This document shows positions 1 through 57,544 of a DNA stretch of 57,544 nucleotides, piece after piece. The position numbers and the translations under genes are program-made. Within the stretch, counting starts at the first letter, position 1. Each line of letters opens with the position of its first letter. The stretch is from an uncultured delta proteobacterium (GTDB taxonomy: Bacteria; Myxococcota_A; Polyangia; DRWM01; JAAZOP01). The stretch is taken from contig CAMTWF010000109.1 in the NCBI GenBank assembly GCA_947085355.1, positions 1 to 57,544 of the forward strand, read 5' to 3'. The notes below the pieces were generated by a model. The model had not been told where the DNA came from. It was given only the letters and a program-made list of their open reading frames with translations, and ran no database searches.

Positions 1-2134
1 CCTGCTCCTGGTACAGGATCACGCCGTACGTCTCGCTGCACACGCGCTCGACGATGGAGATGGCGCACCGGGACGCCCCCTTTTCACCTTCCCTGCGGGG
101 CTGTTCGGCGCTTCGCGCCTCACCGCCGTGCTTGCGCCGTATGTACTGCTCGTCGGCGCCGACCTTGAGCGGCCCGGGGCGGTAGAGCGCCACGGCGGCG
201 ACGATGTCCTCGATCCGGTCGGGCCGCAGGCGCCGCAGCAGCTCCCGGAAGCCGCGCGACTCGAGCTGGAACACGCCGAGCGTCCTGCCGGCCGAGATCA
301 GTTCGAAGACTTTCGGATCGTCGAGCGGCACCTCGGAGATGTCGAAGCCGGCCGAGCCGTTCTTCCGCCGCACGAGCTTCACGGCGGCGTCGATGGCCGT
401 GAGGTTCTTCAGGCCGAGGAAGTCGAACTTCACGAGGCCGACCTTCTCGACCGACGACATGTCGTACTGGCTCACCAGCGCGTCGTCCTTGCTGCGGGTC
501 ACGGGGACGATCTCCCACAACGGGCGGTCGCCGATGACGATCCCGGCGGCGTGCTGCCCGGCGTGGCGGTGCAGCCCTTCGAGCCTCCCGGCGAACTCCA
601 GCAGCCTCCGCACGTCCGGGTTCGACTCGTACTCGGCCCGCAGGCGCGGCTCGACCGCCAGCGCGTGCTCGATCGCCCCCCCGTCCGACTCCTTGTCGTC
701 CGGCGCCGCCGGCGGGATCATCTTGGCCAGGCGATCCCGCTCGGCGTACGGCAGCATCAGCACGCGCCCGACGTCCTTGACCGCCGCCCTGCTGCGGAGC
801 TGGTGGAACGTGGCGATCTGCCCCACCCGGTCGCCGCCGTATTTCCTCGTGACGTACTTGATCACCTCGTCGCGCCGGTCCTTGCAGAAGTCGATGTCGA
901 AGTCCGGCATCGACGGCCTCATCGGATTGAGGAACCGCTCGAACAGCAACCCGAACCGGATCGGATCGATGTCCGTGATCCGCAGCGCCCATGCGACCAG
1001 CGATCCGGCGCCCGAGCCGCGCCCCGGACCGACCGGGATTCCCTGTTCGCGGGCGTACCGGATGAAGTCATGCACTATCAGGAAATACCCCGCGTACCGC
1101 TTGTCGCAGATGATCGCCAGCTCGTGATCCAGCCGCTTGGGGTACTCGCCCTCGGAACCTCGCGGCAAAGCCGCCCGGGTCCTTCCGCCGGACGCCGCCG
1201 GGCGCGCCAGCCGCTCCCGGAGACCGGCGTGGGCCAGGCCGCGCAGGTACGTCTCCAGCGTCTCGCCGCGCGGCACGGCGTAGTCGGGCAGCATCGGCTT
1301 GCCGAGCGGCAACTCGACGTCGCACCGATCGGCGATCTCGATCGTCCGCTCGATCGCGTCCGGGAACCCGGGCAACGCCTTGCGCATCTCCTCGCCGGAG
1401 CGCAGGTGGAGGGCGAGCGTCGAGTGCCCCAGGTTGACCTCGTCCCGGATCGTCTTGCCCTCCTGGATCCGCATGAGGATGTCGTGCGCGGAGGCGTCGT
1501 CGCGGTTGAGGTAGTGGACGTCGTTGGTCGCCGCCAGCGGGATGCCGGTGCGCGAGGAGATGTTGCGGAGGGCGGCGTTCAGCTCCTCCTGCCCCGGGTA
1601 GCCGGTCTGCTGCACCTCCAGGTGGTAGCATCCGGGCTCGAACAGCTCGCGGTACTCCAGCGCCGTCCGTTCGCCCGCCGCCTCGCCGCCGTCGCGCACG
1701 GCCCGCGCGACGTCGCCCGCCGTGCAGCCGCTCAGCGCGATCAGCCCCTGCCGCCGCTCGGCCAGCAGCTTCCGGTCCACCCTCGGGTTGTAGTGGAACC
1801 CCTTCAGGTGCGCCTGGCTGACCAGGTAGACGAGGTTCCGGTAGCCGTGGAGGTCGGCGGCGAGCAGCACGAGGTGGCCGGAGGCGCGTTGCGACTTGTC
1901 CTCCATGTCGCCCGGCGCCACGTAGACCTCGCAGCCGATGATCGGCTTGATCCCCGCGTCGCGCGCCCGGACGTAGAAGTCGATCGCCCCGTACATCACG
2001 CCGTGGTCGGTGATCGCCACCGCGGTCTGTCCCAACTCCTTGAGGCGCCGGAACAGGTCGGACAGGCGCACGGCGCCGTCCAGCAGCGAGTACTGCGTGT
2101 GCAGGTGAAGGTGGACGAAGTCGCCGGGCCCCAT
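1..2134 (-). CDS. dnaE: DNA polymerase III alpha subunit (DnaE), N-terminal ~711 aa; the 3' end runs off the left edge
   Basis: Reverse-strand translation from ATG 2134-2132 reads MGPGDFVHLHLHTQYSLLDGA..AITDHGVMYG (PHP domain) .. GPGRGSGAGSLVAW .. PDFDIDFC .. GVFQLES .. YGVILYQEQ. It is absent from the ORF track because no stop lies inside the window. The + ORF 128..2293 is its antisense shadow. Confidence 0.95.
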   Translation of the reverse strand, partial: MGPGDFVHLHLHTQYSLLDGAVRLSDLFRRLKELGQTAVAITDHGVMYGAIDFYVRARDAGIKPIIGCEVYVAPGDMEDKSQRASGHLVLLAADLHGYRNLVYLVSQAHLKGFHYNPRVDRKLLAERRQGLIALSGCTAGDVARAVRDGGEAAGERTALEYRELFEPGCYHLEVQQTGYPGQEELNAALRNISSRTGIPLAATNDVHYLNRDDASAHDILMRIQEGKTIRDEVNLGHSTLALHLRSGEEMRKALPGFPDAIERTIEIADRCDVELPLGKPMLPDYAVPRGETLETYLRGLAHAGLRERLARPAASGGRTRAALPRGSEGEYPKRLDHELAIICDKRYAGYFLIVHDFIRYAREQGIPVGPGRGSGAGSLVAWALRITDIDPIRFGLLFERFLNPMRPSMPDFDIDFCKDRRDEVIKYVTRKYGGDRVGQIATFHQLRSRAAVKDVGRVLMLPYAERDRLAKMIPPAAPDDKESDGGAIEHALAVEPRLRAEYESNPDVRRLLEFAGRLEGLHRHAGQHAAGIVIGDRPLWEIVPVTRSKDDALVSQYDMSSVEKVGLVKFDFLGLKNLTAIDAAVKLVRRKNGSAGFDISEVPLDDPKVFELISAGRTLGVFQLESRGFRELLRRLRPDRIEDIVAAVALYRPGPLKVGADEQYIRRKHGGEARSAEQPRREGEKGASRCAISIVERVCSETYGVILYQEQ

Positions 2135-2197
2135 CGCCCCGGATCTGCGCGCCGCCGGAGGCGAAGGTCAAGAGCGGGGTGGAGGGGCGCAACCAAA

Positions 2198-2237
2198 CGG
2201 CGGACGGCGCGGACGGCGGACGGCGGACGGCGGACGG
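2198..2237. repeat. Heptamer tandem array (CGGACGG/GGCGGAC) x ~5 in the dnaE / receptor divergent spacer
   Basis: cggcggacggcgcggacggcggacggcggacggcggacgg read directly. The same heptamer recurs at 47110-47125 and 57356-57365. Confidence 0.9.
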
Positions 2238-2295
2238 GGGGCGAGGGGCGAGACTCCGAATTCGTCGCGCCGCGCGACAATTCTCGGGAGTAGAT

Positions 2296-2350
2296 GGACA
2301 GGATGCGATTCTCAACCCGGAATCCTGTGCATCCCGTGCATCCTGTTTCG
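2296..2350. repeat. CAGGATG/CATCCTG-family repeat: short inverted repeat plus 9-mer direct repeats
   Basis: ggacaggatgc (2296-2306) is the complement of gcatcctgt (2338-2346). cctgtgcat/cccgtgcat/cctgtttcg are 9-mers. Same family as 47746-47892. Confidence 0.75.
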
Positions 2351-2413
2351 TCAAGGCCCACCCATGTTTGCCTCTGTTGCGGCGCCGCCGCGCCTGTGGC
2401 AGAGGGGCTGCCG

Positions 2414-4627
2414 GTGAATGCATCCTGCGCTCTGTTCGCGTTCTTCTGCGCCCAGCCGTGGCTGCTCTCCCAGATCCGCGCGGAGGAAGCGACGCCGGGC
2501 GCCGGCATGCTCGCCGGCCAGGTCTTCCTCCGCGGCACGCGCGACGTGCTGCCCGACGCCCGCATCGAGGTGGCCGGGGAGGTCGCGTTCGTCGACCAGG
2601 AAGGGCGGTTCGAGCTGCGGCTGACGGAGGGGACGCACGAGGTGTTAGTGGCGCACGAGGGCTGCCGTCCCCTGGTGACGGTTGTGGACGTGGAGGCCGG
2701 GCGGCGGCTCGAGCTGGCGTTCCGGCTGGAGCGGGAGACCGGAGAGCGGCCGTACGAGACGGTGATCCGCGGCCGGCGGGACGCGGAGGAGGTGACGCGG
2801 ATCAGCCTGACCGACGAGGAGATCCACTCCCTGCCGGGCACGATGGGCGATCCGTTCCGGGCGATCGAGGCGCTGCCGGGGGTGACGCCGATCATCACGG
2901 GCATCCCGTACTACTTCGTCCGCGGCGCGCCGCCCTCGGGCACCGGGTTCTACCTGGACGGCGTGCGCGTCCCCGCTCTGTTCCACATGGCGCTCGGCCC
3001 TGCCGTCGTCCATCCGTCGCTCGTCGAGCGCATCGACTTCTTCCCCGGCGGGGCGCCAGTGGATCTCGGGCGCTACGTCGGCGGGATGGTGCGCGCGACG
3101 ACGCGCCTGCCGGGGGCCGACAGGTGGCGTTCGGAGTGGGATCTGCGGCTGACCGACGTGGGGGCGATGGTCGAGGCGCCGCTGACGGACGAGCTTCGCG
3201 TCGCCGTCTCGGGACGCTACGGCTATCCGGGGTGGCTCATCCAGCTCATCGAGGAGCGGGCGTACCTGCGCTACTGGGACTACCAGGGGCGGATCGAATG
3301 GGAGCCGCGGCGCCGGCACCGCGTCGTGCTCTTCGGCTTCGGGTCGTTCGACGAGATGGGGGAGATCCGCGACGACGGGGCGATCGACGGCCCGCGGATC
3401 CAGTTCCACCGGCTCGACCTGCGGTACGCCTACCGCCACGGCGAGACGTTGCGGGCGGAAGCGGCGGGCTGGTTCGGGTACGACGCCACGCGGATCGAGG
3501 AAGACGCGGAGATCGCCATGTGGGCGGGCGGACCGCGCGCGACGATCGCCTGGGCCCCGGCGCCGTGGATCGAACTGTCGGCCGGGACGGACGTGGAGGC
3601 GCGCGGGTTCCCGGACCCGAACCTGGACGACGAGGACGACGACGCGCCGGAGGTGCGCGAGCGCGACGCGGCGCTGGTCGGCTCGTGGGTCAAGGCGACG
3701 TTCCGCCCCACCGCGGCGACCGAGATCGGCCTGGGCGCCCGCATGGACGTTCACCGCGTGGACCGGGCGGTCGAGACGTGGACCGACGTCCGGTTGAACG
3801 TCCGGCGCCGGCTCGCCGACCGGCTGTGGCTCAAGGGCTCGGCCGGCACGTTCCACCAGCCGCAGTCGTTCATCATCGATCTGCCGGGACTCGGCTCGTT
3901 CGTCCTCGACGCGGGCCCGCAGCGGGCATACCAGCTCTCACAGGGCGTGGAGATCGCCCTGCCGTGGGGGTTGGGTCTCGACGTCCAGGCGTACTACAGC
4001 GACTTCGCCAACCTGAGCGAGCCCGATCTCTTCCGGTTCCACGACGACGAGCCCGCGAACGGCGACGAGGAGTTCGGCCAGGCGTTCTGGAGCCTCGACG
4101 GCGCGGCGTACGGGTTGGAGATCCTGCTCCGCCGGAGACTGGGCGAGGACCTCTTCGGCTGGGTCGCCTACACGATCGGCCGTTCGGAGCGCGACTACCG
4201 CGACGGGCGCGCGCCGTCCGACTTCGACCAGACGCACGTGCTCAACCTGGTGCTTTCGTGGAACGTCGGCGCCGGCTGGCGGATCGGCGGCCGGTTCCAC
4301 TTCCGCTCCGGCCGGCCCTACACGCCGGAGCGCCTGGTCGTGCCGACCGGTCCTCCAACGCCGATGCCGCCTTTCCAGATGATCTGCAGTCCCGCCGGCG
4401 AACGGAACTCGGCACGGCTCCCGCCGTTCTACCGGCTCGACGTGCGCGTGGACAAGAAGTGGACCTTCGAGACGTGGTGGTTCGGGCTCTACTTCGAGTT
4501 CATCAACGTCACCTTCACGCCGGAGGCGCTGCAGATGCTGTGCGACGAGCACGCGGATCCGCCGATCCGGCTGGAGGAGGCGCCCTACATCGTCATCCCG
4601 ACGCTGGGCTTCCGCGGCGTGTACTGA
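2414..4627 (+). CDS. TonB-dependent-receptor-like outer-membrane protein (CarboxypepD_reg-like N-domain, plug, beta-barrel)
   Basis: ORF 2294..4627. G(Q)VF..G.....DARIEV.G......D..G.F.L is a carboxypeptidase-regulatory-like fold. The plug motifs are TRISLTDEEIHSLPGTMGDPFRAIEALPGV and FVRGAPPSGTGFYLDGVRV. The C-terminus ends in an aromatic residue (GFRGVY). Start set at in-frame GTG 2414 before a hydrophobic signal-like stretch; ATG 2294 would translate repeat DNA. Confidence 0.8.
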   Translation: MNASCALFAFFCAQPWLLSQIRAEEATPGAGMLAGQVFLRGTRDVLPDARIEVAGEVAFVDQEGRFELRLTEGTHEVLVAHEGCRPLVTVVDVEAGRRLELAFRLERETGERPYETVIRGRRDAEEVTRISLTDEEIHSLPGTMGDPFRAIEALPGVTPIITGIPYYFVRGAPPSGTGFYLDGVRVPALFHMALGPAVVHPSLVERIDFFPGGAPVDLGRYVGGMVRATTRLPGADRWRSEWDLRLTDVGAMVEAPLTDELRVAVSGRYGYPGWLIQLIEERAYLRYWDYQGRIEWEPRRRHRVVLFGFGSFDEMGEIRDDGAIDGPRIQFHRLDLRYAYRHGETLRAEAAGWFGYDATRIEEDAEIAMWAGGPRATIAWAPAPWIELSAGTDVEARGFPDPNLDDEDDDAPEVRERDAALVGSWVKATFRPTAATEIGLGARMDVHRVDRAVETWTDVRLNVRRRLADRLWLKGSAGTFHQPQSFIIDLPGLGSFVLDAGPQRAYQLSQGVEIALPWGLGLDVQAYYSDFANLSEPDLFRFHDDEPANGDEEFGQAFWSLDGAAYGLEILLRRRLGEDLFGWVAYTIGRSERDYRDGRAPSDFDQTHVLNLVLSWNVGAGWRIGGRFHFRSGRPYTPERLVVPTGPPTPMPPFQMICSPAGERNSARLPPFYRLDVRVDKKWTFETWWFGLYFEFINVTFTPEALQMLCDEHADPPIRLEEAPYIVIPTLGFRGVY

Positions 4628-4718
4628 TCTACCCAACCTCGACTGTGCAGGATAGCCAGCCGGAGCGCTGCGATCGGAGGATGCCGCGTACCCGAGGTCC
4701 CGTACGTGGGCGAGGTAC

Positions 4719-5333
4719 TTACTCGTGTGCGATTGCCCCGGGCGGAGGGCCAAGTTGATCGAGCGGCGGGTCGCCGGGGATGCCGGTCCAGTTGGCCATC
4801 ACGCCGTCGGTCCACACTTCGATCACGGGAGCCTCTTCGAACTGCTCGCGAACCCGCTCGTCGTAGCGTCTTGTGAGAAAAACGAACTCCTGGTTGCGGC
4901 TGCCGTGCCAGCCGCGGCCATCGGTGGCCAGGGCGGCCACGTACGGGCCGGCGATGAGGAGGTCGGTGACCTCGAGCAGGGCGCGGACCTCCGGGAGGAG
5001 GCTCCGCTTCAGGTGCGCGAAGGTGTAGCCGCTGTAGGTCACCACCGAGCCACCGAGACGCCGGGCTTCGCTGGCGAGGCGCGCGCACGCGGCGGCCTGC
5101 TCGAAGGGCTCGCCGCCGCTAACGCTGATGCCCTCGACCTCGCCCTCCATGAGATGGGCGGCGAGTTTCTCGGGCTGCCAGAGGCGGCGGCGTTCGTGGG
5201 GATGGGTGTCGGGGTTGAAGCAGCCGGGGCAACGGATGGTGCAGCCCTGGACCCAGACCGCCGCGCGCCAACCGGGGCCGTTGGTTCGGGTCCGGGGTCT
5301 GATGGCCGAGACGTTGAGAAGCGCTTCAGGCAT
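4719..5333 (-). CDS. Small radical-SAM enzyme of the NrdG/PflA-activase type (Fer4_12/14-like), orphan
   Basis: WVQGCTIRCPGCFNPDTH (CxxxCxxC in the G-C-x3-C-x-G-C-x-N context) and SVSGGEPFEQ (SAM-binding GGEP). The ATG (5333) or GTG (5336) start overlaps the stop of the upstream AAA+ gene (cGTGATGCCTGA). Confidence 0.85.
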   Translation of the reverse strand: MPEALLNVSAIRPRTRTNGPGWRAAVWVQGCTIRCPGCFNPDTHPHERRRLWQPEKLAAHLMEGEVEGISVSGGEPFEQAAACARLASEARRLGGSVVTYSGYTFAHLKRSLLPEVRALLEVTDLLIAGPYVAALATDGRGWHGSRNQEFVFLTRRYDERVREQFEEAPVIEVWTDGVMANWTGIPGDPPLDQLGPPPGAIAHE

Positions 5334-7179
5334 CACGCAGCTCCAACTCGATCAGCTTGCCGTCCACGCGGGCGTGGACGATGCGTCCGCAGCGGAGCTT
5401 CCCGTGGTGCTCGAAAAGGAAGCGCGCCAGCGGGTTCAGGAGATCGCGCTCCACCGCGTTGAGGAGGCCGCGGCCGCCGTGGTCGACGCGCGCGCTCGCG
5501 GCGAGGTGTGCGACGACGTCGTCGCCGATGTTTAGGCCCACCCCCCAGCGTTCCTGAAGATGAGAGCGGAGCGGCTCGAGCTTTCGCTTCAGGATGTCGC
5601 GGCGAAGCTCCTCCTTCTCGATCGCGCGGAACACGACGATGTTGTCGCCCAGGCGATTCAGCAGCTCGGGACGGCGGAGGTCGCGGACGAAGTGGTCTTC
5701 GACGGCCTTCCGGAAGTGGCGCTCGTAGTCCCCTTCCTTGCCGTCCTTCGGCACCTCGGCCGCGCCGATGTTGCTCGTGAAAATGATCACCGACTCGCTG
5801 AACCAGGCGGTCTCGCCACGACCGTCCGTGAGGCGGCCGTCCTCCAAGATCTGGAGGAACTTGTCCAGTACCCGCCCGTGCGCCTTCTCGATCTCGTCGA
5901 AGAGCAGGACGGAGAACGGCCTGGCACGAACCGCGTTCGTGAGCTGTCCGCCATCCTCGAAGCCTACGTAGCCGGGCGGCGCGCCGACCAGGCGCTGATC
6001 GCTGTGCTCGTGGTTGAACTCGCTCATGTCGAACCGGATGCATGCGGCCTCGTCGCGGAACAGGAACTCGGCGCAGGCCTTCGCGAGCTCGGTCTTGCCC
6101 ACGCCCGTCGGCCCGACGAAGAAGAGGGTGCCCTTGGGCTTCATCCTGCGTGCCGAGTGCTGGAGCCCGGCGAGTCCGAGCCATGCGCGGATTATCATCG
6201 TGGCGACGTGGTCGACCGCGGCGTCCTGGCCGATCACGCGCCGGCGGAGTTCGTTGTCGACGCCGGCGAGGCGCTCTTCCGAAAGCTCCTCCCAGGGCGA
6301 GCGCTGATCCCCGAAGCGGTAGAGGTTCAGCAGGCGGTCCGGCGGCAGCTTGCGCGCCCGTGACAGCGCCACGATCTGGCGCAGGTCGGCCATCGTGAGC
6401 TGATCGGTGAGGTCGGCCATGGCTTCGATTCCCGCGCGCCGCTCCGGGACTGGCGGCGCGCCGGGCGCCGGGCGGGGAGCCTCAATCTGGGTGTCGTCCG
6501 CGTGCCGATCGAAGAAGGCCCGACGCTCATCCCGTCCCGGCGTGGGCACGGACACGATCCGCACGCGCGGCTCGCCCTGGTACAGGGCCGGCGGCACCGC
6601 GCCCAGGTTGGCGCTCACGAGCACGACCAGACCGCCGCCGCGGCGCAAGCGGTCGCTGTCGATCCGCTGCGATGGCTCGCCGACGATCGCCTTCGCGAGT
6701 TGCAGGATCCACTCTCGCTCGGCCGCATCCGGGTGCGCCGGCTGCGTAACAAGGAGGTGAGACCAGTCGATGACCAGCAGCGGGCGCACCTGGTCCTGGC
6801 CGATCACTATCCGGTACTGCGCGATCAGCTCGGGGAGGTCCACTCGCCGGCCCGCCGTAGGCGGCGCCGGCTCGGCGCGATCCTCCCCGCCCGCGTCGTA
6901 CGGCTGTCCCCGCCCGGCGTCGGGCGCGACAGTTCGCTTGACTGCCTCGTCCCACCTCCGGGCCTGTTCCTCGTCGGTGAAACGGAGGCCGTCGACTCGA
7001 TCCCAGGTGGCGCGGATCGTGAACTGCCCCAGGCGCCGCGAGAGAAGGGCAGGCAGCGTCAGGTAGTCCGAGCCCGTTCCTGACCAGAACAGATCCCGGG
7101 TGTTGCCGAACAGGACAAGGCCGGAGCGAACGTCGGCCTCGCGGTGAAGCGTAGCCAGCCAGTCAGGATCTTGAGACAT
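5326..7179 (-). CDS. Double AAA+ ATPase: degenerate N-terminal AAA+ module plus ClpA/ClpB-D2-like (AAA_2) active module
   Basis: The D2 module reads VIGQD.AV..V......R..L.......KPKGTLFFVGPTGVGKTELAKA.A..LF....A.IRFDMSEF.E.HS..RLVGAPPGYVGF..GGQLT.AVR..PFSVLLFDEIEKAH..V....LQILEDGRLTDG.G......S.IIFTSN. The N-half has LVLFGNTRD in place of a Walker A, then LLVIDWSHLL and VSVPTPGRDERRAFF. ATG 7179 is preceded by GGAGGTAGGG. The upstream 51 codons of the track ORF overlap the previous gene. Confidence 0.85.
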   Translation of the reverse strand: MSQDPDWLATLHREADVRSGLVLFGNTRDLFWSGTGSDYLTLPALLSRRLGQFTIRATWDRVDGLRFTDEEQARRWDEAVKRTVAPDAGRGQPYDAGGEDRAEPAPPTAGRRVDLPELIAQYRIVIGQDQVRPLLVIDWSHLLVTQPAHPDAAEREWILQLAKAIVGEPSQRIDSDRLRRGGGLVVLVSANLGAVPPALYQGEPRVRIVSVPTPGRDERRAFFDRHADDTQIEAPRPAPGAPPVPERRAGIEAMADLTDQLTMADLRQIVALSRARKLPPDRLLNLYRFGDQRSPWEELSEERLAGVDNELRRRVIGQDAAVDHVATMIIRAWLGLAGLQHSARRMKPKGTLFFVGPTGVGKTELAKACAEFLFRDEAACIRFDMSEFNHEHSDQRLVGAPPGYVGFEDGGQLTNAVRARPFSVLLFDEIEKAHGRVLDKFLQILEDGRLTDGRGETAWFSESVIIFTSNIGAAEVPKDGKEGDYERHFRKAVEDHFVRDLRRPELLNRLGDNIVVFRAIEKEELRRDILKRKLEPLRSHLQERWGVGLNIGDDVVAHLAASARVDHGGRGLLNAVERDLLNPLARFLFEHHGKLRCGRIVHARVDGKLIELELRDA

Positions 7180-7181
7180 CC

Positions 7182-8051
7182 CTACCTCCCCTTGCTTCGA
7201 CCACCGGCCGGCAGGTCGCGGGCCCCCTTCGACAGGCGATCCGGGTTCTTCCACACGACCTGGGGCGGACCGAGCTTGACGCCGAACCGGTCGCGCATCG
7301 CCACCTCCACCTTCTGCATCTCGTCGGCGCACGAACGCCCTTCGTAGCCGTCCAGGTCGAAAGCCATCTGACCGTCGAGCTTGACCTCGAACCGCGCGCG
7401 CCGGCCGCTCGCCAGACGTCCCTCCAGCACGACCACGCCCTCGTCGAGCCGCGGCCCGACGACGACGAAGCCCATGTCCTTGAGCGTGCCCAGAAGCCCG
7501 CGCACTACCTCGCGACGGACGCGCTCGTCGATCGCTCCCGCGGTGGCGGCGCGTGCGCGCTCGTCGGCGGCCGTCACGCTGCGGCCGGCTTCATCGATCC
7601 TCCCGGCCTCGGCGTGCTTCTCGGCCTCCGAGGCGAGGCGCTCGGCCTCCTGCGCGCCGGTCGCGAACCCCTGAGACGCGGCTACGACGGCCCGCGCCCC
7701 GGCCGCGGCCGCGCGCGCCCGCGCGACCGCCTCGGCCTGCGCTTCCGACCAGGCCCGGGCCTGCGCCTCTCCCCGGGCGATCGCCCGCTGGGCGGCGAGT
7801 TGGATCTCTCGAATCCGGTTCATGGCGGCATCCGCATCGCCGGCAATCTGCCTCCGCGCCTCGTCCAGCGTCTTGGCGACCGCGCTGATCTCCGCCGCGG
7901 CGAACTGCTGAACCGCCACGTCGCGCACGCCACGTATCGTCGCGGCGCACGCGTCGGCGAGCGCGGTACACTCCGCGCGGACTTGGGTGAGTCGGAGAGC
8001 CTCGACGCGCTCCCGCTCGAGTTCGAGACGTCGCTGACCGCTCATGCTCAT
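7182..8051 (-). CDS. Hypothetical Ala-rich coiled-coil protein with a ~110-aa C-terminal globular domain
   Basis: In-frame ATG 8051 forms an ATGA overlap with the stop of the upstream gene (8048-8050). The N-half is heptad-like and Ala/Arg/Glu-rich. The C-terminus reads VRGLLGTLKDMGFVVVGPRLDEGVVVLEGRL..FEVKLDGQMAFDLDGYEGRSC. I recognise no family. Confidence 0.65.
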   Translation of the reverse strand: MSMSGQRRLELERERVEALRLTQVRAECTALADACAATIRGVRDVAVQQFAAAEISAVAKTLDEARRQIAGDADAAMNRIREIQLAAQRAIARGEAQARAWSEAQAEAVARARAAAAGARAVVAASQGFATGAQEAERLASEAEKHAEAGRIDEAGRSVTAADERARAATAGAIDERVRREVVRGLLGTLKDMGFVVVGPRLDEGVVVLEGRLASGRRARFEVKLDGQMAFDLDGYEGRSCADEMQKVEVAMRDRFGVKLGPPQVVWKNPDRLSKGARDLPAGGRSKGR

Positions 8052-10699
8052 TGGCGCTTTCTCCTCGTCTTCCCATGCCGACGGTTGCGGGATGGATCGT
8101 GCGCCGGCCGCGTGCCTTCCTCCACCAGAGCGATGAGCCCGGCTTCGGAAAGGCCGATCTCGCTCCAGGCGCTGAGGGTATCGCGCCAGATCTGCGTTGT
8201 CCTCGCGCGCGCCTCGCGGAGAGGCACAGCGAGACGACGGATGCGCTCGGTGACGCGGCTCTCGACCTCGTCGCCCAGGAGGGGCCGGAGCGGTGCCAGC
8301 TCGCGGAGCCACCACGCGATCCAGGCAGGCTCGGTCGGTGCTGGAAAACCGCCCACGAGGCCACTCGCCCAAGCACGGCCCACCTCCGCGATCTCGTGCC
8401 AGTCGGCTCCGGCGGCCGCGAGCAGGCGGACGGTTTCCCTGGCTGACTGCGCGGTCGGCAGGGCGTCGGGCGCGGGCAGGATCTGCCGCAGCGCCTGCTT
8501 CCACCACCCTGCGTCGAGGGCGTAGCCGAGCCGTCGCAGCGCTCGCCACAGAGCGTCCACGTCCCCGGTGGACGGCTTCGGACCCAGGAGGCTCGGCGCG
8601 ATGGCCTCGGCGGGGACAACGCCCACGGCCTGCCGGAGGAGGTCGTCGCGCTCGTCGGGCCGGGCCGCGAGCAGGCTCTGCCAGAGTTCGATCGCCCGCT
8701 CGCGAAACGCTGCGGGGACGATGTCGCGCAGGGCGCGGGTCTGGTCGATCCAGACCCGCAGTCCTTGCGGCGAGACCGGCTCCGGCACCTCCCGGAGCAG
8801 CCGTCGAGCCCAGTTAGCCAGCTCGGACCTGTCGAGCGTGCGCTGCGCTGCGGCCGCCACAGCGGCGATGTCCGAGCCGGTCCAGGAAGCGACGCGAAGG
8901 CACGCATCCCGCGCGTCACGCCATCGCGGGGTCCCGCGCGCCGCGTCCTTGCCCCATCGACCGGTGGCCGCACTGTCGATCGCGAGGAGCGTTTCGAGCG
9001 GCTCCGGATCCTGTGCGACCGAACGTGGTCGCACCCACGCTTCCACTGCGCCCTCCACAAGCGTCGAGGCTGCAACGCCATCGGGCGCGGCCCTGGCCAG
9101 GACCGAGAGCAGAGCGTCCCGGGTGCCTCCGCCGTGCGCGAGCACCGCCTTCAGGCCCTCGTTCCACGCCTCGACGGCCGGGGCCTCGATCACTCCCCGT
9201 TCCAGCGAGGGCACGAGGACCCGTACAAGAGCTCCGAGACGGCGCAGGACGACGATCCGCGCCAGGCCAGGGCACAGTTCGACGGCCAGCTGGACGAGTT
9301 CGCGCCACGCCGCCTCGTCCGCCCGGAAGGTGACGCGCGCAACGGCCAGCCGCAGGTCCGTTCGTTCGAGGGCGGCCGAAGCTTCGACATCGGGATCCGG
9401 GCGCGCCTCGTCGAGGGTTCCCCCCGCGGACAACGCCGGGGCGCGGCCGGCGCTGGTGCGCGCTTGCGCTCCGAACGCCGCCCCGATCAATCCCGCGCGT
9501 ATTTCGACGGCGGCTCCGGCGGCGAGCACGCCCACGAGTTCCATAGCGATGCGCTGCGGACCGGCGCCTACCTGGACATCGTCCAGGACGAGACCAGAAC
9601 GTCCATCGGCAACCATCGCGCACGGCAGTGCATCCTGCGACGACGTGCGCACGCCCAGGACGGGGCTCGAACCGTCTCCCCACGCCAGCACGCCCGCCGA
9701 CTCTGCACCGACGACAAGCACGCGGACGCCGCGCTGGGCGGCCGCATCGATCTCACGTTCCATCCCCTCCATCTCGGTCCAGGCCGCGTGGAGCACGATC
9801 TCGGCGCGCGCGCCGCCGACCAGGCGCGCGGCCGCAGCCGGCACGTCGGCGACGGGGACGGTGGCAGCCACCTTGCGGCGCCACTGATCGAACGTCATTC
9901 CGACCGACCGCCGCAATCGGTCACTCGCGGACCAGGCGCCCGATACGGGTCTGTTGGCAAGACCCACGTCCGCGACGGGGTCGCACGCGCGAAGGTAGTC
10001 CAGCGACTTCCCCGAGAGGCCAGGAGCGCGCAGGTCGAGGTCGCCGGAGAGACCGATCCGCATCTCCACGCTCACGGGCGTCCACTGGACGCTCGGAAAG
10101 CCGCTTCTCGGCGGCCCGACTTGCCGAACCTCGCCGTCGCCGCGGACCAGGTCGGCGTGATAGCGACGAACGATCTCCCGCGCGCGGTCTAGGCCGACCG
10201 ATTCGCGGGCCGTCGGCAGGTCGCGCGTCCGGGGAAACGTCATCGGGACGGTCGCGCGTCGCTCCGGCGGCTCCCTGATCGACTCGTCGGTCAGGGCGTC
10301 GAAGTAGAAGGTCTCCCCGTGCGCGGCCGGTTCTCCCTCGATCAGCCCGCGCCGGTATAGGTCGTAGCCCGTCGGAGAGAAGTCGAGCTCCGGCAGGCCT
10401 GCCTGTTCGGGCGGCGGATTCTCCGAACCGTTGTTCCGGGGGCGAAGCGCGCCAAGACGGATCGTCGCGCGCAGCGCGTCCGAGAGAAACCCGGCGTCCA
10501 CCCCGAGTTCCTCGGCCACCTCTCCGAGCGTCGGCGGCGCTTCACGAAACTCATCAACGACCCGCAGGACTGCGAACTCCAGGGCCGTCAGCCTGCGCGG
10601 GTGGACGATCTCCAGGGCAACCGGGACGCACTCCACCGGCCACCAGATCTGGACGCGATGCCAGGGGGCGCCGTTTTCAGCCGAGGATCTGTCGGGCAA
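8048..10699 (-). CDS. Large hypothetical protein: N-terminal winged-helix-like segment, central PLD-fold-like segment lacking the HxK catalytic motif, helical-repeat C-half
   Basis: LTALEFAVLRVVDEF..PTLGEVAEELGVDAGFLSDALRATIRLGAL is wHTH-like. ARAEIVLHAAW....MEREIDAAAQRGVRVLVVG ... DALPCAMVADGRSGLVLDD resembles a PLD repeat with HxK replaced. The start is TTG 10699, overlapping the helicase stop by 23 nt; the start is uncertain. Confidence 0.7.
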   Translation of the reverse strand: MPDRSSAENGAPWHRVQIWWPVECVPVALEIVHPRRLTALEFAVLRVVDEFREAPPTLGEVAEELGVDAGFLSDALRATIRLGALRPRNNGSENPPPEQAGLPELDFSPTGYDLYRRGLIEGEPAAHGETFYFDALTDESIREPPERRATVPMTFPRTRDLPTARESVGLDRAREIVRRYHADLVRGDGEVRQVGPPRSGFPSVQWTPVSVEMRIGLSGDLDLRAPGLSGKSLDYLRACDPVADVGLANRPVSGAWSASDRLRRSVGMTFDQWRRKVAATVPVADVPAAAARLVGGARAEIVLHAAWTEMEGMEREIDAAAQRGVRVLVVGAESAGVLAWGDGSSPVLGVRTSSQDALPCAMVADGRSGLVLDDVQVGAGPQRIAMELVGVLAAGAAVEIRAGLIGAAFGAQARTSAGRAPALSAGGTLDEARPDPDVEASAALERTDLRLAVARVTFRADEAAWRELVQLAVELCPGLARIVVLRRLGALVRVLVPSLERGVIEAPAVEAWNEGLKAVLAHGGGTRDALLSVLARAAPDGVAASTLVEGAVEAWVRPRSVAQDPEPLETLLAIDSAATGRWGKDAARGTPRWRDARDACLRVASWTGSDIAAVAAAAQRTLDRSELANWARRLLREVPEPVSPQGLRVWIDQTRALRDIVPAAFRERAIELWQSLLAARPDERDDLLRQAVGVVPAEAIAPSLLGPKPSTGDVDALWRALRRLGYALDAGWWKQALRQILPAPDALPTAQSARETVRLLAAAGADWHEIAEVGRAWASGLVGGFPAPTEPAWIAWWLRELAPLRPLLGDEVESRVTERIRRLAVPLREARARTTQIWRDTLSAWSEIGLSEAGLIALVEEGTRPAHDPSRNRRHGKTRRKRQ

Positions 10700-13600
10700 G
10701 GCGCCTTCCCCCTGACCTGCGGATCTGTTCGATGATGTTCAGATATGCGGGGACATCCACGGGCGAGCCGCCGTCCAGCGGCGGCAGGGGAACCTGCGCG
10801 TTCTTCCACGTCTCCTCCGCGCCAACCACGACGAGGAGTCGCTGTGCGCGAGAGAGACCCACGTTAATGCGCTGAAACTCGCGGACGAAGCTGCCGAGCC
10901 TGCCCTCCTTCGAGCGCACTAGGCTGGCGATGATGATCGGCTTCTCCATCCCCTGGAAGCGGTCCACGGTGTTCGTCCGGAGCTCCATCGTACCGAAGGG
11001 CTCGGGATGCTTCGCCTTGCACGCGTCGATCGCGCCCCGGAGCAGCTTGAGCTGTGCGCCGTAGAACGTGATCACGCCGACCTCGCGCTGTGCCATCACG
11101 CGCAGACGCGAACCCGGCCGTGCCGAATCGCCTGGCTTCTGGCTGCGCCCATCGACGCGTACGCGTCGCTCCTCGAAGAGGTCGGCGATCGTCTCCGGCG
11201 CGGCGCCGCCCAGGAGCCGCGCGACGATTTCGCGCAGCGCCTTGCCCTCGTCGCTCTTGTCGATCTCGGTTTCGCGCGTCGCGCCATAGCCGAGCTTCAC
11301 GAGCTGCTGCCCGATCCGGAGCAGCAGTGCAACGACCAGGTCGACCTCCAGCCGGTTCACCTTCGAGCTGCCGGCCTGCTCGTCCCAGGCGGCAGTCCCA
11401 CCCGGATCCTTGGACGAGTCGACCCAGAGCAGGTGCTGCCGCAGCTCCAGCAGGCGACCGCCGTGGCCGTCGTCGATGTCGAGGTGATGGTCCCTGGACT
11501 TGCCGAGTGCTTTGCGGCTCGGCCCGGCCTCAAGACGCCCCTCGTAGAACTGGTTGACGGCGTCCATGATCGCCGGGTGCATGCGGTACTGGGTCCAGAG
11601 CATCGCCTTGATTGCGTCATGGGCGTCCTCGAAGAGCTCTTGGAACAAACTCGCCGTGACCATCCGCTTGAACCGATCGTAGTCCTCCCGGCGGATCTCT
11701 CCGTCCTCCGTCGCCTCGCCGAAGCTGGCGTCCCGCTCCCGGAACATGGGTGGGAGCTGCCGATGGTCGCCCACGAGCACCGCCTTGTGCCCGAGCAGCA
11801 GCGGCAGGATCAGCTCGGGCGGCGTTGCCTTGCTCACCTCGTCGACGATGACGATGTCGAAGGGCCGGAACTCGGGATCTTGCCAGACCTTGCGCTTGCC
11901 GGCCTCGTTGCAGGTCATGCCCACGACGTTGGCCCAGCGAACGTAGAGGATCTGAAGCTGCTCGCGGTCGGTGTCGCTGGCCCTGTCCAGGCGCGCGAGC
12001 CACTCTGTCTGGACCCGCCTCCACCTCCTCGCTCGCTCCACCCGATGGCCTGCTTCCTTGCGCGCGGCGGCGACGACCAGCCCGGCTTCGCGCAGGGCGG
12101 CATCGGTAGGGTCCCCGACCTCCTGCACGACGCCGGCGTCGCCCCAGGCTCGATCCCACGCCTGTCGCGCGGCCCGTAGTTCCTCTCCCACGACCCGCTC
12201 GGTCCAGAGGGCACCCTCGACGGCGGCTTCCGCTTCCCGCCGTTCCTGCTCGCGGCTTCCCAGAGCCCTCATGGCTCGCTCGTGCTCTGCCGCCACGACC
12301 GACGCGCGGTCGCGCCAGACCAGCGCGAGCGCGCCGATGGCTTCCCGCGCGCGCTTCGCGGTCGCAAGCTCGCGCTCGACGAGATCGCCGGCTTCGCGCA
12401 GCGCATCGCGGGTAGCGTTCGACGGCTCGAGCGTGTCCACGATGCCGGCAATGCAGGGTGGCGGCGCGTGGGGCCACGCGGTACGCGCAGCCCGGTGAAG
12501 ATTGCCCGTCAGACGGTTCCATCCGGCCCCCTCGATCTGCTTGATCCGGCGATTCACGACCTGGAGGCGGCGGAGTTCAGGCGCGCTGTCCGAGTCGATG
12601 AGGCCCGCCTTCTCGGCTCGCAGGCTCCTCAACTCCTGTCCGGCCTCTGGATCCGGATCTGAGCCTGCCATCAGCACTTCGATCGCGACCATGACGGCAC
12701 GAAGGGGCACCTCCCGCTGGCGGGCCCGGTCCAGCGCCGCGAGCGGTGGCAGGCTGCGGTCGAGGCCGCGAGGAAGCGAGACGAGCTTGTCCGACCACTC
12801 CACGCCGGCGTCGGCCGGCAGCGGGGCGTCGCTGGCGCACCATCGGATCAGCGAGCGCAGGCGCTCGTCCGACTTCGCGGCGTCGTCCGCAGCGCGTCGG
12901 GCCGCATCGAGTCGGGCTCGGGCGTCCTCCTCGGCGCGCCGGGCGCGCTCCGACGTGGAACGCGCGTCGTCGCTCGCCTTCGCGGCCCGCTCGTAGGTCG
13001 CCAGGGCGGTGGCCAGCGCGTCGATGGCCCGCTCGCGCCGCAGCAGCGCGGCCTCGGACTCCTGCGCGGCGTCCATGCGTCCCCGACAGTAGCCGGCGAT
13101 GTTGGCGAACCACCGGTCGATCACGTTCCCGATCAGGAACTCCTTGAACTCGTCGTCCACGCGGTCAGGGTCGCCCAGACGCAGCGCACGCACGGCCGGA
13201 GCGTCGGACAGCCGGGCCAGCGCGTTGTCCACTGCCAAGTTGGTCTGCGAGGCGACCAGGACGCGCTTGCCCTCGACGGCCGCCCGCAGGCAGATGTCGG
13301 CGATCACCGTCGTCTTGCCCGTGCCCGGCGGTCCTTGGATCAGGCACAGGTCGGGCGCGGCGAGCGCCTTACGGACCGCCTCCCGCTGGCCGGGGTTGAG
13401 ATCGCGGCCGCCGCATACCGGCGGCAGATCCTCCGGCACGTCGAGGGGCACGCTCGCACTCTTCGCGCTGAAGATGAAGTCCGCCAGCCGTGGCGAGAAG
13501 CCCTGGCTGTTGTTCAGCCGGTTGACGCCCCCGCGCTGGTTGAACAGCGGCGCCAGGTCACCCGCGATGCTCGACACCAGCAGGCCCACGGCCGGCAGGC

Positions 13601-14633
13601 CCTTCTCATCCTTCCGAACCTTGTGCCGCAGCAGTTCGGCCTGTTCCTCCTCGACCCGGATCACGACGCGGCGGTGTCCGCGATCGACGCGAACGTCGCC
13701 CCACCCGTCGCGATCGCGCTGAAGATCGATCTCCTCGACCGCTTCCACCTCTCCGAGCACGGTGACCTCCGGCTCTCGCCGCCTTCCGCGTTGCGGGTGC
13801 CTGCCGTTGCCATATCGATGTTCGCCGGCGTCCTCCTCGTCGCCGTTGTCGGCGGGCTGCACCGTCGCTCCCAACGCGAGACCGACCAGCCTGGGAGGGG
13901 GCAAGTCCCTTGCGCGAACCAGGAAGCCGAGTAGCGTCTCGCCTTCCCAACGCCATCCGTCGTAGGGCACCTTGAGCTGGTTTCGGTGGACGAGCGCCTC
14001 CTTCCAGTCGAGGTAGAGGCGCCAGGACTGGAGGCGCTCGGCCGTCACGGCGCGATGGAACGGCAGGCCCGCCAGAGACGCGAAGTCGGCATCCGTCATG
14101 AAGAAGTCGCCGCCCCAGCGAACTGGTCCACTGACCCGGACCTCGAAGTCCCGCCGCAGCACGTGTGGCGTCACCTCGATCCCCTTGATGTTCAGCCTGT
14201 CCTGCGCACGATATGCCCGGAACGCCAGTGTCAGCCCGCCCACTGCCGGCCGACGCGCCTTCGGACCTTCACACAGGGGCCGCAGGAGCAGGTCCAGCCG
14301 GTGCGCCGGTACGCCGGGATCGTAGCCGATGTTCGACACGTACATCGTGGCCGGCGCCCCGTCCGGCCAGACCTCCGTCAGGAAATCCGCAAGGCCGAAC
14401 TCCTCGGGGTCCCATTCGTTCGCATCGGCCCACGCGCGGACGAGGTCGCGGACGGGCTTCGGGATATCCACGCGGGCAACGAACGTGAGAACCAAGTCGG
14501 AGACGGGGATATCCACGACCAGCGGAGGATCCTCGCATCCCGCTTGGTCGCTGCGCGAGCAGACGCCCGCGAAAGCCGTCTGGTCATCGGGCTCGCTCAC
14601 GCCCTCTTCCTGATGGGGTGGATGAAGCAACAC
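10677..14633 (-). CDS. Superfamily-1 Upf1/DNA2-like helicase (AAA_11/AAA_12 type) with ~410-aa unknown N-domain and ~420-aa coiled-coil insertion
   Basis: Motif I is LIQGPPGTGKTT (aa ~431-442) and Ia is VASQTNLAVDNAL. A long Ala/Arg/Glu coiled-coil follows. Motif II is IVIVDEVSKA, III is VLVGDHRQLPP, IV is QYRMHPAI. Motif V is VDRFQGMEKPIII and VI is RINVGLSRAQ. GTG start at 14633; alternative GTG at 14600. Confidence 0.9.
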   Translation of the reverse strand: MLLHPPHQEEGVSEPDDQTAFAGVCSRSDQAGCEDPPLVVDIPVSDLVLTFVARVDIPKPVRDLVRAWADANEWDPEEFGLADFLTEVWPDGAPATMYVSNIGYDPGVPAHRLDLLLRPLCEGPKARRPAVGGLTLAFRAYRAQDRLNIKGIEVTPHVLRRDFEVRVSGPVRWGGDFFMTDADFASLAGLPFHRAVTAERLQSWRLYLDWKEALVHRNQLKVPYDGWRWEGETLLGFLVRARDLPPPRLVGLALGATVQPADNGDEEDAGEHRYGNGRHPQRGRRREPEVTVLGEVEAVEEIDLQRDRDGWGDVRVDRGHRRVVIRVEEEQAELLRHKVRKDEKGLPAVGLLVSSIAGDLAPLFNQRGGVNRLNNSQGFSPRLADFIFSAKSASVPLDVPEDLPPVCGGRDLNPGQREAVRKALAAPDLCLIQGPPGTGKTTVIADICLRAAVEGKRVLVASQTNLAVDNALARLSDAPAVRALRLGDPDRVDDEFKEFLIGNVIDRWFANIAGYCRGRMDAAQESEAALLRRERAIDALATALATYERAAKASDDARSTSERARRAEEDARARLDAARRAADDAAKSDERLRSLIRWCASDAPLPADAGVEWSDKLVSLPRGLDRSLPPLAALDRARQREVPLRAVMVAIEVLMAGSDPDPEAGQELRSLRAEKAGLIDSDSAPELRRLQVVNRRIKQIEGAGWNRLTGNLHRAARTAWPHAPPPCIAGIVDTLEPSNATRDALREAGDLVERELATAKRAREAIGALALVWRDRASVVAAEHERAMRALGSREQERREAEAAVEGALWTERVVGEELRAARQAWDRAWGDAGVVQEVGDPTDAALREAGLVVAAARKEAGHRVERARRWRRVQTEWLARLDRASDTDREQLQILYVRWANVVGMTCNEAGKRKVWQDPEFRPFDIVIVDEVSKATPPELILPLLLGHKAVLVGDHRQLPPMFRERDASFGEATEDGEIRREDYDRFKRMVTASLFQELFEDAHDAIKAMLWTQYRMHPAIMDAVNQFYEGRLEAGPSRKALGKSRDHHLDIDDGHGGRLLELRQHLLWVDSSKDPGGTAAWDEQAGSSKVNRLEVDLVVALLLRIGQQLVKLGYGATRETEIDKSDEGKALREIVARLLGGAAPETIADLFEERRVRVDGRSQKPGDSARPGSRLRVMAQREVGVITFYGAQLKLLRGAIDACKAKHPEPFGTMELRTNTVDRFQGMEKPIIIASLVRSKEGRLGSFVREFQRINVGLSRAQRLLVVVGAEETWKNAQVPLPPLDGGSPVDVPAYLNIIEQIRRSGGRRLARQILG

Positions 14634-14679
14634 GTCTTCCGACGCGCGCCGTGCGCGAGCGATTCACCGGAGCCGGGCC

Positions 14680-14696
14680 GGGGGGGGGGGGGGGGG
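14680..14696. repeat. G17 homopolymer (C17 on the operon sense strand), 47-63 nt upstream of the helicase start codon
   Basis: Counted directly: g at 14680, ten g at 14681-14690, six g at 14691-14696. Confidence 0.9.
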
Positions 14697-14767
14697 AACG
14701 GTTACGTTATTTGATGGTTACGGCCACCGTCACCATATCAGCGTAACCCACCGGAATTCCGGGCGTT

Positions 14768-14865
14768 ACCCGGTTCTTGTCAGCCGCCACCCGGTTCTTG
14801 TCAGCCGCCACCCGGTTCTTGTCAGCCGCCACCCGGTTCTTGTCAGCCGCCACCCGGTTCTTGTG
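14768..14865. repeat. 21-bp tandem array, 4 perfect copies plus a partial fifth (unit ACCCGGTTCTTGTCAGCCGCC)
   Basis: Perfect period of 21 with unit starts at 14768, 14789, 14810, 14831 and 14852. Degenerate relatives (cccggttct, atctccaggt) continue to ~15060. Confidence 0.95.
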
Positions 14866-15129
14866 ACGCATCTCCAGGTCTGCTCGATCCGCCTCCCGGT
14901 TCTCGGCGGCCACTTCCAGGATCGTGGAGACCAGCGTCGCATTCTTGCCGGCCATCTCCAGGTTCATGTCGACCGGCCATCCGTTCCTCGCGCGGCGTCA
15001 CCCGGTTCTCCCGCCTCGCCTCCGGCTTCGCGGGGCCCGGCTCCCGATTCACCCGGCCGACCGCTCCGTTCGCTGCCGGCGCTTCCGGGATCGTCCCGGG
15101 TGTTTCCTCTGATTTCCGGGGGGCTGTAG

Positions 15130-15771
15130 TCAGGGGGTGGTCGGCGGGCTGGTGTCGTCCTCGTCGCCCGGCTGGCGGCGGTCGAGCAGGCTGCGATACT
15201 CGCGCGACTCCCGGCCGAAGGTGTTGCGCACGACGCGCCGGAAGCGGACGAACAGCGGACGCGCGAGCATCGCCGTGTCGGCGCGGCACTGCTGCGCCTT
15301 CTGCAAGGCGTCCAGCGCCCCGGACGCCTCGCCCTGCTCCTTCACCGCGCTGTCCAGCAGCCCCACCATGGCCTTGAAGAGATCCTTCGCCCAGGCCGAC
15401 GCGGCGTGTTCCTCGAGCACATCCTCCAGATCCTCGGCCGCCCCGAGCAGGTCGTCGGGCGTGGTGAAGCTCGACGCGGCCAGGAAGGTCCGCCCGGGCG
15501 ACTTCGTCATCACGACCTCGCGGGTCTCGTCGTAGAACTTCGCGAGCGGCGCGACCGCGGCCAGCGCCTCCCGCACTTCCTTGCTCGCCCCACGCAGCAA
15601 CCTGCCGACCTCGGCGTCGGCGGCGTTGTACTTGACGATCTCGACCACCATGTCGGGCGCGATCGCCTTGATGGCGAGCATCTGGCCCTCGGGCGTCGCC
15701 ACGGCGTTGGTGATGATCCCCTGTGCCCGAGCGAACTGCCGCGTCGTGATCGTTACGGACTGCTGTGCCAT
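15130..15771 (-). CDS. Hypothetical protein (213 aa), no recognisable family
   Basis: Clean ORF with ATG 15771 preceded by GGAGAGAAGGGAG. The composition is protein-like (MAQQSVTITTRQFARAQGIITNAV...) with an acidic, proline-rich tail. Confidence 0.6.
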   Translation of the reverse strand: MAQQSVTITTRQFARAQGIITNAVATPEGQMLAIKAIAPDMVVEIVKYNAADAEVGRLLRGASKEVREALAAVAPLAKFYDETREVVMTKSPGRTFLAASSFTTPDDLLGAAEDLEDVLEEHAASAWAKDLFKAMVGLLDSAVKEQGEASGALDALQKAQQCRADTAMLARPLFVRFRRVVRNTFGRESREYRSLLDRRQPGDEDDTSPPTTP

Positions 15772-16010
15772 CGCATGACTCCCTTCTCTCCAGGCGCGCC
15801 AAGCCTCCCACCACGGCCGGCCTTTCTTCGCGCCCGTCTACCGGGGAGGGTGTCTACCAGCGGCCGGCGGGTGATGTCAACCCTCGGTGTGCGGTTTTTT
15901 TTCAACGACCCGCCAAGTCGCCAAAGACGCCGATGCCGTCCCCACATCCGATCTGCCGCAAACTTGCCCGCGCGTGCAGCAGGATGAATGATAGCGGCGG
16001 AGGTTGGAGG

Positions 16011-17891
16011 ATGAGCGCACCGATTCGAACGGCGGCACTGGCGATCGTTCCGGCGGTCCTGGCGGCCGCCTGCGGCAGCTCGGTGGTCGGTGGATCGTGT
16101 CCCCCGGATCGCTCCGCCTGCGGCGGGGTCTGCGTGGACACGGCGTCGGACCGCGCCAACTGCGGCGCATGCGGCGTCGCGTGCGAGGGCCACGAGGAAT
16201 GCCGGGGCGGAGCGTGCGTGGCCGTCTGCCTGCCGGGGCAGGTCTTGTGCGACGGCGAGTGCGTCGACACGCTGCGCGACAGCCGCCATTGCGGCCGGTG
16301 CGGGAACGCATGCGCCGCGCCGAGCGTCTGCGGCTTCGGCGAGTGCATGGGCGAATGCCCGGCCGGCGCCGAGCCGTGCGGCGCGGACGGGTGCGTCGAC
16401 ACGTCGAGCGATCCGGCCCATTGCGGCGGCTGCGGGCGGGCCTGCGCGCCGGGGCTGCGATGCGCCGGCGGCGCGTGCGTCGAGGGGTGCCCGGACGGCC
16501 TGGAGGACTGCGGCGGCGCGTGCGTCGACCTGCGGACCGACTGGGCGAACTGCGGATCGTGCGGCGCGGCGTGCCCGAGCGGCCGCTTCTGCCAGCGCGG
16601 CGAGTGCGTCTCCAGTTGCCTGCCGGGGTACGAGCGGTGCGGGCAGTCGTGCGTGGATCTGTCGGCGGACGCGCGGCACTGCGGCGCCTGCTTCTCCCCG
16701 TGCTCCGGCGGCCTGGTCTGCCTTGCCGGCCGGTGCGCGGACTCGTGCCTGCCCGGGCAGACCGAGTGCGCCGGGGCGTGCGTCGATCTCTCGGCGGATC
16801 CCGACAACTGCGGCGCGTGCGGCCGGGCCTGCCCGGTCGGCACGCCGTGCGTCCGCGGCGTTTGCGAGAGCCCGTGTCCGGCCGGCATGGAGGACTGCGG
16901 CGGCGCGTGCGTCGACCTCGATGCCGACCCGGCGCACTGCGGCGCGTGCGGCCGGCGGTGCGCGAGCGGCGAGAGGTGCCTCTCCGGGGCGTGTCGGATC
17001 GTCTGCCCCGCAGGGCGGATCCCGTGCGGGACCGAGTGCGTCGATCCTTCGATCGACCCGGCCAACTGCGGGGAGTGCGGGCGCACCTGCGACCCCGGCC
17101 GGTATTGCCATCTCGGGTCGTGCGTCCTGGACTGCCCGCCGGACCTGGCGGCCTGCGGATCGTCGTGCGTGGACACGACCGAGAACCCGGACCATTGCGG
17201 CGGGTGCGGCGTCTCCTGCGACACGGGCATCTGCGAGGAGTCGCGTTGTGCCGACGCGTTCCCGGGCCACGTCGTGCTGATCGGCCACAACTACGCATCC
17301 TACCGCGGCGCCCAGGGCCGTCTGCTCGGGAACGCGGTCTTCCTGACGCTCCGCACCCAGGCGGTGCGCGCCGTGGCGTTCTCCGCGTGGGCGCCCACCG
17401 GCCCCGGCGCCACGGCCGACAACGTGGACCGCCTGATCACGACCGCGGCCGTCGGCTCGGGCCGCACGTGGGACAGGGCCTACGCCGCAGACGCCGCCGA
17501 GATGGCGGCGGCCCTGCCTGCCGTCGACCTGGCGCTCTTCTACGAGCAGTCGTCGGCGTCCGACGCCGACCTGCGCGCCGCCGGGACCGCCATGGCCCCG
17601 GCGCTGGCCGCGTTCGTGGCGCGCGGCGGCGTGGTCGTGGTCGTCGACTACATCACCGGCAACGCGGGCACATGGCAGATCCTCGACGCCGCCGGCCTGC
17701 TCTCGGCGAGCGGGGCGGAGGACATCACCGGAGCGCAGGTCAACGTGGACGGGTCCGCCACGCTCGCACTCGGCCTCCCGACCAGGTACGTGGCCGAGCG
17801 CGGATCCGTGAGCTTCGCGAGTTCCGAGCGGACCCAGGTGGTGAGACACGCGACGGGTCCGGTCGTCATCCACAAAATCTTCGCGCCCTGA
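16011..17891 (+). CDS. Secreted lipoprotein with ~10 tandem cysteine-rich repeats (C-x-G-x-CVD-x5-CG-x-CG-x-C type) and a ~230-aa C-terminal alpha/beta domain
   Basis: ATG 16011 follows GGAGGTTGGAGG. The signal and lipobox read MSAPIRTAALAIVPAVLAAAC. Units such as CGGACVDLxxDxxxCGxCGxxC repeat every ~37 aa. The track ORF start (15765) lies upstream in non-coding DNA. Confidence 0.85.
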   Translation: MSAPIRTAALAIVPAVLAAACGSSVVGGSCPPDRSACGGVCVDTASDRANCGACGVACEGHEECRGGACVAVCLPGQVLCDGECVDTLRDSRHCGRCGNACAAPSVCGFGECMGECPAGAEPCGADGCVDTSSDPAHCGGCGRACAPGLRCAGGACVEGCPDGLEDCGGACVDLRTDWANCGSCGAACPSGRFCQRGECVSSCLPGYERCGQSCVDLSADARHCGACFSPCSGGLVCLAGRCADSCLPGQTECAGACVDLSADPDNCGACGRACPVGTPCVRGVCESPCPAGMEDCGGACVDLDADPAHCGACGRRCASGERCLSGACRIVCPAGRIPCGTECVDPSIDPANCGECGRTCDPGRYCHLGSCVLDCPPDLAACGSSCVDTTENPDHCGGCGVSCDTGICEESRCADAFPGHVVLIGHNYASYRGAQGRLLGNAVFLTLRTQAVRAVAFSAWAPTGPGATADNVDRLITTAAVGSGRTWDRAYAADAAEMAAALPAVDLALFYEQSSASDADLRAAGTAMAPALAAFVARGGVVVVVDYITGNAGTWQILDAAGLLSASGAEDITGAQVNVDGSATLALGLPTRYVAERGSVSFASSERTQVVRHATGPVVIHKIFAP

Positions 17892-17913
17892 AATCAGTGG
17901 TCAGTCGAGTCCA

Positions 17914-17946
17914 GTTTCGGGTTTCGGGTTTCGGGTTTCGGGTTTC
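17914..17946. repeat. Heptamer tandem array (GTTTCGG) x 4.7
   Basis: Read directly, downstream of the stop at 17891. Confidence 0.95.
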
Positions 17947-17952
17947 AAGCTG

Positions 17953-18027
17953 CTCCAAACTCCAAACTCCAAACTCCAAACTCCAAACTCCAAACTCCAA
18001 ACTCCAAACTCCAAACTCCAAACTCCC
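17953..18027. repeat. Heptamer tandem array (CTCCAAA) x 10.5
   Basis: Perfect period of 7 from 17953 to 18022, then ctccc. Confidence 0.95.
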
Positions 18028-18053
18028 TGCTTGGTTGCGGCGCCGCCGCGCTA
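18021..18053. repeat. Half copy (loop plus one arm) of the 39773-39849 MITE-like element
   Basis: ttggttgcggcgccgccgcgcta (18031-18053) is identical to the reverse complement of 39781-39803. aactccct upstream also matches, with a 2-nt indel. It supplies the stop codon (cta, 18051-18053) of the SMC-like gene. Confidence 0.8.
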
Positions 18054-20756
18054 TGCCTCCGCCACGACGGGCGCCGGTGCGTACGGCTCCTCCGGCCGCT
18101 TCTTGCGTAGCATCAGCACCAGCGACGCCGGGTCGAGCTGCGCGCGGTCGAGCGTGGTCGGCGCCGTGATGATGAACTGCGCTCCCGCCGCGCGCAGGAA
18201 ACGACCGACGTGGTCCACGCGGTCCACCGACAAGTGCGCGAACGGCTCGTCCAGGATGAAGAAGCCGCGACCCTCCAGCTCCACCATCGCCATCAGCAGC
18301 ACCAGTCCGGCGACCACCTGCTGCCCGCCGCTGAACGACGGGTCGCCCAGCGGCAGCGGATCCTTGCCGTCGAAGCCGAAGCGCGCGTGGATCGCCGCTT
18401 CGTCCAGCACCCGATCGTCGTCCTCCAGCCGGGGCAAATCCATCTCCACCACGACCTCCGCCGTACGTCCCACCTCGACCGCGCGGCGGCGGTAGTCGCC
18501 GAGCGCCGCGTGCACCGCCTCGATGTGGCGCCGCCGGCATTCGGACAGCTCCGCGCGCGATTGCTCCGCTTCCGCGCGCCGCGCGGCGACGTGCCCTTCC
18601 AGCTCCTCCACGTTGCGCGTCAGGTTGTCGGCTTCCGCCCGGACCTCGGGCCTCGGCGGCTCGCCGAGACGCTCCAGGTCCGCGCGCGCACGCTCCAAGT
18701 CGGCCCGGACCGTGTCCGCACCGTCCAGCTCGCCACGCTCCGCCCGCTGCCGCAGGGCCGCCGACACTCCCGCGAACTCGACGTCGATGCGCCGGTCGCA
18801 CGACGCCACGAGATCCTCGGTGCGCCCCAGCGCCTCGCGTTCTCCGGCGAGCTGCCGCGCGAACTCCTCCACGCGCCGGTCGGCCGACTCCGCGTCGAAC
18901 CGCGCCGTCGCGGCCTCCGCCGCCGCGGACGCACGGGCGGCATCCCGCGCTTCCGCTTCCGCACGAGCTTCCGCCCGCACCCGTTGCGCCGCGGCATCGG
19001 CCTCGCGCGCCCGCGGCAGATCCGCCGTCTCGCGGACGAGCGCCCGGCGGCGCCGCTCCCGTTCGAGCGCCTCGGCGGCGTCGCGTCGTTCCGCGCCCGC
19101 GACACCCAGGGCCTCGGAAGCCGCCGTGCAGCCTCTCTCCGCGTCGGCCGACTCGCTCCGGGCCCGCTCGAGCGCCGCTCGGCGGCCGGCTTCCCCCAGC
19201 ACGCGGTCGACCGGACGAGCCGCCCACGCCCCGCGCCGGTCGCGCCACGATCCGTCCGCCGAGGCGTCGATCTCCGCGGCCCACGAGCGCAACCACGTCG
19301 GGGCCTTCGCCGACAGCTCCAGCGGCCCGCAACGCTCGGCCGTCTCCGTCCGTTCACCGGCGAACACCGGCCCCGGAAAACCGTGCGCGGCGGCCGCCTC
19401 GAAAGCCGTTCGCGCGACCGGCTCGTCGACGAGCAACGCGAAGCGGGCGTCGCCGAGCGCCGCCTCGACGGCGGCGCCCTCGGGTCCGGGCGCCTCCACG
19501 GCCGTCGCCAGGAGATCGGCGGTGATGCCCCGCGAGCGCAACTCGATCAGCGTCGCCTCGACCGCCGGCGGATGCACGGGCATCCCTGCCTCCAGGCGCC
19601 GGACGCGCTCGACCGCCGCGTCCCGCCGTTCGCGCGAAGCCCCGGCTTCCCGTTCGGCGGCGAAGAACGCGCGCGCCGCCTCCTCGTCGCGTCGTTCCAG
19701 CGCATCGAGGTCCTGCGGCGGCAGCCGCGCCAGCTCCGCCGACTTGGCTTCCAGGTCGGCCAGCGTCCGGGCCGCCCGCTCCGCCGCGGCCGCGGCGCGC
19801 TCGAGCGTCCGGCGCGCTTCCCCTGCGGCCAGGGCGGCCGCCTCACGGGCCGCCTCGGCCGTCCGCTCCCGCTCCCGCGCCTGTTCGGTCGCCGCCCGCA
19901 GCCGCAGCGCTTCGGTCTCGCCGTTGCGCACCTTGGTCCGCAGCGCGGGCAGCTTCGCCGACGCCTCCGCCCGCTCGCGCCAGAGAGCCTGGAGCTCCGC
20001 GGCGGGCAGACGCTCCTCCAGTTCCGCCAGCCGATCGCGCGCCCGCTCCCACTGCTCGAGCCGCTCGACGGAGCGCAGAACCGCCGCCAGCTCGGACTGG
20101 CGCGCCTGGAGCGCCGCCGTCTGCCGCGCCACCTCCCGCTCGGTGTCCTCGTAGCGCCGCCGCGCCTCCTGGTAGCGCTCGAGCACCGTCCGGTCGCCGA
20201 GCATCTCCAGCACGTACTGGAGCAGGTGCCGGGGCGACAGATCGAACAGGGCGTTCGTCCGCCCCTGCTCGATGGCCAGCACGTTCATCAGGCTGCGCGT
20301 CACCCCCGCCTGCTCCAGCGCTCGCGCGTACCGTTCCGGACCGTAGAACTCGCGCGAGTCGAGCAGAGCGCGCCGGCACGTCTCGACCGGCGCGCGGCCG
20401 GGCAGGATGGCGAAGCGCTTCTCGGGCGAGCCGCCCGAGGGAACCAGCGCGCAGGCCAGCGTCACCTCGGCCTCCACGATGCGCTCGCGGCGGAACGGCG
20501 GGCCCGCGCCGGGGAGGTTGCGGTTCTCCACCACCGCGCGAAGAAGCACCGGCGCATCCGGGCGCCGGACGTAGTGCTGGATCCGCCGGCGCGAGGAGAG
20601 TCGCGGCGCGTTGAGGAGCTGGCGCAGGGCGTCCAGAAGCGTCGTCTTGCCCGAACCGTTCGGGCCGACCAGGAGGACGACGTCGCGGTCGAGGGGCACG
20701 CGGACCGCGGACCACAGATCCCAGCCGTTGACCGACAGCTCGAGGAAGCGGAACAC
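18051..20756 (-). CDS. SMC-like ABC ATPase, MksB/JetC-like (901 aa)
   Basis: GTG 20756 overlaps the upstream TAG by 1 nt. The N-terminus reads FRFLELSVNGWDLWSAVRVPLDRDVVLLVGPNGSGKTTLLDALRQLL (Walker A). A ~650-aa coiled-coil follows. The C-terminus has FSGGQQVVAGLVLLMAM (signature) and FFILDEPFAHLS (Walker B). The track ORF extends 247 codons further into the upstream gene. Confidence 0.8.
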   Translation of the reverse strand: MFRFLELSVNGWDLWSAVRVPLDRDVVLLVGPNGSGKTTLLDALRQLLNAPRLSSRRRIQHYVRRPDAPVLLRAVVENRNLPGAGPPFRRERIVEAEVTLACALVPSGGSPEKRFAILPGRAPVETCRRALLDSREFYGPERYARALEQAGVTRSLMNVLAIEQGRTNALFDLSPRHLLQYVLEMLGDRTVLERYQEARRRYEDTEREVARQTAALQARQSELAAVLRSVERLEQWERARDRLAELEERLPAAELQALWRERAEASAKLPALRTKVRNGETEALRLRAATEQARERERTAEAAREAAALAAGEARRTLERAAAAAERAARTLADLEAKSAELARLPPQDLDALERRDEEAARAFFAAEREAGASRERRDAAVERVRRLEAGMPVHPPAVEATLIELRSRGITADLLATAVEAPGPEGAAVEAALGDARFALLVDEPVARTAFEAAAAHGFPGPVFAGERTETAERCGPLELSAKAPTWLRSWAAEIDASADGSWRDRRGAWAARPVDRVLGEAGRRAALERARSESADAERGCTAASEALGVAGAERRDAAEALERERRRRALVRETADLPRAREADAAAQRVRAEARAEAEARDAARASAAAEAATARFDAESADRRVEEFARQLAGEREALGRTEDLVASCDRRIDVEFAGVSAALRQRAERGELDGADTVRADLERARADLERLGEPPRPEVRAEADNLTRNVEELEGHVAARRAEAEQSRAELSECRRRHIEAVHAALGDYRRRAVEVGRTAEVVVEMDLPRLEDDDRVLDEAAIHARFGFDGKDPLPLGDPSFSGGQQVVAGLVLLMAMVELEGRGFFILDEPFAHLSVDRVDHVGRFLRAAGAQFIITAPTTLDRAQLDPASLVLMLRKKRPEEPYAPAPVVAEA

Positions 20757-21565
20757 TACTCCTCCGCGATCGCGTAGCGCGTCTTGGCGCGCTCGCCGAG
20801 CTTGCGTACGCGACCCGATTCGGCGAGGTCGCGCAGGATGGCCCGCAGGCGCGCGCGCTTCTCGCCCGTCTCGCGCTCCAGATCGGTCATCGCCGCCTCG
20901 CCCCCGAAGCGCCGGAGCACCGCCAGGACCTGCTCTTCCGGACCGGTAGGCGATTCGCCCTGGGCGATCCCCGCCGAGCGTTCCTCCAGGAGTTGGGCCA
21001 GGACGTTGCGGCGGATGAACGCGGACATGCGCTCGCCATCGATGCCCAACTCCAAGAGCGGGCCCGCCTCGATCAGGTCGCCGCGGCCGCCGATGAACTT
21101 GAGGTTCCGCAGTCGGCCGATCAGCCGCCGGATGTTCGTCTCCGAGCCCAGGATCTTGTGGAACTCGCGCACGAGCGCTTCCATCCGGACCGAGGGAACG
21201 AAGTCGCGTGCGGACGCCGCCCGGTCTTCCGGGAGCAGGGCCGCCTGTCCCGGGACCTGGCGGGTGTCTTCCGCGGTCCGTTTCTGGAGGACCAGGCGTG
21301 ACCACAGGACGACCAGCAGCGCGCAGGCGTCGCTGCGCAGCCGCAGGTTCGAGGCCGCATCGAAGGCGGAGTCCGCCAGGACCTCGGGCGAGAGCCGGAT
21401 GCCGACGTGCTCCGAGTAGGCGCTCGCGGCAAGCACGAGGCCCACCGTCGTCAGGCGACGCTCGACCTCGCCGCGCACTTCGGGGTGGTCCAGGCACGGC
21501 AGCTCCGAACGGGCCACCGCGCCCTCCCGGAGCAGGCGCGCGCAGATGTGCCGGGCGTCATCCAT
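20756..21565 (-). CDS. MksE/JetB-like (DUF4194-like) protein with an extra C-terminal winged-helix
   Basis: The size, the position between the kleisin-like and SMC-like genes, and the pattern LRLRSDACALLVVLWSRLV ... IRRLIGRLRNLKFI..GDLIEAGPLLELGID resemble MksE/JetB. The assignment is from memory and context, not a search. Confidence 0.55.
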   Translation of the reverse strand: MDDARHICARLLREGAVARSELPCLDHPEVRGEVERRLTTVGLVLAASAYSEHVGIRLSPEVLADSAFDAASNLRLRSDACALLVVLWSRLVLQKRTAEDTRQVPGQAALLPEDRAASARDFVPSVRMEALVREFHKILGSETNIRRLIGRLRNLKFIGGRGDLIEAGPLLELGIDGERMSAFIRRNVLAQLLEERSAGIAQGESPTGPEEQVLAVLRRFGGEAAMTDLERETGEKRARLRAILRDLAESGRVRKLGERAKTRYAIAEE

Positions 21566-22952
21566 CCCCGCCTCCCGGCACGCGCGGCCTCACCTGGCCC
21601 GGCGTGAGTCGACGCAACGGGCCGTCGGCCAGTTCCTCCGGAAAACCGTCACCGGGCGTGCGGACGTCGACGGGAAGCGCGCCCAGTCGTCCCGCCACGC
21701 CCTCGCCTTGGCGCTGGTCGCCGGCGAGGGCGAGGAGGCTCAGCCGGAGGAACGACTCGCCCGCGCTCCGGCGCGGAACGATACCCGACAACGGGACCGG
21801 CGCCGAGCCGCGTGCGACGGCTGCCAGGTCGGCGAGCAGCGCGGCGGCTTCTTGCGGCGCCGGTTCGGCATCGGTGGTTCGTGCGGCCGGCGGCGGCTCC
21901 TCCCACGCCGCCGCTTCCGTCTCGGGACGCTCGCGCAGGACTTGCTGTTCGGCGGCCGAGGCGACGACGTCGGTGGTGAGGAGCGGGGGCGGCTCGAGGA
22001 TGGGCAGGAGGGCCTCGCGCGCGACCGCGGCCAGCTCCTCGCGCGTGCGGCGCATCAGCGCGCGAACGATCTGCTCGGTGGTCAGGCCGGCGGTCAAGCG
22101 GATGTACTGGCGGCCGATCTCGGTGATGTCGCGGTGCAGCTCCGACCCGGCGCCGTGCAGGCGCGAAAGCAGGTCGTGGACCTCGCGCACGACGGCGCGG
22201 GCGGCGGGATTGTCGAGCGGCACGCGATCGAGGACCGCGCGGATCTCGGAGGAGAGCCGCAGCGTCTCCTGGAGCCGCGCCGCGGCGCGGCGCAGGACGA
22301 CCTCGGAGTGCGACGCGCGCGCCGACTCGATCGCCTCGCGCAGCGCGGTGAGGCGGCCGCGCATCGATACCAAGTGGCGCAACGGATCGATGCCGATGCG
22401 CAGGGCGTACTCGATGCCCGCCACCGTCGGCAGCATTCCGGCCTCGCGCAGGCGCTTGTGGAGGAAGGCGAGCACGTCGTAGGCCCACCGACCGGAGTCG
22501 GTGATCGACGTGCCCGTCCGCGGGTCGAACTCGAGCCAGCCGCTCTGGCGCAGCACGGCGAGGACGGAACGTCGCGCGTCGTCGGAGAGCCAGTAGAGGC
22601 GCTCATCGAGGTCCGCGGTCGACAGGGCGGCCGTGTCGGCGGCGACGACCGATTCGATCGCGGCGGCGCGGACGAGGAAGTCGCGCTCCGAGCGGCCGAC
22701 GAGTGCGTGGAGCAGCGGGTAGACGGCCTCCAGCTCGGCGACGGCCCGCAGCTCGGGAACGTCGTCCGGCGCGAGGCCGCCGGTGAGGTCGGCGAGGGTC
22801 TCCCCGCCGGTCGACGCGTCGGGCGGGTGGGTACCGCTCACCGCTGCATCCGGAGCGACGCTGCTCCCCTCGGTTCTCCCCAGGGGTCCGCCGCCGGTCG
22901 CGACGGGAGCGTCGTGCCCGCTCCTCTCCTGTTCCCGGCCACGATCGGTCAC
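21558..22952 (-). CDS. MksF/JetA-like (DUF3375-like, kleisin-type) protein, tentative
   Basis: A 464-aa ORF sits first in the triad, and its stop overlaps the next start by 8 nt. The call rests mainly on size and gene order. The N-terminal ~60 aa are low complexity, so the GTG 22952 start is uncertain. Confidence 0.45.
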   Translation of the reverse strand: MTDRGREQERSGHDAPVATGGGPLGRTEGSSVAPDAAVSGTHPPDASTGGETLADLTGGLAPDDVPELRAVAELEAVYPLLHALVGRSERDFLVRAAAIESVVAADTAALSTADLDERLYWLSDDARRSVLAVLRQSGWLEFDPRTGTSITDSGRWAYDVLAFLHKRLREAGMLPTVAGIEYALRIGIDPLRHLVSMRGRLTALREAIESARASHSEVVLRRAAARLQETLRLSSEIRAVLDRVPLDNPAARAVVREVHDLLSRLHGAGSELHRDITEIGRQYIRLTAGLTTEQIVRALMRRTREELAAVAREALLPILEPPPLLTTDVVASAAEQQVLRERPETEAAAWEEPPPAARTTDAEPAPQEAAALLADLAAVARGSAPVPLSGIVPRRSAGESFLRLSLLALAGDQRQGEGVAGRLGALPVDVRTPGDGFPEELADGPLRRLTPGQVRPRVPGGGDG

Positions 22953-22990
22953 GCCGAAGCAGATACCACGAGAGGACGCGGCGATCCACG

Positions 22991-23035
22991 GCCGTTCCGC
23001 CCGTTCTGCCCGATCTACCCGATCTACCCGTTCCG
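22991..23035. repeat. 9-mer tandem array (CCCGATCTA / CCCGTTCYG) x 5
   Basis: gccgttccg cccgttctg cccgatcta cccgatcta cccgttccg read directly. Confidence 0.85.
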
Positions 23036-23575
23036 GCGCCGTAACCGTTCACCGGGGGGGTCGGATTCCGTGAACGAGCCCGTGCCCGTGCCCGTGCCCG
23101 ATGGGTACTGCGCGGACCGCGCGCCGGCGTCGCCCAGCAGGCGCGCCAGATCCCGATCGAAGCGGTCGGCGTGCGTGGACCTCCAGTAGATCCGCCCGCA
23201 GCGCGCGCAGCGCCCGAACCGGTCGCACGTGACGGCCACGTGCGCGGGGACCCATGCCGCCGCGGCGCCGGGCTCGTGCAACGACAGCGGCTCGTTGCAC
23301 AGGGAGCAACGGGTGAACCTCCGGGAGACGTCCGGCAGATCCCAGCGGGCGGCGACCTGACGGATCTGGCCGCCCAGGCCGGCGGCATCGAGCAGCAGCA
23401 CGGGGAGGCCGGCGCTTTCCAGGCGCGCGGCGCGGCGGCGGTGGCGCGTCAGCACCGTCCGCCCGGAGGCCCGCGCCTCGGCGATGAGGTCGGCCTCGCC
23501 GCCGGGCGCCCTCGCTTCGGCGTCGACTCCCAGAAGCCGCAGCCACCGGCCGAGGCGGCCCAGCATGGCGTCCAC
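23024..23575 (-). CDS. Mut7-C / DUF82 PIN-like nuclease domain protein with C-terminal zinc ribbon
   Basis: VVDAMLGRLGRWLRLLGVDA ... RTVLTRHRR ... FTRCSLCNEPL ... CARCGRIYWRSTHADR is the classic Mut7-C pattern. Start placed at GTG 23575 just before VDAML. The C-terminal tail (GTGTGTGSFTE) is translated repeat DNA. Confidence 0.8.
   Translation of the reverse strand: MDAMLGRLGRWLRLLGVDAEARAPGGEADLIAEARASGRTVLTRHRRRAARLESAGLPVLLLDAAGLGGQIRQVAARWDLPDVSRRFTRCSLCNEPLSLHEPGAAAAWVPAHVAVTCDRFGRCARCGRIYWRSTHADRFDRDLARLLGDAGARSAQYPSGTGTGTGSFTESDPPGERLRRRNG
23068..23101 (+). repeat. Partial copy of the CCGTGAACG-(GCCCGN)n leader element (no promoter module)
   Basis: ccgtgaacgagcccgtgcccgtgcccgtgcccga matches 29172-29204. 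Confidence 0.7.
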
Positions 23576-23617
23576 GACGACCGCGGGGAAGTCCCGACCC
23601 CGGGTTCCGGGGTTTCC

Positions 23618-23653
23618 GTTCACGTTCACGTCCACGTCCACGTCCACGTCGAC
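23618..23653. repeat. Hexamer tandem array (GTYCAC) x 6, i.e. (GTGGAC)n on the minus strand, just upstream of the Mut7-C start
   Basis: gttcac gttcac gtccac gtccac gtccac gtcgac. Same unit and same orientation relative to the downstream gene as 31899-31940. Confidence 0.9.
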
Positions 23654-23757
23654 GATCCCCCCGACCGCCGACCGCCGAATCGTCCGGGGTTGCGGCCTGA
23701 CCGAACCGATCGTAGTCTTTCGCGGTCCCGGCCGCCAAGAGGGCCGGACCGACACGG

Positions 23758-24702
23758 GTGCGGAGGCGATCGATGCAACCGATTTCGGATTTCGGATTTC
23801 GGATTTCGGATTCCGGCACACCGCGGCTCGGCTGCGACGTGCGGCAGGCAGGTGGTGTTCCTCCAATCCGAAATCCGAAATCCGAAATCCGAAATCGCAG
23901 GTCCGGCCTGCTCGCTCTCACGGCGTTGGCGGCGGGAGGATCCGCGCACTGCGCGCCGACGGGCGGCGAGACCGCGTCGGGGCCGTCGTACGCCAGGTCG
24001 GCGGAGGAGAACTACGAGCGCGGAATGGAGGCGCTCGAATCGGACAACTGCGTCGACGCGCAGCGGTACTTCGAGCAGGTGATGCGGCGGTTCCCGTACA
24101 GTCGCGCGGCGACGCTGTCGAGGCTGCGGATGGCGGACTGCGATTTCGAGCAGGGTAACTACCGGGCGGCGGCGACGGGGTACCGGGGGTTCATCGAACG
24201 CTACCCGTCGGACGAGATGGTGGACTACGCGATGTTCCGCAGGGGGCTGTCGCACTTCGAGTTGATCCCTTCGTCGTGGTTCGTCCTGCCGGCGTCGCAC
24301 GAGCGGGATCAGACGCCGACGCGCGAGGCGCTGCGGGAGCTGCGCGAGTTCGTGGACCGGTTTCCGGCCAGCGCCCACGTCGACGAGGCGCGGGCGAGGA
24401 TCCGCGACTGCCTGGCCGAGCTGGCGCGGTCCGAGTTGTCCGTGGCGGAGTTCTACCTCGATCGCGGCCGGCCGGCCGCGGCGGCGCGGCGGGCGCGCGT
24501 CGTGCTGCGGGAGTACCCCGAGTCCGGCCTGGCGCCGGAGGCGCTGCTGATGCTCGGGATAGTCGCGCTCGACGCCGGCGACCGCGACGCGGCGCTGAGC
24601 TACTTCGGCCTGCTGGCCGCGCGCCACCGGGAGTCGCACGAGGCGTCGAGGGCGTTGCGCTACCTTCGGTTCATGCAGGGGACCGCCGAGGGGGGGGACT
24701 AG
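23758..24702 (+). CDS. bamD: Outer-membrane protein assembly factor BamD (YfiO) lipoprotein
   Basis: LLALTALAAGGSAHC is signal-like. It is followed by SAEENYERGMEALESDNCVDAQRYFEQVMRRFPYS..A..S.LRMADC.FEQGNY..A...Y..FI..YPS TPR-like repeats typical of BamD. No ATG/GTG/TTG lies just upstream of the signal peptide. The only in-frame starts (GTG 23758, ATG 23773) lie upstream of the hairpin repeat, so any N-terminus translated from them includes repeat-encoded residues; the start is uncertain. Confidence 0.8.
   Translation: MRRRSMQPISDFGFRISDSGTPRLGCDVRQAGGVPPIRNPKSEIRNRRSGLLALTALAAGGSAHCAPTGGETASGPSYARSAEENYERGMEALESDNCVDAQRYFEQVMRRFPYSRAATLSRLRMADCDFEQGNYRAAATGYRGFIERYPSDEMVDYAMFRRGLSHFELIPSSWFVLPASHERDQTPTREALRELREFVDRFPASAHVDEARARIRDCLAELARSELSVAEFYLDRGRPAAAARRARVVLREYPESGLAPEALLMLGIVALDAGDRDAALSYFGLLAARHRESHEASRALRYLRFMQGTAEGGD
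23781..23897. repeat. Inverted pair of heptamer arrays: (GATTTCG)x5 ... 49-nt spacer ... (AATCCGA)x4.7; potential long hairpin
   Basis: Arm 23781-23815 is the reverse complement of arm 23865-23897. Confidence 0.9.
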
Positions 24703-24740
24703 GCCGAGGCGCGGCCGGTCCGGCGCGCCCGGAGGAACTC

Positions 24741-25475
24741 ATGGACGATTCGATCAAGAGCATGCTCGCGAAGGCGCGCGAGCACTACCGGCGGAAGGAG
24801 TTCGCCGCCGCCGGGCCGTTCCTCGAAAGGGTGGTCGCGGAAGGCGGCGCGTTCGCGGACGTCCACAACATGCTGGGCGTGATCCACCACGACGCCGGCG
24901 ATCTCGCGCGCGCACGGGAGCAGTTCGAGGCCGCCCTGCGGATCAACCCGAACTACACCGAGGCGATCCTGAACCTGACCGTCACGTACAACGAGACCGG
25001 CCGCTACGACGACGCCAAGAAGCTGATGGAGCATCTGGGCGGCGCCGGCGTCGCGGGGAGTTCGAGGCTCGAACCGTTCGCCAAGGGGAAGATCGCCAAC
25101 CTGCACGCGGACGTGTCGCAGGCGTACCACGACGTGGGGCTCATGGACGAGGCGATCGCCGAGATGTCCAAGGCGATCGGGTTGTGTCCCGAGTTCGCCG
25201 ACCTGCACGTCCGTCTGGGCAACCTCCTGACCGAGGCGCAGCGCCCGTCCGAGGCGTTCGCGCGGTACCAGGAGGCGGTCCGCCTGCGTCCCGACTACCT
25301 GCAGGCCAAGATCCACCTCGGCATCGCCCACCACAAGGCGGGCCGCCGCGCCGAGGCGGTCGACTGCTGGCGATCGGTCCTGGAGAAGGACCCGGCCAGC
25401 CGCTCGGCCCGGATGTACCTGCGCCTCGCCGGCGAGCCGGTGCCGGATCCGCCCGACACGTCCGGCGATCGCTGA
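24741..25475 (+). CDS. TPR-repeat protein (244 aa)
   Basis: ATG 24741 follows GGAGGA. It contains several 34-aa TPR units (A..F..AL.INPNY.EA..NL...Y...G.YD.A). Confidence 0.8.
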   Translation: MDDSIKSMLAKAREHYRRKEFAAAGPFLERVVAEGGAFADVHNMLGVIHHDAGDLARAREQFEAALRINPNYTEAILNLTVTYNETGRYDDAKKLMEHLGGAGVAGSSRLEPFAKGKIANLHADVSQAYHDVGLMDEAIAEMSKAIGLCPEFADLHVRLGNLLTEAQRPSEAFARYQEAVRLRPDYLQAKIHLGIAHHKAGRRAEAVDCWRSVLEKDPASRSARMYLRLAGEPVPDPPDTSGDR

Positions 25476-25508
25476 ACGCGGCGCAGCGCACGGCGGCATG
25501 CGTGCGCC

Positions 25509-27368
25509 CTACTCGTCCAGCATGCACCACAGGACGTAGGTGTCCTCTTCGATCGCGGCATGGACGCGCCGGCCCGTCTTGCGGAACAGCGCGATCATCG
25601 CCTGGTTGGTCGGGAACATCTCTGCGCGCAGGCCCGAGACGCCCCGGCCGCCGCCGACGCGCACGAGTTCGCGCAGGAGCTGCGTCCCGATCCCCATCCG
25701 CCGCCACCGCTCGGCCACGATGAACGCCACCTCGGCCATCCTCGTCGCCGGGTCGACGATCGAGTGGGCGACGCCGAGGATGCGTTCGCCGGCCGTCGTG
25801 TCCACGGTTGCGACCAGCGCCATCCGATTCTCGCAATCGGGCACGACCATCGGCTGCACGACGCTTCGCGGGAACCGCCGCACGTGGCCCATGAACCGCA
25901 TCCGCACGTCGTCCTCGGAGAGCGCGTACAGCAGGTCCGTGAGGCCGCGCTCGTCCGGCGGGCGGGCGGGACGCGTCCGCAGGACGAGCCCGCCGGCCGT
26001 GGCGAAGGTCGACTCCCACTCGCCTCCCGGAGGCGAATCGAACGCGGGGATGCACTGGTCCGCCCATGCGTAGCCGAGACGTTTGGCCGCATCGAGCAGC
26101 CACGGCCGGAACCGGGGGTGCGCCACCCCGATCAGCTCCAGCGCACGCTCGCGGATCGACCTCCCGGCCAGGTCCGCGACGCCCCACTCGGTCACGACGA
26201 ACTCCACGTCGCCGCGCGTCGTCATCACGCCGGCCCCCTCGCGCAGGGTGGGCACGATGCGGCTCGCCTCGCCGCCGAGCGCCGTCGACGGCAGCGCGAT
26301 GACCGACCTGCCGCCTTCCGAGCGGGCGGCGCCGCGGACGAAGTCGACCTGCGAGCCGATCCCCGAGATGAAGCGCGGCCCGATCGAGTCGGCGCACACC
26401 TGGCCCGTGAGATCCACCTCGATGGCCGAGTTGATCGCGACCACCTTCGGGTTGCGCGCGATGACGAACGGATCGCCGACGTAGTCCGCCGGGTGGAACT
26501 CGAACGTCTCGTTGCGGTCGACGCAGTCGTACACCCTGCGGCTTCCCATGCAGAACGTCGCGACGATCTTGCCTGCGTCGATCGCCTTGCGCGCACCGGT
26601 GACGGCGCCCGACATCACCAGGTCGATCAGGCCGTCGGAGAACATCTCGGTGTGGACGCCGAGGTCCTTCCTGCCGGCCAGGGCGGCCAACACGGCGTCC
26701 GGAACGCGGCCGATGCCGGCCTGGATCGTGGCGCCGTCGTCGACGAGGCGGGCGACGTTCCGGCCGATCAGCCGCGTCGTCTCGTCGGGGGCCCGCGGGC
26801 GCCATTCGAGGAGTTCCTCATCGAACGGCACGAGCGCGCCGATCCGGTCCACGTGGATCAGGCTGTCGCCGCAGGTGCGCGGCATCCTGGGGTTGACCTG
26901 CGCGACGACGAACCGCGCGGCCTCGGCCGCGGCCTTCATCGCTTCGACGCCGATGCCGTACGAGCACCAGCCGTTCTCGTCGGGCGGGGAGACGTGGACG
27001 AGCGCGACGTCGACGCGGATCCGCCCGCGACGGATCAGTCGGGGCACGTCCGAGAGGGAGACCGGCGTGTAGTCGGCACGGCCGGCCGCCACCGCCGCGC
27101 GGGCGCCGGCGCCGATGAACGGCGCGTTGAGCCGCAGGGCGTCGGCGAACCGCTCGTCGCACAGCGAGGTCTCGCCGAGGCCGAGCAGGTGGGTCACCTC
27201 GTTGCCGCCCAGATCGTCGGCCATGGCCGCCAGCTCACGCACGAGGCGCCGCGGCTCGGCGCACCCCGACCCGACGAACACGTGGTCGCCGGGGCGCACC
27301 TCCCGCAGGGCCGCGCGGGCATCCACCACCTTGCCGGACCAGCGACCCTGCCCCCCATCCGTCGTCAT
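25509..27368 (-). CDS. Acetyl-CoA hydrolase/transferase-family (4-hydroxybutyrate CoA-transferase-like) domain fused to a C-terminal GNAT acetyltransferase
   Basis: The N-part reads GDHVFVGSGCAEP..L...L, IQAGIGRVPDAVL, HTEMFSDG, AINSAIEVDLTGQVCADS.G....SGIGSQVDF.RGA. The C-part reads RMALVATV......ILGVAH......MAEVAFIVAERWRRMGIGTQLL (GNAT motif A). ATG 27368 forms an ATGA overlap with panE. Confidence 0.85.
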   Translation of the reverse strand: MTTDGGQGRWSGKVVDARAALREVRPGDHVFVGSGCAEPRRLVRELAAMADDLGGNEVTHLLGLGETSLCDERFADALRLNAPFIGAGARAAVAAGRADYTPVSLSDVPRLIRRGRIRVDVALVHVSPPDENGWCSYGIGVEAMKAAAEAARFVVAQVNPRMPRTCGDSLIHVDRIGALVPFDEELLEWRPRAPDETTRLIGRNVARLVDDGATIQAGIGRVPDAVLAALAGRKDLGVHTEMFSDGLIDLVMSGAVTGARKAIDAGKIVATFCMGSRRVYDCVDRNETFEFHPADYVGDPFVIARNPKVVAINSAIEVDLTGQVCADSIGPRFISGIGSQVDFVRGAARSEGGRSVIALPSTALGGEASRIVPTLREGAGVMTTRGDVEFVVTEWGVADLAGRSIRERALELIGVAHPRFRPWLLDAAKRLGYAWADQCIPAFDSPPGGEWESTFATAGGLVLRTRPARPPDERGLTDLLYALSEDDVRMRFMGHVRRFPRSVVQPMVVPDCENRMALVATVDTTAGERILGVAHSIVDPATRMAEVAFIVAERWRRMGIGTQLLRELVRVGGGRGVSGLRAEMFPTNQAMIALFRKTGRRVHAAIEEDTYVLWCMLDE

Positions 27369-28315
27369 CGGCGCGCCTCGGCGGCCCGCGCGCCTTCCAG
27401 GGCGCGCACCAGGGCGGCCAGAACGGCGTTGACGGGCGTGGCGACTCCGTGGCGTTCGCCGAGCCGCGCCACGGCGCCGTTGATCCGGTCGATCTCCGTC
27501 CTGCGCCCGGCCTCGATGTCCGACAGCATGCTCGATCGGTTGGCCGCGGTCCGCCTCGCCACTTCGCGCGCCATCGACACGGTCTGGGCGCCGTCCAGCG
27601 GCACACCCGCCGCACCCGCCACCGCCGCCGCCTCCAGCACCGCCGCCTCCAGCAGCGAGTCCGCGTCGGCGTCGCGGACCACGAAGCCGTTGGGCACGCC
27701 GAGCAGCGCGGTGAGCGCGTTGATGCCGGCGTTGACCGCCAGCTTCGACCAGATGCGGGACGCCACGTCCGACACCGCGCGCGCCGGCACGCCCGCCGCC
27801 GTCAACGTCGCGGCGATCCGCTCGGCCCTCTCGGACACGCCGCCGCCCACCTCTCCGACGAACGTGTCGCCCTCTCCGGCGTGCCGTACGCGGCCGGGGC
27901 CGAGGCGCCGGCAGCCCATCGTCGTCGTCCCGCCCAGCACGCGTTGGGCCCCGACGATCCCCGCGATCGCCTCGACGTTCCCGATGCCGTTCTGGAGCGT
28001 CACGACGGCCGTGGCGGGGCCGACCGCGGCGGAGTGGGCACGCATCGCGGCCGCGGTGTCGCACGCCTTGACCGCCACCACCACGACGTCGACGGGGCCG
28101 ACGGCCCCGGCATCCCAGGCAGCTCGCGCCTCCACCTCAAGGTCGCCGCGGACCCCCTCGACGCGAATGCCCGATCGCGCCAGCGCCTCGGCCGACTCGC
28201 GATCGCGGTGCAGGAGAACGACGTCGAGGCCGCCCCGGGTCAGGTAGGCCCCCAGCGTGCACCCGATCGCACCGGGCCCGACAATCGCGATCCTCACGCG
28301 ATGCGCGTACCACAT
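27365..28315 (-). CDS. panE: 2-dehydropantoate 2-reductase (PanE/ApbA family)
   Basis: RIAIVGPGAIGCTLGAYL (Rossmann) ... VVVVAVKA ... LQNGIG ... IWSKLAVNAGINALTALL ... SMLSDIEAGRRTEID.INGAV. Start is ATG 28315, or GTG 28297. ATG 28336 would translate hairpin-repeat DNA (MLTADRH). Confidence 0.85.
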   Translation of the reverse strand: MWYAHRVRIAIVGPGAIGCTLGAYLTRGGLDVVLLHRDRESAEALARSGIRVEGVRGDLEVEARAAWDAGAVGPVDVVVVAVKACDTAAAMRAHSAAVGPATAVVTLQNGIGNVEAIAGIVGAQRVLGGTTTMGCRRLGPGRVRHAGEGDTFVGEVGGGVSERAERIAATLTAAGVPARAVSDVASRIWSKLAVNAGINALTALLGVPNGFVVRDADADSLLEAAVLEAAAVAGAAGVPLDGAQTVSMAREVARRTAANRSSMLSDIEAGRRTEIDRINGAVARLGERHGVATPVNAVLAALVRALEGARAAEARR

Positions 28316-28321
28316 ATGGCG

Positions 28322-28383
28322 GTCGGCAGTCAGCATCGGGAGGAATGATACCTCGAAGCTGAGTGCTGACTGCTGACTGCTCA
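28322..28383. repeat. CAGTCAG/CTGACTG-family inverted heptamer repeat (hairpin)
   Basis: gtcggcagtcagcatc ... gggaggaatgatacctcgaagct ... gagtgctgactgctgactgctc. The spacer shares ggaggaat with the 29070-29139 copy. Confidence 0.8.
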
Positions 28384-28638
28384 GGCGGCGGTGACTTCGA
28401 TGGTGGGGGTTTGTGGTCGAGGGGTCTTCATCCGGATGACGACCACGGCGTTGCCGGCGCGCTTTTCCGCGTCTGCGGTGTTCAAGTTCGCCGCGGCCAG
28501 TTCGGCGTCGTCGTCCGGAACGAACACGAGAACCGCCCGCGGAGGAATGCGATCCAGCACGTCAGGGTTCGCGAAAACGTAGCGCATCCACTCGGCATGC
28601 AGGTCGAGATTGCGCTCCACCATCTGGTCGGCGGTCAT
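28381..28638 (-). CDS. Small hypothetical protein (85 aa), second gene of a two-gene cassette
   Basis: ATG 28638 forms an ATGA overlap with the upstream stop. The protein reads MTADQMVERNLDLHAEWMRYVFANPDVLDRIPPRAVLVFVPDDDAELAAANL... The track ORF 28381..29169 extends far upstream through non-coding DNA. Confidence 0.6.
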   Translation of the reverse strand: MTADQMVERNLDLHAEWMRYVFANPDVLDRIPPRAVLVFVPDDDAELAAANLNTADAEKRAGNAVVVIRMKTPRPQTPTIEVTAA

Positions 28639-28901
28639 GGCAACATCTCCTTCCTGTCGAAACGTGCCCGATACTCGGGCCACCGGGCCTTCAGCTCCAG
28701 CGACGCGAAGGTGAAGGCCAGATTCCGGTTGGCGAACGGCAGCGGCATCTTCAGGCGATGACCGTCCGGAAAGAACTCGTCCCGGTGCACGAAGCCATGG
28801 GCGGTGTCGTAGCGGACGACAGCGTGCCAGGTTCCCCCGACGAGCGCCTCGTACTGCACGACGAACTCCACGATTCGCCCGGCTGCTTTCGTGGCGCGCA
28901 C
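28635..28901 (-). CDS. Small hypothetical protein (88 aa), first gene of a two-gene cassette; possibly N-terminally truncated
   Basis: GTG 28901 begins RATKAAGRIVEFVVQYEALVGGTWHAVVRYDTAHGFVHRDEFFPDGH. The in-frame upstream sequence (TPEIEYTLRLDRDGANRLRV) still looks protein-like but has no ATG/GTG/TTG. Confidence 0.55.
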   Translation of the reverse strand: MRATKAAGRIVEFVVQYEALVGGTWHAVVRYDTAHGFVHRDEFFPDGHRLKMPLPFANRNLAFTFASLELKARWPEYRARFDRKEMLP

Positions 28902-29069
28902 GCGCAGGCGGTTGGCTCCATCCCGGTCGAGCCGTAGCGTGTACTCGATCTCGGGCGTTCCCGTCGATCCGGGACATGCGTCCCACCCGGACCATCTCCT
29001 CGGGAAGGAATGTAGACCACAGTCCGGCGATCTGCAAAAGGCCGCCTGTTGTCGATGCAGGAGCGCGAG

Positions 29070-29139
29070 CAGTCGGCAGTCGGCAGTCAGCAGTCAGCTT
29101 GGAGGAATCGTCCCTCCTGATGCTGACTGCCGACTGCTG
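29070..29139. repeat. CAGTCGG/CAGTCAG inverted heptamer repeat (hairpin)
   Basis: (cagtcgg)x2(cagtcag)x2 at 29070-29098, spacer ttggaggaatcgtccctcctgat, then gctgactgccgactgctg at 29122-29139. Confidence 0.9.
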
Positions 29140-29241
29140 CTTGCCGCCCCCCGGTTTTTCGGGTTTCATCCCGTGAACGAGCCCGTGCCCGCGCCCGAGC
29201 CCGATCTCGCGGAGGAGGAAGGGATCGGGCTCGGGCTCGGG
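29140..29241 (+). promoter_or_regulatory. Dispersed leader element, copy 1 (upstream of leuS): TTGCCG-N17-TTTCAT promoter-like module followed by a GC-rich hairpin
   Basis: cTTGCCG (29141-29146), 17-nt spacer ccccccggtttttcggg, TTTCAT (29164-29169). Then cccgtgaacgagcccgtgcccgcgcccgagcccga ... tcgggctcgggctcggg. It ends 14 nt before the leuS ATG. About 85-90% identical to the copies at 37583-37695 and 44251-44325. Confidence 0.55.
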
Positions 29242-29254
29242 AAAAGAGGTATCG

Positions 29255-31873
29255 ATGGCGGAGCGGAAGTACCGGCCGGGGGAGGTGGAGGGGAAGTGGC
29301 GGCAGGTGTGGGAGGACCGCGGGCTGTTCCGCGCTCCGGACGTCCCCGGTCCGGAGCACTGCTACGTGCTCGAGATGTTCCCGTATCCGTCCGGCCGTCT
29401 GCACATGGGCCACGTCCGCAACTACGCGATCGGCGACGCGGTGGCGCGTTTCCGGCGGATGCGCGGCGCGACGGTGCTGCACCCGATGGGGTGGGATGCG
29501 TTCGGGCTCCCGGCCGAGCAGGCCGCGATCGAGCGGGGGCTGGATCCGGCCGAGTGGACCTTCGGGAACATCGCCCAGATGCGCAGCCAGCTCCGCCTGC
29601 TGGGACTTTCGTACGACTGGACCCGCGAGGTGACGACCTGCGTTCCCGAGTACTACCGTTGGGAGCAGCTCGTCTTCGTCCGCATGCAGCAGGCAGGCCT
29701 GGCCTACCGCCGCAAGTCGCTGGTCAACTGGTCAGAGGCGCTCCAGACGGTGCTCGCCAACGAGCAGGTGATCGACGGCCGCGACTACAAGCTGGGGGAA
29801 CCGGTCGTGCAGAGGGATCTGGAGCAGTGGTTCTTCCGGACGACGGCGTACGCCGAACGGCTGCTGGCCGGCCTCGACGCGCTGGAGGGGAAGTGGCCCG
29901 AGCGGGTCCTGTTGGAGCAGCGGGCGAGGATCGGGAAGAGCGTCGGGGCGGAGATCGCGTTCCCGCTGGAGAAGCCGGTGGCGGGGGAGAAGGCGATCGT
30001 CGTCTTCACGACGCGGCCCGACACGCTGTTCGGCGTCACGTTCATGAGCCTGGCGGCCGAGCATCCGCTGGCGATCGAGTTCGCCCGCGGCACGGAGCGC
30101 GAGCGGGAGGTGCGGGCCTTCGTCGAGCGCGTGCGCGGCGAGGACAAGCGCAGGCGGGTCGCGGAGGACCACGTCAAGGAGGGCGTGTTCACCGGCGCTC
30201 GATGCGTGAACCCCGCGACGGGCGAGCACGTGCCGATCTTCATCGCCGACTTCGTGCTGATGGATTACGGCACCGGCGCGGTGATGGCGGTGCCGGCGCA
30301 CGACCAGCGCGACTTCGAGCTCGCGCGCAAGTACGACCTGCCGATCCGCGTGGTCATCCGCCCACCCGACGGGACGCTCGACCCGGCGACGATGGAAGCC
30401 GCCTACGCCGGCGAAGGGGTGCAGGTCGCCTCCGGCGAGTTCGACGGGCTCCACAATACCGAGGGGATGCGGCGGATCGCCGAGTGGCTCCGGACGCGCG
30501 GCCGCGGCGGTCCGGCCGTCAGCTACCGCCTGCGCGACTGGTGCGTCTCGCGCCAGCGGTACTGGGGCTGTCCGATCCCGATGATCCACTGCCCGGGTTG
30601 CGGGATCGTACCCGTGCCCGAGTCGGACCTGCCGGTGGTGCTGCCGCGCGACGTCGCGTTCCAGGCGCACGGCGGCTCGCCGCTGGCGCGCCACCCGGCG
30701 TTCCCGAACGTCGCGTGCCCGCGCTGCCGCGAGCCCGCCCGGCGCGACCTCGACACGCTCGACACCTTCGTCGAGTCGTCCTGGTACTTCCTGCGCTACC
30801 TCGATCCGGCGTGGGACGGCGGCATCGCGCGCCCCGACCGCGTGTTGGGCTGGATGGCGGTGGATCTGTACATCGGGGGGATCGAGCACGCCGTCGGCCA
30901 CCTGATGTACGCCCGGTTCTATCACATGATGCTCAAGGACCTCGGCTTCCTCCCGCCGGGGACGCCCGACGAACCGTTCGAGCGTCTGCTGACCCAGGGG
31001 ATGGTGACGAAGGAGACGCACTACACGCTGGACGACGCCGGGAACCCGGTGTGGCACTACCCGGAGGACGTCGAGGACGGCCGGAGCCGGATCGACGGCA
31101 GGCCCGTGCAGGTGGGGCGCGTCGAGAAGATGTCCAAGTCGAGGCGCAACGTGGTCGGCCTGGAGGCGTTCGTGGAACGCTACGGGGCCGACACGGCGCG
31201 CCTCTTCGCGCTGTTCGCGGCGCCGCCGGAGAAGGACCTCGAATGGCGCGACGACGGCGTCGAAGGGTGCTGGCGGTTCCTGGCGCGGGTGTGGCGCATC
31301 GTGCACGAGGCCGCGGCGGCGCCGGCGGGCGGCGGCGAGCCGGTCCCGTTCGACGAGCTTGCGCCCGAATGGCAGGCGGTGACGAGGATGGTCCACCGGA
31401 CGATCCGGCGCGTGACGCACGACATCGACGCCAGGCTCCACTTCAACACCGCGCTGGCGGCGATCATGGAGCTGACGAATGCGATCGCGGCCGCTCCGCC
31501 GCCGTCGGCGTCGGAGCCGCCGGGAGCCGGCGCAGCCCGGCGCGAGGCGTCCGACGCGCTCCTGCGCCTGCTGTCGCCCTTTGCGCCGCACCTGTGCGAC
31601 GAGTTGTGGGAGACGCTCGGCGGCGCCGGCACGACGCTCGAAGCCGGCTGGCCCCGGTTCGACCCGGCCATCGCGGCGGCCGAGACGGTGACGATCGCGG
31701 TGCAGGTCGGTGGAAAACTGCGCGGGCAGGTCGAACTGCCGGCCGGCAGCGGCGAGGAGGAGACGGTTGCGGCCGCGCGGGCCGAGCCGAACGTCGCGCG
31801 CCACCTCGAAGGCAGGCGGGTCGTCCGCACCGTCTTCGTCCCGGGCCGCCTCGTCAACTTCGTGGTGAAGTGA
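29255..31873 (+). CDS. leuS: Leucyl-tRNA synthetase
   Basis: [25 protein letters not shown] (HIGH region), [10 protein letters not shown], the KMSKSRRN (KMSKS) motif, and 872 aa in total. Confidence 0.97.
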
Positions 31874-31898
31874 GCGGATCAGCGACGTGTCCATCCTC

Positions 31899-31940
31899 GT
31901 GGACGTGGACGTGGACGTGGACGTGGACGTGGACGTGGAC
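31899..31940. repeat. Hexamer tandem array (GTGGAC) x 7 in the leuS-lptE spacer
   Basis: Perfect period of 6, read directly. Confidence 0.95.
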
Positions 31941-31961
31941 GAACATCGCTCCCCCGGCAAG

Positions 31962-32465
31962 ATGTCGGCGCCGTTCGGTGCGGTGGCCGTCGCCGCGCTG
32001 ATCGGCGCGCTCCTGTTCGCCTCGTGCGGCTACTCGCTGGCCCAGACCGGCCGGACGGTGCGGCTGTCGATCTCGGCGCACGGTCCGGTCCGCCCCGATG
32101 CGGTCCCGGCCGTGCAGGCGGCGGTCGCGCGCCGGCTGCGCGAGGAGGGCATGAGGATCGGCACGGGCCCCCAGGCCGAGGATCTGGAGCTGATCGTGCT
32201 CGCGGCCGAGGAGGCGCCGGCGTTCCCGGCGGGATCGGCCGCCGCCGGGTTCGAGGCGGCGGCGTGGCTCGTGCGGCTCCGCGCCTCGGCCCGGATGCAC
32301 ACGGCCCAGGGCCGGTGGATCGACCTCGGGGAGTTCGAAGCAGACGGGCTGGAGCGCCCGGGGCGGACGGCCGCGTCGGACGGCGCCGCCCAGCGTTCCG
32401 CCTTCGCCGCCGCCGCGGAGGAACTCGCCGAGCGAATCGTCGGCGCCGTGCTGGGCGCGAGGTGA
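31962..32465 (+). CDS. lptE: LptE-like LPS-assembly lipoprotein
   Basis: ATG 31962 gives [24 protein letters not shown] (lipobox). It is ~167 aa and lies immediately after leuS, as in the conserved leuS-lptE arrangement. Sequence similarity itself is weak, and the track start 31887 would translate the hexamer array. Confidence 0.6.
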
Positions 32466-32555
32466 CCCCGCCCGGCGTCGCGCTTGACGCGCCGCCGGCT
32501 CATCCGTAGCGTGCGGCCATGGCAGGGACGGTCGGAGCAGACGTCGTCGAGGACA

Positions 32556-32690
32556 TCCATCGTGATCCGGGTGCCGGCCACGGCGTTCGAGGAGACGCTG
32601 GACGCTCCGGGCGGGATCGGCAGGGTCGTCGAGCGGACGGTGTCCGGCGAGGATGTTTCGGAGCAGTACTACGACCTGAACATCCGCCTT
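32556..32690 (+). pseudogene. Remnant resembling the central part of a DUF4349-family protein
   Basis: [45 protein letters not shown] matches the pattern l.lRVP...f...l..l..lG.v.....s.eDVt.qy.Dl..RL that I remember for DUF4349. There is no plausible N- or C-terminal continuation in any frame. Confidence 0.4.
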
Positions 32691-32730
32691 TCGTGTGGGA
32701 CTGATCCGGTCCCGGTGGTAGCGTCCGGGC

Positions 32731-33717
32731 ATGTCCGTCGCCGCTGATCGGGCGGAAGGGCCCCTGCTTCGCGTCCGCGATCTAGTCACGGTCTTCGACA
32801 CGGATGGGGGACCCCTGGTTGCGGTGGACCGCGTCTCGTTCGACGTGGGGCGCAGCGAGGCGGTCGCGATCGTCGGCGAGTCCGGCTGCGGCAAGAGCGT
32901 CACGGCGCTGTCGATCCTCCGGCTGCTGGACCCTCCGGGGCGCATCGCATCGGGTTCGATCGAGTTCGAGGGGCGCGACCTGACGGCGCTGACGGAGAAG
33001 GAGATGCGGTCCGTGCGCGGGACCCGCATCGCAATGATCTTCCAGGAGCCGATGACGTCGCTGAACCCGGTGATGACCGTGGGCGATCAGGTCATGGAGG
33101 TCTTCCGCGTGCACCAGGGGCTCGATCGCCGGTCGGCGCGGCTGCGGACGATCGAGCTGTTCACCATGGTCGGGATTCCGGGCGCCGAGGATCGGATCGG
33201 CCAGTATCCGCACCAGCTCTCCGGCGGGATGCGCCAGCGGGTCATGATCGCCATGGCCCTGGCGCTCCGACCGGCGATCGTCATCGCCGACGAGCCGACG
33301 ACGGCGCTGGATGTCACCATCCAGGCCCAGATCCTCGACCTGCTGGAGAAGCTCCGGCACGACCTGCGGACCGCCCTGCTGCTCATCACGCACGACCTGG
33401 CGGTGGTCGCGGAGACGGTGCAGCGCGTCGTCGTGATGTACGCGGGTCAGGTCGTCGAGGCGGCGCCGGTGCGCGAGATCTTCGCCGAACCGAAACACCC
33501 GTACATGCAGGGGCTGCTCGCGTCGATCCCGCGGCCGGACGATCCCCGCGACCGGCCGCTGCGGGCGATACCCGGAACCGTCCCCGACCCGCGCAGGCCG
33601 CCCGCCGGGTGCCGCTTCAGGGAGCGGTGCCCGCGCGCGTTCGACCGCTGCGTCGAGCCGCCGCCGGCGATCGAGACGGGGCCGGGGCGCGTCGTGCGCT
33701 GCTTCCTGTACGCGTGA
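32731..33717 (+). CDS. ABC transporter ATP-binding protein, oligopeptide/dipeptide (OppD/DppD) type
   Basis: [10 protein letters not shown] (Walker A), [15 protein letters not shown] (signature), [12 protein letters not shown] (Walker B), and the C-terminal PxGCxFxxRCP oligopeptide-type motif ([11 protein letters not shown]). Confidence 0.92.
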
Positions 33718-33732
33718 GGCACACGGGCATGG

Positions 33733-33788
33733 CAATCGGCAGTCAGCAATCAGCAGTCGGCAATCCGCAATCCGTAATCCCCAATCCC
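33733..33788. repeat. Degenerate heptamer array (CARTCNG -> YAATCCC) x 8 in the oppD-oppF spacer
   Basis: caatcgg cagtcag caatcag cagtcgg caatccg caatccg taatccc caatccc. Confidence 0.9.
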
Positions 33789-33791
33789 CTC

Positions 33792-34766
<975 letters not shown>

Positions 34767-34812
34767 GAGGTGTGACACCGCCGCCGCGTTCAGTACGGCG
34801 CTCCGGATGAAT

Positions 34813-34874
34813 CACCGCAGAGACCGCAGAGGGCGCAGAGAATGGTCTCTGTGTTCTCTGCGTGCTCCGCGGTG
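34813..34874. repeat. CACAGAG/CTCTGTG-family inverted heptamer hairpin between the convergent oppF and lysA genes (terminator-like)
   Basis: caccgcagagaccgcagagggcgcagaga - atgg - tctctgtgttctctgcgtgctccgcggtg. The arms are imperfectly complementary, and several mismatches would be G:U pairs in RNA. Confidence 0.85.
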
Positions 34875-34917
34875 ACCAATATCGTCGCGCCGTGCGACGA
34901 AGTTCGGGGGTAGTAGA

Positions 34918-36144
34918 TCAGACCTGGCGCCCCAGCATGTCCCGCAGCGTCTCGCGGCGGCGGATCAGCCTCGCCCGGCCGCGCCGCACGAGCACCTCGG
35001 CCGGTCGCGGCCTCGAGTTGTACTGCATGCTCATCGAGAAGCCGTACGCCCCGGCGCCCAGCACGGCCGCGACGTCGCCCTCCCGGAACCGCGTCATCTC
35101 CCGGCCGTGCGTGAACAGATCGCCGCTCTCGCAGACGTTGCCGCACACCGCCGCGAACTCCGTCGGCCCGCGCACGCGGCTCGCGTTCACGATCTCGTGG
35201 TGCGCCCCGTACAGCGAGTGCCTCACGAGATGGTTGAAGCCGGAATCGGTGCCGACGAAGACGCGCCCCGGCGTGCGCTTGATCGCCGTGACGCCGGCCA
35301 GCAGCACGCCCGACTCCGCCACGACGTACCTGCCGGGCTCCAGGACCAGCTCCAACTCGCGGCCGTAGCGCCGGCAGAACCGGGCGAAGCGCGCCGACAG
35401 AAGGCGCCCGAGGCGCGCGACGTCGAGCGGCTTCTGTCCCGGCGAGTACGGCACGCCCAGCCCGCCGCCGGCGTCGAGGAACTCCAGGCCGACCCAGCCC
35501 GCGGCCACGCCGAGGAGCACCTCCATCGCGTCGAGGAAGACCTCGGCATCGAGGATCCCGGACCCCACGTGCTGGTGGAGCCCCACGATGCGCAGGCCGC
35601 GCCGGCGCGCGATCCGCCTGGCCTCCGCAAGCTGGTCGATCCAGATCCCGAACTTGCTCTCGGGACCACCCGTGATGACGTGGTCGTGGTGCCCCTCCCC
35701 CACGTCCGGGTTGACGCGCAGCGCGACGGGTAGGCCGGGGGCGAGCCTGCCGACGCGATCGATCTGCGGAATCGAGTCCAACGCGATCCGCACGCCGCGC
35801 CGGATCGCGTAGCGGAGTTCGTCGTCGCCCGCGTTGTTGCCGGTGTACCAGACGTCGGCCGGACGGAAGCCGGCGCGCAGGGCGAGGAATATCTCGCCCG
35901 GCGATACGGCGTCGATGCCGAGCCCTTCGGATCGCACGACGCGGAGGATCGCCAGGTTGGAGTTCGCCTTGCACGAATACAGCACGCGGCTCCGGGGCCA
36001 CGTCAGCGCGGCCCGCAGGGCGCGCGCCCTCTCCCTGACGACGTCCTCGTCGTAGGCGTACAGCGGGCTGCCGAAGTGGCGCACGAGCGCCTCGCAGGAG
36101 AGGCCGCCCCAGTAGAGCTTGTTGCGCCGTACGTCCGGCCTCAT
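34918..36144 (-). CDS. lysA: Diaminopimelate decarboxylase
   Basis: SPLYAYDE, YSCKANSN (PLP lysine), VSPGE, HHDHVITGG..SKFG, GLHQHVGSG, DAGGGLGV.Y, EPGR, CGNVCESGD. ATG 36144 forms an ATGA overlap with ask. Confidence 0.93.
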   Translation of the reverse strand: MRPDVRRNKLYWGGLSCEALVRHFGSPLYAYDEDVVRERARALRAALTWPRSRVLYSCKANSNLAILRVVRSEGLGIDAVSPGEIFLALRAGFRPADVWYTGNNAGDDELRYAIRRGVRIALDSIPQIDRVGRLAPGLPVALRVNPDVGEGHHDHVITGGPESKFGIWIDQLAEARRIARRRGLRIVGLHQHVGSGILDAEVFLDAMEVLLGVAAGWVGLEFLDAGGGLGVPYSPGQKPLDVARLGRLLSARFARFCRRYGRELELVLEPGRYVVAESGVLLAGVTAIKRTPGRVFVGTDSGFNHLVRHSLYGAHHEIVNASRVRGPTEFAAVCGNVCESGDLFTHGREMTRFREGDVAAVLGAGAYGFSMSMQYNSRPRPAEVLVRRGRARLIRRRETLRDMLGRQV

Positions 36145-37559
36145 CGGGGCGCTCCGGCGCAAACGTCCCGAGCGGCTCTGTCGCGAGGTTCCGCGGGGGT
36201 CCGGGGGGCGGTGAGGCGCCCGGCGCCGAACAGCCCCCCGGCGCGGGCGCGGAAGAACCGGCGGTGCAGCGCACGGACGGCGCCGTCGGCCTGGTCGCCG
36301 CGGACGACGAACGAGATGTTCAGCTTCGACGCGCCCTGCGAGATCATCTCGACGTTGATCCCCTCGCGGCCGAGCGTGGAGAAGACCTTGCCGGCGAGGC
36401 CCGGGACCTGCCCGAGGCCCTCGCCGACGACGCAGACGACCGCTCGGTCGCGGTTGATGCGGACCTGCGCGAAGCGACGGATCTCCCGCACCGCCTCGCG
36501 GAGGCGATCGCCGCGATCCACCGTCATCGAGACGGAGACCTCCGACGTGGACACCAGGTCCACGACCACGCCGCGGTCGGCCACGACCTGGAACAGGCGG
36601 GCCAGGAAACCGTGGGCCAGCAGCATCCTGGTCGAGACGACGTCGACGACGATGATGTGCTTCTTGGACGCGATCGCCTTGACGACGCCACGGGAGCGGG
36701 TCGCGGCGCGGGTGATCAGCGTTCCCGGGTGCGCCGGGTCGCCCGTGTTCAGCACCCGCACGGGGATCTCCGCGGCCATCGCCGGCAGGAGCGTCTTGGG
36801 GTGCAGCACCTTCGCCCCGAAATACGCCAGCTCGGCGGCCTCCGCGAACGACAGCCGCTCGATCGTCCGCGCTTCCGGCGCCACCCGCGGATCGGCGCTC
36901 ATCACGCCGCTCACGTCGGTCCAGATCTCCACCTCCTCGGCCCCGAGCGCTGCGGCGAGGATCGCGGCCGTGTAGTCGGAGCCGCCGCGGCCGAGCGTCG
37001 TCGGCCTGCCGTCGCGCGTGCGGCCGATGAAGCCGGTGACCACCGGGACGCCGGGGCGGCGGCGCAAGCCGCGCCGCAACGCGGGATACGCCTCGGGCAG
37101 CGGCTCGGCCTCGCCGAAGGCCGCGTCGGTCACCAGCCCGGCGTCGCCGGCCGGCGCCGCGGCGGCCTCGACTCCCGCCGAATGGAGAGCGCCGGCCACG
37201 AGGTGCGCCGACAGACGCTCGCCGAACGAGACGATCCGGTCGCGATCCGCCGCCGACGACCCGCGGCGCCCGCGCACCGCCGCCAGCGCAGCCTCCATCC
37301 CGCGAGCCTCGCCGCGCACGTCCTGGAGCGGCAGGCCGAGGTCGCGGGCCGCGGCGAGGTGCCTCGCCGCGATCGATCCGCCGGCGCCGCGGCCGCGCGA
37401 GGCGCGCTCCCAGGCGGCGATCAGCGCGTCGGTCACGCCCGCCATGGCGCTGACGACGACCACGGGCCGCCGCTCCAGCCGCGACCGCACGATCCCGACC
37501 GCCGCGCGGATGCTCCGTGCGTCGCCGACCGACGTCCCCCCGAACTTCATCACGATCAT
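36141..37559 (-). CDS. ask: Aspartate kinase
   Basis: MIVMKFGGTSVGD ... VVVVSAMAGVTD ... GGSDYTAAILAAALGAEEVEIWTDVSGVMSADPR ... two C-terminal ACT-like repeats. ATG 37559 follows GGAAGGAGG. Confidence 0.93.
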   Translation of the reverse strand: MIVMKFGGTSVGDARSIRAAVGIVRSRLERRPVVVVSAMAGVTDALIAAWERASRGRGAGGSIAARHLAAARDLGLPLQDVRGEARGMEAALAAVRGRRGSSAADRDRIVSFGERLSAHLVAGALHSAGVEAAAAPAGDAGLVTDAAFGEAEPLPEAYPALRRGLRRRPGVPVVTGFIGRTRDGRPTTLGRGGSDYTAAILAAALGAEEVEIWTDVSGVMSADPRVAPEARTIERLSFAEAAELAYFGAKVLHPKTLLPAMAAEIPVRVLNTGDPAHPGTLITRAATRSRGVVKAIASKKHIIVVDVVSTRMLLAHGFLARLFQVVADRGVVVDLVSTSEVSVSMTVDRGDRLREAVREIRRFAQVRINRDRAVVCVVGEGLGQVPGLAGKVFSTLGREGINVEMISQGASKLNISFVVRGDQADGAVRALHRRFFRARAGGLFGAGRLTAPRTPAEPRDRAARDVCAGAPR

Positions 37560-37582
37560 GCGGCCCCTCCTTCCGCTTCTCC

Positions 37583-37695
37583 GTGAACGCGCCCGAGCCC
37601 GCGCCCGCACCTATCTCTGCGTCTTGCTCCGCGAGACCGGGCGCGGGCTCGGGCGCGTTCACGGGATGAAACCTGAAAAACCGGGGGGCGGCAAG
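37583..37695 (-). promoter_or_regulatory. Dispersed leader element, copy 2 (upstream of ask-lysA): TTGCCG-N17-TTTCAT module plus a perfect 25-bp inverted repeat
   Basis: On the minus strand: TTGCCG (37694-37689), 17-nt spacer, TTTCAT (37671-37666). Then arms 37662-37638 and 37607-37583 (gtgaacgcgcccgagcccgcgcccg and its exact complement) with a 30-nt loop. It ends 24 nt before the ask ATG. Confidence 0.55.
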
Positions 37696-37751
37696 GTGGT
37701 GACGCCGGGGCGGGTCGTGCTATGCGTTCGCGGCTGGTGCAAGGAGGGACG

Positions 37752-38723
37752 ATGAACGCACCGATCGACACGCTGTTGCTGCTGGCGCTGCCGGCCTCGG
37801 GCAAGTCCGAGGTGCGGCGCTACATCGCGTCGCTTCCGGCGGACCGCTGCCGCCGCGACTTCCACCTCGGCCCGACCGTGCAGATCGACGACTTCCCCTA
37901 CGTCCACCTGATGCGGCGCGCCGACGACGAGTCGGCCGCCGCCGGCAGGCCCAGGGTCTTCTTCGAGTCGCCCGGGAGATCGTTCCGCGACCCGCGCGAC
38001 TGGGGGACGCTGATCGAACTGATCAACCGGGATCACGCGGCGCTGACGGCGCCGCCCGCCGCGCCGCCGCGCGCCGAAGGCGACCATCTCCTGCGACGGC
38101 TCGACGATGCGGCGGAGGCGGCCGGCATCGCCCGGCGTCTCGATGCGCTCGATCCCCCCGTCCGCGAGGCCCTCGCAGCCTCGCTTGATGCGGAGGCCGG
38201 CGCGCTCGCCGCGGACCTTCGGGCCGCCCGCCCGGAGACGCTCGAAGGAAGGACGGTCGTGATCGAGTTCGCCCGCGGCGGCCCGCGAGGGGCCACGATG
38301 CCGCTGTCCCCGCCGCTGGGCTACGCCTACTCCCTGGGCATGCTGTCGCCGGCGATCCTGGAGCGGGCCGTCGTGCTGTACGTCTGGGTGACGCCGGAGG
38401 AGTCGCGCCGCAGGAACCGCGAGCGCGCCGACCCGAACGACCCCGGATCGATCCTGCACCACGGCGTTCCCGAGGAGGTCATGCTGGCCGACTACGGGTG
38501 CGACGACATGGAGTGGCTGATCGGGCGGTCGGACCGGCCCGGCATGATGCGCGTGGAGGCCCACGGCAGGTCGTATCGCCTCCCGGTGGCGCGTTTCGAC
38601 AACCGGGTGGACCGCACCTCGTTCGTGAGGCGCGATCCTTCCACGTGGACGGCGGCCGAGGTCGAATCGCTGCACGGCGCCCTCGCGGAGGCCCTCGCCG
38701 GCCTTGCGGCGACGGAGCGGTGA
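37752..38723 (+). CDS. Hypothetical P-loop kinase-like protein (Walker-A-like LALPASGKSE)
   Basis: ATG 37752 follows AAGGAGGGA. LLLLALPASGKSEVRRYI resembles the GLPARGKT loop of 6-phosphofructo-2-kinase-type kinases. There is no firm family call. Confidence 0.6.
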   Translation: MNAPIDTLLLLALPASGKSEVRRYIASLPADRCRRDFHLGPTVQIDDFPYVHLMRRADDESAAAGRPRVFFESPGRSFRDPRDWGTLIELINRDHAALTAPPAAPPRAEGDHLLRRLDDAAEAAGIARRLDALDPPVREALAASLDAEAGALAADLRAARPETLEGRTVVIEFARGGPRGATMPLSPPLGYAYSLGMLSPAILERAVVLYVWVTPEESRRRNRERADPNDPGSILHHGVPEEVMLADYGCDDMEWLIGRSDRPGMMRVEAHGRSYRLPVARFDNRVDRTSFVRRDPSTWTAAEVESLHGALAEALAGLAATER

Positions 38724-38758
38724 GGACCCGAGCGGTTCGTGGGCGGCGTCCCGGAAGC

Positions 38759-38786
38759 TTGCCGCGGGCGGATCGGGGAGTATCCT
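38759..38786 (+). promoter_or_regulatory. Candidate sigma-70-type promoter TTGCCG-N16-TATCCT upstream of the lipoprotein gene
   Basis: ttgccg at 38759-38764 and tatcct at 38781-38786, 57 nt before ATG 38843. The -35 hexamer matches that of the dispersed leader elements. Confidence 0.35.
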
Positions 38787-38842
38787 ACCGGCGTCGGCTC
38801 CGGGCGGGGGGGCTTGTTCGGGAGCCGGGGAGGTTGTGCGAG

Positions 38843-39775
38843 ATGTCCGGAATGAGACTTGTCCGGTTGTGCGCCGCGATCGCGGCCGTGTCCGCGGCGT
38901 CGGCGTGCGGCGGCGCTGAGAGCGATTGCAGCCCGGCGTGCCGTTCGGGCTACGAGTGCTTCCACGGCATCTGCCTGCCGGCTGCGGACGCCTCCGACGC
39001 GCCGGACGACGCGCCGCCCGGCCGGTGCAGCACGCACGCGGCGTGCGCCGACGGCAATCCATGCACGGCGGACCTGTGCGACGTCGACAGCGGCACGTGC
39101 TCGAACCCGATCGTCGCGGACGGGACGGCCTGCCCCGACGACGGCCGTGCCTGTACGCCGGACGTCTGCGCCGCGGGGGTCTGCACGCACCCCGAGGAGC
39201 CGCCGTACTGCTGCCGGTTCGGCTGGCAGTGCGACGACGGCGATCCGTGCACCGACGACGCGTGTGTCGAGGAGCAGTGCCGGCGCACGCCGCGCGACGG
39301 ATGCTGCACGCGGGACGCCGACTGCCTCGCGGACGGCCGGGAGTGGGAGTGCAACGCCGCGACGACGACATGCTACGACCCGCCGGCCGGCGGGATCTGC
39401 GCGGCGTGCATCCGGCGCACGGACTGCGGCGACGGCGGCAGCTCGTCGGACGACTGGTGCGTCTACTACGGCGGCGCGACCGACGCCGGGTGTTCGAAGG
39501 ACTGCATCGACGACCTCGACTGCCCGAGCGCCACGCAGTGCGTCAGGGAGGGGAGGCCGTGCCGTCCGGCGGAGTCTGGCTGCTACTGCACGGTGCGCGT
39601 GGGCAACTGCAACGTCTACAACCGCTTCGGCGATCCGTGCGGCAACGATGCCTTCTGCCGCACGTGCTCCGGCTGCTCGGTCATGGTGTGCCGCGGCGGG
39701 TACTGCACGTGGCCGTGCACCGGCGACCGCGACTGCCGCTGGGGCTCCCGCTGCACGGACAACGTCTGCGCGTAG
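38843..39775 (+). CDS. Cysteine-rich secreted lipoprotein (310 aa)
   Basis: MSGMRLVRLCAAIAAVSAASAC lipobox, with ~40 Cys in DxCxxDxC / CxDDGDPCTDD-type motifs. The stop codon TAG (39773-39775) is contributed by the inserted MITE. Confidence 0.8.
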   Translation: MSGMRLVRLCAAIAAVSAASACGGAESDCSPACRSGYECFHGICLPAADASDAPDDAPPGRCSTHAACADGNPCTADLCDVDSGTCSNPIVADGTACPDDGRACTPDVCAAGVCTHPEEPPYCCRFGWQCDDGDPCTDDACVEEQCRRTPRDGCCTRDADCLADGREWECNAATTTCYDPPAGGICAACIRRTDCGDGGSSSDDWCVYYGGATDAGCSKDCIDDLDCPSATQCVREGRPCRPAESGCYCTVRVGNCNVYNRFGDPCGNDAFCRTCSGCSVMVCRGGYCTWPCTGDRDCRWGSRCTDNVCA

Positions 39776-41085
39776 CTTCTTAGCGCGGCGGCGCCGCAAC
39801 CAAAGGGAGTTGTCCGGGTGGCGCAGCGGCGCCGCCGCGCTAAGAAGTTACGTCTGCGCGAGGCCGTAGCCGCGAGGGCCGCGACCGCGGCGAGCGCCAA
39901 TCCGGCCCCGATCGGCGAGGACCGGCCGGCCGCGCGGCACCCGCAGCTCCCGGCATCGCTTCCCGCGCCGTTTCCGCCGTCGCCGCCGCCGCAGCTGGGC
40001 CCGGGCCCGTCGGCCTCGTACCGGGCAAGCGACTCGTACATGCCGCCGGCCCAGCCGACGTCGCGCGACGGGAAGTCCAGGACGATCAGCCGGGGGTACA
40101 CGGGAAACGGGAAGGGCAGGGGGATCCGCAGGCCGGACAGATCGACCTGGTTCCACGCCGCGCCGCGATCGGTCGTGTAGAACAGGCGCGTCTGCTCGTT
40201 GCGCTCGGCCAGCAGGAACCCCTCGCAGCGATCGAAGAAGAAGACGTCGAGGACGGCATCCGGAGCGCCGCCGGTCCCCTCGGGGATCGCCATCTCGCTC
40301 CACGCCGCGCCGCCGTTCGTCGTCCGCTCCAGTCGCGGCCCGGCCATCGAGGCGGACAGCATCCAGCCTTCGGTCGCGTTCAGCATGAAGACGCGCATGA
40401 CCGACCGCGTCTCGCCCCGGAAGATCGTCGTCCACGTCGCCCCGCCGTCGGTCGATCGCGCCAGCATCCCGTCCTCGTATCCGGTCACCTCGCCCGTTGA
40501 GGGATCCTCGACCGCGCTGCCGGCCCACAGCCAGACGCGACCGGCGCCGAGCGCCAGGACGCCGCCGTGATCGACGTCGGGAACCGGGGCGTCGGTCGGC
40601 GTCCAGGCGGCGCCGCCGTCGGTGGTCTTGCGCACCAGACCGGCCGAGCCGACGAAGAACCCGGTCGACTCGTCGGCGAACGAGACCCCGGTGACGAGCG
40701 GGCCGCGCATGGGTCCCCATTCGGTCTCCGCGTAGTGGGTCCACGTCGCGCCGCCGTCCGAGGTGACGTACAGCCTTCCCAGCGCCCCGACGTAGGCTTG
40801 CCGGGCCGACGTCATCTCCACCGCGAGGTACATCTCGATCGCGAACGGCCCGGGCGGGCCGGCCATCGGCCTGACCTGCGTCCACGAAGCGCCGCCGTCC
40901 GACGTCACGGCGACCACGGCCTCGGAGTTGCCGCCGCCCGTGTCGCGCACGCCGACCGCCATTGCGTGGTCGGCGTCCCAGGCCGAGATCCCGAAGAAGC
41001 CCTGATTCTGCCCCGTGCCGTTGGACTGGAGCGTCCAGCCCGCGGCGGCGACCGCGGGAAACGCCAGCACGACCGCGGCCGACAT
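39616..41085 (-). CDS. Secreted BNR/Asp-box repeat beta-propeller protein (Ycf48/sialidase-like) with a MYXO-CTERM-like tail
   Basis: Signal peptide MSAAVVLAFPAVAAAGW. Six SxDxGxxW boxes (SDGGASWTQ, SDGGATWTH, TDGGAAWTP, TDGGATWTT, TNGGAAWSE, TDRGAAWNQ). The tail reads GSCGCRAAG...GAGLALAAVAALAATASRRR. The frame has no stop until 39616, reading through the MITE and overlapping the convergent gene, so the true 3' end is uncertain. Confidence 0.75.
   Translation of the reverse strand: MSAAVVLAFPAVAAAGWTLQSNGTGQNQGFFGISAWDADHAMAVGVRDTGGGNSEAVVAVTSDGGASWTQVRPMAGPPGPFAIEMYLAVEMTSARQAYVGALGRLYVTSDGGATWTHYAETEWGPMRGPLVTGVSFADESTGFFVGSAGLVRKTTDGGAAWTPTDAPVPDVDHGGVLALGAGRVWLWAGSAVEDPSTGEVTGYEDGMLARSTDGGATWTTIFRGETRSVMRVFMLNATEGWMLSASMAGPRLERTTNGGAAWSEMAIPEGTGGAPDAVLDVFFFDRCEGFLLAERNEQTRLFYTTDRGAAWNQVDLSGLRIPLPFPFPVYPRLIVLDFPSRDVGWAGGMYESLARYEADGPGPSCGGGDGGNGAGSDAGSCGCRAAGRSSPIGAGLALAAVAALAATASRRRNFLARRRRCATRTTPFGCGAAALRSYAQTLSVQREPQRQSRSPVHGHVQYPPRHTMTEQPEHVRQKASLPHGSPKRL
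39773..39849. mobile_element. 77-bp MITE-like element: 22-bp perfect terminal inverted repeats, 28-nt loop, flanked by an 11-bp direct repeat (target-site duplication)
   Basis: TIRs are cttcttagcgcggcggcgccgc (39776-39797) and gcggcgccgccgcgctaagaag (39826-39847). The flanking direct repeats acgtctgcgcg lie at 39762-39772 and 39850-39860. Confidence 0.8.
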
Positions 41086-41130
41086 GGCCGCCGCTCCGGC
41101 GCCCCGGGACCGCCTCGGACGAATCGTGGC

Positions 41131-41229
41131 GCCGGCCAGAAAGCCGCCCTTGTCGACGTCGCCCCGGAAATCAACCACCAGCCGGGCGGCGCCCAGCATG
41201 TCCAGCAGCGCCCCGTCATCGCGCAACAT
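41131..41229 (-). pseudogene. Remnant of a HepT (DUF86) toxin N-terminus, truncated after ~33 codons and running in-frame into the BNR gene
   Basis: MLRDDGALLDMLGAARLVVDFRGDVDKGGFLAG has the HepT N-terminal pattern (rDd..lLdmL.aa..i..f..g.....Fl.d). It overlaps the MntA stop by 14 nt, as intact mntA-hepT pairs do. The catalytic RxxxH region is absent. Confidence 0.55.
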
Positions 41230-41530
41230 GGATCGGCTCCGCGCTCTCCAGGATCGCCCGGCGCCGGATCCAGTTCCGGCTGCGCTCGACCGCTCTCCTG
41301 GTTACCAGATCGACCTGCCGCCCGACGATCTGCGACACCTCGTCCTCCATCACTGCATGATCGAAGAGGTCCCAGTCGGCATCCGGCGCGAACGTCACCG
41401 GGATGTCCACGTCGCTGTCGGGCCCGAAGTCCTCGCGCAGGACCGATCCGAACAGTGACAGCTCGGCGATCTTCCACCGCGCGCAGAACGCGGCGATCTT
41501 CTCGCGATCGATCGGGATCGGGAACGGCAT
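41216..41530 (-). CDS. MntA-type nucleotidyltransferase (type VII TA antitoxin family)
   Basis: LSLFGSVLREDFGPDSDVDIPVTF is the GS-x10-DxD minimal nucleotidyltransferase motif. The protein is 104 aa. Confidence 0.85.
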   Translation of the reverse strand: MPFPIPIDREKIAAFCARWKIAELSLFGSVLREDFGPDSDVDIPVTFAPDADWDLFDHAVMEDEVSQIVGRQVDLVTRRAVERSRNWIRRRAILESAEPIHVAR

Positions 41531-41767
41531 CGCTTCCCCTCCTTCGCCTCCCCGGTGGCGAGTCTACCACGTCACGACCAATCCGCCGGGCCACACCCGG
41601 CCACACCCCGGCCACCCCGTCACCTTGCCCCCGATACCGGCAACGCCGCCCCGACTGCCGGAAACGGAAGGAGTTTGGAGATCCCCATCCGCCTTCGGCG
41701 GACCCCGAGGAATGGAACTTGCGCGGTCCAAGGATCACGGTCACTTGCGCGCGAGTTCCTTGGCAGT

Positions 41768-41816
41768 GCGGCGGCTTGCCGCCGCTTTCCCCCGCCGCAG
41801 CTTGCTGCGGCGGGGG
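41768..41816 (-). terminator. Two consecutive GC-rich tetraloop hairpins downstream of the lipoprotein gene (terminator-like, no U-tract)
   Basis: gcggcgg-cttg-ccgccgc (41768-41785) and cccccgccgcag-cttg-ctgcggcggggg (41789-41816). The stems are 7 and 12 bp, and both loops read CAAG on the transcribed strand. Confidence 0.4.
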
Positions 41817-41864
41817 GACTGCCATCCCGACGTTCCGTAGCGCGGGCGTGAATGAACGGTTACG

Positions 41865-43148
41865 TCACGGGCACTCCCCGTCCTCCACGACCACCTCGTC
41901 GATGTACCAGCCGCGCGCGTTGGCGGTCGAGTCCGAGCCGAAGTAGAAGCGGATCCTCACGTCCGCCGTCCGGAACGCCGTGACGTCGAAGCACTCGCGC
42001 TCCCAATCGCTCCGCGGGGGCGCCGGCAGCGGGTCCCCGGACCTGCAGGCGAACCCCGGCCTGCCGTCGACGTACGCCGGCCCGCCGGAAAAGAAGGCAT
42101 CCAACGACCTGAGGGGATAGCCGCCGTGCGGCGCGACGGCCGCGAACGGCGCTCCGCCGCCGGACGCCTCCACCAGCCCGCCGTCGTTGTTCGCCGACGA
42201 GCCGGTGCAGTCGCCGGCGATGCCCTCTCCTTGCATCCAGTGCCGGAAGGTCAGCCGCAGCGGCCCGGAGCCGCCGGACGCATCGATGGACGGGCTCTGG
42301 GCGTAGCAATCCGAGCGATCCGAGTAGTTTCCGCCCAGGCGGGTCCCGAGGACGCCGCCGGCGCCGTCGCTCCCGCGGTCCGGCTCTCCGGCTCCGGTTC
42401 CGCACTGCCAGTCGTTGATGCCGCGCAGGGCGGCGGTGCGCCACTCGGTGCACTCGGTCGCCGCGAACGTGCACGAGTAGTGCACGCCGGCAGCGGCCTC
42501 GGCGTCGGCGTCCCCGGGCCGATCGTCCGGCGCGTCCTCGACATCCTCCGGCACGTCCTCGGCGTCCGGCGCCTCGTCGTCGGCGTCCGCCGCATCCTCG
42601 GCCGCGTCCGGCTCGACCTCCATGTCCTCGCCGGCTTCCTCCGCGGCGTCGTCCTCGGCGTGGTCGGTCGAGTCCGCGTCATCGACGTCACGGCCGTCGT
42701 CCGGGACGTCCGCATCCCCGTCGCCGCCGTCCTCGCCGACCGCCGAGAGTCGGATCAGCACGGTCGTCCGCTCTCCGGGGGCCAGCACCTGTTCGGAGCA
42801 TCCGGTCGCCAGCAGATCGGCGACTCCCGGGACGCCGTACACCTCGGCGTAGAACGTTCGCGCGCCGGGCGGCACGTCCATCCGGGCGGTCGCGCCCGGG
42901 GCGACGTCGCCCGTCGACGCCAGGGCCGGGCCGCGCGGGTCCGGGACGGCGTCGCCGGCGCACCGCTGGACCGCCGCGTCGAACGCCCAGACGCGGAACC
43001 GGTCGGCGCGCGACAACACGTCGCCGGAGGAGATCAAGCCGATCCATGTGCCCGTGCCGGACGGCTCCCGGTCGCAGCCCGCGCAGGCCGCCGGGACGGC
43101 CGCCAGGACCAACGATGCGAAGACCGCCTCACGGGTGGAGATCCGCAT
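41865..43148 (-). CDS. Hypothetical lipoprotein with a highly acidic linker and a Cys-containing C-terminal domain
   Basis: ATG 43148 gives MRISTREAVFASLVLAAVPAACAGC (lipobox). A ~90-aa D/E/A-rich linker follows. The C-terminal ~200 aa look globular and beta-rich. The track merges it with fbp and non-coding DNA into a 1011-aa ORF. Confidence 0.7.
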   Translation of the reverse strand: MRISTREAVFASLVLAAVPAACAGCDREPSGTGTWIGLISSGDVLSRADRFRVWAFDAAVQRCAGDAVPDPRGPALASTGDVAPGATARMDVPPGARTFYAEVYGVPGVADLLATGCSEQVLAPGERTTVLIRLSAVGEDGGDGDADVPDDGRDVDDADSTDHAEDDAAEEAGEDMEVEPDAAEDAADADDEAPDAEDVPEDVEDAPDDRPGDADAEAAAGVHYSCTFAATECTEWRTAALRGINDWQCGTGAGEPDRGSDGAGGVLGTRLGGNYSDRSDCYAQSPSIDASGGSGPLRLTFRHWMQGEGIAGDCTGSSANNDGGLVEASGGGAPFAAVAPHGGYPLRSLDAFFSGGPAYVDGRPGFACRSGDPLPAPPRSDWERECFDVTAFRTADVRIRFYFGSDSTANARGWYIDEVVVEDGECP

Positions 43149-43207
43149 GTTCGGCGGGACGATACCGCCCGCCACGCCGCTCCGCAACGATCCCCGCGAT
43201 CCCGCCG

Positions 43208-44230
43208 TCAGCCCCCCCCGGCCTCCGCCACCATTCGCTCGTACAGGTCGACCTCGACGAGGTTGCCCATGACGATCGGGACGCGCTGGTGGAGTTCGGT
43301 CGGCTGCACGTCGAGGATTCGCCGGGTTCCCGTGGTCGCCGAGCCGCCGGCCTGCTCGGCCAGCATCGCCAGCGGGGAGCACTCGTAGAGCAGCCGCAGC
43401 TTGCCCTTGCCGGTACGGCGGTCCGCCGGGTACATGTAGACGCCGCCGTACAGCAGGTTGCGGTGGAAGTCGGCGACCATCGTGCCGACGTAGCGCGACG
43501 AGGTCCGGGCGTAGCGCGGGTCGTTGCCGTACCGGACGTGGTCGGCGAACCTGCGCGACGGCTCGTCCCACGCGTCGTAGTTCGTCTCGTTGGCCGAGAA
43601 ACAGCGGCACTCGTCCGGGATGCGGATGTTCTCGTGCGACAGGACGTACTCGCCGACCTCGGGGTCGAGCGTGAAGCCGTGGACGCCCTGGCCGGTCGTG
43701 TAGACGAACATCGTGCTGGCGCCGTAGATGACGTAGCCCGCCGCCAACTGGCGGCGCCCGGGTTGGAGGTAGTTGTCCGGCGAGAGGCGATCCGGGACGA
43801 CGGGGTGGAGGATGGAGAAGATCGTGCCGACCGGGATGTTGGCGTCGATGTTGGATGACCCGTCGAGCGGGTCGAACAGGACGACGTAGCCGTCCTCGTC
43901 GCCGCACTTGGCCGGCAGGGCGATTGGCTCGTCCTCCTCCTCGGAGGCCAGCGCCACGACCGACGGCATCCACCGCAGCGTGGCCTTCATGATCTCGTTC
44001 GCGACGACGTCGAGTTTCATCTGCCGTTCGCCCTGCACGTTGACGGCGCCCTGTTCGCCCAGGACGTCGAGCAGACCGGCGCGCTGCACCTTCGAGCTCA
44101 CGATCTTGGTGGCTACCCCGATCCGCCGCAGCAGGTCCGAGAACATCCCGCGGCTGCGGGCGTGCAGGTGCTCCTGCTTGGCGATGTGGCTCTCGAGTGT
44201 GTCGAAGTCCTTCCAGGCTGTTTCCGGCAT
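43208..44230 (-). CDS. fbp: Fructose-1,6-bisphosphatase class 1
   Basis: NVQGE.Q.KLDV.AN, ASEEE, FDPLDGSSNID.N...GTIF, GYV.YG.ST..V, YVGTMVADFHRNLL.GG...YP and GKLRLLYE..P.A.L.EQAGG are the canonical FBPase motifs. Start is ATG 44230. Confidence 0.93.
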   Translation of the reverse strand: MPETAWKDFDTLESHIAKQEHLHARSRGMFSDLLRRIGVATKIVSSKVQRAGLLDVLGEQGAVNVQGERQMKLDVVANEIMKATLRWMPSVVALASEEEDEPIALPAKCGDEDGYVVLFDPLDGSSNIDANIPVGTIFSILHPVVPDRLSPDNYLQPGRRQLAAGYVIYGASTMFVYTTGQGVHGFTLDPEVGEYVLSHENIRIPDECRCFSANETNYDAWDEPSRRFADHVRYGNDPRYARTSSRYVGTMVADFHRNLLYGGVYMYPADRRTGKGKLRLLYECSPLAMLAEQAGGSATTGTRRILDVQPTELHQRVPIVMGNLVEVDLYERMVAEAGGG

Positions 44231-44250
44231 GGCGTGCCCCCTCTTTCCGT

Positions 44251-44325
44251 CTCCGCGAGACCGGACTCGGGCGCGGGCTCGGGCCCGTTCGCGGGATGAA
44301 ACCCGAAAAGCCGGGGGGCGGCAAG
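44251..44325 (-). promoter_or_regulatory. Dispersed leader element, copy 3 (upstream of fbp): TTGCCG-N17-TTTCAT module plus GC-rich leader
   Basis: On the minus strand: TTGCCG (44324-44319), 17-nt spacer ccccccggcttttcggg, TTTCAT (44301-44296). Then cccgcgaacgggcccgagcccgcgcccgagtccggtctcgcggag. It ends 21 nt before the fbp ATG. Confidence 0.55.
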
Positions 44326-44367
44326 CGGAAAACTTGACGAGCGGAGCCTCCGGGCGCATATGCGTTC

Positions 44368-44410
44368 CCGCGGGCTCGGGCTCGTTCACGGGATGAAAGC
44401 GGAAAGGGGG
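44368..44410 (-). repeat. Second, partial copy of the leader element (TTTCAT and CCGTGAACG-GCCCGA part only)
   Basis: cccgcgggctcgggctcgttcacgggatgaaagcggaaaggggg. There is no TTGCCG at the expected position. Confidence 0.7.
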
Positions 44411-44433
44411 CGGAAGGGGATGGAGAGGCGGCC

Positions 44434-44976
44434 ATGGATCGGCAGGATGGTAACCGTTCACCCCCTCCTCGCGACTTCCGGGGAGCGGGGGGCTGGCCGC
44501 CGAGGGCTCCGCCCGAGGCGGCCGGCGGGGAGTCCGGGGAGGACGCAGAGGCCGCGCCGGCGGTGCCGGGGAATTCCGGCAGTCCTGCGGCCGGGCGGTC
44601 CCCCCCGGTTGAACGCATACGGCAGGATCTCCTTCGCATGCGGCTCGACACGCTCGTGCGGCGCAGTCTCATCGCCCGGCGCGACGCGGACCGCTTCGTC
44701 ACGCTCGATGCCGCGATGCGCGCCGAGGTGGAGGAGCGGGACCGATCCGGGATCTCGGCCTTCCACGACGGGCGCGAGTACCGCGTCCTGTTGCAGAAGG
44801 TGGTGGAAGGGCTCGACAGGATCGGCGAACCCCACGCGCCCGCAAAGCGGACCGCGCTCATGGAGGAGATGGGCACGATGGGGCCGGCCGTCTTCCTCAC
44901 GCCGTGGGAGATGACGCTGGACTACCTGGACGAACGGATCGGATCGACGGACGACGTGGAACGGTTCCACTCGTAG
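44434..44976 (+). CDS. Hypothetical protein; only the C-terminal ~115 aa look convincingly coding
   Basis: Third-position G/C is strong from ~44600 onward (RIRQDLLRMRLDTLVRRSLIARRDADRFVTLD...MTLDYLDERIGSTDDVERFHS). The N-terminal 60 aa are low complexity and overlap repeat DNA. ATG 44638 is an alternative start. Confidence 0.5.
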   Translation: MDRQDGNRSPPPRDFRGAGGWPPRAPPEAAGGESGEDAEAAPAVPGNSGSPAAGRSPPVERIRQDLLRMRLDTLVRRSLIARRDADRFVTLDAAMRAEVEERDRSGISAFHDGREYRVLLQKVVEGLDRIGEPHAPAKRTALMEEMGTMGPAVFLTPWEMTLDYLDERIGSTDDVERFHS

Positions 44977-45066
44977 ACGCCCGCCGGGGGACGCGGCGCC
45001 GTGCGCGGCGGCGGCGATGCGGGAGGGGTCCGGCGGCGATTGACGTTCGCCGTGCGGCCCGCGAAC

Positions 45067-46467
45067 ATGCGGTCGATGCGTTCGAATGCGGACGAGAAGG
45101 CGCTACTGGCCGCCGCCGAGATCGGCAGGCGGATAGGCCCGGACAAGGTCGTCGACGATCCCGACCTGCTGGCGCCGTACGGCGCGGACGAGTCGGGCCT
45201 GCCGCCGCGCGTGCCGCCCGCGGCGATCCGTGCCGAGTCGGCCGATGACGTCGCGGCGACGCTGGAGGCGGCCGAGCGGCGGCGCGTCGCGGTGACGCCG
45301 CGCGGGCGCGGAACGGGCAAGAGCGGCGGGGCGGTGCCGGTCGAGGGCGGGCTCGTCCTGCTGACGGAGCGGATGGATCGCATCGTGGAGATCGATCGGC
45401 GCGAGCGGATCGCCGTCGTGCAGCCCGGCATCGTGCTCGGACGGTTCCAGGATGCCGTCGAGGCCGAGGGGCTGTTCTACCCGCCGGATCCCGCGAGCCT
45501 CGACTCGTGCGCCGTGGGGGGGAACGTGGCCGAGAACGCCGGCGGACCCAGGGCGTTCAAGTACGGCGTCACCCGCGAGTACGTGCTCGGCATCGAGGTC
45601 GTGACGATGGGCGGAACGCGGATGCGCGTCGGGCGGCGCACCGCGAAGGGCGTGATGGGCTACGACGTCACCGCGCTGCTCGTCGGGTCCGAAGGGACGC
45701 TCGGCGTCTTCACCGAGGTCACGCTGCGCCTGCGATCCCGGCCGGCGGCGACCCGCACGATGCTCGCAACGTTCGCGGACGTGGTCGCCGCGGGCGAAGC
45801 GGTCCAGGACCTGCTGGGCCTGGGCCTCGTGCCCTCGGCGATCGAGATCCTGGACCGGACCTGCATCGAGGCGATCCGGACGGCAGGCCCGAATCCGATC
45901 CCCCAGGGCGCCGGCGCGGTGCTGCTCGTCGAAATCGACGGCCGGGACCCGGCGGCGGTCGATGCGGATGCGGAGACGGCCGGATCGGCGCTCGCCGAAC
46001 GCGCCGCCGACGTGCTGATCGCCTCGGATCCGGGACGCCGGAAGGCGCTCTGGACCGCCCGCCGGGAACTGTCGGAGACGCTCGGCAAGGGCCGGCTCGG
46101 CAAGCTCTCCGACGACGTCGCCGTGCCGCGCACCGCGATTCCGGCCGTCCTGCGCCGCCTCGCCGAGGTCGGCGAACGGCGCGGCGTGACGATGGCCACC
46201 TACGGGCACGCGGGCGACGGGAACCTCCACGTCAACGCCCTGTGGGACGACCCGGCGCTGGAGGCCGCCGCGCGCGGCGCCATCGAGGACGCGATGCGGA
46301 TCGCCCTCGAACACGGCGGGACGCTCTCCGGCGAGCACGGCGTCGGCGCCGCGAAGCGCGCCTACCTCGCATGGGAGCAGGGGACGCCGCTGATCGATCT
46401 CCAGCGCCGCATCAAGGCCGCATTCGACCCGCTGGGACTCATGAACCCGGGGAAGCTGCTGCCGTAG
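45067..46467 (+). CDS. FAD-linked oxidase (GlcD / D-lactate dehydrogenase family)
   Basis: V.PRG.GTG.SGGAVP..GG.VL....M..I.EID......VVQPG. (FAD_binding_4), LFYPPDP.S...C.VGGNVAENAGG.RA.KYG.T..YVLG.EVV and HAGDGNLH.N are the family motifs. Start placed at ATG 45067. Confidence 0.88.
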   Translation: MRSMRSNADEKALLAAAEIGRRIGPDKVVDDPDLLAPYGADESGLPPRVPPAAIRAESADDVAATLEAAERRRVAVTPRGRGTGKSGGAVPVEGGLVLLTERMDRIVEIDRRERIAVVQPGIVLGRFQDAVEAEGLFYPPDPASLDSCAVGGNVAENAGGPRAFKYGVTREYVLGIEVVTMGGTRMRVGRRTAKGVMGYDVTALLVGSEGTLGVFTEVTLRLRSRPAATRTMLATFADVVAAGEAVQDLLGLGLVPSAIEILDRTCIEAIRTAGPNPIPQGAGAVLLVEIDGRDPAAVDADAETAGSALAERAADVLIASDPGRRKALWTARRELSETLGKGRLGKLSDDVAVPRTAIPAVLRRLAEVGERRGVTMATYGHAGDGNLHVNALWDDPALEAAARGAIEDAMRIALEHGGTLSGEHGVGAAKRAYLAWEQGTPLIDLQRRIKAAFDPLGLMNPGKLLP

Positions 46468-47698
46468 CGCCGGACGGTCCTTCGAGAGCGACCACCGGGA
46501 AGCCGGTCCACTCGCGGACCATGCGGGCCTCCCGCTCCGTAGGCACGAGGACCATGGCGTCGTCGCGGGGCCATGCGGACAGATCCACGTCGCCCGCCGC
46601 GCGCCACTCGCGCTCGGCCGACCAGTCCACCCGCGGCGGCTCGTGAAGCTGGAACAGGTGGCGATCCGGTTCCGGCAGGGAGGCGTACAGCGAAGCGGGG
46701 CCGTACGCGACGGGGCGGATCCCGAGGCGCATGGCCGCGTCCCGGCGCAGGCCGACGGCATAGGGCTCGAAGGACCAGCGCACCAGGTGCCGCGCCCAGC
46801 AGGCGATGCGGGCGACCTCGGCCGGGTGCAGATCGGTCATGCAGACGACGCGATGACCGCCGCGGATCAGCCGGGAACCGGCGCGGATGACGCCGTCCGA
46901 GAGGATGCGGCGCAGCGTCTCGAACCCGTCGCGAACGCCGGGGCCGTCCGGCCGCAACAGACTGCCGACGTAGTCCCAGCGGCTCTCGCCGGGGTACTCG
47001 CCCCAGCGGCCGCGCGTGAAGTGCAGGAGGTAGTCCCGCCGGCCGACAAACACGGCGGACGGCCGTGCCTGCCGGCAGGCAGGCGGACGGCCGTGCCTGC
47101 CGGCAGGCAGGCGGACGGCGGACGGGAAAGGGATCCGGGCGCGGGAAGGCCGCGCTTCGGCCGGCTCGAACCAAGCCGCGGTCGGCAGCGGCGTCGCGCC
47201 GTCGTCGAGCAGGCGGGCGTTGCCCGCGGTGGAACGGGTCCCGTCCGGCGGACAGACGAGGACCGTTCGGCCGCGCCCGAGGCGCTCGCGGCAGATCGTC
47301 TCGACGACGCCGCCGGGCCTCGCCTCCGCCACTACGACCGCTTCCGCCGACTCCGAGATGCACAGGTCGCGCTCGGCCCGCGACGAGCGGGCGCCGATGT
47401 CGGCAACGACGCGGGCCCGCGGGTGGTTTGCCGCCTCCGGGTACCGGCGGGCGAGCGTCGCGGCGCCGCCGTCGGGTCCGCCCAGCGCGAGCAACGCCCG
47501 GCCGCCCGCATCCAGTGCGGCGCGGAGCGCCACGTCGTGGTGGAGGCACCCGATCCCGGCCACGAGGATTGCATCGGAGGACGCCGCCGTGCGCGCCAGC
47601 GCCGCGGTGAGGCGCACCCAGCGGTCGGCGGACGAGACCGCCCGCGGCTTGCGCGAGTTCAGCAGTGCGATGAGGGTCCCCGGCCGGAAGGGCGTCAC
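46439..47698 (-). CDS. Fusion ORF: DprA/Smf-like (SLOG Rossmann) domain, repeat-encoded linker, then AbiGi-like domain
   Basis: The N-part LIALLNSRKPR...ILVAGIGCLHHDVALRAALDAGGRALLAL...RAERDLCISESAEAVVVAEARPGGVVETI...GRTVLVCPPDG...GNARLLDDGATPL follows the DprA pattern (GSR.., SG.A.GID..AH.gAL..gG.tiAVL, RNR.i..ls..vvVvEa...SG.l.T, GR.VfAvPG...G.N.LI..GA). The C-part DYLLHFTRG...FETLRRILSDGVIRA...VVCMTDL...WSAEREWR..GDVDL...AMVLVP.E.EA resembles AbiGi (Pfam PF10899, from memory). There is no in-frame stop between the two parts. GTG 47698 is the chosen start, and the track ORF's extra 228 N-terminal codons are translated repeat or non-coding DNA. Confidence 0.6.
   Translation of the reverse strand: MTPFRPGTLIALLNSRKPRAVSSADRWVRLTAALARTAASSDAILVAGIGCLHHDVALRAALDAGGRALLALGGPDGGAATLARRYPEAANHPRARVVADIGARSSRAERDLCISESAEAVVVAEARPGGVVETICRERLGRGRTVLVCPPDGTRSTAGNARLLDDGATPLPTAAWFEPAEARPSRARIPFPSAVRLPAGRHGRPPACRQARPSAVFVGRRDYLLHFTRGRWGEYPGESRWDYVGSLLRPDGPGVRDGFETLRRILSDGVIRAGSRLIRGGHRVVCMTDLHPAEVARIACWARHLVRWSFEPYAVGLRRDAAMRLGIRPVAYGPASLYASLPEPDRHLFQLHEPPRVDWSAEREWRAAGDVDLSAWPRDDAMVLVPTEREARMVREWTGFPVVALEGPSGATAAASPGS
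47054..47125. repeat. 28-bp tandem duplication (GGCGGACGGCCGTGCCTGCCGGCAGGCA x2) plus (GGCGGAC)x2, each unit containing the 14-bp palindrome GCCTGCCGGCAGGC
   Basis: Units at 47054-47081 and 47082-47109 are identical. The repeat lies inside the DprA-AbiGi ORF, where it encodes ..AVRLPAGRHGRPPACRQARPSAV.. Confidence 0.95.
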
Positions 47699-47745
47699 GC
47701 GCGCCCGGTCGCGCCGCGGCGGGCCGCGTTGTGCCGCCGGAGTAA

Positions 47746-47892
47746 AACAGGATGAACAGGATGAACAGGAGGAGGAACGGCCTATCCGTGGAGTCTCTTG
47801 AACTCCAACTTGGGCATGACCTCGAAGCACGCGCCGATGATTTTCTCGGTCCTCATGCAACATCCCATCCTGTCTATCCTGTCCATCCTGTT
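47746..47892. repeat. Inverted pair of 9-mer arrays: (AACAGGATG)x3 ... 93-nt spacer ... (CATCCTGTY)x3
   Basis: Arm 47746-47772 and arm 47866-47892 are about 22/27 complementary. Confidence 0.85.
47782..47856 (-). pseudogene. 24-codon remnant resembling the N-terminus of a GxxExxY-type (PD-(D/E)XK-like) small protein, inside the spacer of the inverted 9-mer arrays
   Basis: MRTEKIIGACFEVMPKLEFKRLHG* compares with the remembered family start ..TEKIIGaaieVh..LGpGfLE.vY. It stops before the GxxExxY motif. Confidence 0.4.
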
Positions 47893-47949
47893 TGTCCCCA
47901 TACCTGCCGGAAACTTGCGGGATCCGCGGAAGCGGCGTAGAAACGCCGA

Positions 47950-49335
47950 ATGCAACGGCGGGCATCGAAAGGAACCGGGCCGGCCCGACTGCTGCTGCTG
48001 GTCGTGTCGCCTGTCCTGCTCGCGCCGACCTGCGGCGATCCACATCGCAACTCCGCCACCCCAGACCATTCGGCGCGCAGCGGGCCGCCGGAGGCGGCCG
48101 TTGCGGCAGGGCGCGATCCCGATGCGGTCGCGCGGCCGGGTCCTTCGCCGCCGGTCTCCGGCGATGTGTCCACTGAGCAGGGCGGGCCGGAGGCCCGCGC
48201 ACCCAGGGCGGAAACGGCGGCCCGCGGCGGCACGCCGGAACCCGAGATGTGGGCGCGGGCCGAGACGCCCGCGGTGTCCGGCGACGGGGCGTTCCGGACC
48301 AGCTCGTGGCGGACGATCCTGCCGGACGGGACGGTTCTGCCGCACTGGTCGTTCGACGGCCAGGTGCACACGAACGTGTCAACGGACGCCGACTACCCGC
48401 TCGAGGCGGTGCTGCGCCGTGCCGAGGCGATCGGCCTGGATGCGGTTGTCATAAGCGATCACGGCAGCACCGCGGCGCGCAGGTCGTTCGGGGAGGTGCG
48501 CTCGCGCGTCCTGCCGCTGCTCGGCGTCGAGATCGGGTGGAATCTGGGCCACGCGGTCGTCTGGGGCGTCGAGGAGCACCCGGTGCAGGGCGGCAGCATA
48601 CCGCTGGACGAGGTCGCCGCGCGGACGCACGCGGTCGGGGCGTTCGTGTCGCTGGCCCACCCGACCTGGAGGATGAGGAGTACCGGGCGGCAGGCGATCG
48701 ACCTGATGGTGCCGGAGACGTTCTGGCGCCCCGATGACCCGGCGCGCGCGATCGACGCCGTCGAGCTGTGGAACGGCATCTACGCCAAGGGAACGGAGGA
48801 AGTGGTCGTCGCGTGGGAGCGGATCCTCGAGCAGGGCGTCTTCGTCCGGGTCGTGGGCGGGAGCGACTTCCACCGGATGCTCCCGAGGCTGGGCATGCCG
48901 CGGAACGTGGCGCTGGCGCCCGAGCCCGGCATGCGGCAGTTCATCGAGGCGGCGCGGCTCGGACGGCTCTACATCACCGGGCGCACGCTGCTCCACTTCA
49001 CCGTGAACGGGCGGATCCTCGGCGACATCGTGCGTGCGTGCGGCGGCGCCGCCGCGGCGGATCTCACGATCGAGATCAACGCGCTGTCGCGCCGCAATGC
49101 GGTCCTGCGGCTCTTCGAGGGGCGGGACGCGGCGGTCGAGCGGCCCCTGGAGGCCGGCGTCGAGTTCGAAGAGCGCATCGTCCGGCCGCTGCCGGCCGCC
49201 GACACGTGGTACCGCGTCGAGGTGCTCCTGCGGGACGACGAGAAACCGTGGTGGCGGCGGCTGGAGACCTTCTCGAACCCGATCCTGGTCGACATCGGCC
49301 CGTGCGGCGACTTCTGGAAGAATCCGAACCCGTGA
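47950..49335 (+). CDS. Secreted PHP-domain metal-dependent phosphoesterase (CehA/McbA-like)
   Basis: The signal peptide/lipobox-like segment reads LLLLVVSPVLLAPTCG. PHP-type metal-ligand motifs are GQVHTNVSTD, DAVVISDHGS, LGVEIGWNLGHAVVWG, SLAHP and GGSDFHR. Confidence 0.75.
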   Translation: MQRRASKGTGPARLLLLVVSPVLLAPTCGDPHRNSATPDHSARSGPPEAAVAAGRDPDAVARPGPSPPVSGDVSTEQGGPEARAPRAETAARGGTPEPEMWARAETPAVSGDGAFRTSSWRTILPDGTVLPHWSFDGQVHTNVSTDADYPLEAVLRRAEAIGLDAVVISDHGSTAARRSFGEVRSRVLPLLGVEIGWNLGHAVVWGVEEHPVQGGSIPLDEVAARTHAVGAFVSLAHPTWRMRSTGRQAIDLMVPETFWRPDDPARAIDAVELWNGIYAKGTEEVVVAWERILEQGVFVRVVGGSDFHRMLPRLGMPRNVALAPEPGMRQFIEAARLGRLYITGRTLLHFTVNGRILGDIVRACGGAAAADLTIEINALSRRNAVLRLFEGRDAAVERPLEAGVEFEERIVRPLPAADTWYRVEVLLRDDEKPWWRRLETFSNPILVDIGPCGDFWKNPNP

Positions 49336-49359
49336 CCGAGCGCACACCAGGGATCTTGT

Positions 49360-49424
49360 CACCACAGAGACACGGAGATCACGGAGAAGAATCGAATCTC
49401 TGTGTCCTCTGTGTCCCTGTGGTG
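49360..49424. repeat. CACAGAG/CTCTGTG-family inverted heptamer hairpin between the convergent PHP and recQ genes (terminator-like)
   Basis: caccacagagacacggagatcacggaga - agaatcgaa - tctctgtgtcctctgtgtccctgtggtg. Same family as 34813-34874. Confidence 0.9.
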
Positions 49425-49436
49425 AATCTCACGACT

Positions 49437-51644
49437 TCATGGGCGCTCCGCGGGGGGCGTGTGCTTCTGCCGCCACCGGGCCATCGCCAGGCGGATCTCG
49501 TCCCACGTGAAGTCCGCCGGCACGGCGGACTTCACCGGGGACAGGAAGACCGTCTCCCCCGTCTTCTCGACCGCTTGCTCGATCGCCGCGGCGCGATCCG
49601 CGGGGACCTCGGACGAGATGTCGACTGTCTCCCCCTCGTCCATGCAGACGACGAGGTGGCTGACGATCGTCGAGCGGGCCAGGTCGCGATCCTCGGCCAC
49701 CGCCGCGATGCTCCCCAGCCGCCTCCAGGCATCGAGCGTAACGCGGGCGGAGGGGTTCCTCGGGGCCGCGGGCGCCGCCGTGGCGGGTTTCGGCGCCTCC
49801 GGACGCCGCTTCGTCGCGTCGGGCAGGCGGATCGCGACGTTCGCGCGCTTGAACATCACCTCGCGGCCGAGCGGCGTGATCTCCACCTTCGGGTACTGGG
49901 TGTCGGAGAGGTTCACCGCGACGCAGCCGACATCGATCATCTCGTCGAGGATGGCCTCGATCGTCTCCTGGCGCATGTGGCGGAGGAGTCCGTACGTCGA
50001 GAGGCGGTCGAGTTTCCACTCGATGAGCTTCTTCTCCTGCGACCCGCAGAGGACCTGGACGACCTTCGCCTTCCCGAACCGCCCGGCCATCCGGGCGACG
50101 CATGAGAGGACCTTCTGGATGAGGACGACATCGTCCTCCGTCGCCTCCCGGCGCCCCGCGTGCCGGGTCTCCTCGCACGCATCGCAGGCCGGGCAGCGCG
50201 TGGGGGTGGAGGGGTCGCCGAAGTACGACAGCAGGTACCCGCGCCGGCAACCTCGGCTCCACGCATAGGCGACGATTCGCGACAGGCGCTCCTCGTCGTT
50301 GGCGCGCTTCGCCTCCGTGCGGCGGAAGTCGATGGCGAGCTTCCCGCGCTCGACGAGCCTCACGCGGACGGCGCCCTCGTCCTCGGGGCCGCCGAGGCGG
50401 ACGAGGTGCCCCTCCCGTTCGAGGAGCTTGATGCAGGACTCCGCGGTCGCGGAGCGGACCTTCCCGGGGAGCTGTTCCGCGAGCCGTTCGAGCCAGACGT
50501 CCTGGACGTCTTCCCTGGAGGAGGTCAGGATCCGCCAAGCCGCCTCGACGACGGCGCGGCGGGGGTTGGCGAGGTCGACGAAGAACTCCTGGGTCCGCGT
50601 GTCGGCCTGGTTGAAGAGGAGGGTGCACGTCGCGGGCTCGCCGTCGCGCCCGGCGCGGCCGGCCTCCTGGTAGTACGACTCGACGCTCCCGGGGACATCG
50701 TGGTGAAGGACGGCGCGGATGTCGGGCTTGTCGATCCCGAGGCCGAAGGCGTTCGTGGCGACGATGACGGGGGCGTCGTCGGCCATGAACAGGTCCTGGA
50801 CCTCCCTGCGGCGCGCGTCGCGGAGGCCGGCGTGGTACCCGACGGCGGGGATCCGCTCGACGCGGAGGATCTCCACGACGCGCTCGACGTTCTTGCGCGT
50901 CGCGCAGTAGACGATCGCGGAGCCGCGGCGGGCGGGCTTTCCGTCCTTGACGAGGCCGAGGCGGTGGACGGTCTCGACGATCTCAGCGATCTTCTCGTCG
51001 TTTCCCCCGACCCGGCGGACTCGGAGGAAGAGGTTCTTCCGGTCGAACCCGACGAAGAACTCGCGCGTCTCCGACGTGAAGAGCTGGGCGCGGATGTCGT
51101 CCTTGACGCGCGGCGTGGCCGTGGCGGTGAACGCGGCCACGGGCGGGCGGCCGACGCGATCGACGGCGTCGCGGATCTTCATGTAGTCGGGGCGGAAGTC
51201 GTGCCCCCACTGGCTGATGCAGTGGGCCTCGTCGACGGCGAGGAGGGAGATCTCGGCCTTCGCGAGGGCGGCGAGGAACCGCTCGTTCTTGAACCGCTCG
51301 GGGGCGACGTAGACGAGCTTGTAGGCGCCCCGCGCGAGTCCCTGGAGGCGGTCCCACGCCTCCTCCATGTCGAGGGCGCTGTTGATGAACGTGGCGGGAA
51401 GGCTGCGCTCGGTGAGGCCGTCGACCTGGTCCTTCATGAGTGCGATGAGCGGCGACACGACGAGGGTGACCCCGGGGAGGAGGAGGGCGGGGAGCTGGTA
51501 GCAGAGGGACTTCCCGCCGCCGGTGGGCATGACGACGAGAGCGTCCTTGCCCGCGAGGAGGGTCTCGACGACGTCCCGCTGCCCCTCGCGGAACGCGTGG
51601 AAGCCGAAGTGCTTCTTGAGGGCCTCCTCGAGGTCGATCGACAT
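49437..51644 (-). CDS. recQ: ATP-dependent DNA helicase RecQ (735 aa) with a C-terminal HRDC/wHTH extension
   Basis: FGF..FREGQ..V......GKD.LVVMPTGGGKSLCYQLPAL, LAVDEAHCISQWGHDFRPDY, AFTATAT, IVYC.TRK, ATNAFGLGIDKPD.R.V.H.D.P.S.E.YYQE.GRAGRDG. The Zn cluster is CRR..LL.YFG....C..CD.C. Start is ATG 51644. Confidence 0.95.
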   Translation of the reverse strand: MSIDLEEALKKHFGFHAFREGQRDVVETLLAGKDALVVMPTGGGKSLCYQLPALLLPGVTLVVSPLIALMKDQVDGLTERSLPATFINSALDMEEAWDRLQGLARGAYKLVYVAPERFKNERFLAALAKAEISLLAVDEAHCISQWGHDFRPDYMKIRDAVDRVGRPPVAAFTATATPRVKDDIRAQLFTSETREFFVGFDRKNLFLRVRRVGGNDEKIAEIVETVHRLGLVKDGKPARRGSAIVYCATRKNVERVVEILRVERIPAVGYHAGLRDARRREVQDLFMADDAPVIVATNAFGLGIDKPDIRAVLHHDVPGSVESYYQEAGRAGRDGEPATCTLLFNQADTRTQEFFVDLANPRRAVVEAAWRILTSSREDVQDVWLERLAEQLPGKVRSATAESCIKLLEREGHLVRLGGPEDEGAVRVRLVERGKLAIDFRRTEAKRANDEERLSRIVAYAWSRGCRRGYLLSYFGDPSTPTRCPACDACEETRHAGRREATEDDVVLIQKVLSCVARMAGRFGKAKVVQVLCGSQEKKLIEWKLDRLSTYGLLRHMRQETIEAILDEMIDVGCVAVNLSDTQYPKVEITPLGREVMFKRANVAIRLPDATKRRPEAPKPATAAPAAPRNPSARVTLDAWRRLGSIAAVAEDRDLARSTIVSHLVVCMDEGETVDISSEVPADRAAAIEQAVEKTGETVFLSPVKSAVPADFTWDEIRLAMARWRQKHTPPAERP

Positions 51645-51764
51645 GGCGGGCAGGATATTGCCGGCGTGTCCCGCCGGTCCAGCATCCTCCCCCGTCCCGG
51701 AGTCGCGCCCGCGCCGAGTTGGAGTCGCGCCCGTGGGTGTGTCCCCTTGAACGACCACGGGCGC

Positions 51765-52070
51765 TCATGCCGCGGTGGGCCTGCCGAGCGTCGCGCGCGC
51801 CCGGCCGAGCTGCTCGGCCGTGCCGATCAGCACGACCGTGTCGTCGGCCTCCAGGCGCGTCTCGGGCGCCGGGTTCGCGCGCATCTCGCCGCGGCGCATG
51901 ATCGCCAGGACAGACGCGCCCGTCTCGGCCCGCAGGTCGAGGTCGCGCAGCGTCCGCCCGACGGCCGCGGACCGATCCGTCACCTTCGCCGCCTCGACCG
52001 GGATCTCCGCGGGCGGATCGGCCAGGTCGTCGATGGGCGCCACGCACTGGCCCGACCCGGGTCCACGCAC
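51765..52070 (-). CDS. Stand-alone TrkA-C (RCK C-terminal) domain mini-protein
   Basis: VEAAKVTDRSAAVGRTLRDLDLRAETGASVLAIMRRGEMRANPAPETRLEADDTVVLIGTAEQL is a textbook TrkA-C pattern with high third-position GC. The start is uncertain (GTG 52070, GTG 52043 or ATG 52143). The longer track ORF would overlap rpmI. Confidence 0.65.
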   Translation of the reverse strand: MRGPGSGQCVAPIDDLADPPAEIPVEAAKVTDRSAAVGRTLRDLDLRAETGASVLAIMRRGEMRANPAPETRLEADDTVVLIGTAEQLGRARATLGRPTAA

Positions 52071-52155
52071 TTGATCCCGCCGGGCGGCGGGTGTAAGGAA
52101 GGCGGCTCCGGCGGCGGCGCACGCGATGATGCCGCCGCCCATGGAGGTCCGGGCG

Positions 52156-52353
52156 ATGCCGAAGATGAAGACCCGTCGGGCGACCCGCAAGCGGATGCGG
52201 GTTCTGCCGAGCGGCAAGGTCAAGAGATGGAAGGCGATGCACAGCCACCTGCTCCAGCACAAGTCGCCGCAGAGGCGGCGAAGGCTGCGGAAGGGGGCGA
52301 TCGTCACCGCCGCGAACGCGAAGCGGGTCCGGCGGATGCTCCCCAACGGGTGA
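52156..52353 (+). CDS. rpmI: 50S ribosomal protein L35
   Basis: MPKMKTRRATRKRMRVLPSGKVKRWKAMHSHLL. The protein is 65 aa, with GGAGG 8 nt upstream. Confidence 0.95.
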   Translation: MPKMKTRRATRKRMRVLPSGKVKRWKAMHSHLLQHKSPQRRRRLRKGAIVTAANAKRVRRMLPNG

Positions 52354-52381
52354 GCCGGCCGGCGACGGAAGGAGAGGACCT

Positions 52382-52735
52382 ATGAGGGTCAAGCGTGGCT
52401 TCAAGGCGCGCAGGCGCCGCAACCGCATCATGAAGCTTGCGAAGGGGTACTACGGGGGCCGGCGCAAGATGTTCCGCAGGGCGGTCGACGCCGTCCATCA
52501 TGCCTGGATCTACGCCTATCGGCACCGGCGCGAGCGCAAGGGCGACTTCCGGCGGCTGTGGATCGTGCGGATCAACGCCGCCGCCCGTCTGCACGCCCTC
52601 TCGTACAGCCGCCTCATCGCCGGCCTGGCGCGCTCCAACGTCGGCCTCAACCGCAAGTCGCTCGCCGACCTCGCCGTGGCCGATCCGAGCGCTTTCGGCG
52701 CCGTCGCCGCGATCGCCCGCGGGGCCGCGGCCTAG
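52382..52735 (+). CDS. rplT: 50S ribosomal protein L20
   Basis: MRVKRGFKARRRRNRIMKLAKGYYGGRRKMFR.A......A..YAYRHRR.RKGDFRRLWIVRINAA.R. Confidence 0.97.
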   Translation: MRVKRGFKARRRRNRIMKLAKGYYGGRRKMFRRAVDAVHHAWIYAYRHRRERKGDFRRLWIVRINAAARLHALSYSRLIAGLARSNVGLNRKSLADLAVADPSAFGAVAAIARGAAA

Positions 52736-52798
52736 CACTCCGACCGTGCCCGTGGTGGTCGTCCCTGCCGTAAGGCCGCCCGCTTTCGAGGACATGCC

Positions 52799-53857
52799 AT
52801 GAGCGCGGACGGGGAAGGAACCGGCGGGGCCGCCGATGTCGAGGCCGAGATCCGGCGTCTGCTTGCGGACCTCGACCCCGCGCTGGCCGCGGCACGCAGC
52901 CCCGACGAGGTGCGCGCCGCCGTTTCCCGCCTGACCGGCCGGAAGGGAGCGATCACCGCGCTCCTCAAGCTGCTCCCGTCGGTCGCACCCGACCGCCGGC
53001 CGCGGATCGGGGCCGCCATCAACGCGGCCAAGGATGAGATCGCCCGCCGGGGCGACGCTCGCCTGGCCCAAATCGATCGCGACGAGCTGCGACGCGCCGC
53101 GACGGAACGCCCGGTCGATGTCTCCCTTCCGCCGCGCGGTCCGCGAGTCGGCCACGCGCATCCGTTGTCGTCGACGATGCAGGACGCCGTCGACGTCTTC
53201 GCGGGTCTGGGGTTCGAGGTCGCCGACGGGCCGGAGGTGGAGGACGACTTCCACAACTTCGGCGCGCTCGGGTTCCCCCCGGACCACCCGGCCCGCGACA
53301 TGCAGGACACGTTCTTCCTGGAGGGCGACGGGCTGCTGCTGCGGACGCACACATCCCCGGTCCAGATCCGCGAGATGCTGTCCCGGCCGCCGCCGATCCG
53401 CATCGTCTGTCCCGGGGCGGTCTACCGCCACGACGACGATCCGACGCACTCGCCGAGGTTCTTCCAGATCGAGGGCCTTCTCGTCGACGAACGCGCCACG
53501 TTCGCGGACCTCAAGGGGCTCCTTGCGCTGTTCGTCCGCGAGTTCTTCGGGCCGGAGTTCCCGGTGCGGTTCAGGCCGTCGTTCTTCCCGTTCACCGAAC
53601 CGTCCGCGGAGGTTGATTGCGGCTGCGTCGCCTGCCGCGGCGCCGGCTGCCGAGTGTGCAAGGGCACCGGCTGGCTCGAGATCCTCGGCTGCGGGATGGT
53701 CGATCCGAAGGTGTTCCGCAACGTCGGCTACGATCCGGAGCAGTGGCAGGGGTTCGCGTTCGGCATGGGCGTCGACAGGCTGGCGATGTTGCGGCACGGC
53801 ATCCGCGACATCCGGCTCCTGTACGAGAACGACGTCCGCTTCCTGGCGCGGTTCTAG
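52799..53857 (+). CDS. pheS: Phenylalanyl-tRNA synthetase alpha subunit
   Basis: HP......MQD.F.GLGF....GPEVEDDFHNF.AL.FP.DHPARDMQDTFF, LLRTHTSPVQIR, PG.VYR.D.D.THSP.F.Q.EGL.VD, FRPSFFPFTEPS.EVD, GCGMVDP.V, GFAFGMG.DRLAML. Confidence 0.97.
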   Translation: MSADGEGTGGAADVEAEIRRLLADLDPALAAARSPDEVRAAVSRLTGRKGAITALLKLLPSVAPDRRPRIGAAINAAKDEIARRGDARLAQIDRDELRRAATERPVDVSLPPRGPRVGHAHPLSSTMQDAVDVFAGLGFEVADGPEVEDDFHNFGALGFPPDHPARDMQDTFFLEGDGLLLRTHTSPVQIREMLSRPPPIRIVCPGAVYRHDDDPTHSPRFFQIEGLLVDERATFADLKGLLALFVREFFGPEFPVRFRPSFFPFTEPSAEVDCGCVACRGAGCRVCKGTGWLEILGCGMVDPKVFRNVGYDPEQWQGFAFGMGVDRLAMLRHGIRDIRLLYENDVRFLARF

Positions 53858-53866
53858 AGGCGACGG

Positions 53867-56263
53867 ATGCGCGTCTCTGTTTCCTGGCTGCGAGAGATGG
53901 TCGACCTCCCGGAGGAGCCGGCGGTCGTGGCCGAGCGCCTGACGATGGCCGGGCTGGAGGTGGAGGCGATCGACGAGGCCGGGCGCCGCCTGGAGGGCGT
54001 CGTGGCCGCCGAGGTGCTCGCGACGGCGGCGCACCCGACGCGCCCGGACCTGCTGATCGTGACCGTGGGCGACGGCGTGCAACGATTCGACGTGGCGTGC
54101 GGCGCGCCCAACGTGCCGCCGCCCGGCGGCAAGGTCGTGCTCGCCCGCGTGGGCGCGAGGATCGGATCCGTCCAGGTCGAGGAGCGCGGGATCGGCGGCG
54201 TCGCATCCGCCGGCGTCCTGTGTTCCGAGACGGACCTGGACGTCGGGAGCGACCCGTCGGGCCTGCTGCTCCCGCCCGACTCGACGCCGCCGGGCGCCGA
54301 CGCCGCGGACGCGCTCGGCCTGCACGATACCGTGCTGGAACTCTCCGTCACGCCGAATCGTCCCGATGCGCTGGGCCACCTGGGCGTCGCCCGGGAACTC
54401 GGCGCGATCCTCGGACGCCCCGTCCGCGTCCCGCGCCCTCCGTGCCCGCTCGCGATCGCCGACCCCCGACCCCCGAGCCCCGACGTCGTCGTGGTCGTGG
54501 AGGATCCGGCCGGGTGCCCGCGCTACGGCGCAAAGGTCGTCCGGGGCCTGACCGTGCGGCCATCGCCCTGGCCGCTGCGCTACCGGCTCCACCTGCTCGG
54601 CGTCCGCGCGATCTCCAACGTGGTGGACGTCACGAACGCCGTGATGCTGCTGTTCGCCCAGCCGCAGCACGCCTTCGACCTGGCGTGCGTCCGCGGCGCG
54701 AGGATCGTCGTCCGCCGCGCCCGGCCCGGCGAGTCCATGCGGACCCTCGACGGCATCGAGAGGGCTCTCGCCCAGGACGACCTGCTGATCTGCGACGGCG
54801 AAGGTCCGGTGGCCATCGCCGGCGTCATGGGCGGCGAGGGAAGCGTCGTGCGGCCGGAGACGACGGACGTGCTGATCGAGTGCGCGCACTTCGATCCGCG
54901 ATCGGTGCGGCGAACGGCGCGGCGGCTGGGGCTCTCGACCGAGTCGTCGTACCGGTTCGAACGCGGCACGGACCGGACCGGCGTCCCCGGGGCGCTCGCC
55001 CACGCCGCGGCCATGATGGCCTCGCTGGGCGGCGGCACGGTGGCCGAACCCGCGATCGACGCCGGAGGCCCGGGCCCCGACCGCGCGGCGGTCAGGCTGC
55101 GGCCCGAACGCCTGGCGCGGATCGTCGGACGCAGCTACGAGGACGACGAGATCCTCGGTACGCTCGAACCGCTCGGCTGCCGCGTCCGGCGCGCCGGCGG
55201 CGGAGCGTTCGACGTGGTCGCACCCGGTTGGCGGGCGGACCTCGGGCGGGAGATCGATCTCGTGGAGGAGATTGCCCGCATTCGCGGCTTCGATTCGATC
55301 CCGGCGACGGCGCCCGCCCTGCCGGCCGGGCCGCGGCGGCGCGGCGCGTTCGAACGTCACCGCCGGATGCGCGAGATGCTCGTCGCCCGCGGTTTCTCCG
55401 AGGCGGTCAACCACGCCTTCGCCGGCGCGGAACCGCTGCGGATGCTCGGCGCGTCGGACGGAGAGATGCTGCGCCTGCGCAACCCGATCGCCTCCGACCG
55501 CGCCCGGCTCCGCACGACGCTTCTCGCCGGGTTGCTGGCGAACGTGCGGACCGCCTTCTCCCACCGGGAGCCTTCGGTCGCCCTGTTCGAGATCGGCCGC
55601 ACCTTTCACCATGACCCGTCGCGGCTGCCGATCGAGGTCCAGCGGCTCGGCATCGTCATGGCGGGGGCGCGGCCCGAATGGCTGGCGGCGAAGCCGGCGG
55701 CGTACGACATCCACGACGTGGCCGCGGCCGTCGCGGCGGTCGCCGAGGGGGTCCTGCGCCGGTCCTGGGCGCTGCGGCCGGACGCCGGTCTCGCCGCGTT
55801 CCACCCGCGCGCATCGTGCCGCGTGTCGATCGGCGGAGAGGATGCCGGCGTGTGCGGCGAGATCCATCCCGCCGTCGCCGATGCGTTCGGCGTGCCGCGC
55901 GGCGTCGTGGTGGCGGAGATCGGGATCGGGCCCGAGCGGTTCGACGCCGAACCGCCCCCCGGCATGGCGGACCTGCCGCGGTTCCCGGGAGTGCGCCGCG
56001 ACCTTGCGGCCATCTTCGATGAACGGGTCACGGCCGGCGAGGTGGAGGATGCGATCCGTTCGCTCGGCCCCGATTGGCTCGTCTCCGTCGGCGTGTTCGA
56101 CGTCTACCGCGGCGAGCCGGTGCCGCCGGGGTGCAAGAGCATGGCCTTCTCGCTGCTGTACCGCGTCGCGGACAGGACGCTGGTCGACGCCGAGGTGGAC
56201 GAGGCGCATGCCGGCATCGTGAATGGACTTGCGGCCCGCTATCGGGTAACGATGCGCACGTGA
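53867..56263 (+). CDS. pheT: Phenylalanyl-tRNA synthetase beta subunit
   Basis: MRVSVSWLREMVDL, a tRNA-binding domain, B3/4 and B5 (WRADL..EIDLVEEIARI.G.D.IP) domains, and a C-terminal FDX-ACB domain. It follows pheS by 9 nt. Confidence 0.96.
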   Translation: MRVSVSWLREMVDLPEEPAVVAERLTMAGLEVEAIDEAGRRLEGVVAAEVLATAAHPTRPDLLIVTVGDGVQRFDVACGAPNVPPPGGKVVLARVGARIGSVQVEERGIGGVASAGVLCSETDLDVGSDPSGLLLPPDSTPPGADAADALGLHDTVLELSVTPNRPDALGHLGVARELGAILGRPVRVPRPPCPLAIADPRPPSPDVVVVVEDPAGCPRYGAKVVRGLTVRPSPWPLRYRLHLLGVRAISNVVDVTNAVMLLFAQPQHAFDLACVRGARIVVRRARPGESMRTLDGIERALAQDDLLICDGEGPVAIAGVMGGEGSVVRPETTDVLIECAHFDPRSVRRTARRLGLSTESSYRFERGTDRTGVPGALAHAAAMMASLGGGTVAEPAIDAGGPGPDRAAVRLRPERLARIVGRSYEDDEILGTLEPLGCRVRRAGGGAFDVVAPGWRADLGREIDLVEEIARIRGFDSIPATAPALPAGPRRRGAFERHRRMREMLVARGFSEAVNHAFAGAEPLRMLGASDGEMLRLRNPIASDRARLRTTLLAGLLANVRTAFSHREPSVALFEIGRTFHHDPSRLPIEVQRLGIVMAGARPEWLAAKPAAYDIHDVAAAVAAVAEGVLRRSWALRPDAGLAAFHPRASCRVSIGGEDAGVCGEIHPAVADAFGVPRGVVVAEIGIGPERFDAEPPPGMADLPRFPGVRRDLAAIFDERVTAGEVEDAIRSLGPDWLVSVGVFDVYRGEPVPPGCKSMAFSLLYRVADRTLVDAEVDEAHAGIVNGLAARYRVTMRT

Positions 56264-56307
56264 TGGATGCCGCGCGAAGTCCGGGCCGATCCGCGAGGAG
56301 AAGCAAC

Positions 56308-56592
56308 ATGACGAAGGCCGACCTTGTCGACAAGCTGCACGAGACCGTGGGCGGGTTCAGCAAGAAGGAGGCCGCGGAGATCGTCGAAACCGCGTTCGAC
56401 GTGGTCAAGGAAACGCTCGGCCGGGGCGAGTCGATAAAGCTGTCCGGCTTCGGCAACTTCGTCGTCAGGCGCAAGGCGCCGCGGACGGGCCGGAACCCGA
56501 GATCGGGGATGCCGATCACGATCTCCGAGAGGACCGTGCTCACGTTCCGGCCTTCCAGCATCCTCCGGGCGGCGCTGAACCCGGGCCGCTAG
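56308..56592 (+). CDS. ihfA: Integration host factor alpha subunit / HU-family DNA-binding protein
   Basis: MTKADLVDKLHE..G.SKKEAAEIVE..FD.VKETL..GE.IKLSGFGNF.VR.K..R.GRNP..G....I..R.V..F.PS. It lies directly after pheT, as in the classical pheST-ihfA arrangement. Confidence 0.9.
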   Translation: MTKADLVDKLHETVGGFSKKEAAEIVETAFDVVKETLGRGESIKLSGFGNFVVRRKAPRTGRNPRSGMPITISERTVLTFRPSSILRAALNPGR

Positions 56593-56596
56593 TCAG

Positions 56597-57079
56597 ATGC
56601 GCGCCGACGACGACCGCCCCGCGATCCGTCTCCCCAACAAGCTCTACTTCCGCATCGGCGAGGTCGCCGCGATCGTCGGCGTCCGGCCGCACGTGATCAG
56701 GTACTGGGAGACGGAGTTCCCGGCGATACGGCCCGCCAAGTCGAAGACGGGCCAGCGCGTGTATTCGCGCCGCGAGGTGGAACTCGTGGCGATGATCCGT
56801 CACCTGCTGCACGAGCGCCGCTTCACGATCGACGGGGCGAGGCGGGCGTTGCGCGAAGACGGCATCGGCGGTGCGGTCCGCAAGGTGCGCCGCGACATTC
56901 GGGCCGGCGGCATCCCGGTGGCGCGCGAGACCGCCGAGGCGCTCCGTGAAATCGCCGCCGCGCTCCACGCCCTGGCGGCGAGGCTCGATGTGCCGCCGCC
57001 GCGTCGCGCCGACCCCACCCCGGCGGCGCGCCCCGGGCGCGCCGTCGCGCCCGTTGCCAAGCCTTCCCGTTCAGGCTAA
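56597..57079 (+). CDS. MerR-family transcriptional regulator
   Basis: YFRIGEVAAIVGVRPHVIRYWETEFPAIRPAKSKTGQRVYSRREVELVAMIRHLL is the MerR HTH signature. Confidence 0.88.
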   Translation: MRADDDRPAIRLPNKLYFRIGEVAAIVGVRPHVIRYWETEFPAIRPAKSKTGQRVYSRREVELVAMIRHLLHERRFTIDGARRALREDGIGGAVRKVRRDIRAGGIPVARETAEALREIAAALHALAARLDVPPPRRADPTPAARPGRAVAPVAKPSRSG

Positions 57080-57121
57080 TGATCCGTGCGTCGTCGGCGA
57101 CGCCCGCCGCGACGGTGCTCT

Positions 57122-57196
57122 CGGGGCGTAGCGCAGCCTGGTTAGCGCACCAGACTGGGGGTCTGGGAGTCGGTGGTTCAAATCCACTCGCCCCGA
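57122..57196 (+). tRNA. tRNA-Pro (anticodon GGG)
   Basis: Hand-folded. Acceptor CGGGGCG/CGCCCCG, D-arm GCGC-AGCCTGGTTA-GCGC, anticodon stem CCAGA/TCTGG with loop CTGGGGG. T-arm GGTGG-TTCAAAT-CCACT, discriminator A. No encoded CCA. Confidence 0.9.
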
Positions 57197-57307
57197 CAAG
57201 TCCTTCGGCGTGGGACGCCGGCGCCGCGTCACACGCGGCATCTGCGGGCGCATCCGCGATTTGTGGGGGGGCCGGCGCAGCCGTTCACGGCCCCGGCTGC
57301 AGCCTCC

Positions 57308-57365
57308 CGCCTGCCTGCCCTGCCTGCCGGCAGGCAGGCGGCAGGCAGGGCAGGCAGGCGGACGG
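57308..57365. repeat. GCCTGCC/GGCAGGC palindromic repeat downstream of tRNA-Pro, related to 47054-47125
   Basis: ccgcctgcctgccctgcctgcc-ggcaggcaggc-ggcaggcagggcaggcaggcgg, followed by acgg. It shares gcctgccggcaggcaggcggacgg with the 47-kb copy. Confidence 0.9.
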
Positions 57366-57544
57366 GCTACCCCCAAGAATCTCGAATGCACCCGGCATCT
57401 ACGGAGGTAATGAGCCGGGACCTCGTCACCCCCCCTGCGAGTTTCGGTGATGGGTAGGACGTCGCGGAGAAGCTGCGGCAGGGGTCCGAGTTTGTCGAGA
57501 AGGATGGGCGGGAAGAGGGCGACGTCGCGGCGGAGTTCGGGGAG

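Follow-up and report, generated by a model that had tools for sequence, protein, structure and literature searches.

A five-gene cassette coupling a Mokosh-related helicase to AAA+ and radical-SAM proteins: a candidate conflict system of Myxococcota and plasmids

Introduction

What could bring a Upf1-like helicase, a ClpB-like ATPase and a radical-SAM enzyme together in one tightly packed row of genes? The question is raised by five minus-strand open reading frames in a 57,544-nucleotide stretch of DNA from an uncultured delta proteobacterium, which in its whole length is called the window below. An initial annotation, made from the sequence alone, proposed that they constitute an undescribed conflict or defence system. 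The helicase leads to Mokosh, a widespread anti-phage system that has been proposed as the ancestor of piRNA-pathway components and whose mechanism is poorly understood.

Results

Five genes, one operon

The five genes (p1 to p5, Table 1) are densely packed, and every junction described in the initial annotation was seen again in the sequence. The TGA stop codon of p1 (10677-10679) lies within p2 (start codon TTG 10699), the overlap amounting to 23 nt. An ATGA overlap at 8048-8051 joins p2 to p3. The TAG stop codon of p3 (7182-7184) is followed by GG and then by the ATG of p4 at 7179, with GGGGAGG just upstream of p4, and p4 and p5 share GTGATGCCTGA at 5326-5336. A second gene caller (Logan contig with identical DNA) returned products of 883, 289, 617 and 204 aa. 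Counting the window, the -23 nt p1/p2 overlap was found in six of eight loci and that of -4 nt between p2 and p3 in five of the eight, several phyla being represented. The gene overlaps exceed chance and recur across phyla; p1 to p5 are one translationally coupled operon.

Table 1. Coordinates of the five genes, the sequence upstream of them and the related plasmid cassettes
Feature	Position	Strand	Product size (aa)	Evidence
Five-gene operon (p1-p5)	4719-14633	minus	1318, 883, 289, 617, 205	
p1, SF1B/Upf1-like helicase	10677..14633	minus	1307-1318	PADLOC, Pfam, PDB matches
p2, wHTH + PLD-fold protein	8048..10699	minus	883	AF2 model, Foldseek, PADLOC MkoB
p3, helical bundle	7182..8051	minus	289	AF2 model, homologue alignment
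p4, AAA+ protein	5326..7179	minus	617	Pfam, NCBIfam, PDB
p5, radical-SAM, glycyl-radical activase type	4719..5336	minus	204-205	Pfam, NCBIfam, PDB
Upstream leader or promoter region	14634-14997	minus		no Rfam match
Plasmid cassettes: Leisingera pBMJM1_5; Acinetobacter pNDM1_010055; Moellerella pW18-2-a				

Two of the start codons allow a choice. For p1, GTG 14600, located after GAAGAGGG, is more likely than GTG 14633; for p5, ATG 5333 is a possible start. Positions 4000-16000 gave no match to Rfam, a search for sigma-70-like promoters found none, and terminator-like sites occur at chance frequency.

The helicase p1 and its partner p2

The helicase motifs of p1 are intact (Walker A GPPGTGKT, motif II DEVSKA, motif VI VGLSRAQ). 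Pfam matches (AAA_11 and AAA_12) and PDB matches (IGHMBP2, DNA2, Upf1/Nam7 and Sen1) agree on a Upf1/DNA2-like SF1 helicase, as had been proposed, and both AAA_11 and the PDB matches split at residues ~580-880, confirming that the helicase core is interrupted; an insertion of about 300 aa, a putative coiled coil, lies here between helicase motifs. A profile search with the N-terminal region (~1-400) gave zero PDB or Pfam matches. The PADLOC MkoA model matches p1 at 1.5e-103, over model positions 528-1083 of 1112 only. The kinase part of this model (~32-282, a span set by where kinase proteins match it) is unmatched, and p1 has no kinase Pfam match. Two further NCBIfam names, 'PLuB system helicase-like' and 'ProA', were rejected for p1, their matches being partial and far under cutoff; a full-text literature search found no paper mentioning a PLuB system.

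In the AF2 model of p2 (pLDDT 90.9), an N-terminal part (~14-242) made of a beta-hairpin, a wHTH and a beta-rich module is followed by a PLD-fold domain without HxK (~285-400), and then by a helical extension; the C-terminal tail is poly-basic. Foldseek matches include PLD, NucT, FAM83, Nuc, Zucchini, TrmB and MarR proteins, and motif counting found HxK missing in p2 of the window and in 42 of 43 relatives. The model, Foldseek matches and motif counts together uphold the earlier view of p2 as a wHTH protein with a PLD fold devoid of HxK. The PADLOC MkoB model matches p2 residues 16-329 at 2.4e-8, through the N-terminal 58% of the model. Short forms of gene 2, encoding 256-408 aa, also exist, and the PLD domain is wholly missing in the orthologues of 256-312 aa.

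Mokosh type I, an experimentally validated anti-phage system, consists of MkoA and MkoB; the PLD of canonical MkoB is active, and mutations of its active site abolish defence (Millman et al., bioRxiv 10.1101/2022.05.11.491447). Judged by the profile matches, genes 1 and 2 are homologous to MkoA and MkoB. Like MkoA, p1 is a COG1112/Upf1-like helicase, p2 has an MkoB-like N-terminus and a PLD fold, and the helicase gene stands ahead of its partner gene. The MkoA of Mokosh type I, however, has a Ser/Thr kinase domain which p1 lacks, whereas p1 carries its ~300-aa insertion and an unmatched N-terminal region beyond MkoA. The PLD that is catalytically needed in Mokosh has no HxK in p2. Finally, Mokosh type I is a two-gene system that suffices for defence, whereas five genes are co-conserved here, including adaptor, AAA+ and radical-SAM genes that lie outside Mokosh.

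The p3, p4 and p5 proteins

In the AF2 model of p3 (pLDDT 82.8), residues 1-192 form a long helical bundle and residues 196-256 a small beta4-alpha domain, followed by a tail that is disordered yet highly conserved (GPPQVxWKNPDR..GA..LP). Comparison of the model with PDB folds gave nothing below E 0.1, the best match having E 0.12. All 98 homologues of p3 are hypothetical or unnamed, and a Pfam domain is missing in nearly all of them. When the C-terminal domain is used as a query, plasmid loci are retrieved.

The C-terminal half of p4 is ClpB NBD2, in agreement with the initial annotation, and its Walker A and B motifs, GYVG pore loop and sensor residues are invariant. It matches Pfam AAA_2 (2.7e-49) and ClpB_D2-small; NCBIfam ClpB matches p4 at 3.8e-86, with 290 bits against an equivalog cutoff of 1232, and p4 residues 300-606 align to NBD2 of ClpB in the PDB (ClpB residues 552-849). 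ClpB/Hsp100 proteins have two active AAA+ rings, a coiled-coil middle domain and an N-domain, whereas p4 has NBD2 only, the ClpB N-domain, NBD1 and middle domain being absent, and its N-terminal ~296 aa are family-specific. This N-terminal part is without a P-loop, GLVLFGNTRD standing at the Walker A site. The sole AAA-like PDB match of its profile is an inactive FtsH-like AAA chain, with E 0.41, and a dead AAA+ D1, suggested from motifs only, is plausible. In PADLOC, p4 gives generic AAA core matches, to PDC-M37B (1.4e-28) and to DolB of Dodola (1.3e-16), but none of the other four proteins matches DolA (DUF6414), and the PDC-M37A partner was not found among the five proteins. As a side observation, alignment to the ClpB consensus suggests that the conserved G290 of p4 belongs to the ordinary 'TGIP' region of ClpB.

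In p5, the motifs CxxxCxxC (C32, C36, C39), GGEPF and NrdG-like WxGSxNQ are conserved in 11 orthologues. Matches to Pfam Fer4_12 (2e-31), NCBIfam NrdG (3.8e-25, 88.6 bits versus a cutoff of 126.1) and PflA (2e-13, 50.2 bits versus 231.75) and to PFL-AE in the PDB (1.4e-5) all speak for the NrdG/PflA type to which p5 had been assigned. It resembles these activases in GxGxR...GCxxxCxxCxN, GGEP, the NrdG-like C-terminal motifs and a length of ~200 aa, and differs from them in falling below every curated cutoff and in the absence of a cognate partner family at related loci: no Gly_radical, PFL, NRDD or GrcA-type family was found among the called genes of the related loci, and a motif scan found RVxG[FYW] in none of the five products. 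The tail of p3 was considered as a glycyl-radical site and discarded, G276 being conserved in only 33 of 37 sequences and replaced in the plasmid versions. Assignment of p5 to viperins was likewise rejected (NCBIfam 15.7 bits versus a cutoff of 180; pVip E 0.0065, through the cluster motif only), as was a QueE-type enzyme, only NrdG/PflA-type models scoring among those of NCBIfam.

Conservation of the cassette

Co-conservation of the five genes had been named as a check on the proposal. The order p1 to p5 is kept in all eight other close-family loci retrieved (eight distinct loci besides the window, from Myxococcota, Planctomycetota and metagenomes), retrieval being by word-indexed and capped searches, which loci with scattered genes may have escaped. 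Amino acid identity between the window and its orthologues falls from p4, the most conserved of the five (52-66%), through p5 (39-66%), p3 (30-57%) and p1 (30-45%) to p2, the fastest-evolving one (21-30%).

A parallel five-gene version is carried by three conjugative or resistance plasmids (Table 1), out of five plasmid taxa matched. The order is that of the window: a helicase, a gene-2 protein whose N-terminal module is homologous, a p3-like protein, an AAA+ protein and an NrdG-like protein. Identity to the window is 41-43% for p4, 37-42% for p5 and 30-42% for the C-terminus of p3; the helicases match the MkoA model at about 1e-96 to 1e-102, and the N-terminus of p2 aligns with the plasmid PIN proteins over 217 columns (hhalign 96%, E 3.4e-9). 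In contrast to the window, gene 2 of the plasmids ends in PIN_4 at the C-terminus and not in a pseudo-PLD with helical extension, and plasmid p3 is ~90 aa longer, its tail retaining W-x-NPD without the GA..LP part. RefSeq gives the plasmid genes generic product names only. The C-terminal nuclease domain of gene 2 would then be swappable: canonical MkoB has an active PLD, the plasmid proteins have PIN, the window protein has a dead PLD, and the shortest forms have no such domain.

More distant relatives of p4 were sought in genome contigs with the p4 alignment. This search used the generic motifs GVGKTELAK and PPGYVGFE and was dominated by ordinary ClpB; nine of the 80 loci it listed hold full-length p4 relatives. 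An adjacent radical-SAM gene is kept beside these relatives, except in four of the nine, and the partners are STK-plus-helicase giants or kinase proteins. The giants correspond to PDC-S37, to ProA and Hhe of NCBIfam and to MkoA-like proteins; PDC-S37 is a single-gene candidate in PADLOC, whose listing does not include the AAA+/radical-SAM pair. In Pseudomonas, Bradyrhizobium and MAGs, a full-length p4 homologue (33-38% identity) has a p5 homologue directly after it, and an MkoA-related helicase comes next. There the order is reversed with respect to the window, the partner is one protein of ~2,090 aa with a kinase domain, and p2 and p3 are missing. That distant AAA+/radical-SAM pairs again lie beside MkoA-like proteins argues for a functional partnership.

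Genomic context

The cassette in Myxococcus is located between GmrSD/AIPR and core genes, with an integrase fragment also present, and at a second close-family locus the neighbour is Fic. Integrases occur at two close-family loci, one of which also has ArdC and AlpA. One locus has an SNase and a radical-SAM/kinase pair, viperin-like by domain content only; one close-family locus has an Imm35 neighbour and another lies within a prophage-like region. Among the plasmids, one locus carries a second AAA ATPase and radical-SAM pair, and one carries ArdA, PD-(D/E)XK and an integrase. Obvious defence neighbours are missing at one close-family locus (L089), where, as in the window, the cassette sits among chromosomal genes. 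Clusters at 90% identity hold one to three members each, and GC3 of the cassette is 0.80-0.85 versus 0.92-0.95 in the flanking dnaE and TonB-like gene. A universally conserved housekeeping locus, which would have spoken against the initial proposal, looks different: since distribution is sporadic and the surroundings are mobile or defence-related, the cassette is not housekeeping.

PADLOC v2 has no named match for the gene set, in line with what had been claimed: p1 is labelled MkoA and p2 weakly MkoB, p4 meets generic AAA cores, p3 goes unmatched, and p5 has no meaningful match. No system-level name for the set was found in NCBIfam 2026, and full-text literature searches returned no paper joining Mokosh, radical SAM and AAA+. 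The description as an undescribed system therefore holds in so far as the gene set is unnamed, co-conserved and not housekeeping. A refinement concerns its relations: because p1 and p2 are homologous to MkoA and MkoB, the system is an elaboration of a type already known and not one without ties to any named system.

Discussion

We have arrived at the view that the cassette is a mobile five-component conflict system of the Mokosh type I lineage, most likely directed against phages or plasmids, and we give this reading a probability of roughly 0.55; the defence role itself is one that we infer. Under this reading, p1, whose N-terminal region is variable, and p2, which evolves fast and has a wHTH and beta module, would be the sensing and specificity part; as has been proposed for Mokosh, they would engage RNA or replication intermediates of the invader. 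The p3-p4-p5 trio, which evolves slowly, might serve as a common output or control module, in which p3 could act as a bridge via its helical bundle and WKNPD tail, a p4 hexamer would thread polypeptide with ATP, and p5 would act on a protein or nucleotide substrate through SAM-derived 5'-deoxyadenosyl radical chemistry. Since the nuclease domain of gene 2 would be interchangeable and is dead here, damage or arrest would come mainly from the AAA+/radical-SAM pair and not from a nuclease. Points against this reading are that the five products include no recognisable toxic effector (active nuclease, TIR, SIR2, pore or protease) and no glycyl-radical motif, that L089 has no obvious defence neighbours, and that four of the nine distant p4 relatives stand without an adjacent radical-SAM gene.

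A bolder and unlikely extension is that p3-p4-p5 form a new kind of immune effector, in which the Clp-type unfoldase would feed a selected phage or host polypeptide to the activase-type radical-SAM enzyme, and a backbone radical set on it by that enzyme would lead to O2-dependent chain cleavage or cross-linking. Such radical protein destruction in aerobic hosts would be commanded by a Mokosh-type nucleic-acid-sensing helicase, and the nuclease domains of gene 2 would be optional extras.

It has to be considered whether the cassette works for a plasmid, ICE or prophage that carries it, for instance in entry exclusion, in anti-defence or in its replication and maintenance, and not in defence of the host. 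Several loci do lie in integrative elements, a prophage-like region or conjugative plasmids, with repABC, ArdA, ArdC, AlpA and integrases as neighbours; defence systems, however, routinely ride on such elements as cargo, the Myxococcus cassette is wedged between GmrSD/AIPR and core genes, and those of the window and L089 stand in chromosomal surroundings. A search of 50,697 phage records with p3 gave zero matches, and the strongest homology of the cassette is to a validated defence helicase family (bioRxiv 10.1101/2022.05.11.491447). We consider a role confined to mobile elements unlikely.

Very unlikely, in our judgement, is that two independent systems merely adjoin, a degenerate Mokosh type I of two genes (p1 and p2) and a separate p3-p4-p5 system. 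PADLOC assigns no protein beyond p1 and p2 to Mokosh, STK-helicase giants and kinases are further partners of the AAA+/radical-SAM pair, some distant AAA+ relatives have neither partner type, and adjacency of this sort is frequent in defence islands. Against this, all close-family and plasmid loci examined have the five genes in one order, the stop-start overlap spans the very p2/p3 boundary at which the two systems would meet (-4 nt, five of eight loci), and the distant pairs again adjoin MkoA-like kinase/helicase proteins. Least credible of all is a cellular stress or quality-control system for repair or clearance of damaged RNA-protein complexes with no conflict role, for although Upf1-family helicases and ClpB are known in RNA and protein quality control and one distant p4 relative adjoins RtcB and an RF-1 domain gene, the cassette is sporadic in tiny clusters, has island-like codon usage, fast-evolving sensor-like parts and nuclease-type domains in gene 2, and is found on plasmids and beside defence genes.

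The cassette shows that a helicase of the MkoA kind can be firmly tied to a Clp-type unfoldase and to a radical-SAM enzyme of the NrdG type. This partnership persists even when gene 2 has a dead nuclease domain or none, which points to a non-nucleolytic output. To our knowledge, radical-SAM chemistry in bacterial immunity has so far been that of viperins, which produce chain-terminating nucleotides; an activase-type enzyme devoid of a glycyl-radical partner, beside a protein-threading ATPase, would represent distinct chemistry. The cassette measures ~10 kb, is present on Acinetobacter and Enterobacterales plasmids and in Myxococcota, and permits clear point mutants, making it directly testable.

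The leader upstream of p1 has no counterpart at related loci, and it is uncertain whether it is part of the system. It contains a 17-nt homopolymer (14680-14696, C on the coding strand), and a perfect tandem repeat with a 21-nt unit present 4.6 times (14768-14864); a small ORF there codes for (KNRVAAD)x4.

Organization and conservation of the operon

The five genes (p1 to p5 in the table below) form one translationally coupled unit that is inherited together. Their junctions read as the initial annotation had described them: the stop codon of p1 (10677-10679) lies within p2, which starts at TTG 10699; p2 and p3 share an ATGA (8048-8051); p3 and p4 are joined through TAG-GG-ATG (7179-7184), with GGGGAGG upstream; and p4 and p5 overlap in GTGATGCCTGA (5326-5336). 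An independent gene call on a Logan contig with the same DNA gave products of 883, 289, 617 and 204 aa. The start codon of p1 is probably GTG 14600, preceded by GAAGAGGG, and not 14633.

The window has a G+C content of about 71% and also encodes a TonB-type receptor-like protein, a STIG1-type Cys-rich repeat protein and DnaE, the nearest relatives of its proteins being found in Myxococcus, Pyxidicoccus, Archangium and Nannocystis; a myxobacterial origin of the contig is accordingly most likely. GC3 is 0.80-0.85 in the five operon genes as against 0.92-0.95 in the flanking dnaE and receptor-like genes, which is consistent with later acquisition of the operon. The leader of p1 carries a 17-nt homopolymer, directly upstream of the gene, and a perfect 21-nt tandem repeat; neither is present in related loci. 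The repeat falls within a short ORF on the minus strand whose product would read MRH(KNRVAAD)x4KNRVTPG... These elements could serve slippage-prone phase variation, act as iteron-like binding sites or encode a repeat peptide.

Coordinates of the operon, its leader and other features in the window and in related loci
Feature	Locus	Position	Strand
Five-gene operon	window	4719-14633	-
p1, helicase	window	10677-14633	-
p2, wHTH/PLD-like protein	window	8048-10699	-
p3, helical-bundle protein	window	7182-8051	-
p4, AAA+ ATPase	window	5326-7179	-
p5, radical-SAM enzyme	window	4719-5336	-
Poly-basic tail of p2	window	8048-8100	
Leader with homopolymer and repeat	window	14680-14997	
17-nt homopolymer (G on plus strand)	window	14680-14696	
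21-nt tandem repeat, 4.6 copies	window	14768-14864	
STIG1-like protein gene	window	15765-17891	+
SMC-like cluster	window	18051-23917	-
Mut7-C RNase-domain protein gene	window	23024-23917	
Helicase gene called in two pieces	L087	2565-6602	
Second radical-SAM gene with small kinase or AAA gene	L086	12698-14655	
Second radical-SAM gene with small kinase or AAA gene	L092	12121-13625	
Cassette in prophage-like region	L090	13363-21923	
p4-like/p5-like/kinase-helicase triplet	L004	3917-12692	
p4-like/p5-like/kinase-helicase triplet	L007	9980-18782	
p4-like/p5-like/kinase-helicase triplet	L009	5239-14047	
Distant p4 relative with RtcB and RF-1-domain gene	L003	9986-14221	

Full-length relatives of p4 (50-77% identity) are numerous in Myxococcota and Planctomycetota, most of them falling in clusters of one to three sequences. 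All eight neighbourhoods of p4 relatives that were fetched contain the five genes in identical order, and the co-conservation on which the initial annotation had made its proposal depend is thus present. The order is kept in Myxococcus (L081/L082), in Sedimentisphaerales (L083/L084) and on the metagenomic contigs L085, L086, L087, L088, L089 and L090. Counting the window, the 23-nt p1/p2 overlap recurs in six of eight loci and the 4-nt p2/p3 overlap in five. Identity to the window proteins descends from p4 (52-66%) through p5 (39-66%), p3 (30-57%) and p1 (30-45%) to p2 (21-30%). In L087, which belongs to a 9.4-Mb genome, gene calling divided the helicase into products of 793 and 410 aa separated by 423 nt; the helicase gene is a pseudogene or else misassembled, and its four companions are intact.

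With the C-terminal domain of p3 as query, plasmids of five taxa were reached. The three examined (Leisingera pBMJM1_5, Acinetobacter pNDM1_010055 and Moellerella pW18-2-a) bear a five-gene version. Its first gene encodes a RefSeq "AAA domain-containing protein" of 1274-1631 aa matching MkoA, the Mokosh type I helicase, at about 1e-96 to 1e-102, and its second a "PIN domain-containing protein" with PIN_4 at the C-terminus. The remaining three genes encode a hypothetical protein, an "AAA family ATPase" and a "4Fe-4S single cluster domain-containing protein", which share 30-43% identity with p3, over its C-terminal part alone, p4 and p5, respectively.

Domain composition of the products

Most domain assignments of the initial annotation were borne out, namely an Upf1/DNA2-like helicase with an N-terminal domain lacking known relatives, a winged helix plus PLD fold without HxK, a ClpB-D2-like D2 and an NrdG/PflA-type enzyme; the split helicase core and the dead AAA+ D1 held in part. 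Judged by motifs, the active sites of helicase, AAA+ and radical-SAM proteins are intact and that of the PLD domain is lost.

p1 contains Pfam AAA_11 and AAA_12, resembles IGHMBP2, DNA2, Upf1/Nam7 and Sen1 in the PDB, and matches the PADLOC model of MkoA at 1.5e-103, limited to model positions 528-1083. Walker A, motif II and motif VI are all intact. The matches form two blocks, at about residues 384-580 and from about 887, so that the core is indeed split, by an insertion of about 300 residues. Residues 1 to about 400 match nothing in Pfam or the PDB, even with a profile query.

Through its residues 16-329, p2 matches the PADLOC model of MkoB, the partner of MkoA, at 2.4e-8, over the N-terminal part of the model only. 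An AlphaFold2 model of its residues 1-430, built with 43 relatives, is confident (pLDDT 90.9, pTM 0.84); Foldseek matches it to PLD-family proteins (PLD, NucT, Nuc, Zucchini, PLD3), with further matches to the inactive PLD-like FAM83 DUF1669 and to TrmB/TrmBL2, and matches the winged helix to MarR/MexR. The catalytic HxK is missing in p2 and in 42 of the 43 relatives; His304 is partly conserved and the residue at +2 is never Lys. Orthologues range from 256 to 891 aa, short forms retaining only the N-terminal module and a basic C-terminal tail. The N-terminal 230 or so residues align with the N-terminus of the PIN proteins (profile-profile probability 96%, E 3.4e-9, 217 columns). Gene 2 thus appears to consist of a conserved N-terminal module and an exchangeable C-terminal domain, which is PIN, pseudo-PLD or none. 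A poly-basic C-terminal tail (e.g. KTRRKRQ, KKGKKR) occurs in most gene-2 proteins examined, irrespective of length or C-terminal domain.

p3 has no match in Pfam, PADLOC or NCBIfam, and its model (pLDDT 82.8), a long helical bundle (1-192) followed by a small beta4-alpha domain and a disordered tail, has no fold match in the PDB. The tail is the most conserved stretch, P262, Q264, W267, P270 and P281 being invariant in 37 sequences.

Residues 300-606 of p4 correspond to ClpB NBD2 in Pfam, NCBIfam and the PDB, and across 21 sequences there is no variation at Walker A (GPTGVGKT), Walker B (DE), the GYVG pore loop, sensor-1 or the GGR sensor-2. The N-terminal 296 or so residues are family-specific and indeed lack a P-loop; an AAA-like origin is possible, given similar motifs and a match that falls short of significance (E 0.41).

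p5, of about 200 aa, matches Fer4_12 (2e-31), NrdG (3.8e-25) and PFL-AE in the PDB (1.4e-5) and conserves CxxxCxxC, GGEPF and WxGSxNQ, while scoring under every curated family cutoff. Neither a glycyl-radical motif among the operon products nor a called glycyl-radical partner in related loci was found.

Relation to known systems and possible function

p1 has the helicase of Mokosh type I, but the cassette has no kinase domain and no active PLD, and it does not share the two-gene architecture of that system. It likewise differs in at least one defining feature from Dodola, PDC-M37, viperin, ClpB proper and bona fide NrdG/PflA. Matches in a genome-wide profile scan were dominated by ClpB. PADLOC-DB 2.0 (2023) and NCBIfam 20.0 (2026) hold no model for p3 or the PIN-type gene 2 and no system-level name for the five-gene set, nor did the freely accessible full-text literature searched describe such a system, in line with the initial annotation, to which no named system with this gene set was known.

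More distant relatives of p4 (33-38% identity) occur in Pseudomonas, Bradyrhizobium and MAGs, where p4-like and adjoining p5-like genes are followed by a protein of about 2,090 aa combining a Ser/Thr kinase with an MkoA/Hhe-like helicase (PDC-S37 5e-148; ProA 5e-150, under cutoff). Such triplets were located in Bradyrhizobium, Pseudomonas and a MAG. Other distant p4 relatives adjoin kinase proteins, and the radical-SAM gene is missing in four of nine distant loci. These neighbourhoods point to a repeated partnership of the AAA+/radical-SAM pair with MkoA-like kinase and helicase proteins. PDC-S37 is listed in PADLOC as a single-gene candidate, whereas here p4-like and p5-like genes adjoin it, suggesting that PDC-S37-type proteins may work in three-gene units. 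One distant relative of p4 that has no adjacent radical-SAM gene lies directly upstream of RtcB and RF-1-domain (PrfH-like) genes, an RNA-repair and ribosome-rescue pair.

We favour, with a probability of roughly 0.55, a Mokosh-lineage system of defence or conflict in which the AAA+/radical-SAM module is an integral part. The variable parts, p1 and p2, would most likely recognise the nucleic acid of invaders, in line with what has been hypothesised for Mokosh (bioRxiv 10.1101/2022.05.11.491447), and the conserved p3, p4 and p5 would form a common output or control module. Because the gene-2 nuclease domain is inactive here and some orthologues lack the domain altogether, we infer that the shared activity of the family cannot be nucleolytic. 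The GYVG pore loop of p4 implies threading of a polymer, most likely a polypeptide by analogy with ClpB, an Hsp100 protein whose pore loop threads polypeptide. PFL-AE and NrdG abstract hydrogen from a protein glycine; the substrate of p5 need not be of this kind, because no glycyl-radical motif occurs in the operon products and no glycyl-radical partner is called in related loci. Any specific chemistry is much less likely than a Mokosh-lineage defence system as such, and it is improbable that a radical is installed on a threaded target protein with subsequent oxygen-dependent cleavage.

Genomic neighbourhoods

The initial annotation had named a conserved housekeeping locus as a possible refutation. 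The cassette is instead inserted at varied sites, its neighbours being AIPR, GmrSD and an integrase fragment in Myxococcus (L081/L082), Fic in Sedimentisphaerales (L083/L084), an integrase in L085, a radical-SAM and thymidylate-kinase-like pair and SNase in L086, Imm35 in L087, integrase, ArdC and AlpA in L088, and a prophage-like stretch with DUF5131, ThyA, HMUDK and M78/HTH in L090; L089 has no neighbours of defence or mobile type. A second AAA ATPase and radical-SAM pair accompanies it on pNDM1_010055, and ArdA, a PD-(D/E)XK nuclease and an integrase on pW18-2-a. Such a distribution fits defence genes carried as mobile cargo and does not fit a housekeeping locus.

In two unrelated loci, L086 and the plasmid locus L092, the second radical-SAM pair directly follows the cassette and resembles a viperin-plus-kinase arrangement; the pair and the cassette may be functionally linked or may have met by chance in an island. 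The thymidylate synthase and 5-hmdU DNA kinase-like protein (HMUDK_hel) of L090 are markers of phages that hypermodify thymidine.

A gene lying between operon and SMC-like cluster in the window encodes a 708-aa protein with eight Cys-rich repeats of STIG1-like type (Pfam Stig1 5.6e-50) and overlaps long spurious ORFs on both strands. The cluster encodes an SMC/Rad50-like ATPase of about 900-1150 aa (Pfam SMC_N, AAA_23), preceded by two genes of 277 and 496 aa and a Mut7-C RNase-domain protein. The 277- and 496-aa proteins have no Pfam match, and the latter, the one searched against the PDB, none there. No JetD-like gene was identified at the cluster, which may represent an SMC-based system, MksBEF/Wadjet-like or other.

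What the first reader, a model, noticed from the sequence alone, without database searches (positions are those of the whole stretch)
4719..5336. Orphan NrdG/PflA-type radical-SAM activase as the terminal gene of the operon
WVQGCTIRCPGCFNPDTH plus SVSGGEP places this 205-aa protein among the small activase-type radical-SAM enzymes (class III RNR / PFL activases, YjjW, also QueE-like). Such enzymes normally sit beside their glycyl-radical substrate or in a deazapurine pathway. None of NrdD, a PFL-like GRE, QueC/QueD or a TGT is present in 57 kb. Its start codon overlaps the AAA+ stop. Its substrate is therefore likely another product of this operon, or a nucleotide or nucleic acid (viperin-like logic). 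The only G-Y containing loop I could find in the partners is a weak FDLDGYEGRS near the C-terminus of the coiled-coil protein. It lacks the RVxGY context, and I do not consider it sufficient evidence.
Basis: partly seen in the sequence, partly recalled or inferred. Interest (0 to 1): 0.7.

Follow-up and report, generated by a model that had tools for sequence, protein, structure and literature searches.

The report
NrdG-like radical-SAM in helicase–AAA+ defence cassette
The gene is a real, intact relative of the enzyme that activates anaerobic ribonucleotide reductase, but it is the fixed last gene of a mobile, undescribed five-gene helicase/AAA+ cassette found in defence islands and on plasmids, so it almost certainly works on a partner in that cassette rather than on a reductase.

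Summary
The ORF is real (4719-5333/5336, minus strand, 204/205 aa). It carries the CX3CX2C, GGEP and NGPGWR motifs. Its closest family is NrdG, at 42-44% identity to true NrdGs that sit beside NrdD. It still fails the NrdG equivalog cutoff (88.6 vs 126.1 bits), it has a clade-specific ~40-aa C-terminal extension, and no NrdD lies in the window.

It is not an orphan. In bacteria, archaea and plasmids the same order recurs: Upf1/MkoA-like helicase, nuclease-like protein, coiled-coil protein, ClpB-D2-like AAA+, then this rSAM. The nuclease-like protein is PLD-like without HxK here and carries PIN in other lineages. Some copies sit next to DISARM-like, PglZ and TIR genes.

More distant rSAM relatives always sit with another AAA+ ATPase plus DUF1257 and DUF2997 proteins. 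The C-terminal domain of the coiled-coil protein is DUF2997-like.

The loop is really [YF]xGxxC, and only the Cys is invariant.

Best reading (inferred, not shown): an NrdG-derived, protein-directed radical generator acting on that loop, within a Mokosh-related defence system. A nucleic-acid substrate remains a serious rival. No description of the cassette was found in the literature or in the PADLOC or NCBIfam models.

The parts
4719..5336 (-). NrdG-like radical-SAM protein (204 aa from ATG 5333; 205 aa from GTG 5336), the terminal gene of the cassette
   Evidence: ORF. Pfam Fer4_12 2e-31. NrdG TIGR02491 88.6 bits, below the 126.1 cutoff. AF2 pLDDT 88.8. Best PDB fold match is PFL-AE with peptide, 3cb8, E=7e-8.
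5220..5243 (-). CTIRCPGC: the CX3CX2C [4Fe-4S]/SAM cluster motif (C32, C36, C39)
   Evidence: Translation. All three Cys are invariant in 82 homologues.
5265..5279 (-). GPGWR: the [DN]GxGxR loop typical of glycyl-radical-enzyme activases
   Evidence: G20, P21, G22 and R24 are 98-100% conserved in 82 homologues. The loop aligns with DGPGIR of PflA.
5106..5117 (-). GGEP SAM-binding motif, part of the invariant GGEPFEQA
   Evidence: The motif is shared with true NrdG of L032/L041.
4767..4871 (-). Clade-specific C-terminal extension (residues about 156-190; helix plus beta-hairpin with conserved E172, G178, G185). It is absent from true NrdG.
   Evidence: Alignment with the NrdGs that sit next to NrdD. 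Conservation. AF2 strands 171-175 and 180-184.
5326..7179 (-). AAA+ ATPase, 617 aa. It has an N-terminal degenerate AAA-like domain followed by a ClpB/ClpA D2-type module (Walker A GPTGVGKT at 356, pore loop GYVG at 403, Walker B DEIEK at 428).
   Evidence: Pfam AAA_2 3e-49 and ClpB_D2-small. Motifs. Gene call. The N-domain is remotely similar to the N-domain of the AAA ATPases in the DUF1257/DUF2997 modules (hhalign 53-68%).
7182..8051 (-). Coiled-coil/helical-bundle protein (CC), 289 aa, with a C-terminal alpha/beta domain that is DUF2997-like (and DUF1257-C-like)
   Evidence: No Pfam family at gathering score. Family of 518 50%-identity clusters. AF2 pLDDT 84: helices 13-192 and an a/b domain 196-267. 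hhalign to DUF2997 gives 83.5%, E=8e-6. Foldseek top hit is the spermine-synthase N-domain/AdoMetDC-like fold, E=5.6e-4.
7329..7349 (-). GYEGRSC loop (G235-C241) between the last sheet strand and the helix. The family motif is [YF]xGxxC.
   Evidence: Across 152 representatives: C241 152/152, aromatic at 236 152/152, G238 136/152, G235 76/152.
8048..10699 (-). 883-aa protein. Its N-terminal part is weakly MkoB-like, followed by a PLD/TrmB-like domain that lacks the HxK catalytic motif and a helical C-terminal region.
   Evidence: PADLOC MkoB 2.4e-8 over residues 16-329. Pfam Regulator_TrmB 6e-4 over 293-374. In the alignment of 11 homologues only W206 and H304 are invariant, and no HxK is present. 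In other lineages this slot holds a PIN_4 protein.
10677..14633 (-). SF1 Upf1/MkoA-like helicase, 1318 aa, with a long coiled-coil insertion. First gene of the cassette.
   Evidence: Pfam AAA_11 1.4e-43 and AAA_12 4.3e-37. PADLOC MkoA 1.5e-103. No kinase domain was found.

Best explanation
The gene encodes a catalytically competent, NrdG-derived radical-SAM enzyme. It is the radical-generating subunit of a conserved, horizontally mobile five-gene cassette: Upf1/MkoA-like helicase, nuclease-like protein (PLD-like without HxK here, PIN in other lineages), coiled-coil protein with a DUF2997-like domain, ClpB-D2-like AAA+ unfoldase, and the rSAM.

**Shown**
- The enzyme type, and the failure of every test for NrdG orthology.
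- The strict synteny across phyla, domains of life and plasmids.
- Homology of the rSAM / AAA+ / DUF2997-like trio to a much wider module built from an AAA ATPase, DUF1257, DUF2997 and the rSAM.

**Inferred**
1. The cassette is an anti-phage or anti-plasmid system related to Mokosh. In it the helicase senses foreign nucleic acid.
2. Like its NrdG and PflA relatives, the rSAM cleaves SAM and uses the 5'-deoxyadenosyl radical on a protein loop rather than on a small molecule.
3. The best candidate loop is the [YF]xGxxC loop (G238/C241) of the DUF2997-like domain of the adjacent coiled-coil protein. The result would be a protein radical or a radical-derived modification that arms or switches the complex.
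4. The AAA+ ATPase presents or resets that domain.
For: **Enzyme type**
- Fer4_12 matches at 2e-31.
- NrdG, then PFLA, are the best NCBIfam hits.
- It is 42-44% identical to true NrdGs that lie next to a verified NrdD, and shares GPGxR, CX3CX2C, GGEPFEQA and W.GS.NQ with them.
- The best fold match is PFL-AE with its peptide substrate (7e-8), against QueE at 1.7e-3 and viperin at about 0.1.
- The core is small, about 155 aa, as in activases that must admit a protein loop (established knowledge for PFL-AE).

**Not an NrdD activase**
- The score is below the equivalog cutoff, while the control NrdG passes (88.6 and 137.9 against 126.1).
- No NrdD is found in the window or in any cassette locus.
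- The C-terminal extension is specific to this clade.
- In the NJ tree the cassette rSAMs form one clade separate from NrdG.

**Fixed partnership**
- The five-gene order recurs in L001, L005, L008, L009, L016, L081 and L084-L086. The PIN variants are L090-L092.
- The ORFs overlap or abut.
- About 60 more distant rSAM loci always carry an AAA ATPase with DUF1257 and/or DUF2997.
- The C-terminal domain of CC aligns to DUF2997 and keeps an invariant Cys in [YF]xGxxC.

**Defence and mobility**
- MkoA-like helicase.
- Neighbours are DISARM-like genes (L084), and PglZ plus TIR/ThsB/MazG_C/Nmad2 (L086).
- The cassette sits on Acinetobacter and Leisingera plasmids.
- Cassette GC3 is 0.82-0.87, against 0.92-0.94 in flanking genes.
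Against: - There is no biochemical evidence. No complex could be modelled with the tools available.
- No glycine in the candidate loop is universal. G235 is kept in 50% of representatives and G238 in 89% (D in the archaeal copies). Only the Cys is invariant, and no NrdG/PflA-type enzyme is known to act on Cys.
- Some variants (L006, L007) show P883-like, AAA and rSAM genes with no CC gene between them, on short contigs. A few distant loci have DUF1257 but no detectable DUF2997.
- The hosts are mostly aerobes, in which glycyl radicals are destroyed by O2.
- Every architecture also contains a nucleic-acid-binding partner (an SF1 helicase or ComEA-like HhH proteins), which fits a nucleic-acid substrate equally well.
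- The window's own flanks are housekeeping genes rather than a defence island.
- The wider module is related to the cyanobacterial/plastid ycf35/ycf46-type genes. The ancestral function therefore need not be defence.
Confidence: 0.4

Rival explanations
1. The substrate is a nucleic acid or a nucleotide. The helicase (or the HhH proteins in the sister modules) presents phage RNA or DNA, or the enzyme converts an NTP. The 5'-deoxyadenosyl radical then abstracts a sugar or base hydrogen, giving strand damage, a modification or a chain terminator. On this reading the rSAM is the effector that replaces the dead PLD nuclease.
For: - Every architecture pairs the rSAM with a nucleic-acid-binding module: MkoA-like SF1 helicases in classes B and C, and ComEA-like HHH_3 membrane proteins in class A.
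- The PLD-like domain of gene 2 lacks HxK, so another effector is needed in this lineage.
- Fer4_12-type rSAMs fused to HhH domains, annotated as DNA modification/repair enzymes, exist (paper 10.64898/2026.08.19.745780).
- Viperin sets a precedent for rSAM immunity.
Against: - The sequence and fold are far closer to protein-directed activases than to viperin or QueE.
- The peptide-contacting GPGxR loop is invariant.
- The core is too small to enclose a nucleotide as viperin and QueE do.
- PIN-bearing variants keep the rSAM even though they already have a nuclease.
- This reading does not explain the strict linkage to DUF2997/DUF1257 proteins and an unfoldase.
Confidence: 0.25
2. The rSAM is a regulatory or consumptive subunit rather than a substrate-specific catalyst. 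Either its Fe-S/SAM site senses SAM level or redox state (for example phage SAM hydrolases), or uncoupled SAM cleavage depletes SAM as an abortive-infection output.
For: - No universally conserved glycine exists in any partner.
- The DUF2997/DUF1257 genes of cyanobacteria sit next to a ferredoxin gene (PMC4284462), which hints at an electron-transfer or redox context.
- The C-terminal domain of CC has a spermine-synthase-N/AdoMetDC-like fold (one family member also hits SpmSyn_N weakly). This is a fold family associated with SAM-derived ligands.
Against: - All catalytic and substrate-loop motifs are under strong purifying selection, as in working activases.
- The fold similarity of CC is to a generic alpha/beta sandwich, at modest E-values.
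- No precedent for such a role exists in this enzyme family.
Confidence: 0.12
3. It is an ordinary NrdG that activates an NrdD encoded elsewhere in the genome, and its position after the AAA+ gene is incidental.
For: - NrdG is the top NCBIfam hit (E=3.8e-25).
- It is 42-44% identical to true NrdGs.
- JGI pipelines annotate homologues as NrdG.
- The rest of the host genome could not be inspected.
Against: - The score is below the TIGR02491 cutoff, while a control NrdG passes.
- Synteny with the same four genes is conserved across bacteria, archaea and plasmids, with overlapping ORFs.
- The enzyme forms a separate clade with its own C-terminal extension.
- Plasmid-borne copies have no nrdD nearby.
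Confidence: 0.03
4. The cassette is not an immune system but a cellular RNA/protein quality-control or stress module. The helicase, unfoldase and radical enzyme would act on endogenous ribonucleoprotein substrates, with the rSAM chemistry as in the best explanation.
For: - The window copy lies among housekeeping genes: dnaE, a TonB receptor and tRNA synthetases.
- The wider module is lineage-wide in Gastranaerophilales and related to cyanobacterial ycf35/ycf46-type genes.
- The helicase is Upf1-like.
Against: - The distribution is patchy and spans domains of life.
- Copies are carried on plasmids.
- Other copies are adjacent to DISARM-like, PglZ and TIR genes.
- GC3 is lower than in neighbouring genes.
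- The second gene is swapped between lineages (PLD-like or PIN), which is typical of defence systems.
Confidence: 0.15

Closest known systems
NrdG (class III ribonucleotide reductase activase; TIGR02491)
   Same: - Best sequence family.
- 42-44% identity to NrdGs that sit beside a verified NrdD.
- Same GPGxR, CX3CX2C, GGEPFEQA, DG.[FY]V and W.GS.NQ motifs, and the same core of about 155 aa.
   Different: - Scores below the equivalog cutoff.
- No NrdD in the window or in any cassette locus.
- Conserved extra C-terminal segment of about 40 aa.
- Always follows an AAA+ gene.
- Forms a separate clade.
PflA / glycyl-radical-enzyme activating enzymes
   Same: - Best solved-structure match is PFL-AE with SAM and the RVSGYAV peptide (3cb8, E=7e-8).
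- The DGPGIR-type loop and the cluster motif align.
   Different: - Much shorter than PflA.
- No partner carries an RVxG[FYW] glycyl-radical domain.
- The candidate partner loop is [YF]xGxxC in a small alpha/beta domain.
Mokosh type I (MkoA/MkoB; Millman et al. 2022 preprint 10.1101/2022.05.11.491447)
   Same: - The first gene is a COG1112/Upf1-like helicase that matches the MkoA models strongly.
- The second gene shows weak N-terminal similarity to MkoB and has a PLD-like fold region.
   Different: - No kinase domain in the helicase protein.
- The PLD catalytic HxK is missing.
- Three extra conserved genes (CC, AAA+, rSAM) are present.
- The second gene is a PIN protein in sister lineages.
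DUF1257 (Ycf35) / DUF2997 / AAA ATPase gene clusters (cyanobacterial ycf35-type genes; function unknown)
   Same: - The rSAM's more distant relatives sit in clusters with PF06868, PF11211 and a PF00004 AAA ATPase.
- The C-terminal domain of CC aligns to DUF2997, and the AAA N-domains are remotely similar.
   Different: - Here DUF1257-C-like and DUF2997-like elements are fused behind a coiled coil.
- The ATPase is Clp-D2-type.
- Helicase and nuclease-like genes are added.
- The cyanobacterial clusters described in PMC4284462 have a ferredoxin gene rather than an rSAM.
Prokaryotic viperins (pVip)
   Same: A radical-SAM enzyme in an antiviral context. This is the idea of a radical-SAM immune effector.
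   Different: - Only marginal similarity: NF038283 scores 15.7 bits against a cutoff of 180, PADLOC pVip E=0.0065, Foldseek about 0.1.
- No nucleotide-enclosing barrel and no kinase partner.

Membership tests
NrdG (TIGR02491 equivalog) | Whole-protein score at or above the curated cutoff (126.1 bits) | tested here: not met
   The window rSAM scores 88.6 bits. The control NrdG next to NrdD (L041) scores 137.9 bits and passes. A class A relative scores 115.3 bits and fails.
NrdG (TIGR02491 equivalog) | Genomic or functional pairing with NrdD | tested here: not met
   tblastn with a verified NrdD hits only L032 and L041, and hits neither the window nor any cassette locus. The rest of the host genome is not available.
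NrdG (TIGR02491 equivalog) | Compact protein of about 155 aa ending shortly after the W.GS.NQ...L segment | tested here: not met
   An extension of about 40 aa is conserved in all AAA+-linked clades and is absent from L032/L041 NrdG.
Glycyl-radical-enzyme activase superfamily (PflA/NrdG type) | CX3CX2C cluster motif plus GGE SAM motif | tested here: met
   C32, C36, C39 and G74-G75-E76 are invariant in 82 homologues.
Glycyl-radical-enzyme activase superfamily (PflA/NrdG type) | [DN]GxGxR loop N-terminal to the cluster motif (it contacts the substrate peptide in PFL-AE) | tested here: met
   NGPGWR is present. G20, P21, G22 and R24 are 98-100% conserved, and the loop aligns to DGPGIR of PflA. 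Its role in peptide contact is from established knowledge of 3CB8.
Glycyl-radical-enzyme activase superfamily (PflA/NrdG type) | Partial TIM-barrel fold closest to PFL-AE | tested here: met
   Foldseek gives 3cb8_A E=7e-8, TM 0.52 over 133 columns. The next family is QueE at 1.7e-3.
Glycyl-radical-enzyme activase superfamily (PflA/NrdG type) | A cognate substrate protein with a glycyl-radical domain (RVxG[FYW]) | tested here: not met
   No GRE is present in the window. The partner loop is [YF]xGxxC with no universal glycine.
Glycyl-radical-enzyme activase superfamily (PflA/NrdG type) | Generation of a stable protein glycyl radical from SAM | not testable with these tools
   This needs anaerobic reconstitution and EPR.
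QueE (7-carboxy-7-deazaguanine synthase) | Match to the QueE models and que/TGT gene neighbours | tested here: not met
   No QueE model matches at E<=0.01 for the window protein. Foldseek gives QueE E=1.7e-3, 4-5 orders of magnitude weaker than PFL-AE. The cassette neighbours are a helicase, a PLD-like protein, CC and an AAA+.
Viperin / pVip | Match to the viperin models | tested here: not met
   NF038283 scores 15.7 bits against a cutoff of 180. PADLOC pVip E=0.0065, 14 bits.
Mokosh type I | COG1112/Upf1-like helicase gene (MkoA) | tested here: met
   PADLOC MkoA 1.5e-103. Pfam AAA_11 and AAA_12.
Mokosh type I | Ser/Thr kinase domain in the helicase protein (Millman et al. 2022 preprint) | tested here: not met
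   No kinase family matches at E<=0.01 in the 1318-aa protein.
Mokosh type I | PLD nuclease partner with an essential active site (HxK) | tested here: not met
   Only residues 16-329 resemble the N-terminal part of MkoB (2.4e-8). The PLD/TrmB-like region has no conserved HxK in 11 homologues.
DUF2997 (PF11211), for the C-terminal domain of the coiled-coil partner | Pfam gathering score, and the beta-beta-alpha unit with the G-x-x-G-x-x-C motif | tested here: inconclusive
   Only 1 of 9 members hits PF11211, at E=0.038. Profile-profile comparison of the C-terminal domain with 42 DUF2997 proteins from sister loci gives 83.5%, E=8e-6, with the motif in register. The full-length comparison is weaker. 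The Cys is invariant.
Clp/Hsp100 (ClpB-type) AAA+, for the upstream ATPase | D2-type AAA_2 module with a GYVG pore loop and a D2-small domain | tested here: met
   AAA_2 3e-49. ClpB_D2-small 25.8 bits against a cutoff of 21.9. GPTGVGKT, GYVG and DEIEK are present. It is not a ClpB equivalog (289.9 bits against 1232), and it has no active D1 module.

The most novel reading that the evidence does not exclude
An NrdG-derived activase has been recruited into immunity as a radical engine. It would install a thiyl or glycyl radical, or a radical-derived modification, on the [YF]xGxxC loop of a DUF2997-like domain. This protein radical would be handled by an AAA+ unfoldase and aimed by an Upf1-like helicase, and would be the effector or the switch that kills phage nucleic acid or the infected cell.

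The same trio of rSAM, AAA+ and DUF1257/DUF2997 would then also reveal the ancestral biochemistry of the long-unexplained ycf35/ycf46-type genes of cyanobacteria and plastids.
Probability: 0.12. Interest if true: 0.9.

Novelty: new variant of a known kind. Interest (0 to 1): 0.72.

Why it matters
- All characterised NrdG/PflA-type enzymes do one thing: they put a glycyl radical on a dedicated glycyl-radical enzyme. Here a large, well-conserved clade of such enzymes has no glycyl-radical enzyme. The coiled-coil partner family alone has more than 500 clusters at 50% identity. The enzyme is instead welded to an unfoldase, a DUF2997/DUF1257-type domain and, in this lineage, a Mokosh-like helicase. 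The cassette sits on plasmids and in defence islands.
- If the cassette is a defence system, it would add a second kind of radical-SAM immunity beside viperin, with different chemistry.
- It gives a concrete, testable partner (an invariant Cys loop) for an enzyme family whose substrate range was thought to be closed.
- It offers a handle on DUF1257 (Ycf35), DUF2997 and the associated AAA ATPases, whose function has been unknown for decades.
- One copy lies on an Acinetobacter NDM-1 plasmid, so an experimental system is at hand.

Tried and rejected
- **Literature.** Ten full-text searches found no description of the cassette. Terms covered Mokosh + radical SAM, NrdG + defence, PLuB, DUF2997/DUF1257, Ycf46 + radical SAM, glycyl radical + anti-phage, NrdG-like, PF13353/Fer4_12, and COG1112/PIN/ClpB-like. 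The Ophion rSAM system (10.1101/2025.09.30.679545) has a different architecture (rSAM, PHP, PRTase). The Fer4_12+HhH/DUF4130 pair is a different family.
- **Family libraries.** PADLOC (2023) and NCBIfam (2026) have no specific model for the rSAM, CC or P883. The AAA+ hits PDC-M37B and DolB only over its ATPase core.
Rejected as a universal site: it is conserved in 76 of 152 representatives.
- **"GGR" C-terminal tails as a common substrate or docking motif.** They occur in the class A AAA and HhH proteins and in the Myxococcota-type helicases, but are absent from the PIN-variant cassettes. Left unexplained.
- **Promoter and terminator scan of the operon.** Nothing above shuffled expectation.
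- **Defence island in the window itself.** The flanks are housekeeping genes. A nearby SMC-like ATPase operon matches known systems only weakly.
- **Phage collection.** No CC homologue was found.
- **DUF1257 similarity of CC residues 176-225.** Only E of about 0.012 in a full-length profile comparison, so it is suggestive and not established.

Full report
**1.

The minus-strand ORF at 4719..5336 (205 aa from GTG; public gene calls use the ATG at 5333, giving 204 aa) is present. It contains WVQGCTIRCPGCFNPDTH and SVSGGEP. Pfam Fer4_12 matches at E=2e-31.

It is the last of five co-directional, tightly packed genes:
- helicase, 10677-14633
- 883-aa protein (P883), 8048-10699
- 289-aa coiled-coil protein (CC), 7182-8051
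- 617-aa AAA+, 5326-7179
- rSAM, 4719-5333

The P883/CC junction is ATGA. The CC/AAA gap is 2 nt. The AAA and rSAM ORFs overlap by 8-11 nt.

A verified NrdD finds nothing in the window. The other ORFs I scanned against Pfam are housekeeping or unrelated genes; dnaE at the left end was recognised from its translation alone.

**2. What kind of enzyme it is**

- NCBIfam ranks NrdG (TIGR02491, 88.6 bits) first, then PFLA and other activases. QueE models do not match, and viperin is marginal.
- The only PDB sequence hits are PflA.
- An AlphaFold model (pLDDT 88.8) is most similar to PFL-AE with SAM and its peptide substrate (3cb8, E=7e-8). QueE scores 1.7e-3 and viperins about 0.1.
- In 82 homologues the cluster cysteines, GGEPFEQA, W.GS.NQ and the activase-type GPGxR loop are 93-100% conserved.

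**3. An internal control separates it from NrdG**

Among the 80 genome loci retrieved with the protein, only two (L032 and L041, Eggerthellaceae) have an NrdD upstream. That NrdD matches PDB 8p23 at E=4e-184 and carries the RRITGYLVG glycyl-radical motif.

- Their NrdGs are 42-44% identical to the window protein and share all its motifs.
- They lack the roughly 40-aa C-terminal extension that every other clade has.
- The L041 NrdG passes the TIGR02491 cutoff (137.9 against 126.1 bits). The window protein (88.6) and a sister-clade protein (115.3) do not.
- In an NJ tree the cassette rSAMs are one clade and the two NrdGs are outside it.

So the protein is NrdG-derived, but it is not an NrdG orthologue.

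**4. It is not an orphan**

*The five-gene order recurs widely.*
- tblastn with the five window proteins shows the same order in Planctomycetota (L001), Zixibacteria (L005), Myxococcota (L003, L004, L008, L081, L084-L086), Phycisphaerae (L010) and Poseidoniales-type archaea (L009, L016). Short contigs give AAA+ plus rSAM.
- A profile of the coiled-coil protein finds 518 clusters at 50% identity.
- Many of these belong to a variant in which gene 2 is a PIN_4 protein instead of the PLD-like one. The CC, AAA+ and rSAM genes are unchanged in the complete copies, L090, L091 and L092. L087, a short contig, carries the PIN_4 protein but is cut before the rSAM position, and the short contig L088 shows CC, AAA+ and rSAM.
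- L091 is Acinetobacter plasmid pNDM1_010055, and L092 is a conjugative Leisingera plasmid. RefSeq names these proteins only generically.

*The context points to defence and mobility.*
- L084 lies beside PLDc_2, MZB, Helicase_C and methyltransferase genes (DISARM-like).
- L086 lies between PglZ and a resolvase followed by ThsB_TIR, MazG_C, Nmad2 and TIR genes.
- In the window the cassette has lower GC3 (0.82-0.87) than its neighbours (0.92-0.94), although those neighbours are housekeeping genes.

**5. The wider family**

The remaining rSAM loci, about 60 of them, are not NrdG either. They fall into two architectures.

| Class | Gene content | Where found |
|---|---|---|
| A | Classical AAA ATPase (PF00004), DUF1257-like protein, DUF2997 (PF11211), membrane proteins with a ComEA-like HHH_3 domain, rSAM | Firmicutes, Actinobacteria, Gastranaerophilales, Methanobacteriaceae |
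| B | The same kind of AAA ATPase, an MkoA-like helicase (PADLOC 1.2e-77), DUF2997, a DUF1257+coiled-coil protein (PF06868), rSAM | 7 loci: 3 Myxococcota MAGs, 1 delta-proteobacterial MAG, 1 Streptomyces, 1 Sumerlaeia MAG, 1 Rickettsiales MAG |

- The C-terminal domain of the window's coiled-coil protein aligns to DUF2997 (hhalign 83.5%, E=8e-6), with the G-x-x-G-x-x-C motif in register.
- The segment before it resembles the C-terminal unit of DUF1257 proteins only weakly.
- The N-domain of the Clp-type AAA+ is remotely similar to the N-domain of the class A ATPases.

The constant core is therefore the rSAM, an AAA+ ATPase and DUF1257/DUF2997-type elements. The variable part is a nucleic-acid-binding module: HhH proteins, or a helicase with a nuclease-like protein.

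**6. The partners in the window**

- **Helicase.** It is Upf1/MkoA-like (PADLOC 1.5e-103) but has no kinase domain.
- **P883.** It resembles MkoB only in its N-terminal third (2.4e-8). It has a PLD/TrmB-like region without the HxK motif; only W206 and H304 are invariant in 11 homologues. Millman et al. define type I Mokosh by a helicase+kinase gene and an active PLD nuclease. This cassette is therefore related to Mokosh but is not a member.
- **AAA+.** It has an intact Walker A, a GYVG pore loop and a Walker B, so it is probably a working unfoldase.
- **CC.** It models as a helical bundle (residues 13-192) plus a four-stranded sheet and helix domain (196-267; pLDDT 84). The nearest solved fold for that domain is the AdoMetDC-like N-domain of spermine synthase (E=5.6e-4).

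**7. The candidate substrate loop**

Among close relatives G235, Y236 and C241 are invariant. Across 152 family representatives the picture is different:

| Position | Conservation |
|---|---|
| C241 | 152/152 |
| Aromatic at 236 | 152/152 |
| G238 | 136/152 (D in archaeal copies) |
| G235 | 76/152 |

Free-standing DUF2997 proteins read G[IVM]KGxxC, and some actinobacterial ones lose the first G. No single glycine is universal. The Cys is.

**8. Mechanism**

*Shown:* the enzyme class, the failure of NrdG orthology, the fixed partnership, and the mobility.

*Inferred:* the enzyme keeps every activase feature, including the loop that contacts the peptide in PFL-AE. It is too small to enclose a small substrate, and it co-diversifies with its partners. 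It therefore most likely still abstracts a hydrogen from a protein loop, and the only domain shared by all architectures that offers a conserved loop is the DUF2997-like one. The AAA+ would present or recycle that domain. The helicase would couple the engine to foreign nucleic acid. I give this chain 0.4.

*Main rival (0.25):* the radical is aimed at nucleic acid or a nucleotide held by the helicase or HhH partners. This would also explain why a dead PLD is tolerated.

*Against the protein-glycyl version specifically:* there is no universal glycine, and the hosts are aerobic.

**9. Novelty**

No paper, PADLOC model or NCBIfam model that I could search describes the cassette or the rSAM/AAA/DUF1257/DUF2997 module. 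I classify it as a new variant of a known kind: an activase-family radical-SAM enzyme in a Mokosh-related helicase system. There is a real chance that its chemistry is new.

Noticed in passing
L012-L080 (e.g. L078 5121-10585; L019 9169-13043; L018 5634-9372): The wider rSAM clade sits in a conserved, apparently undescribed module. Its parts are DUF2997, a DUF1257-like (often TM) protein, a classical AAA ATPase of about 550 aa, membrane proteins with a ComEA-like HHH_3 domain, and the rSAM. It occurs in Firmicutes, Actinobacteria, Gastranaerophilales and Methanobacteriaceae, and is related to the cyanobacterial ycf35/DUF2997 clusters.
   Followed up: partly
L018 7160-8803; L078 5362-7448; L069 (8 paralogues upstream of 10001): In that module the AAA ATPase ends in S-R-G-G-R-x-[IL]-D-[FVLY]. 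The HhH membrane proteins, present in up to 8 tandem paralogues, end in (G/E)-R-x-[IVL]-D-[FLIVYW]. This shared C-terminal tail looks like a docking or recognition motif.
   Followed up: partly
L087 620-3064; L090 7486-9978; L091 6013-8175; L092 6275-8134: In a large sister lineage the second cassette gene is a PIN_4-domain protein rather than the PLD-like protein. These copies include an Acinetobacter NDM-1 plasmid and a conjugative Leisingera repABC plasmid.
   Followed up: partly
L091 12121-14103: Directly downstream of the Acinetobacter plasmid cassette lies a second, different trio: a small AAA family ATPase (173 aa), a radical SAM protein (328 aa) and a hypothetical protein.
   Followed up: no
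L090 13738-19330: In complete genome CP133267.1 the cassette is followed by genes typical of a prophage or mobile element: a Ribonuc_red_lgC protein, thymidylate kinase and DnaB-like replication genes.
   Followed up: no
window 18051-22952 (minus strand): An SMC/ABC-type ATPase ORF (the ATPase head starts near residue 250) is preceded by two unannotatable ORFs (20756-21565 and 21558-22952). It gives only weak PADLOC matches (mad3 2e-20, JetC 8e-11). It may be an uncharacterised SMC-like system about 3.4 kb from the cassette.
   Followed up: partly
window 15765-17891 (+) and 23024-23866 (-): A 708-aa protein carries eight Stig1-like Cys-rich repeats (PF04885, 5.6e-50). A 280-aa protein carries a Mut7-C RNase domain.
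   Followed up: no
window 1-2167 (minus strand): The N-terminal part of a DNA polymerase III alpha (DnaE, PHP domain) gene runs off the left end of the contig. The long plus-strand 'ORF' 128-2293 is its antisense shadow.
   Followed up: partly
window 4719-14633 vs flanks: The cassette genes have GC3 of 0.82-0.87, while neighbouring genes have 0.92-0.94. This fits acquisition by horizontal transfer.
   Followed up: partly
window 7182-7600 (CC residues about 150-289): The closest solved fold for the C-terminal domain of the coiled-coil protein is the AdoMetDC-like N-terminal domain of human spermine synthase. One family member weakly hits Pfam SpmSyn_N. This is a curious link to a SAM-related fold, given the radical-SAM partner.
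   Followed up: partly
L006 264-2689; L007 79-2967: Phycisphaerae variants show a P883-N-like protein, then a short AAA+ (D2 module only, 363 aa in L007), then the rSAM, with no coiled-coil gene between them. Both contigs are short.
   Followed up: no

Follow-up and report, generated by a model that had tools for sequence, protein, structure and literature searches.

A DprA-like domain fused to an AbiGi-like, putative ADP-ribosyltransferase domain in a large family of chromosomal proteins

What does a domain related to abortive-infection proteins do when it shares a single polypeptide with a DprA-like domain? The question is raised by one gene in a contig of an uncultured delta proteobacterium (CAMTWF010000109.1; the whole stretch of 57,544 nucleotides that was analysed is called the window). 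The initial annotation took its product for a candidate single-gene defence protein. The reading preferred here, which as a whole has about an even chance of being correct, is that the gene is intact and belongs to a large and so far uncharacterised family of chromosomal proteins that stand alone, and that its product is an enzyme made up of an NAD+-dependent ADP-ribosyltransferase (ART) and a DprA-like module that directs or controls it.

The gene is a single minus-strand open reading frame that starts with GTG at 47698 and ends at 46439, encoding 419 amino acids; its closest homologue (P0001) begins with the same MTPFRP. The motifs YLLHFTR, VVCMTD, EREWRAAGDVDL and MVLVPTEREA, quoted in the initial annotation, are all found in the translation, and the convergent overlap described there is real and recurs, with the same 29 nt, in the related contig L006. 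An AF2 model of the whole protein has a pLDDT of 78.5 and a pTM of 0.75. The GC content of the gene equals that of the flanking DNA. The gene is laid out as follows.

46439 to 47698, minus strand: whole coding sequence, DprA-like domain, disordered linker and AbiGi-like domain (open reading frame, homologues, AF2 model)
47168 to 47698, minus strand: N-terminal domain, residues 1–177, predicted DprA-type SLOG Rossmann fold (Foldseek, profiles, conservation)
47042 to 47167, minus strand: inter-domain linker, residues 178–219 (AF2 pLDDT below 50, alignment gaps, dN/dS)
46484 to 47041, minus strand: C-terminal domain, residues 220–405, AbiGi-like, predicted ART fold (AF2, hhalign, Pfam, motifs)
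46439 to 46467, unstranded: 29-nt overlap, 3' end to 3' end, with the convergent GlcD-like FAD oxidase gene (45001–46467, plus strand)

Judging from its predicted structure, the N-terminal half is a DprA-type SLOG Rossmann domain. It is modelled mostly at pLDDT 85–97, and its Rossmann-like fold matches solved members of the SLOG superfamily: Foldseek returns DprA structures at E values from 7e-7 to 5e-5 (3uqz, E 6.7e-7; 3maj, E 2.2e-6; probability 1.0), then ShosA (8zva, E 3.9e-5), then MoCo-carrier proteins (MCP) and LOG proteins, which are also significant. Aligned to 3uqz, the family profile follows its Rossmann domain motif by motif from end to end (E 0.02), and the order of sequence blocks is that of Streptococcus pneumoniae DprA. 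The conserved residues of this half are S15-R16 (in NSRKPR), W27, G50, R110-D111, R127 and G130; two DprA signatures are replaced, GSR by NSRKPR and SG[ST]xxT by GGNxER. Profiles were relied on because single-sequence scans with Pfam, NCBIfam and PADLOC gave only sub-threshold hints. The window protein has no match to Pfam PF02481 (DNA_processg_A) at E ≤ 10, whereas one relative (P0020) passes the 29.6-bit threshold at 34.7 bits and another (P0068) scores 27.6, so that homology to PF02481 is only transitive for the window protein. Its match to NCBIfam DprA has an E value of 0.0084; with 15.3 bits to NF008007 it lies far below the DprA equivalog cut-offs (191 bits for TIGR00732, 495 for NF008007), and among ten relatives no score exceeds 32.8 bits, where there is a match at all. 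The proposed DprA (SLOG) domain therefore stands at superfamily level and fails at the Pfam and equivalog cut-offs. The window protein further differs from DprA/Smf in lacking a C-terminal winged helix and an N-terminal extension, and in being fused to an ART-like domain.

AbiGi (PF10899) is the first gene of the lactococcal two-gene abortive-infection system AbiG. Profile comparison indicates common ancestry of the C-terminal domain and AbiGi-like proteins. The profile of the fused family (A2) aligns by hhalign with that of a stand-alone AbiGi-like family of about 200 residues (A4) at 99.9% (E 1.4e-34, 167 columns), and 33 of the 120 listed A4-type proteins have a precomputed PF10899 match. 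There is thus profile-level homology to proteins that pass PF10899, among them P0253 (33.8 bits against a threshold of 22.4), which the A2 profile matches at E 1.1e-21. The AbiGi assignment holds at this superfamily level; the window protein itself stays below the Pfam cut-off (11.2 bits, E 0.37), as does the best member of the fused family (15.1 bits). The two sides share the motifs H-x-T-R, C/S-x-S/T and E-x-E-W-R, a likeness that refers to the PF10899 profile and the A4 family rather than to the lactococcal AbiGi sequence itself. Unlike AbiGi, the window domain is part of a fusion, has no AbiGii partner (no AbiGii gene adjoins it here or was seen in the annotated loci), and is set in neither a plasmid nor a prophage. 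Conservation was counted in 160 representatives with pairwise identities below 50%.

47012 to 47023, minus strand: motif I, H226-F-T228-R229, where predicted β1 ends (H in 160, T in 156 and R in 159 of 160)
46835 to 46843, minus strand: motif II, C286-M-T288 or, for the family, [S/C]-x-[T/S], where β2 ends and before a helix (S in 125 and C in 32, then T in 137 and S in 23)
46601 to 46615, minus strand: motif III, E362-R-E364-W365-R366 (E-x-E), where a β-strand begins (each E in 160, W in 157, R in 160)

Together with a Y and a Q, these positions are 97–100% conserved (motif II counted as its S/C and T/S alternatives), and motif III aligns with THEREWR of the stand-alone family by hhalign. As far as sequence can tell, the domain keeps every residue of the R-S-ExE-type ART pattern; R, [S/C]-x-[T/S] and E-x-E are present, and their strand positions fit the model. 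AbiGi has been listed among the ART families, in the R-S-E clade, and a CxS variant of motif II was noted there in an AbiGi-related family (PMC12522546). Since the full-length model gave only N-terminal matches in Foldseek, the C-terminal domain was modelled separately (pLDDT 87.6). Its top PDB matches have the ART fold (Arr 2hw2, exotoxin A 1aer, Tpt1/KptA 9ldi, 8tfi and 8tg4) and are weak (best E 0.32, TM 0.2–0.3); several of these top-ranking, non-significant matches are directed at nucleic acids (Tpt1/KptA). Matches in BFVD are borderline (E about 1.5e-3), to unnamed, uncharacterised phage proteins. Because the Foldseek matches are not significant, the ART assignment rests on the motifs and on published remote homology. 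A 2026 review calls the mechanism of AbiG unknown and reports no significant fold matches (PMC13064643). Sequence-profile searches of the PDB with the whole protein and with the C-terminal domain gave nothing beyond a match of the HxTRxCP..PGQ segment to HCMV UL131A (E 0.02–0.1), which was rejected as chance.

Full-length homologues number 17 (34–87% identity), and the family profile finds 2490 cluster representatives at E ≤ 1e-3, of which 1364 reach E ≤ 1e-30; among the top 150 of these, most are covered over both domains. When close homologues are added to the best 150, 98 of 160 sequences carry an N-terminal extension of more than 80 residues, the window protein being a short form. The family spans Myxococcota, Desulfomonilaceae, Syntrophaceae, Planctomycetota, Zixibacteria and Glassbacteria, and includes the cultured planctomycetes Rhodopirellula baltica, Stieleria marina, Schlesneria paludicola and Pirellula staleyi, so that genetics and biochemistry are feasible. 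Relatives at 68 genome loci are encoded by one two-domain reading frame, except for a few at contig ends or with a frameshift that breaks the gene (L023, L028). To judge from these sequences the fusion is ancient, and the family appears to be mostly vertically inherited. All sources currently label its members 'hypothetical', and a search of the literature turned up no paper that connects AbiGi to DprA or SLOG.

Between the two domains runs a freely evolving linker, which varies in length and sequence across all homologues aligned and is predicted to be disordered. In the window it contains a repeat, correctly identified in the initial annotation as lying between the two halves of one reading frame.

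47054 to 47119, unstranded: perfect tandem repeat (28 bp, 2.4 copies, 100% matches) containing the palindrome GCCTGCCGGCAGGC, within the linker

The repeat unit is GGCGGACGGCCGTGCCTGCCGGCAGGCA. Its palindrome occurs three times in the window (47067, 47095 and 57322) against 0.09 expected, a number reached in none of 100 shuffles; the third copy, as had also been seen, belongs to the surroundings of tRNA-Pro (57122–57197), about 110 nt downstream of it and inside a long GCCT/GGCA palindrome. The further suggestion that a repeat insertion had created or interrupted the fusion is ruled out by comparison with homologues. The same architecture occurs without the repeat in the 17 close homologues, at the 68 genome loci, in several phyla, and in the majority of the 150 top-ranking sequences among the 1364 representatives; the fusion, being old and repeat-free elsewhere, was not made by the repeat. 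The homologue in L006 is 87% identical and lies in the same gene order, with flanks about 97% identical in DNA sequence, and its linker is different, 42 nt shorter and free of the repeat (a net gain of 42 nt in the window). These sequences mark the repeat as a late, lineage-specific in-frame insertion into the linker. Against L006, dN/dS is about 1.7 in the linker and about 0.46–0.49 in both domains, estimates with few substitutions underneath (dS 0.05–0.09).

GTG 47053 was raised earlier as the alternative start of a separate AbiGi-like protein; no such protein is needed, because the homologues are continuous reading frames. The related idea that two genes are read as one because the repeat was wrongly sequenced or assembled draws on the unit length: 28 bp is not a multiple of three, so that an error in copy number would shift the frame, as simulated gain or loss of one copy does; a few homologues also look split (L023, L028 and L077). 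The window frame is nevertheless intact on both sides of the repeat, and continuous two-domain reading frames without this repeat are present at about 70 independent loci, where homologues might instead have been two separate genes. On these sequences an artefact is already close to refuted. Slippage of the non-triplet repeat could, for its part, reversibly uncouple the domains.

The genomic setting bears on function. In the window the gene is flanked by GlcD-like and PHP genes, with RecQ two genes away. Across 70 loci there is no conserved partner gene, and no neighbour is common to more than 11. Synteny is stable within clades and involves housekeeping genes (nadA, comEC-rodZ, PHP/GlcD). In 11 planctomycete loci, mostly of Pirellulaceae, the NAD synthesis gene nadA follows 10–110 nt downstream on the same strand (NadA 76–86% identical within this subclade); in ten Desulfomonilaceae-type loci comEC-rodZ lies upstream, with comEC 1.6–2.6 kb away and ComEC only 38–70% identical across the loci that keep this arrangement; in L077 the prepilin peptidase gene pilD is directly downstream. 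Each found in a single clade, the nadA and comEC neighbourhoods could be coincidental synteny. The window protein matched no family of PADLOC-DB 2.0. Among ten neighbours, RecQ matched the RecQ-like helicase models DpdF and PsyrT, and a MerR-type regulator weakly matched the short model mad1 (E 1.7e-4). RecQ was rejected as a PsyrT-like partner; it has the full canonical set of RQC, HTH_40 and Zn-binding domains and is not among the conserved neighbours. In one homologue locus (L001) the gene adjoins an AAA_15/21 ATPase and a 1782-residue DEAD/MZB helicase, a group that could be a defence island.

Under the preferred reading, the DprA-like module would bind single-stranded nucleic acid or a nucleotide ligand, and this binding would target or gate the C-terminal domain, which would transfer ADP-ribose from NAD+ to a nucleic acid or a protein. 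The protein would work as a self-contained enzyme, neither half of an AbiGi/AbiGii pair nor part of a mobile defence island. A more specific and rather unlikely version is that of a housekeeping-type enzyme, not recognised before, whose targets for ADP-ribosylation are nucleic acid or recombination proteins: by binding single-stranded DNA (ssDNA), the DprA-like module would bring the AbiGi-type ART to incoming (transformation) or replicative ssDNA, at the expense of NAD+, and the comEC/pilD and nadA neighbourhoods would thereby be explained. The N-terminal domain could also, by analogy, be a ThsA-like small-molecule sensor or a LOG-like enzyme instead of an ssDNA binder.

The abortive-infection role first proposed for this gene is unlikely, at a level similar to that of the ssDNA-directed enzyme. 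By analogy with ThsA and DarT, the SLOG domain might sense phage ssDNA or a nucleotide that comes from the phage or serves as a signal, and the ART-like domain, once switched on, might deplete NAD+ or modify phage or host targets. The homology to AbiGi-like proteins, whose stand-alone family is found on 40 viral or prophage contigs in IMG/VR, speaks for such a role, as do the SLOG/DprA-like domains of Thoeris ThsA and ShosA and the neighbours in L001. The same 2.9 million viral contigs of IMG/VR do not contain the fused family; base composition is native, housekeeping synteny is held in clades across deep divergence, as ComEC illustrates, and beyond the weak mad1 match PADLOC finds nothing in the protein or its non-helicase neighbours. 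Nor were TIR, macro or AbiGii genes seen in the window neighbourhood or in seven annotated loci. The association with defence is thus not borne out by context, and because the fusion is old and set among ordinary chromosomal genes there is no sign of a mobile phage-defence gene. Single-gene defence systems can sit anywhere, so that a defence role keeps some probability. A less likely proposal is that of a divergent DprA-type recombination mediator for transformation or ssDNA processing, with the AbiGi-like domain replacing the winged helix as an interaction or regulatory module. Fold and motif order agree with DprA, the long forms have their extension where DprA has its SAM-like domain, and comEC or pilD lies nearby in some loci; against this stand the scores of at most 32.8 bits, the altered signature residues, competence-gene synteny in one clade only, and a C-terminal domain with invariant putative catalytic residues, a feature that favours an enzyme over a scaffold. 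Improbable, finally, is an enzyme of NAD/ADP-ribose or nucleotide metabolism that would combine a LOG-like hydrolase with an NAD+-using domain and act on a soluble nucleotide, with no macromolecular target. The significant LOG and MoCo-carrier matches and the immediately adjacent nadA would suit it, whereas DprA structures outrank LOG in Foldseek, nadA is adjacent in one subclade only, and PGGxGTxxE, the signature of the LOG family, is not among the conserved positions.

Several named systems combine similar elements. Thoeris ThsA carries SIR2 and SLOG in one polypeptide and offers ligand-gated consumption of NAD+ as a possible model (PMC7272460, PMC11204291). The window protein likewise has a SLOG and a putative NAD+-using domain in one chain and may follow a similar gating logic; it differs in its reversed domain order, its DprA-type SLOG and an ART-like domain in place of SIR2, and no ThsB/TIR gene is near the window gene or in the seven annotated loci. 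DarT, the ssDNA thymidine ADP-ribosyltransferase of DarTG, belongs to an ART-fold family that one survey links to AbiGi via DUF2971 (PMC12522546). It acts on the ligand expected of a DprA-like module; the likeness consists of this survey link and a presumed kind of target, and the window gene has no adjacent DarG macro-domain antitoxin. ShosA of ShosTA is a DprA-like protein in a conflict system and one of the Foldseek matches, and the window gene differs from it in its C-terminal domain and in having neither a ShosT phosphoribosyltransferase partner nor a PADLOC match.

AbiGi is a classic lactococcal Abi protein, and we know of no biochemical evidence for any member of its family. A large, conserved family that joins an AbiGi-like domain, its ART-type motifs intact, to a DprA-like module offers a testable hypothesis for the AbiGi fold, namely NAD+-dependent modification directed by binding of ssDNA or a nucleotide; an ssDNA-directed ART, if confirmed, would be its first biochemical function. 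That an 'Abi' domain can belong to stable chromosomal genes advises caution in reading Abi-family matches as defence, and the 'hypothetical' labels under which the family has so far been known mark a gap in annotation.

The additional repeat DNA reported to flank the gene is present upstream, as an inverted pair of 9-bp tandem repeats (47745–47770 and 47868–47893). The pair encloses a short ORF tail, ...EKIIGACFEVMPKLEFKRLHG, which may resemble the N-terminus of GxxExxY proteins.

The target gene is intact. It is read on the minus strand from a GTG at 47698 to a stop ending at 46439 and encodes 419 residues, the first of which (MTPFRP) are common to the target and its closest homologue, P0001, in the alignment. 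All motifs quoted in the initial annotation occur in the translation, and the reported overlap with the convergent oxidase gene is confirmed. The GC content of the gene (0.74–0.76) is the same as that of its flanks.

Gene order and mapped features around the target in the window
Fructose-1,6-bisphosphatase gene
Hypothetical gene
45001–46467, convergent to the target: GlcD-like FAD oxidase, 3′ ends overlapping by 29 nt
46439–47698, minus strand: target
PHP-domain protein gene
49437–51758, minus strand: canonical RecQ (DEAD, Helicase_C, RecQ_Zn_bind, RQC, HTH_40)
Gene for a 1301-aa hypothetical protein
MerR regulator gene
tRNA-Pro
57308–57362: imperfect palindrome of GCCT/GGCA 4-mers, ~110 nt downstream of tRNA-Pro

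A whole-protein search yielded 17 full-length homologues with 34–87% identity, all labelled 'hypothetical' and all from Myxococcota or 'Deltaproteobacteria' MAGs. Aligning them shows conservation across both halves and a linker that alone varies in length and sequence. A profile built from this alignment and searched against 1.84 billion cluster representatives gave 2490 matches at E ≤ 1e-3, of which 1364 have E ≤ 1e-30, and most of the best 150 span positions ~3–395, i.e. both domains. These 150 and the close homologues make up the 160 sequences analysed, 98 of which are extended by more than 80 residues at the N-terminus. Scanning one genome per species located relatives at 68 loci in Myxococcota, Desulfomonilaceae, Syntrophaceae, Thermodesulfobacteriota, Zixibacteria, Glassbacteria and, most numerously, Planctomycetota. 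The last include cultured organisms (Rhodopirellula baltica, R. europaea, Stieleria marina, Aporhodopirellula rubra, Roseiconus, Schlesneria paludicola and Pirellula staleyi). Where the locus is not cut by a contig end, the relative is a single two-domain ORF, except for an apparent frameshift at two loci (L023 and L028). The DprA–AbiGi-like architecture is ancient and widespread.

The initial annotation had suggested that a repeat may have created, or may interrupt, the fusion. The 28-bp unit is present 2.4 times at 47054–47119 with 100% matches (Tandem Repeats Finder). The window contains three copies of its core palindrome, GCCTGCCGGCAGGC (47067, 47095 and 57322), where 0.09 are expected; the third, inside the long GCCT/GGCA palindrome, is the family member noted near tRNA-Pro at ~57.3 kb. 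The proposed role in the fusion does not hold. In L006, the locus encoding P0001 (87% identity), the gene order PHP–homologue–GlcD and the 29-nt overlap are kept, and the DNA on either side of the linker is ~97% identical to the window. The linkers themselves differ, that of the window being 42 nt (14 codons) longer and bearing the 28-bp array; the two-domain architecture is present in L006 without it. This comparison identifies the repeat as a recent in-frame linker insertion and not the origin of the fusion, and a separate start at GTG 47053 for an AbiGi-like protein is superfluous. The copies suggest a small family of palindromic repeat elements able to insert into coding DNA. Linker residues 178–219 have pLDDT <50 in the AF2 model and are predicted to be disordered. 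As 28 is not a multiple of three, two repeat copies are read in different frames; in simulation, loss or gain of one copy causes a frameshift and uncouples the C-terminal domain. This makes the array a possible slippage hot spot. Against L006, dN/dS is ~0.46 for the N-terminal and ~0.49 for the C-terminal domain, from few substitutions.

Structural modelling assigns the N-terminal domain to the SLOG superfamily, with DprA closest. For the whole-protein AF2 model (pLDDT 78.5, pTM 0.75), DprA structures rank first (3uqz, E 6.7e-7; 3maj, 2.2e-6; 4ljk, 4ljr and 5mll, ~1e-5), followed by ShosA (8zva, 3.9e-5) and then by MoCo-carrier and LOG proteins. Evidence from sequence is weaker than that from structure: the target reaches only E 0.0084 against NCBIfam DprA, its relative P0020 exceeds the Pfam DNA_processg_A cut-off (34.7 vs 29.6 bits), and the long-form N-terminal profile aligns block for block with the entire Rossmann domain of Streptococcus pneumoniae DprA (E 0.02). 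None of the members tested reaches the DprA equivalog cut-off of 191 bits, the best scoring 32.8, and the DprA signatures are altered in the family (GSR to NSRKPR, RN to RD, SG[ST]xxT to GGNxER). For these two reasons the domain is best termed DprA-like, not DprA.

The AbiGi-like assignment stands by homology; the target itself stays below the Pfam AbiGi threshold (11.2 bits, E 0.37; cut-off 22.4). Searching with a profile of the diverse alignment of the fused family's C-terminal domain (A2) brought up stand-alone proteins of ~200 residues (P0251–P0256). One of them, P0253 (E 1.1e-21 against A2), is above the AbiGi cut-off (33.8 vs 22.4 bits); its family has 264 matches, Vibrio and Solimonas proteins among them, and a precomputed PF10899 hit is present in 33 of the 120 listed. 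When A2 is aligned with A4, the stand-alone family alignment, hhalign reports a probability of 99.9% (E 1.4e-34) across 167 columns, with LxHxTR, VCFSE/VVSFT, RPVIY and ExEWRxxGDLDL in register.

Conservation of C-terminal residues over 160 fused-family representatives
H: 160/160
T: 156/160
R: 159/160
Motif II, first position: S 125, C 32 of 160
Motif II, third position: T 137, S 23 of 160
Y: 155/160
Q: 157/160
E-x-E-W-R: 160, 160, 157 and 160 of 160

The target keeps all conserved positions (H226, T228, R229, C286, T288, Y332, Q350, E362, E364 and R366), so that its AbiGi-like domain, as judged from alignment, carries a complete ART-type motif set. In the C-terminal domain model (pLDDT 87.6) the motif residues are placed at the ends of β1 and β2, the latter followed by a helix, and where a later strand begins; this predicted placement is the layout of R-S-ExE ADP-ribosyltransferases. 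AbiGi (PF10899) is listed among known ART-like families in the R-S-E clade, and CxS variants of motif II are reported in an AbiGi-related family (PMC12522546; preprint 10.1101/2024.07.30.605764). Foldseek returned no significant PDB match for this model, in agreement with a 2026 review which notes the same for AbiGi and describes the AbiG mechanism as unknown (PMC13064643). The weak, non-significant top matches are enriched in ART-fold enzymes, namely Arr (2hw2, 9iaf, 9iba), exotoxin A (1aer) and Tpt1/KptA (9ldi, 8tg4, 8tfi, 8tg3, 1wfx). A BFVD search gave borderline matches to unnamed phage proteins and nothing else.

In the reading favoured here, the C-terminal domain would be an active NAD+-dependent ADP-ribosyltransferase, and the DprA-like domain would direct it, most simply to single-stranded nucleic acid, or gate it through a ligand. 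When all ORFs of 70 non-redundant loci were clustered, no neighbour family occurred in more than 11, and conserved neighbours proved clade-specific. A gene for NadA (quinolinate synthase) lies 10–110 nt downstream on the same strand at 11 planctomycete, mostly Pirellulaceae, loci (among them L044, L049, L052, L055, L059, L061, L064, L067, L070 and L073). At ten Desulfomonilaceae/Syntrophaceae-type loci (L014, L015, L017, L018, L020, L021, L023, L027, L028, and L077 at 2827–9613) a RodZ-like gene and a 121-aa ORF are upstream, with a divergent comEC 1.6–2.6 kb away; ComEC identity falls to 38% across these loci. At L077 the prepilin peptidase gene pilD comes next after the homologue, which lies near ftsZ, ftsA, ftsQ and mur genes. 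The nadA neighbourhood fits NAD+ use, and comEC/pilD fits ssDNA or transformation biology; both arrangements could be coincidence, each being restricted to a single clade. Other annotated loci have unrelated housekeeping genes nearby. The adjacency of an NAD biosynthesis gene to one for a predicted NAD+-using domain is notable; at L077 several transformation or pilus genes lie together.

A defence role, the original attraction of the target, in which a single gene would act by logic like that of ThsA or DarT, is on the whole unlikely. At one locus, L001 (1–7814), genes for an AAA_15/AAA_21 ATPase, a 1782-aa DEAD/Helicase_C/MZB helicase and a VWA/TSP3 protein precede the homologue, a possibly defence-like cluster seen only there, and the stand-alone AbiGi-like family (A4) is found on 40 viral or prophage IMG/VR contigs (L079–L118). 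Searches of 2.9 million IMG/VR contigs with each of the two alignments brought up no member of the fused family, PADLOC gave no match for the target, and no neighbour is common to the 70 loci, leaving the defence claim unsupported. Among ten neighbours scanned, the MerR regulator matches a short PADLOC model weakly and nothing more, and the canonical-looking RecQ matches the helicase models for DpdF and PsyrT very strongly (lowest E 4.5e-165). No other Dpd or Psyr component was seen among these ten, so the models cross-hit a housekeeping RecQ. The gene has neither an obligatory partner nor a defence-island signature. A recombination mediator of divergent DprA type, its C-terminal domain non-catalytic, would accord with the DprA-type fold; the changed signatures and the near-invariant ART-type residues speak against it, and we consider it distinctly unlikely. 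Very unlikely, too, is a soluble-nucleotide enzyme, LOG proteins ranking behind DprA among the model's matches. An assembly artefact is essentially excluded, the same fused ORF recurring across genomes.

The predicted ADP-ribosyltransferase would, by analogy, be a functional hybrid of DprA as binding module with DarT or other nucleic-acid-directed ARTs; ThsA offers an alternative likeness in logic. It differs from DprA (equivalog score) and from Pfam AbiGi (threshold), from the AbiG system in having no AbiGii with it, and from Thoeris in having no TIR gene. No published DprA–AbiGi fusion was found in the literature searched, in which comparative-genomics reviews are incompletely covered and an earlier description is possible; we rate it a new architecture from two known superfamilies. 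The fused family is large, wholly uncharacterised and present in cultured organisms, and proposes for the AbiGi fold a function that can be tested.

Three long-read-type assemblies have the homologue as two ORFs, one DprA-like and one AbiGi-like; these could be natural splits, pseudogenes or homopolymer errors.

Split homologues
L077, 7159–8004 and 8001–8777: called genes overlapping by 4 nt
L023, 9932–11273
L028, 9620–11873

The 57308–57362 palindrome and the 28-bp linker repeat have a 20-nt sequence, GCCTGCCGGCAGGCAGGCGG, in common. Intergenic DNA of the window recurrently has short tandem repeats (7–9 bp, near-perfect) arranged as inverted pairs, the unit differing from pair to pair.

Intergenic short tandem repeats in the window
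47745–47770 and 47868–47893: inverted pair upstream of the target
23781–23816 / 23865–23896
28358–28381 / 29068–29098
49363–49387 / 49398–49421
17914–18026

Between the two repeats upstream of the target is a short ORF tail (...EKIIGACFEVMPKLEFKRLHG) that looks like a truncated GxxExxY-type protein; between those at 28.4/29.1 kb are two small ORFs of ~88 aa. A run of 17 G at 14680–14696 is followed, at 14768–14903, by a perfect 21-bp tandem repeat (ACCCGGTTCTTGTCAGCCGCC, 4.6 copies) nested in a 63-bp array of 2.2 copies.
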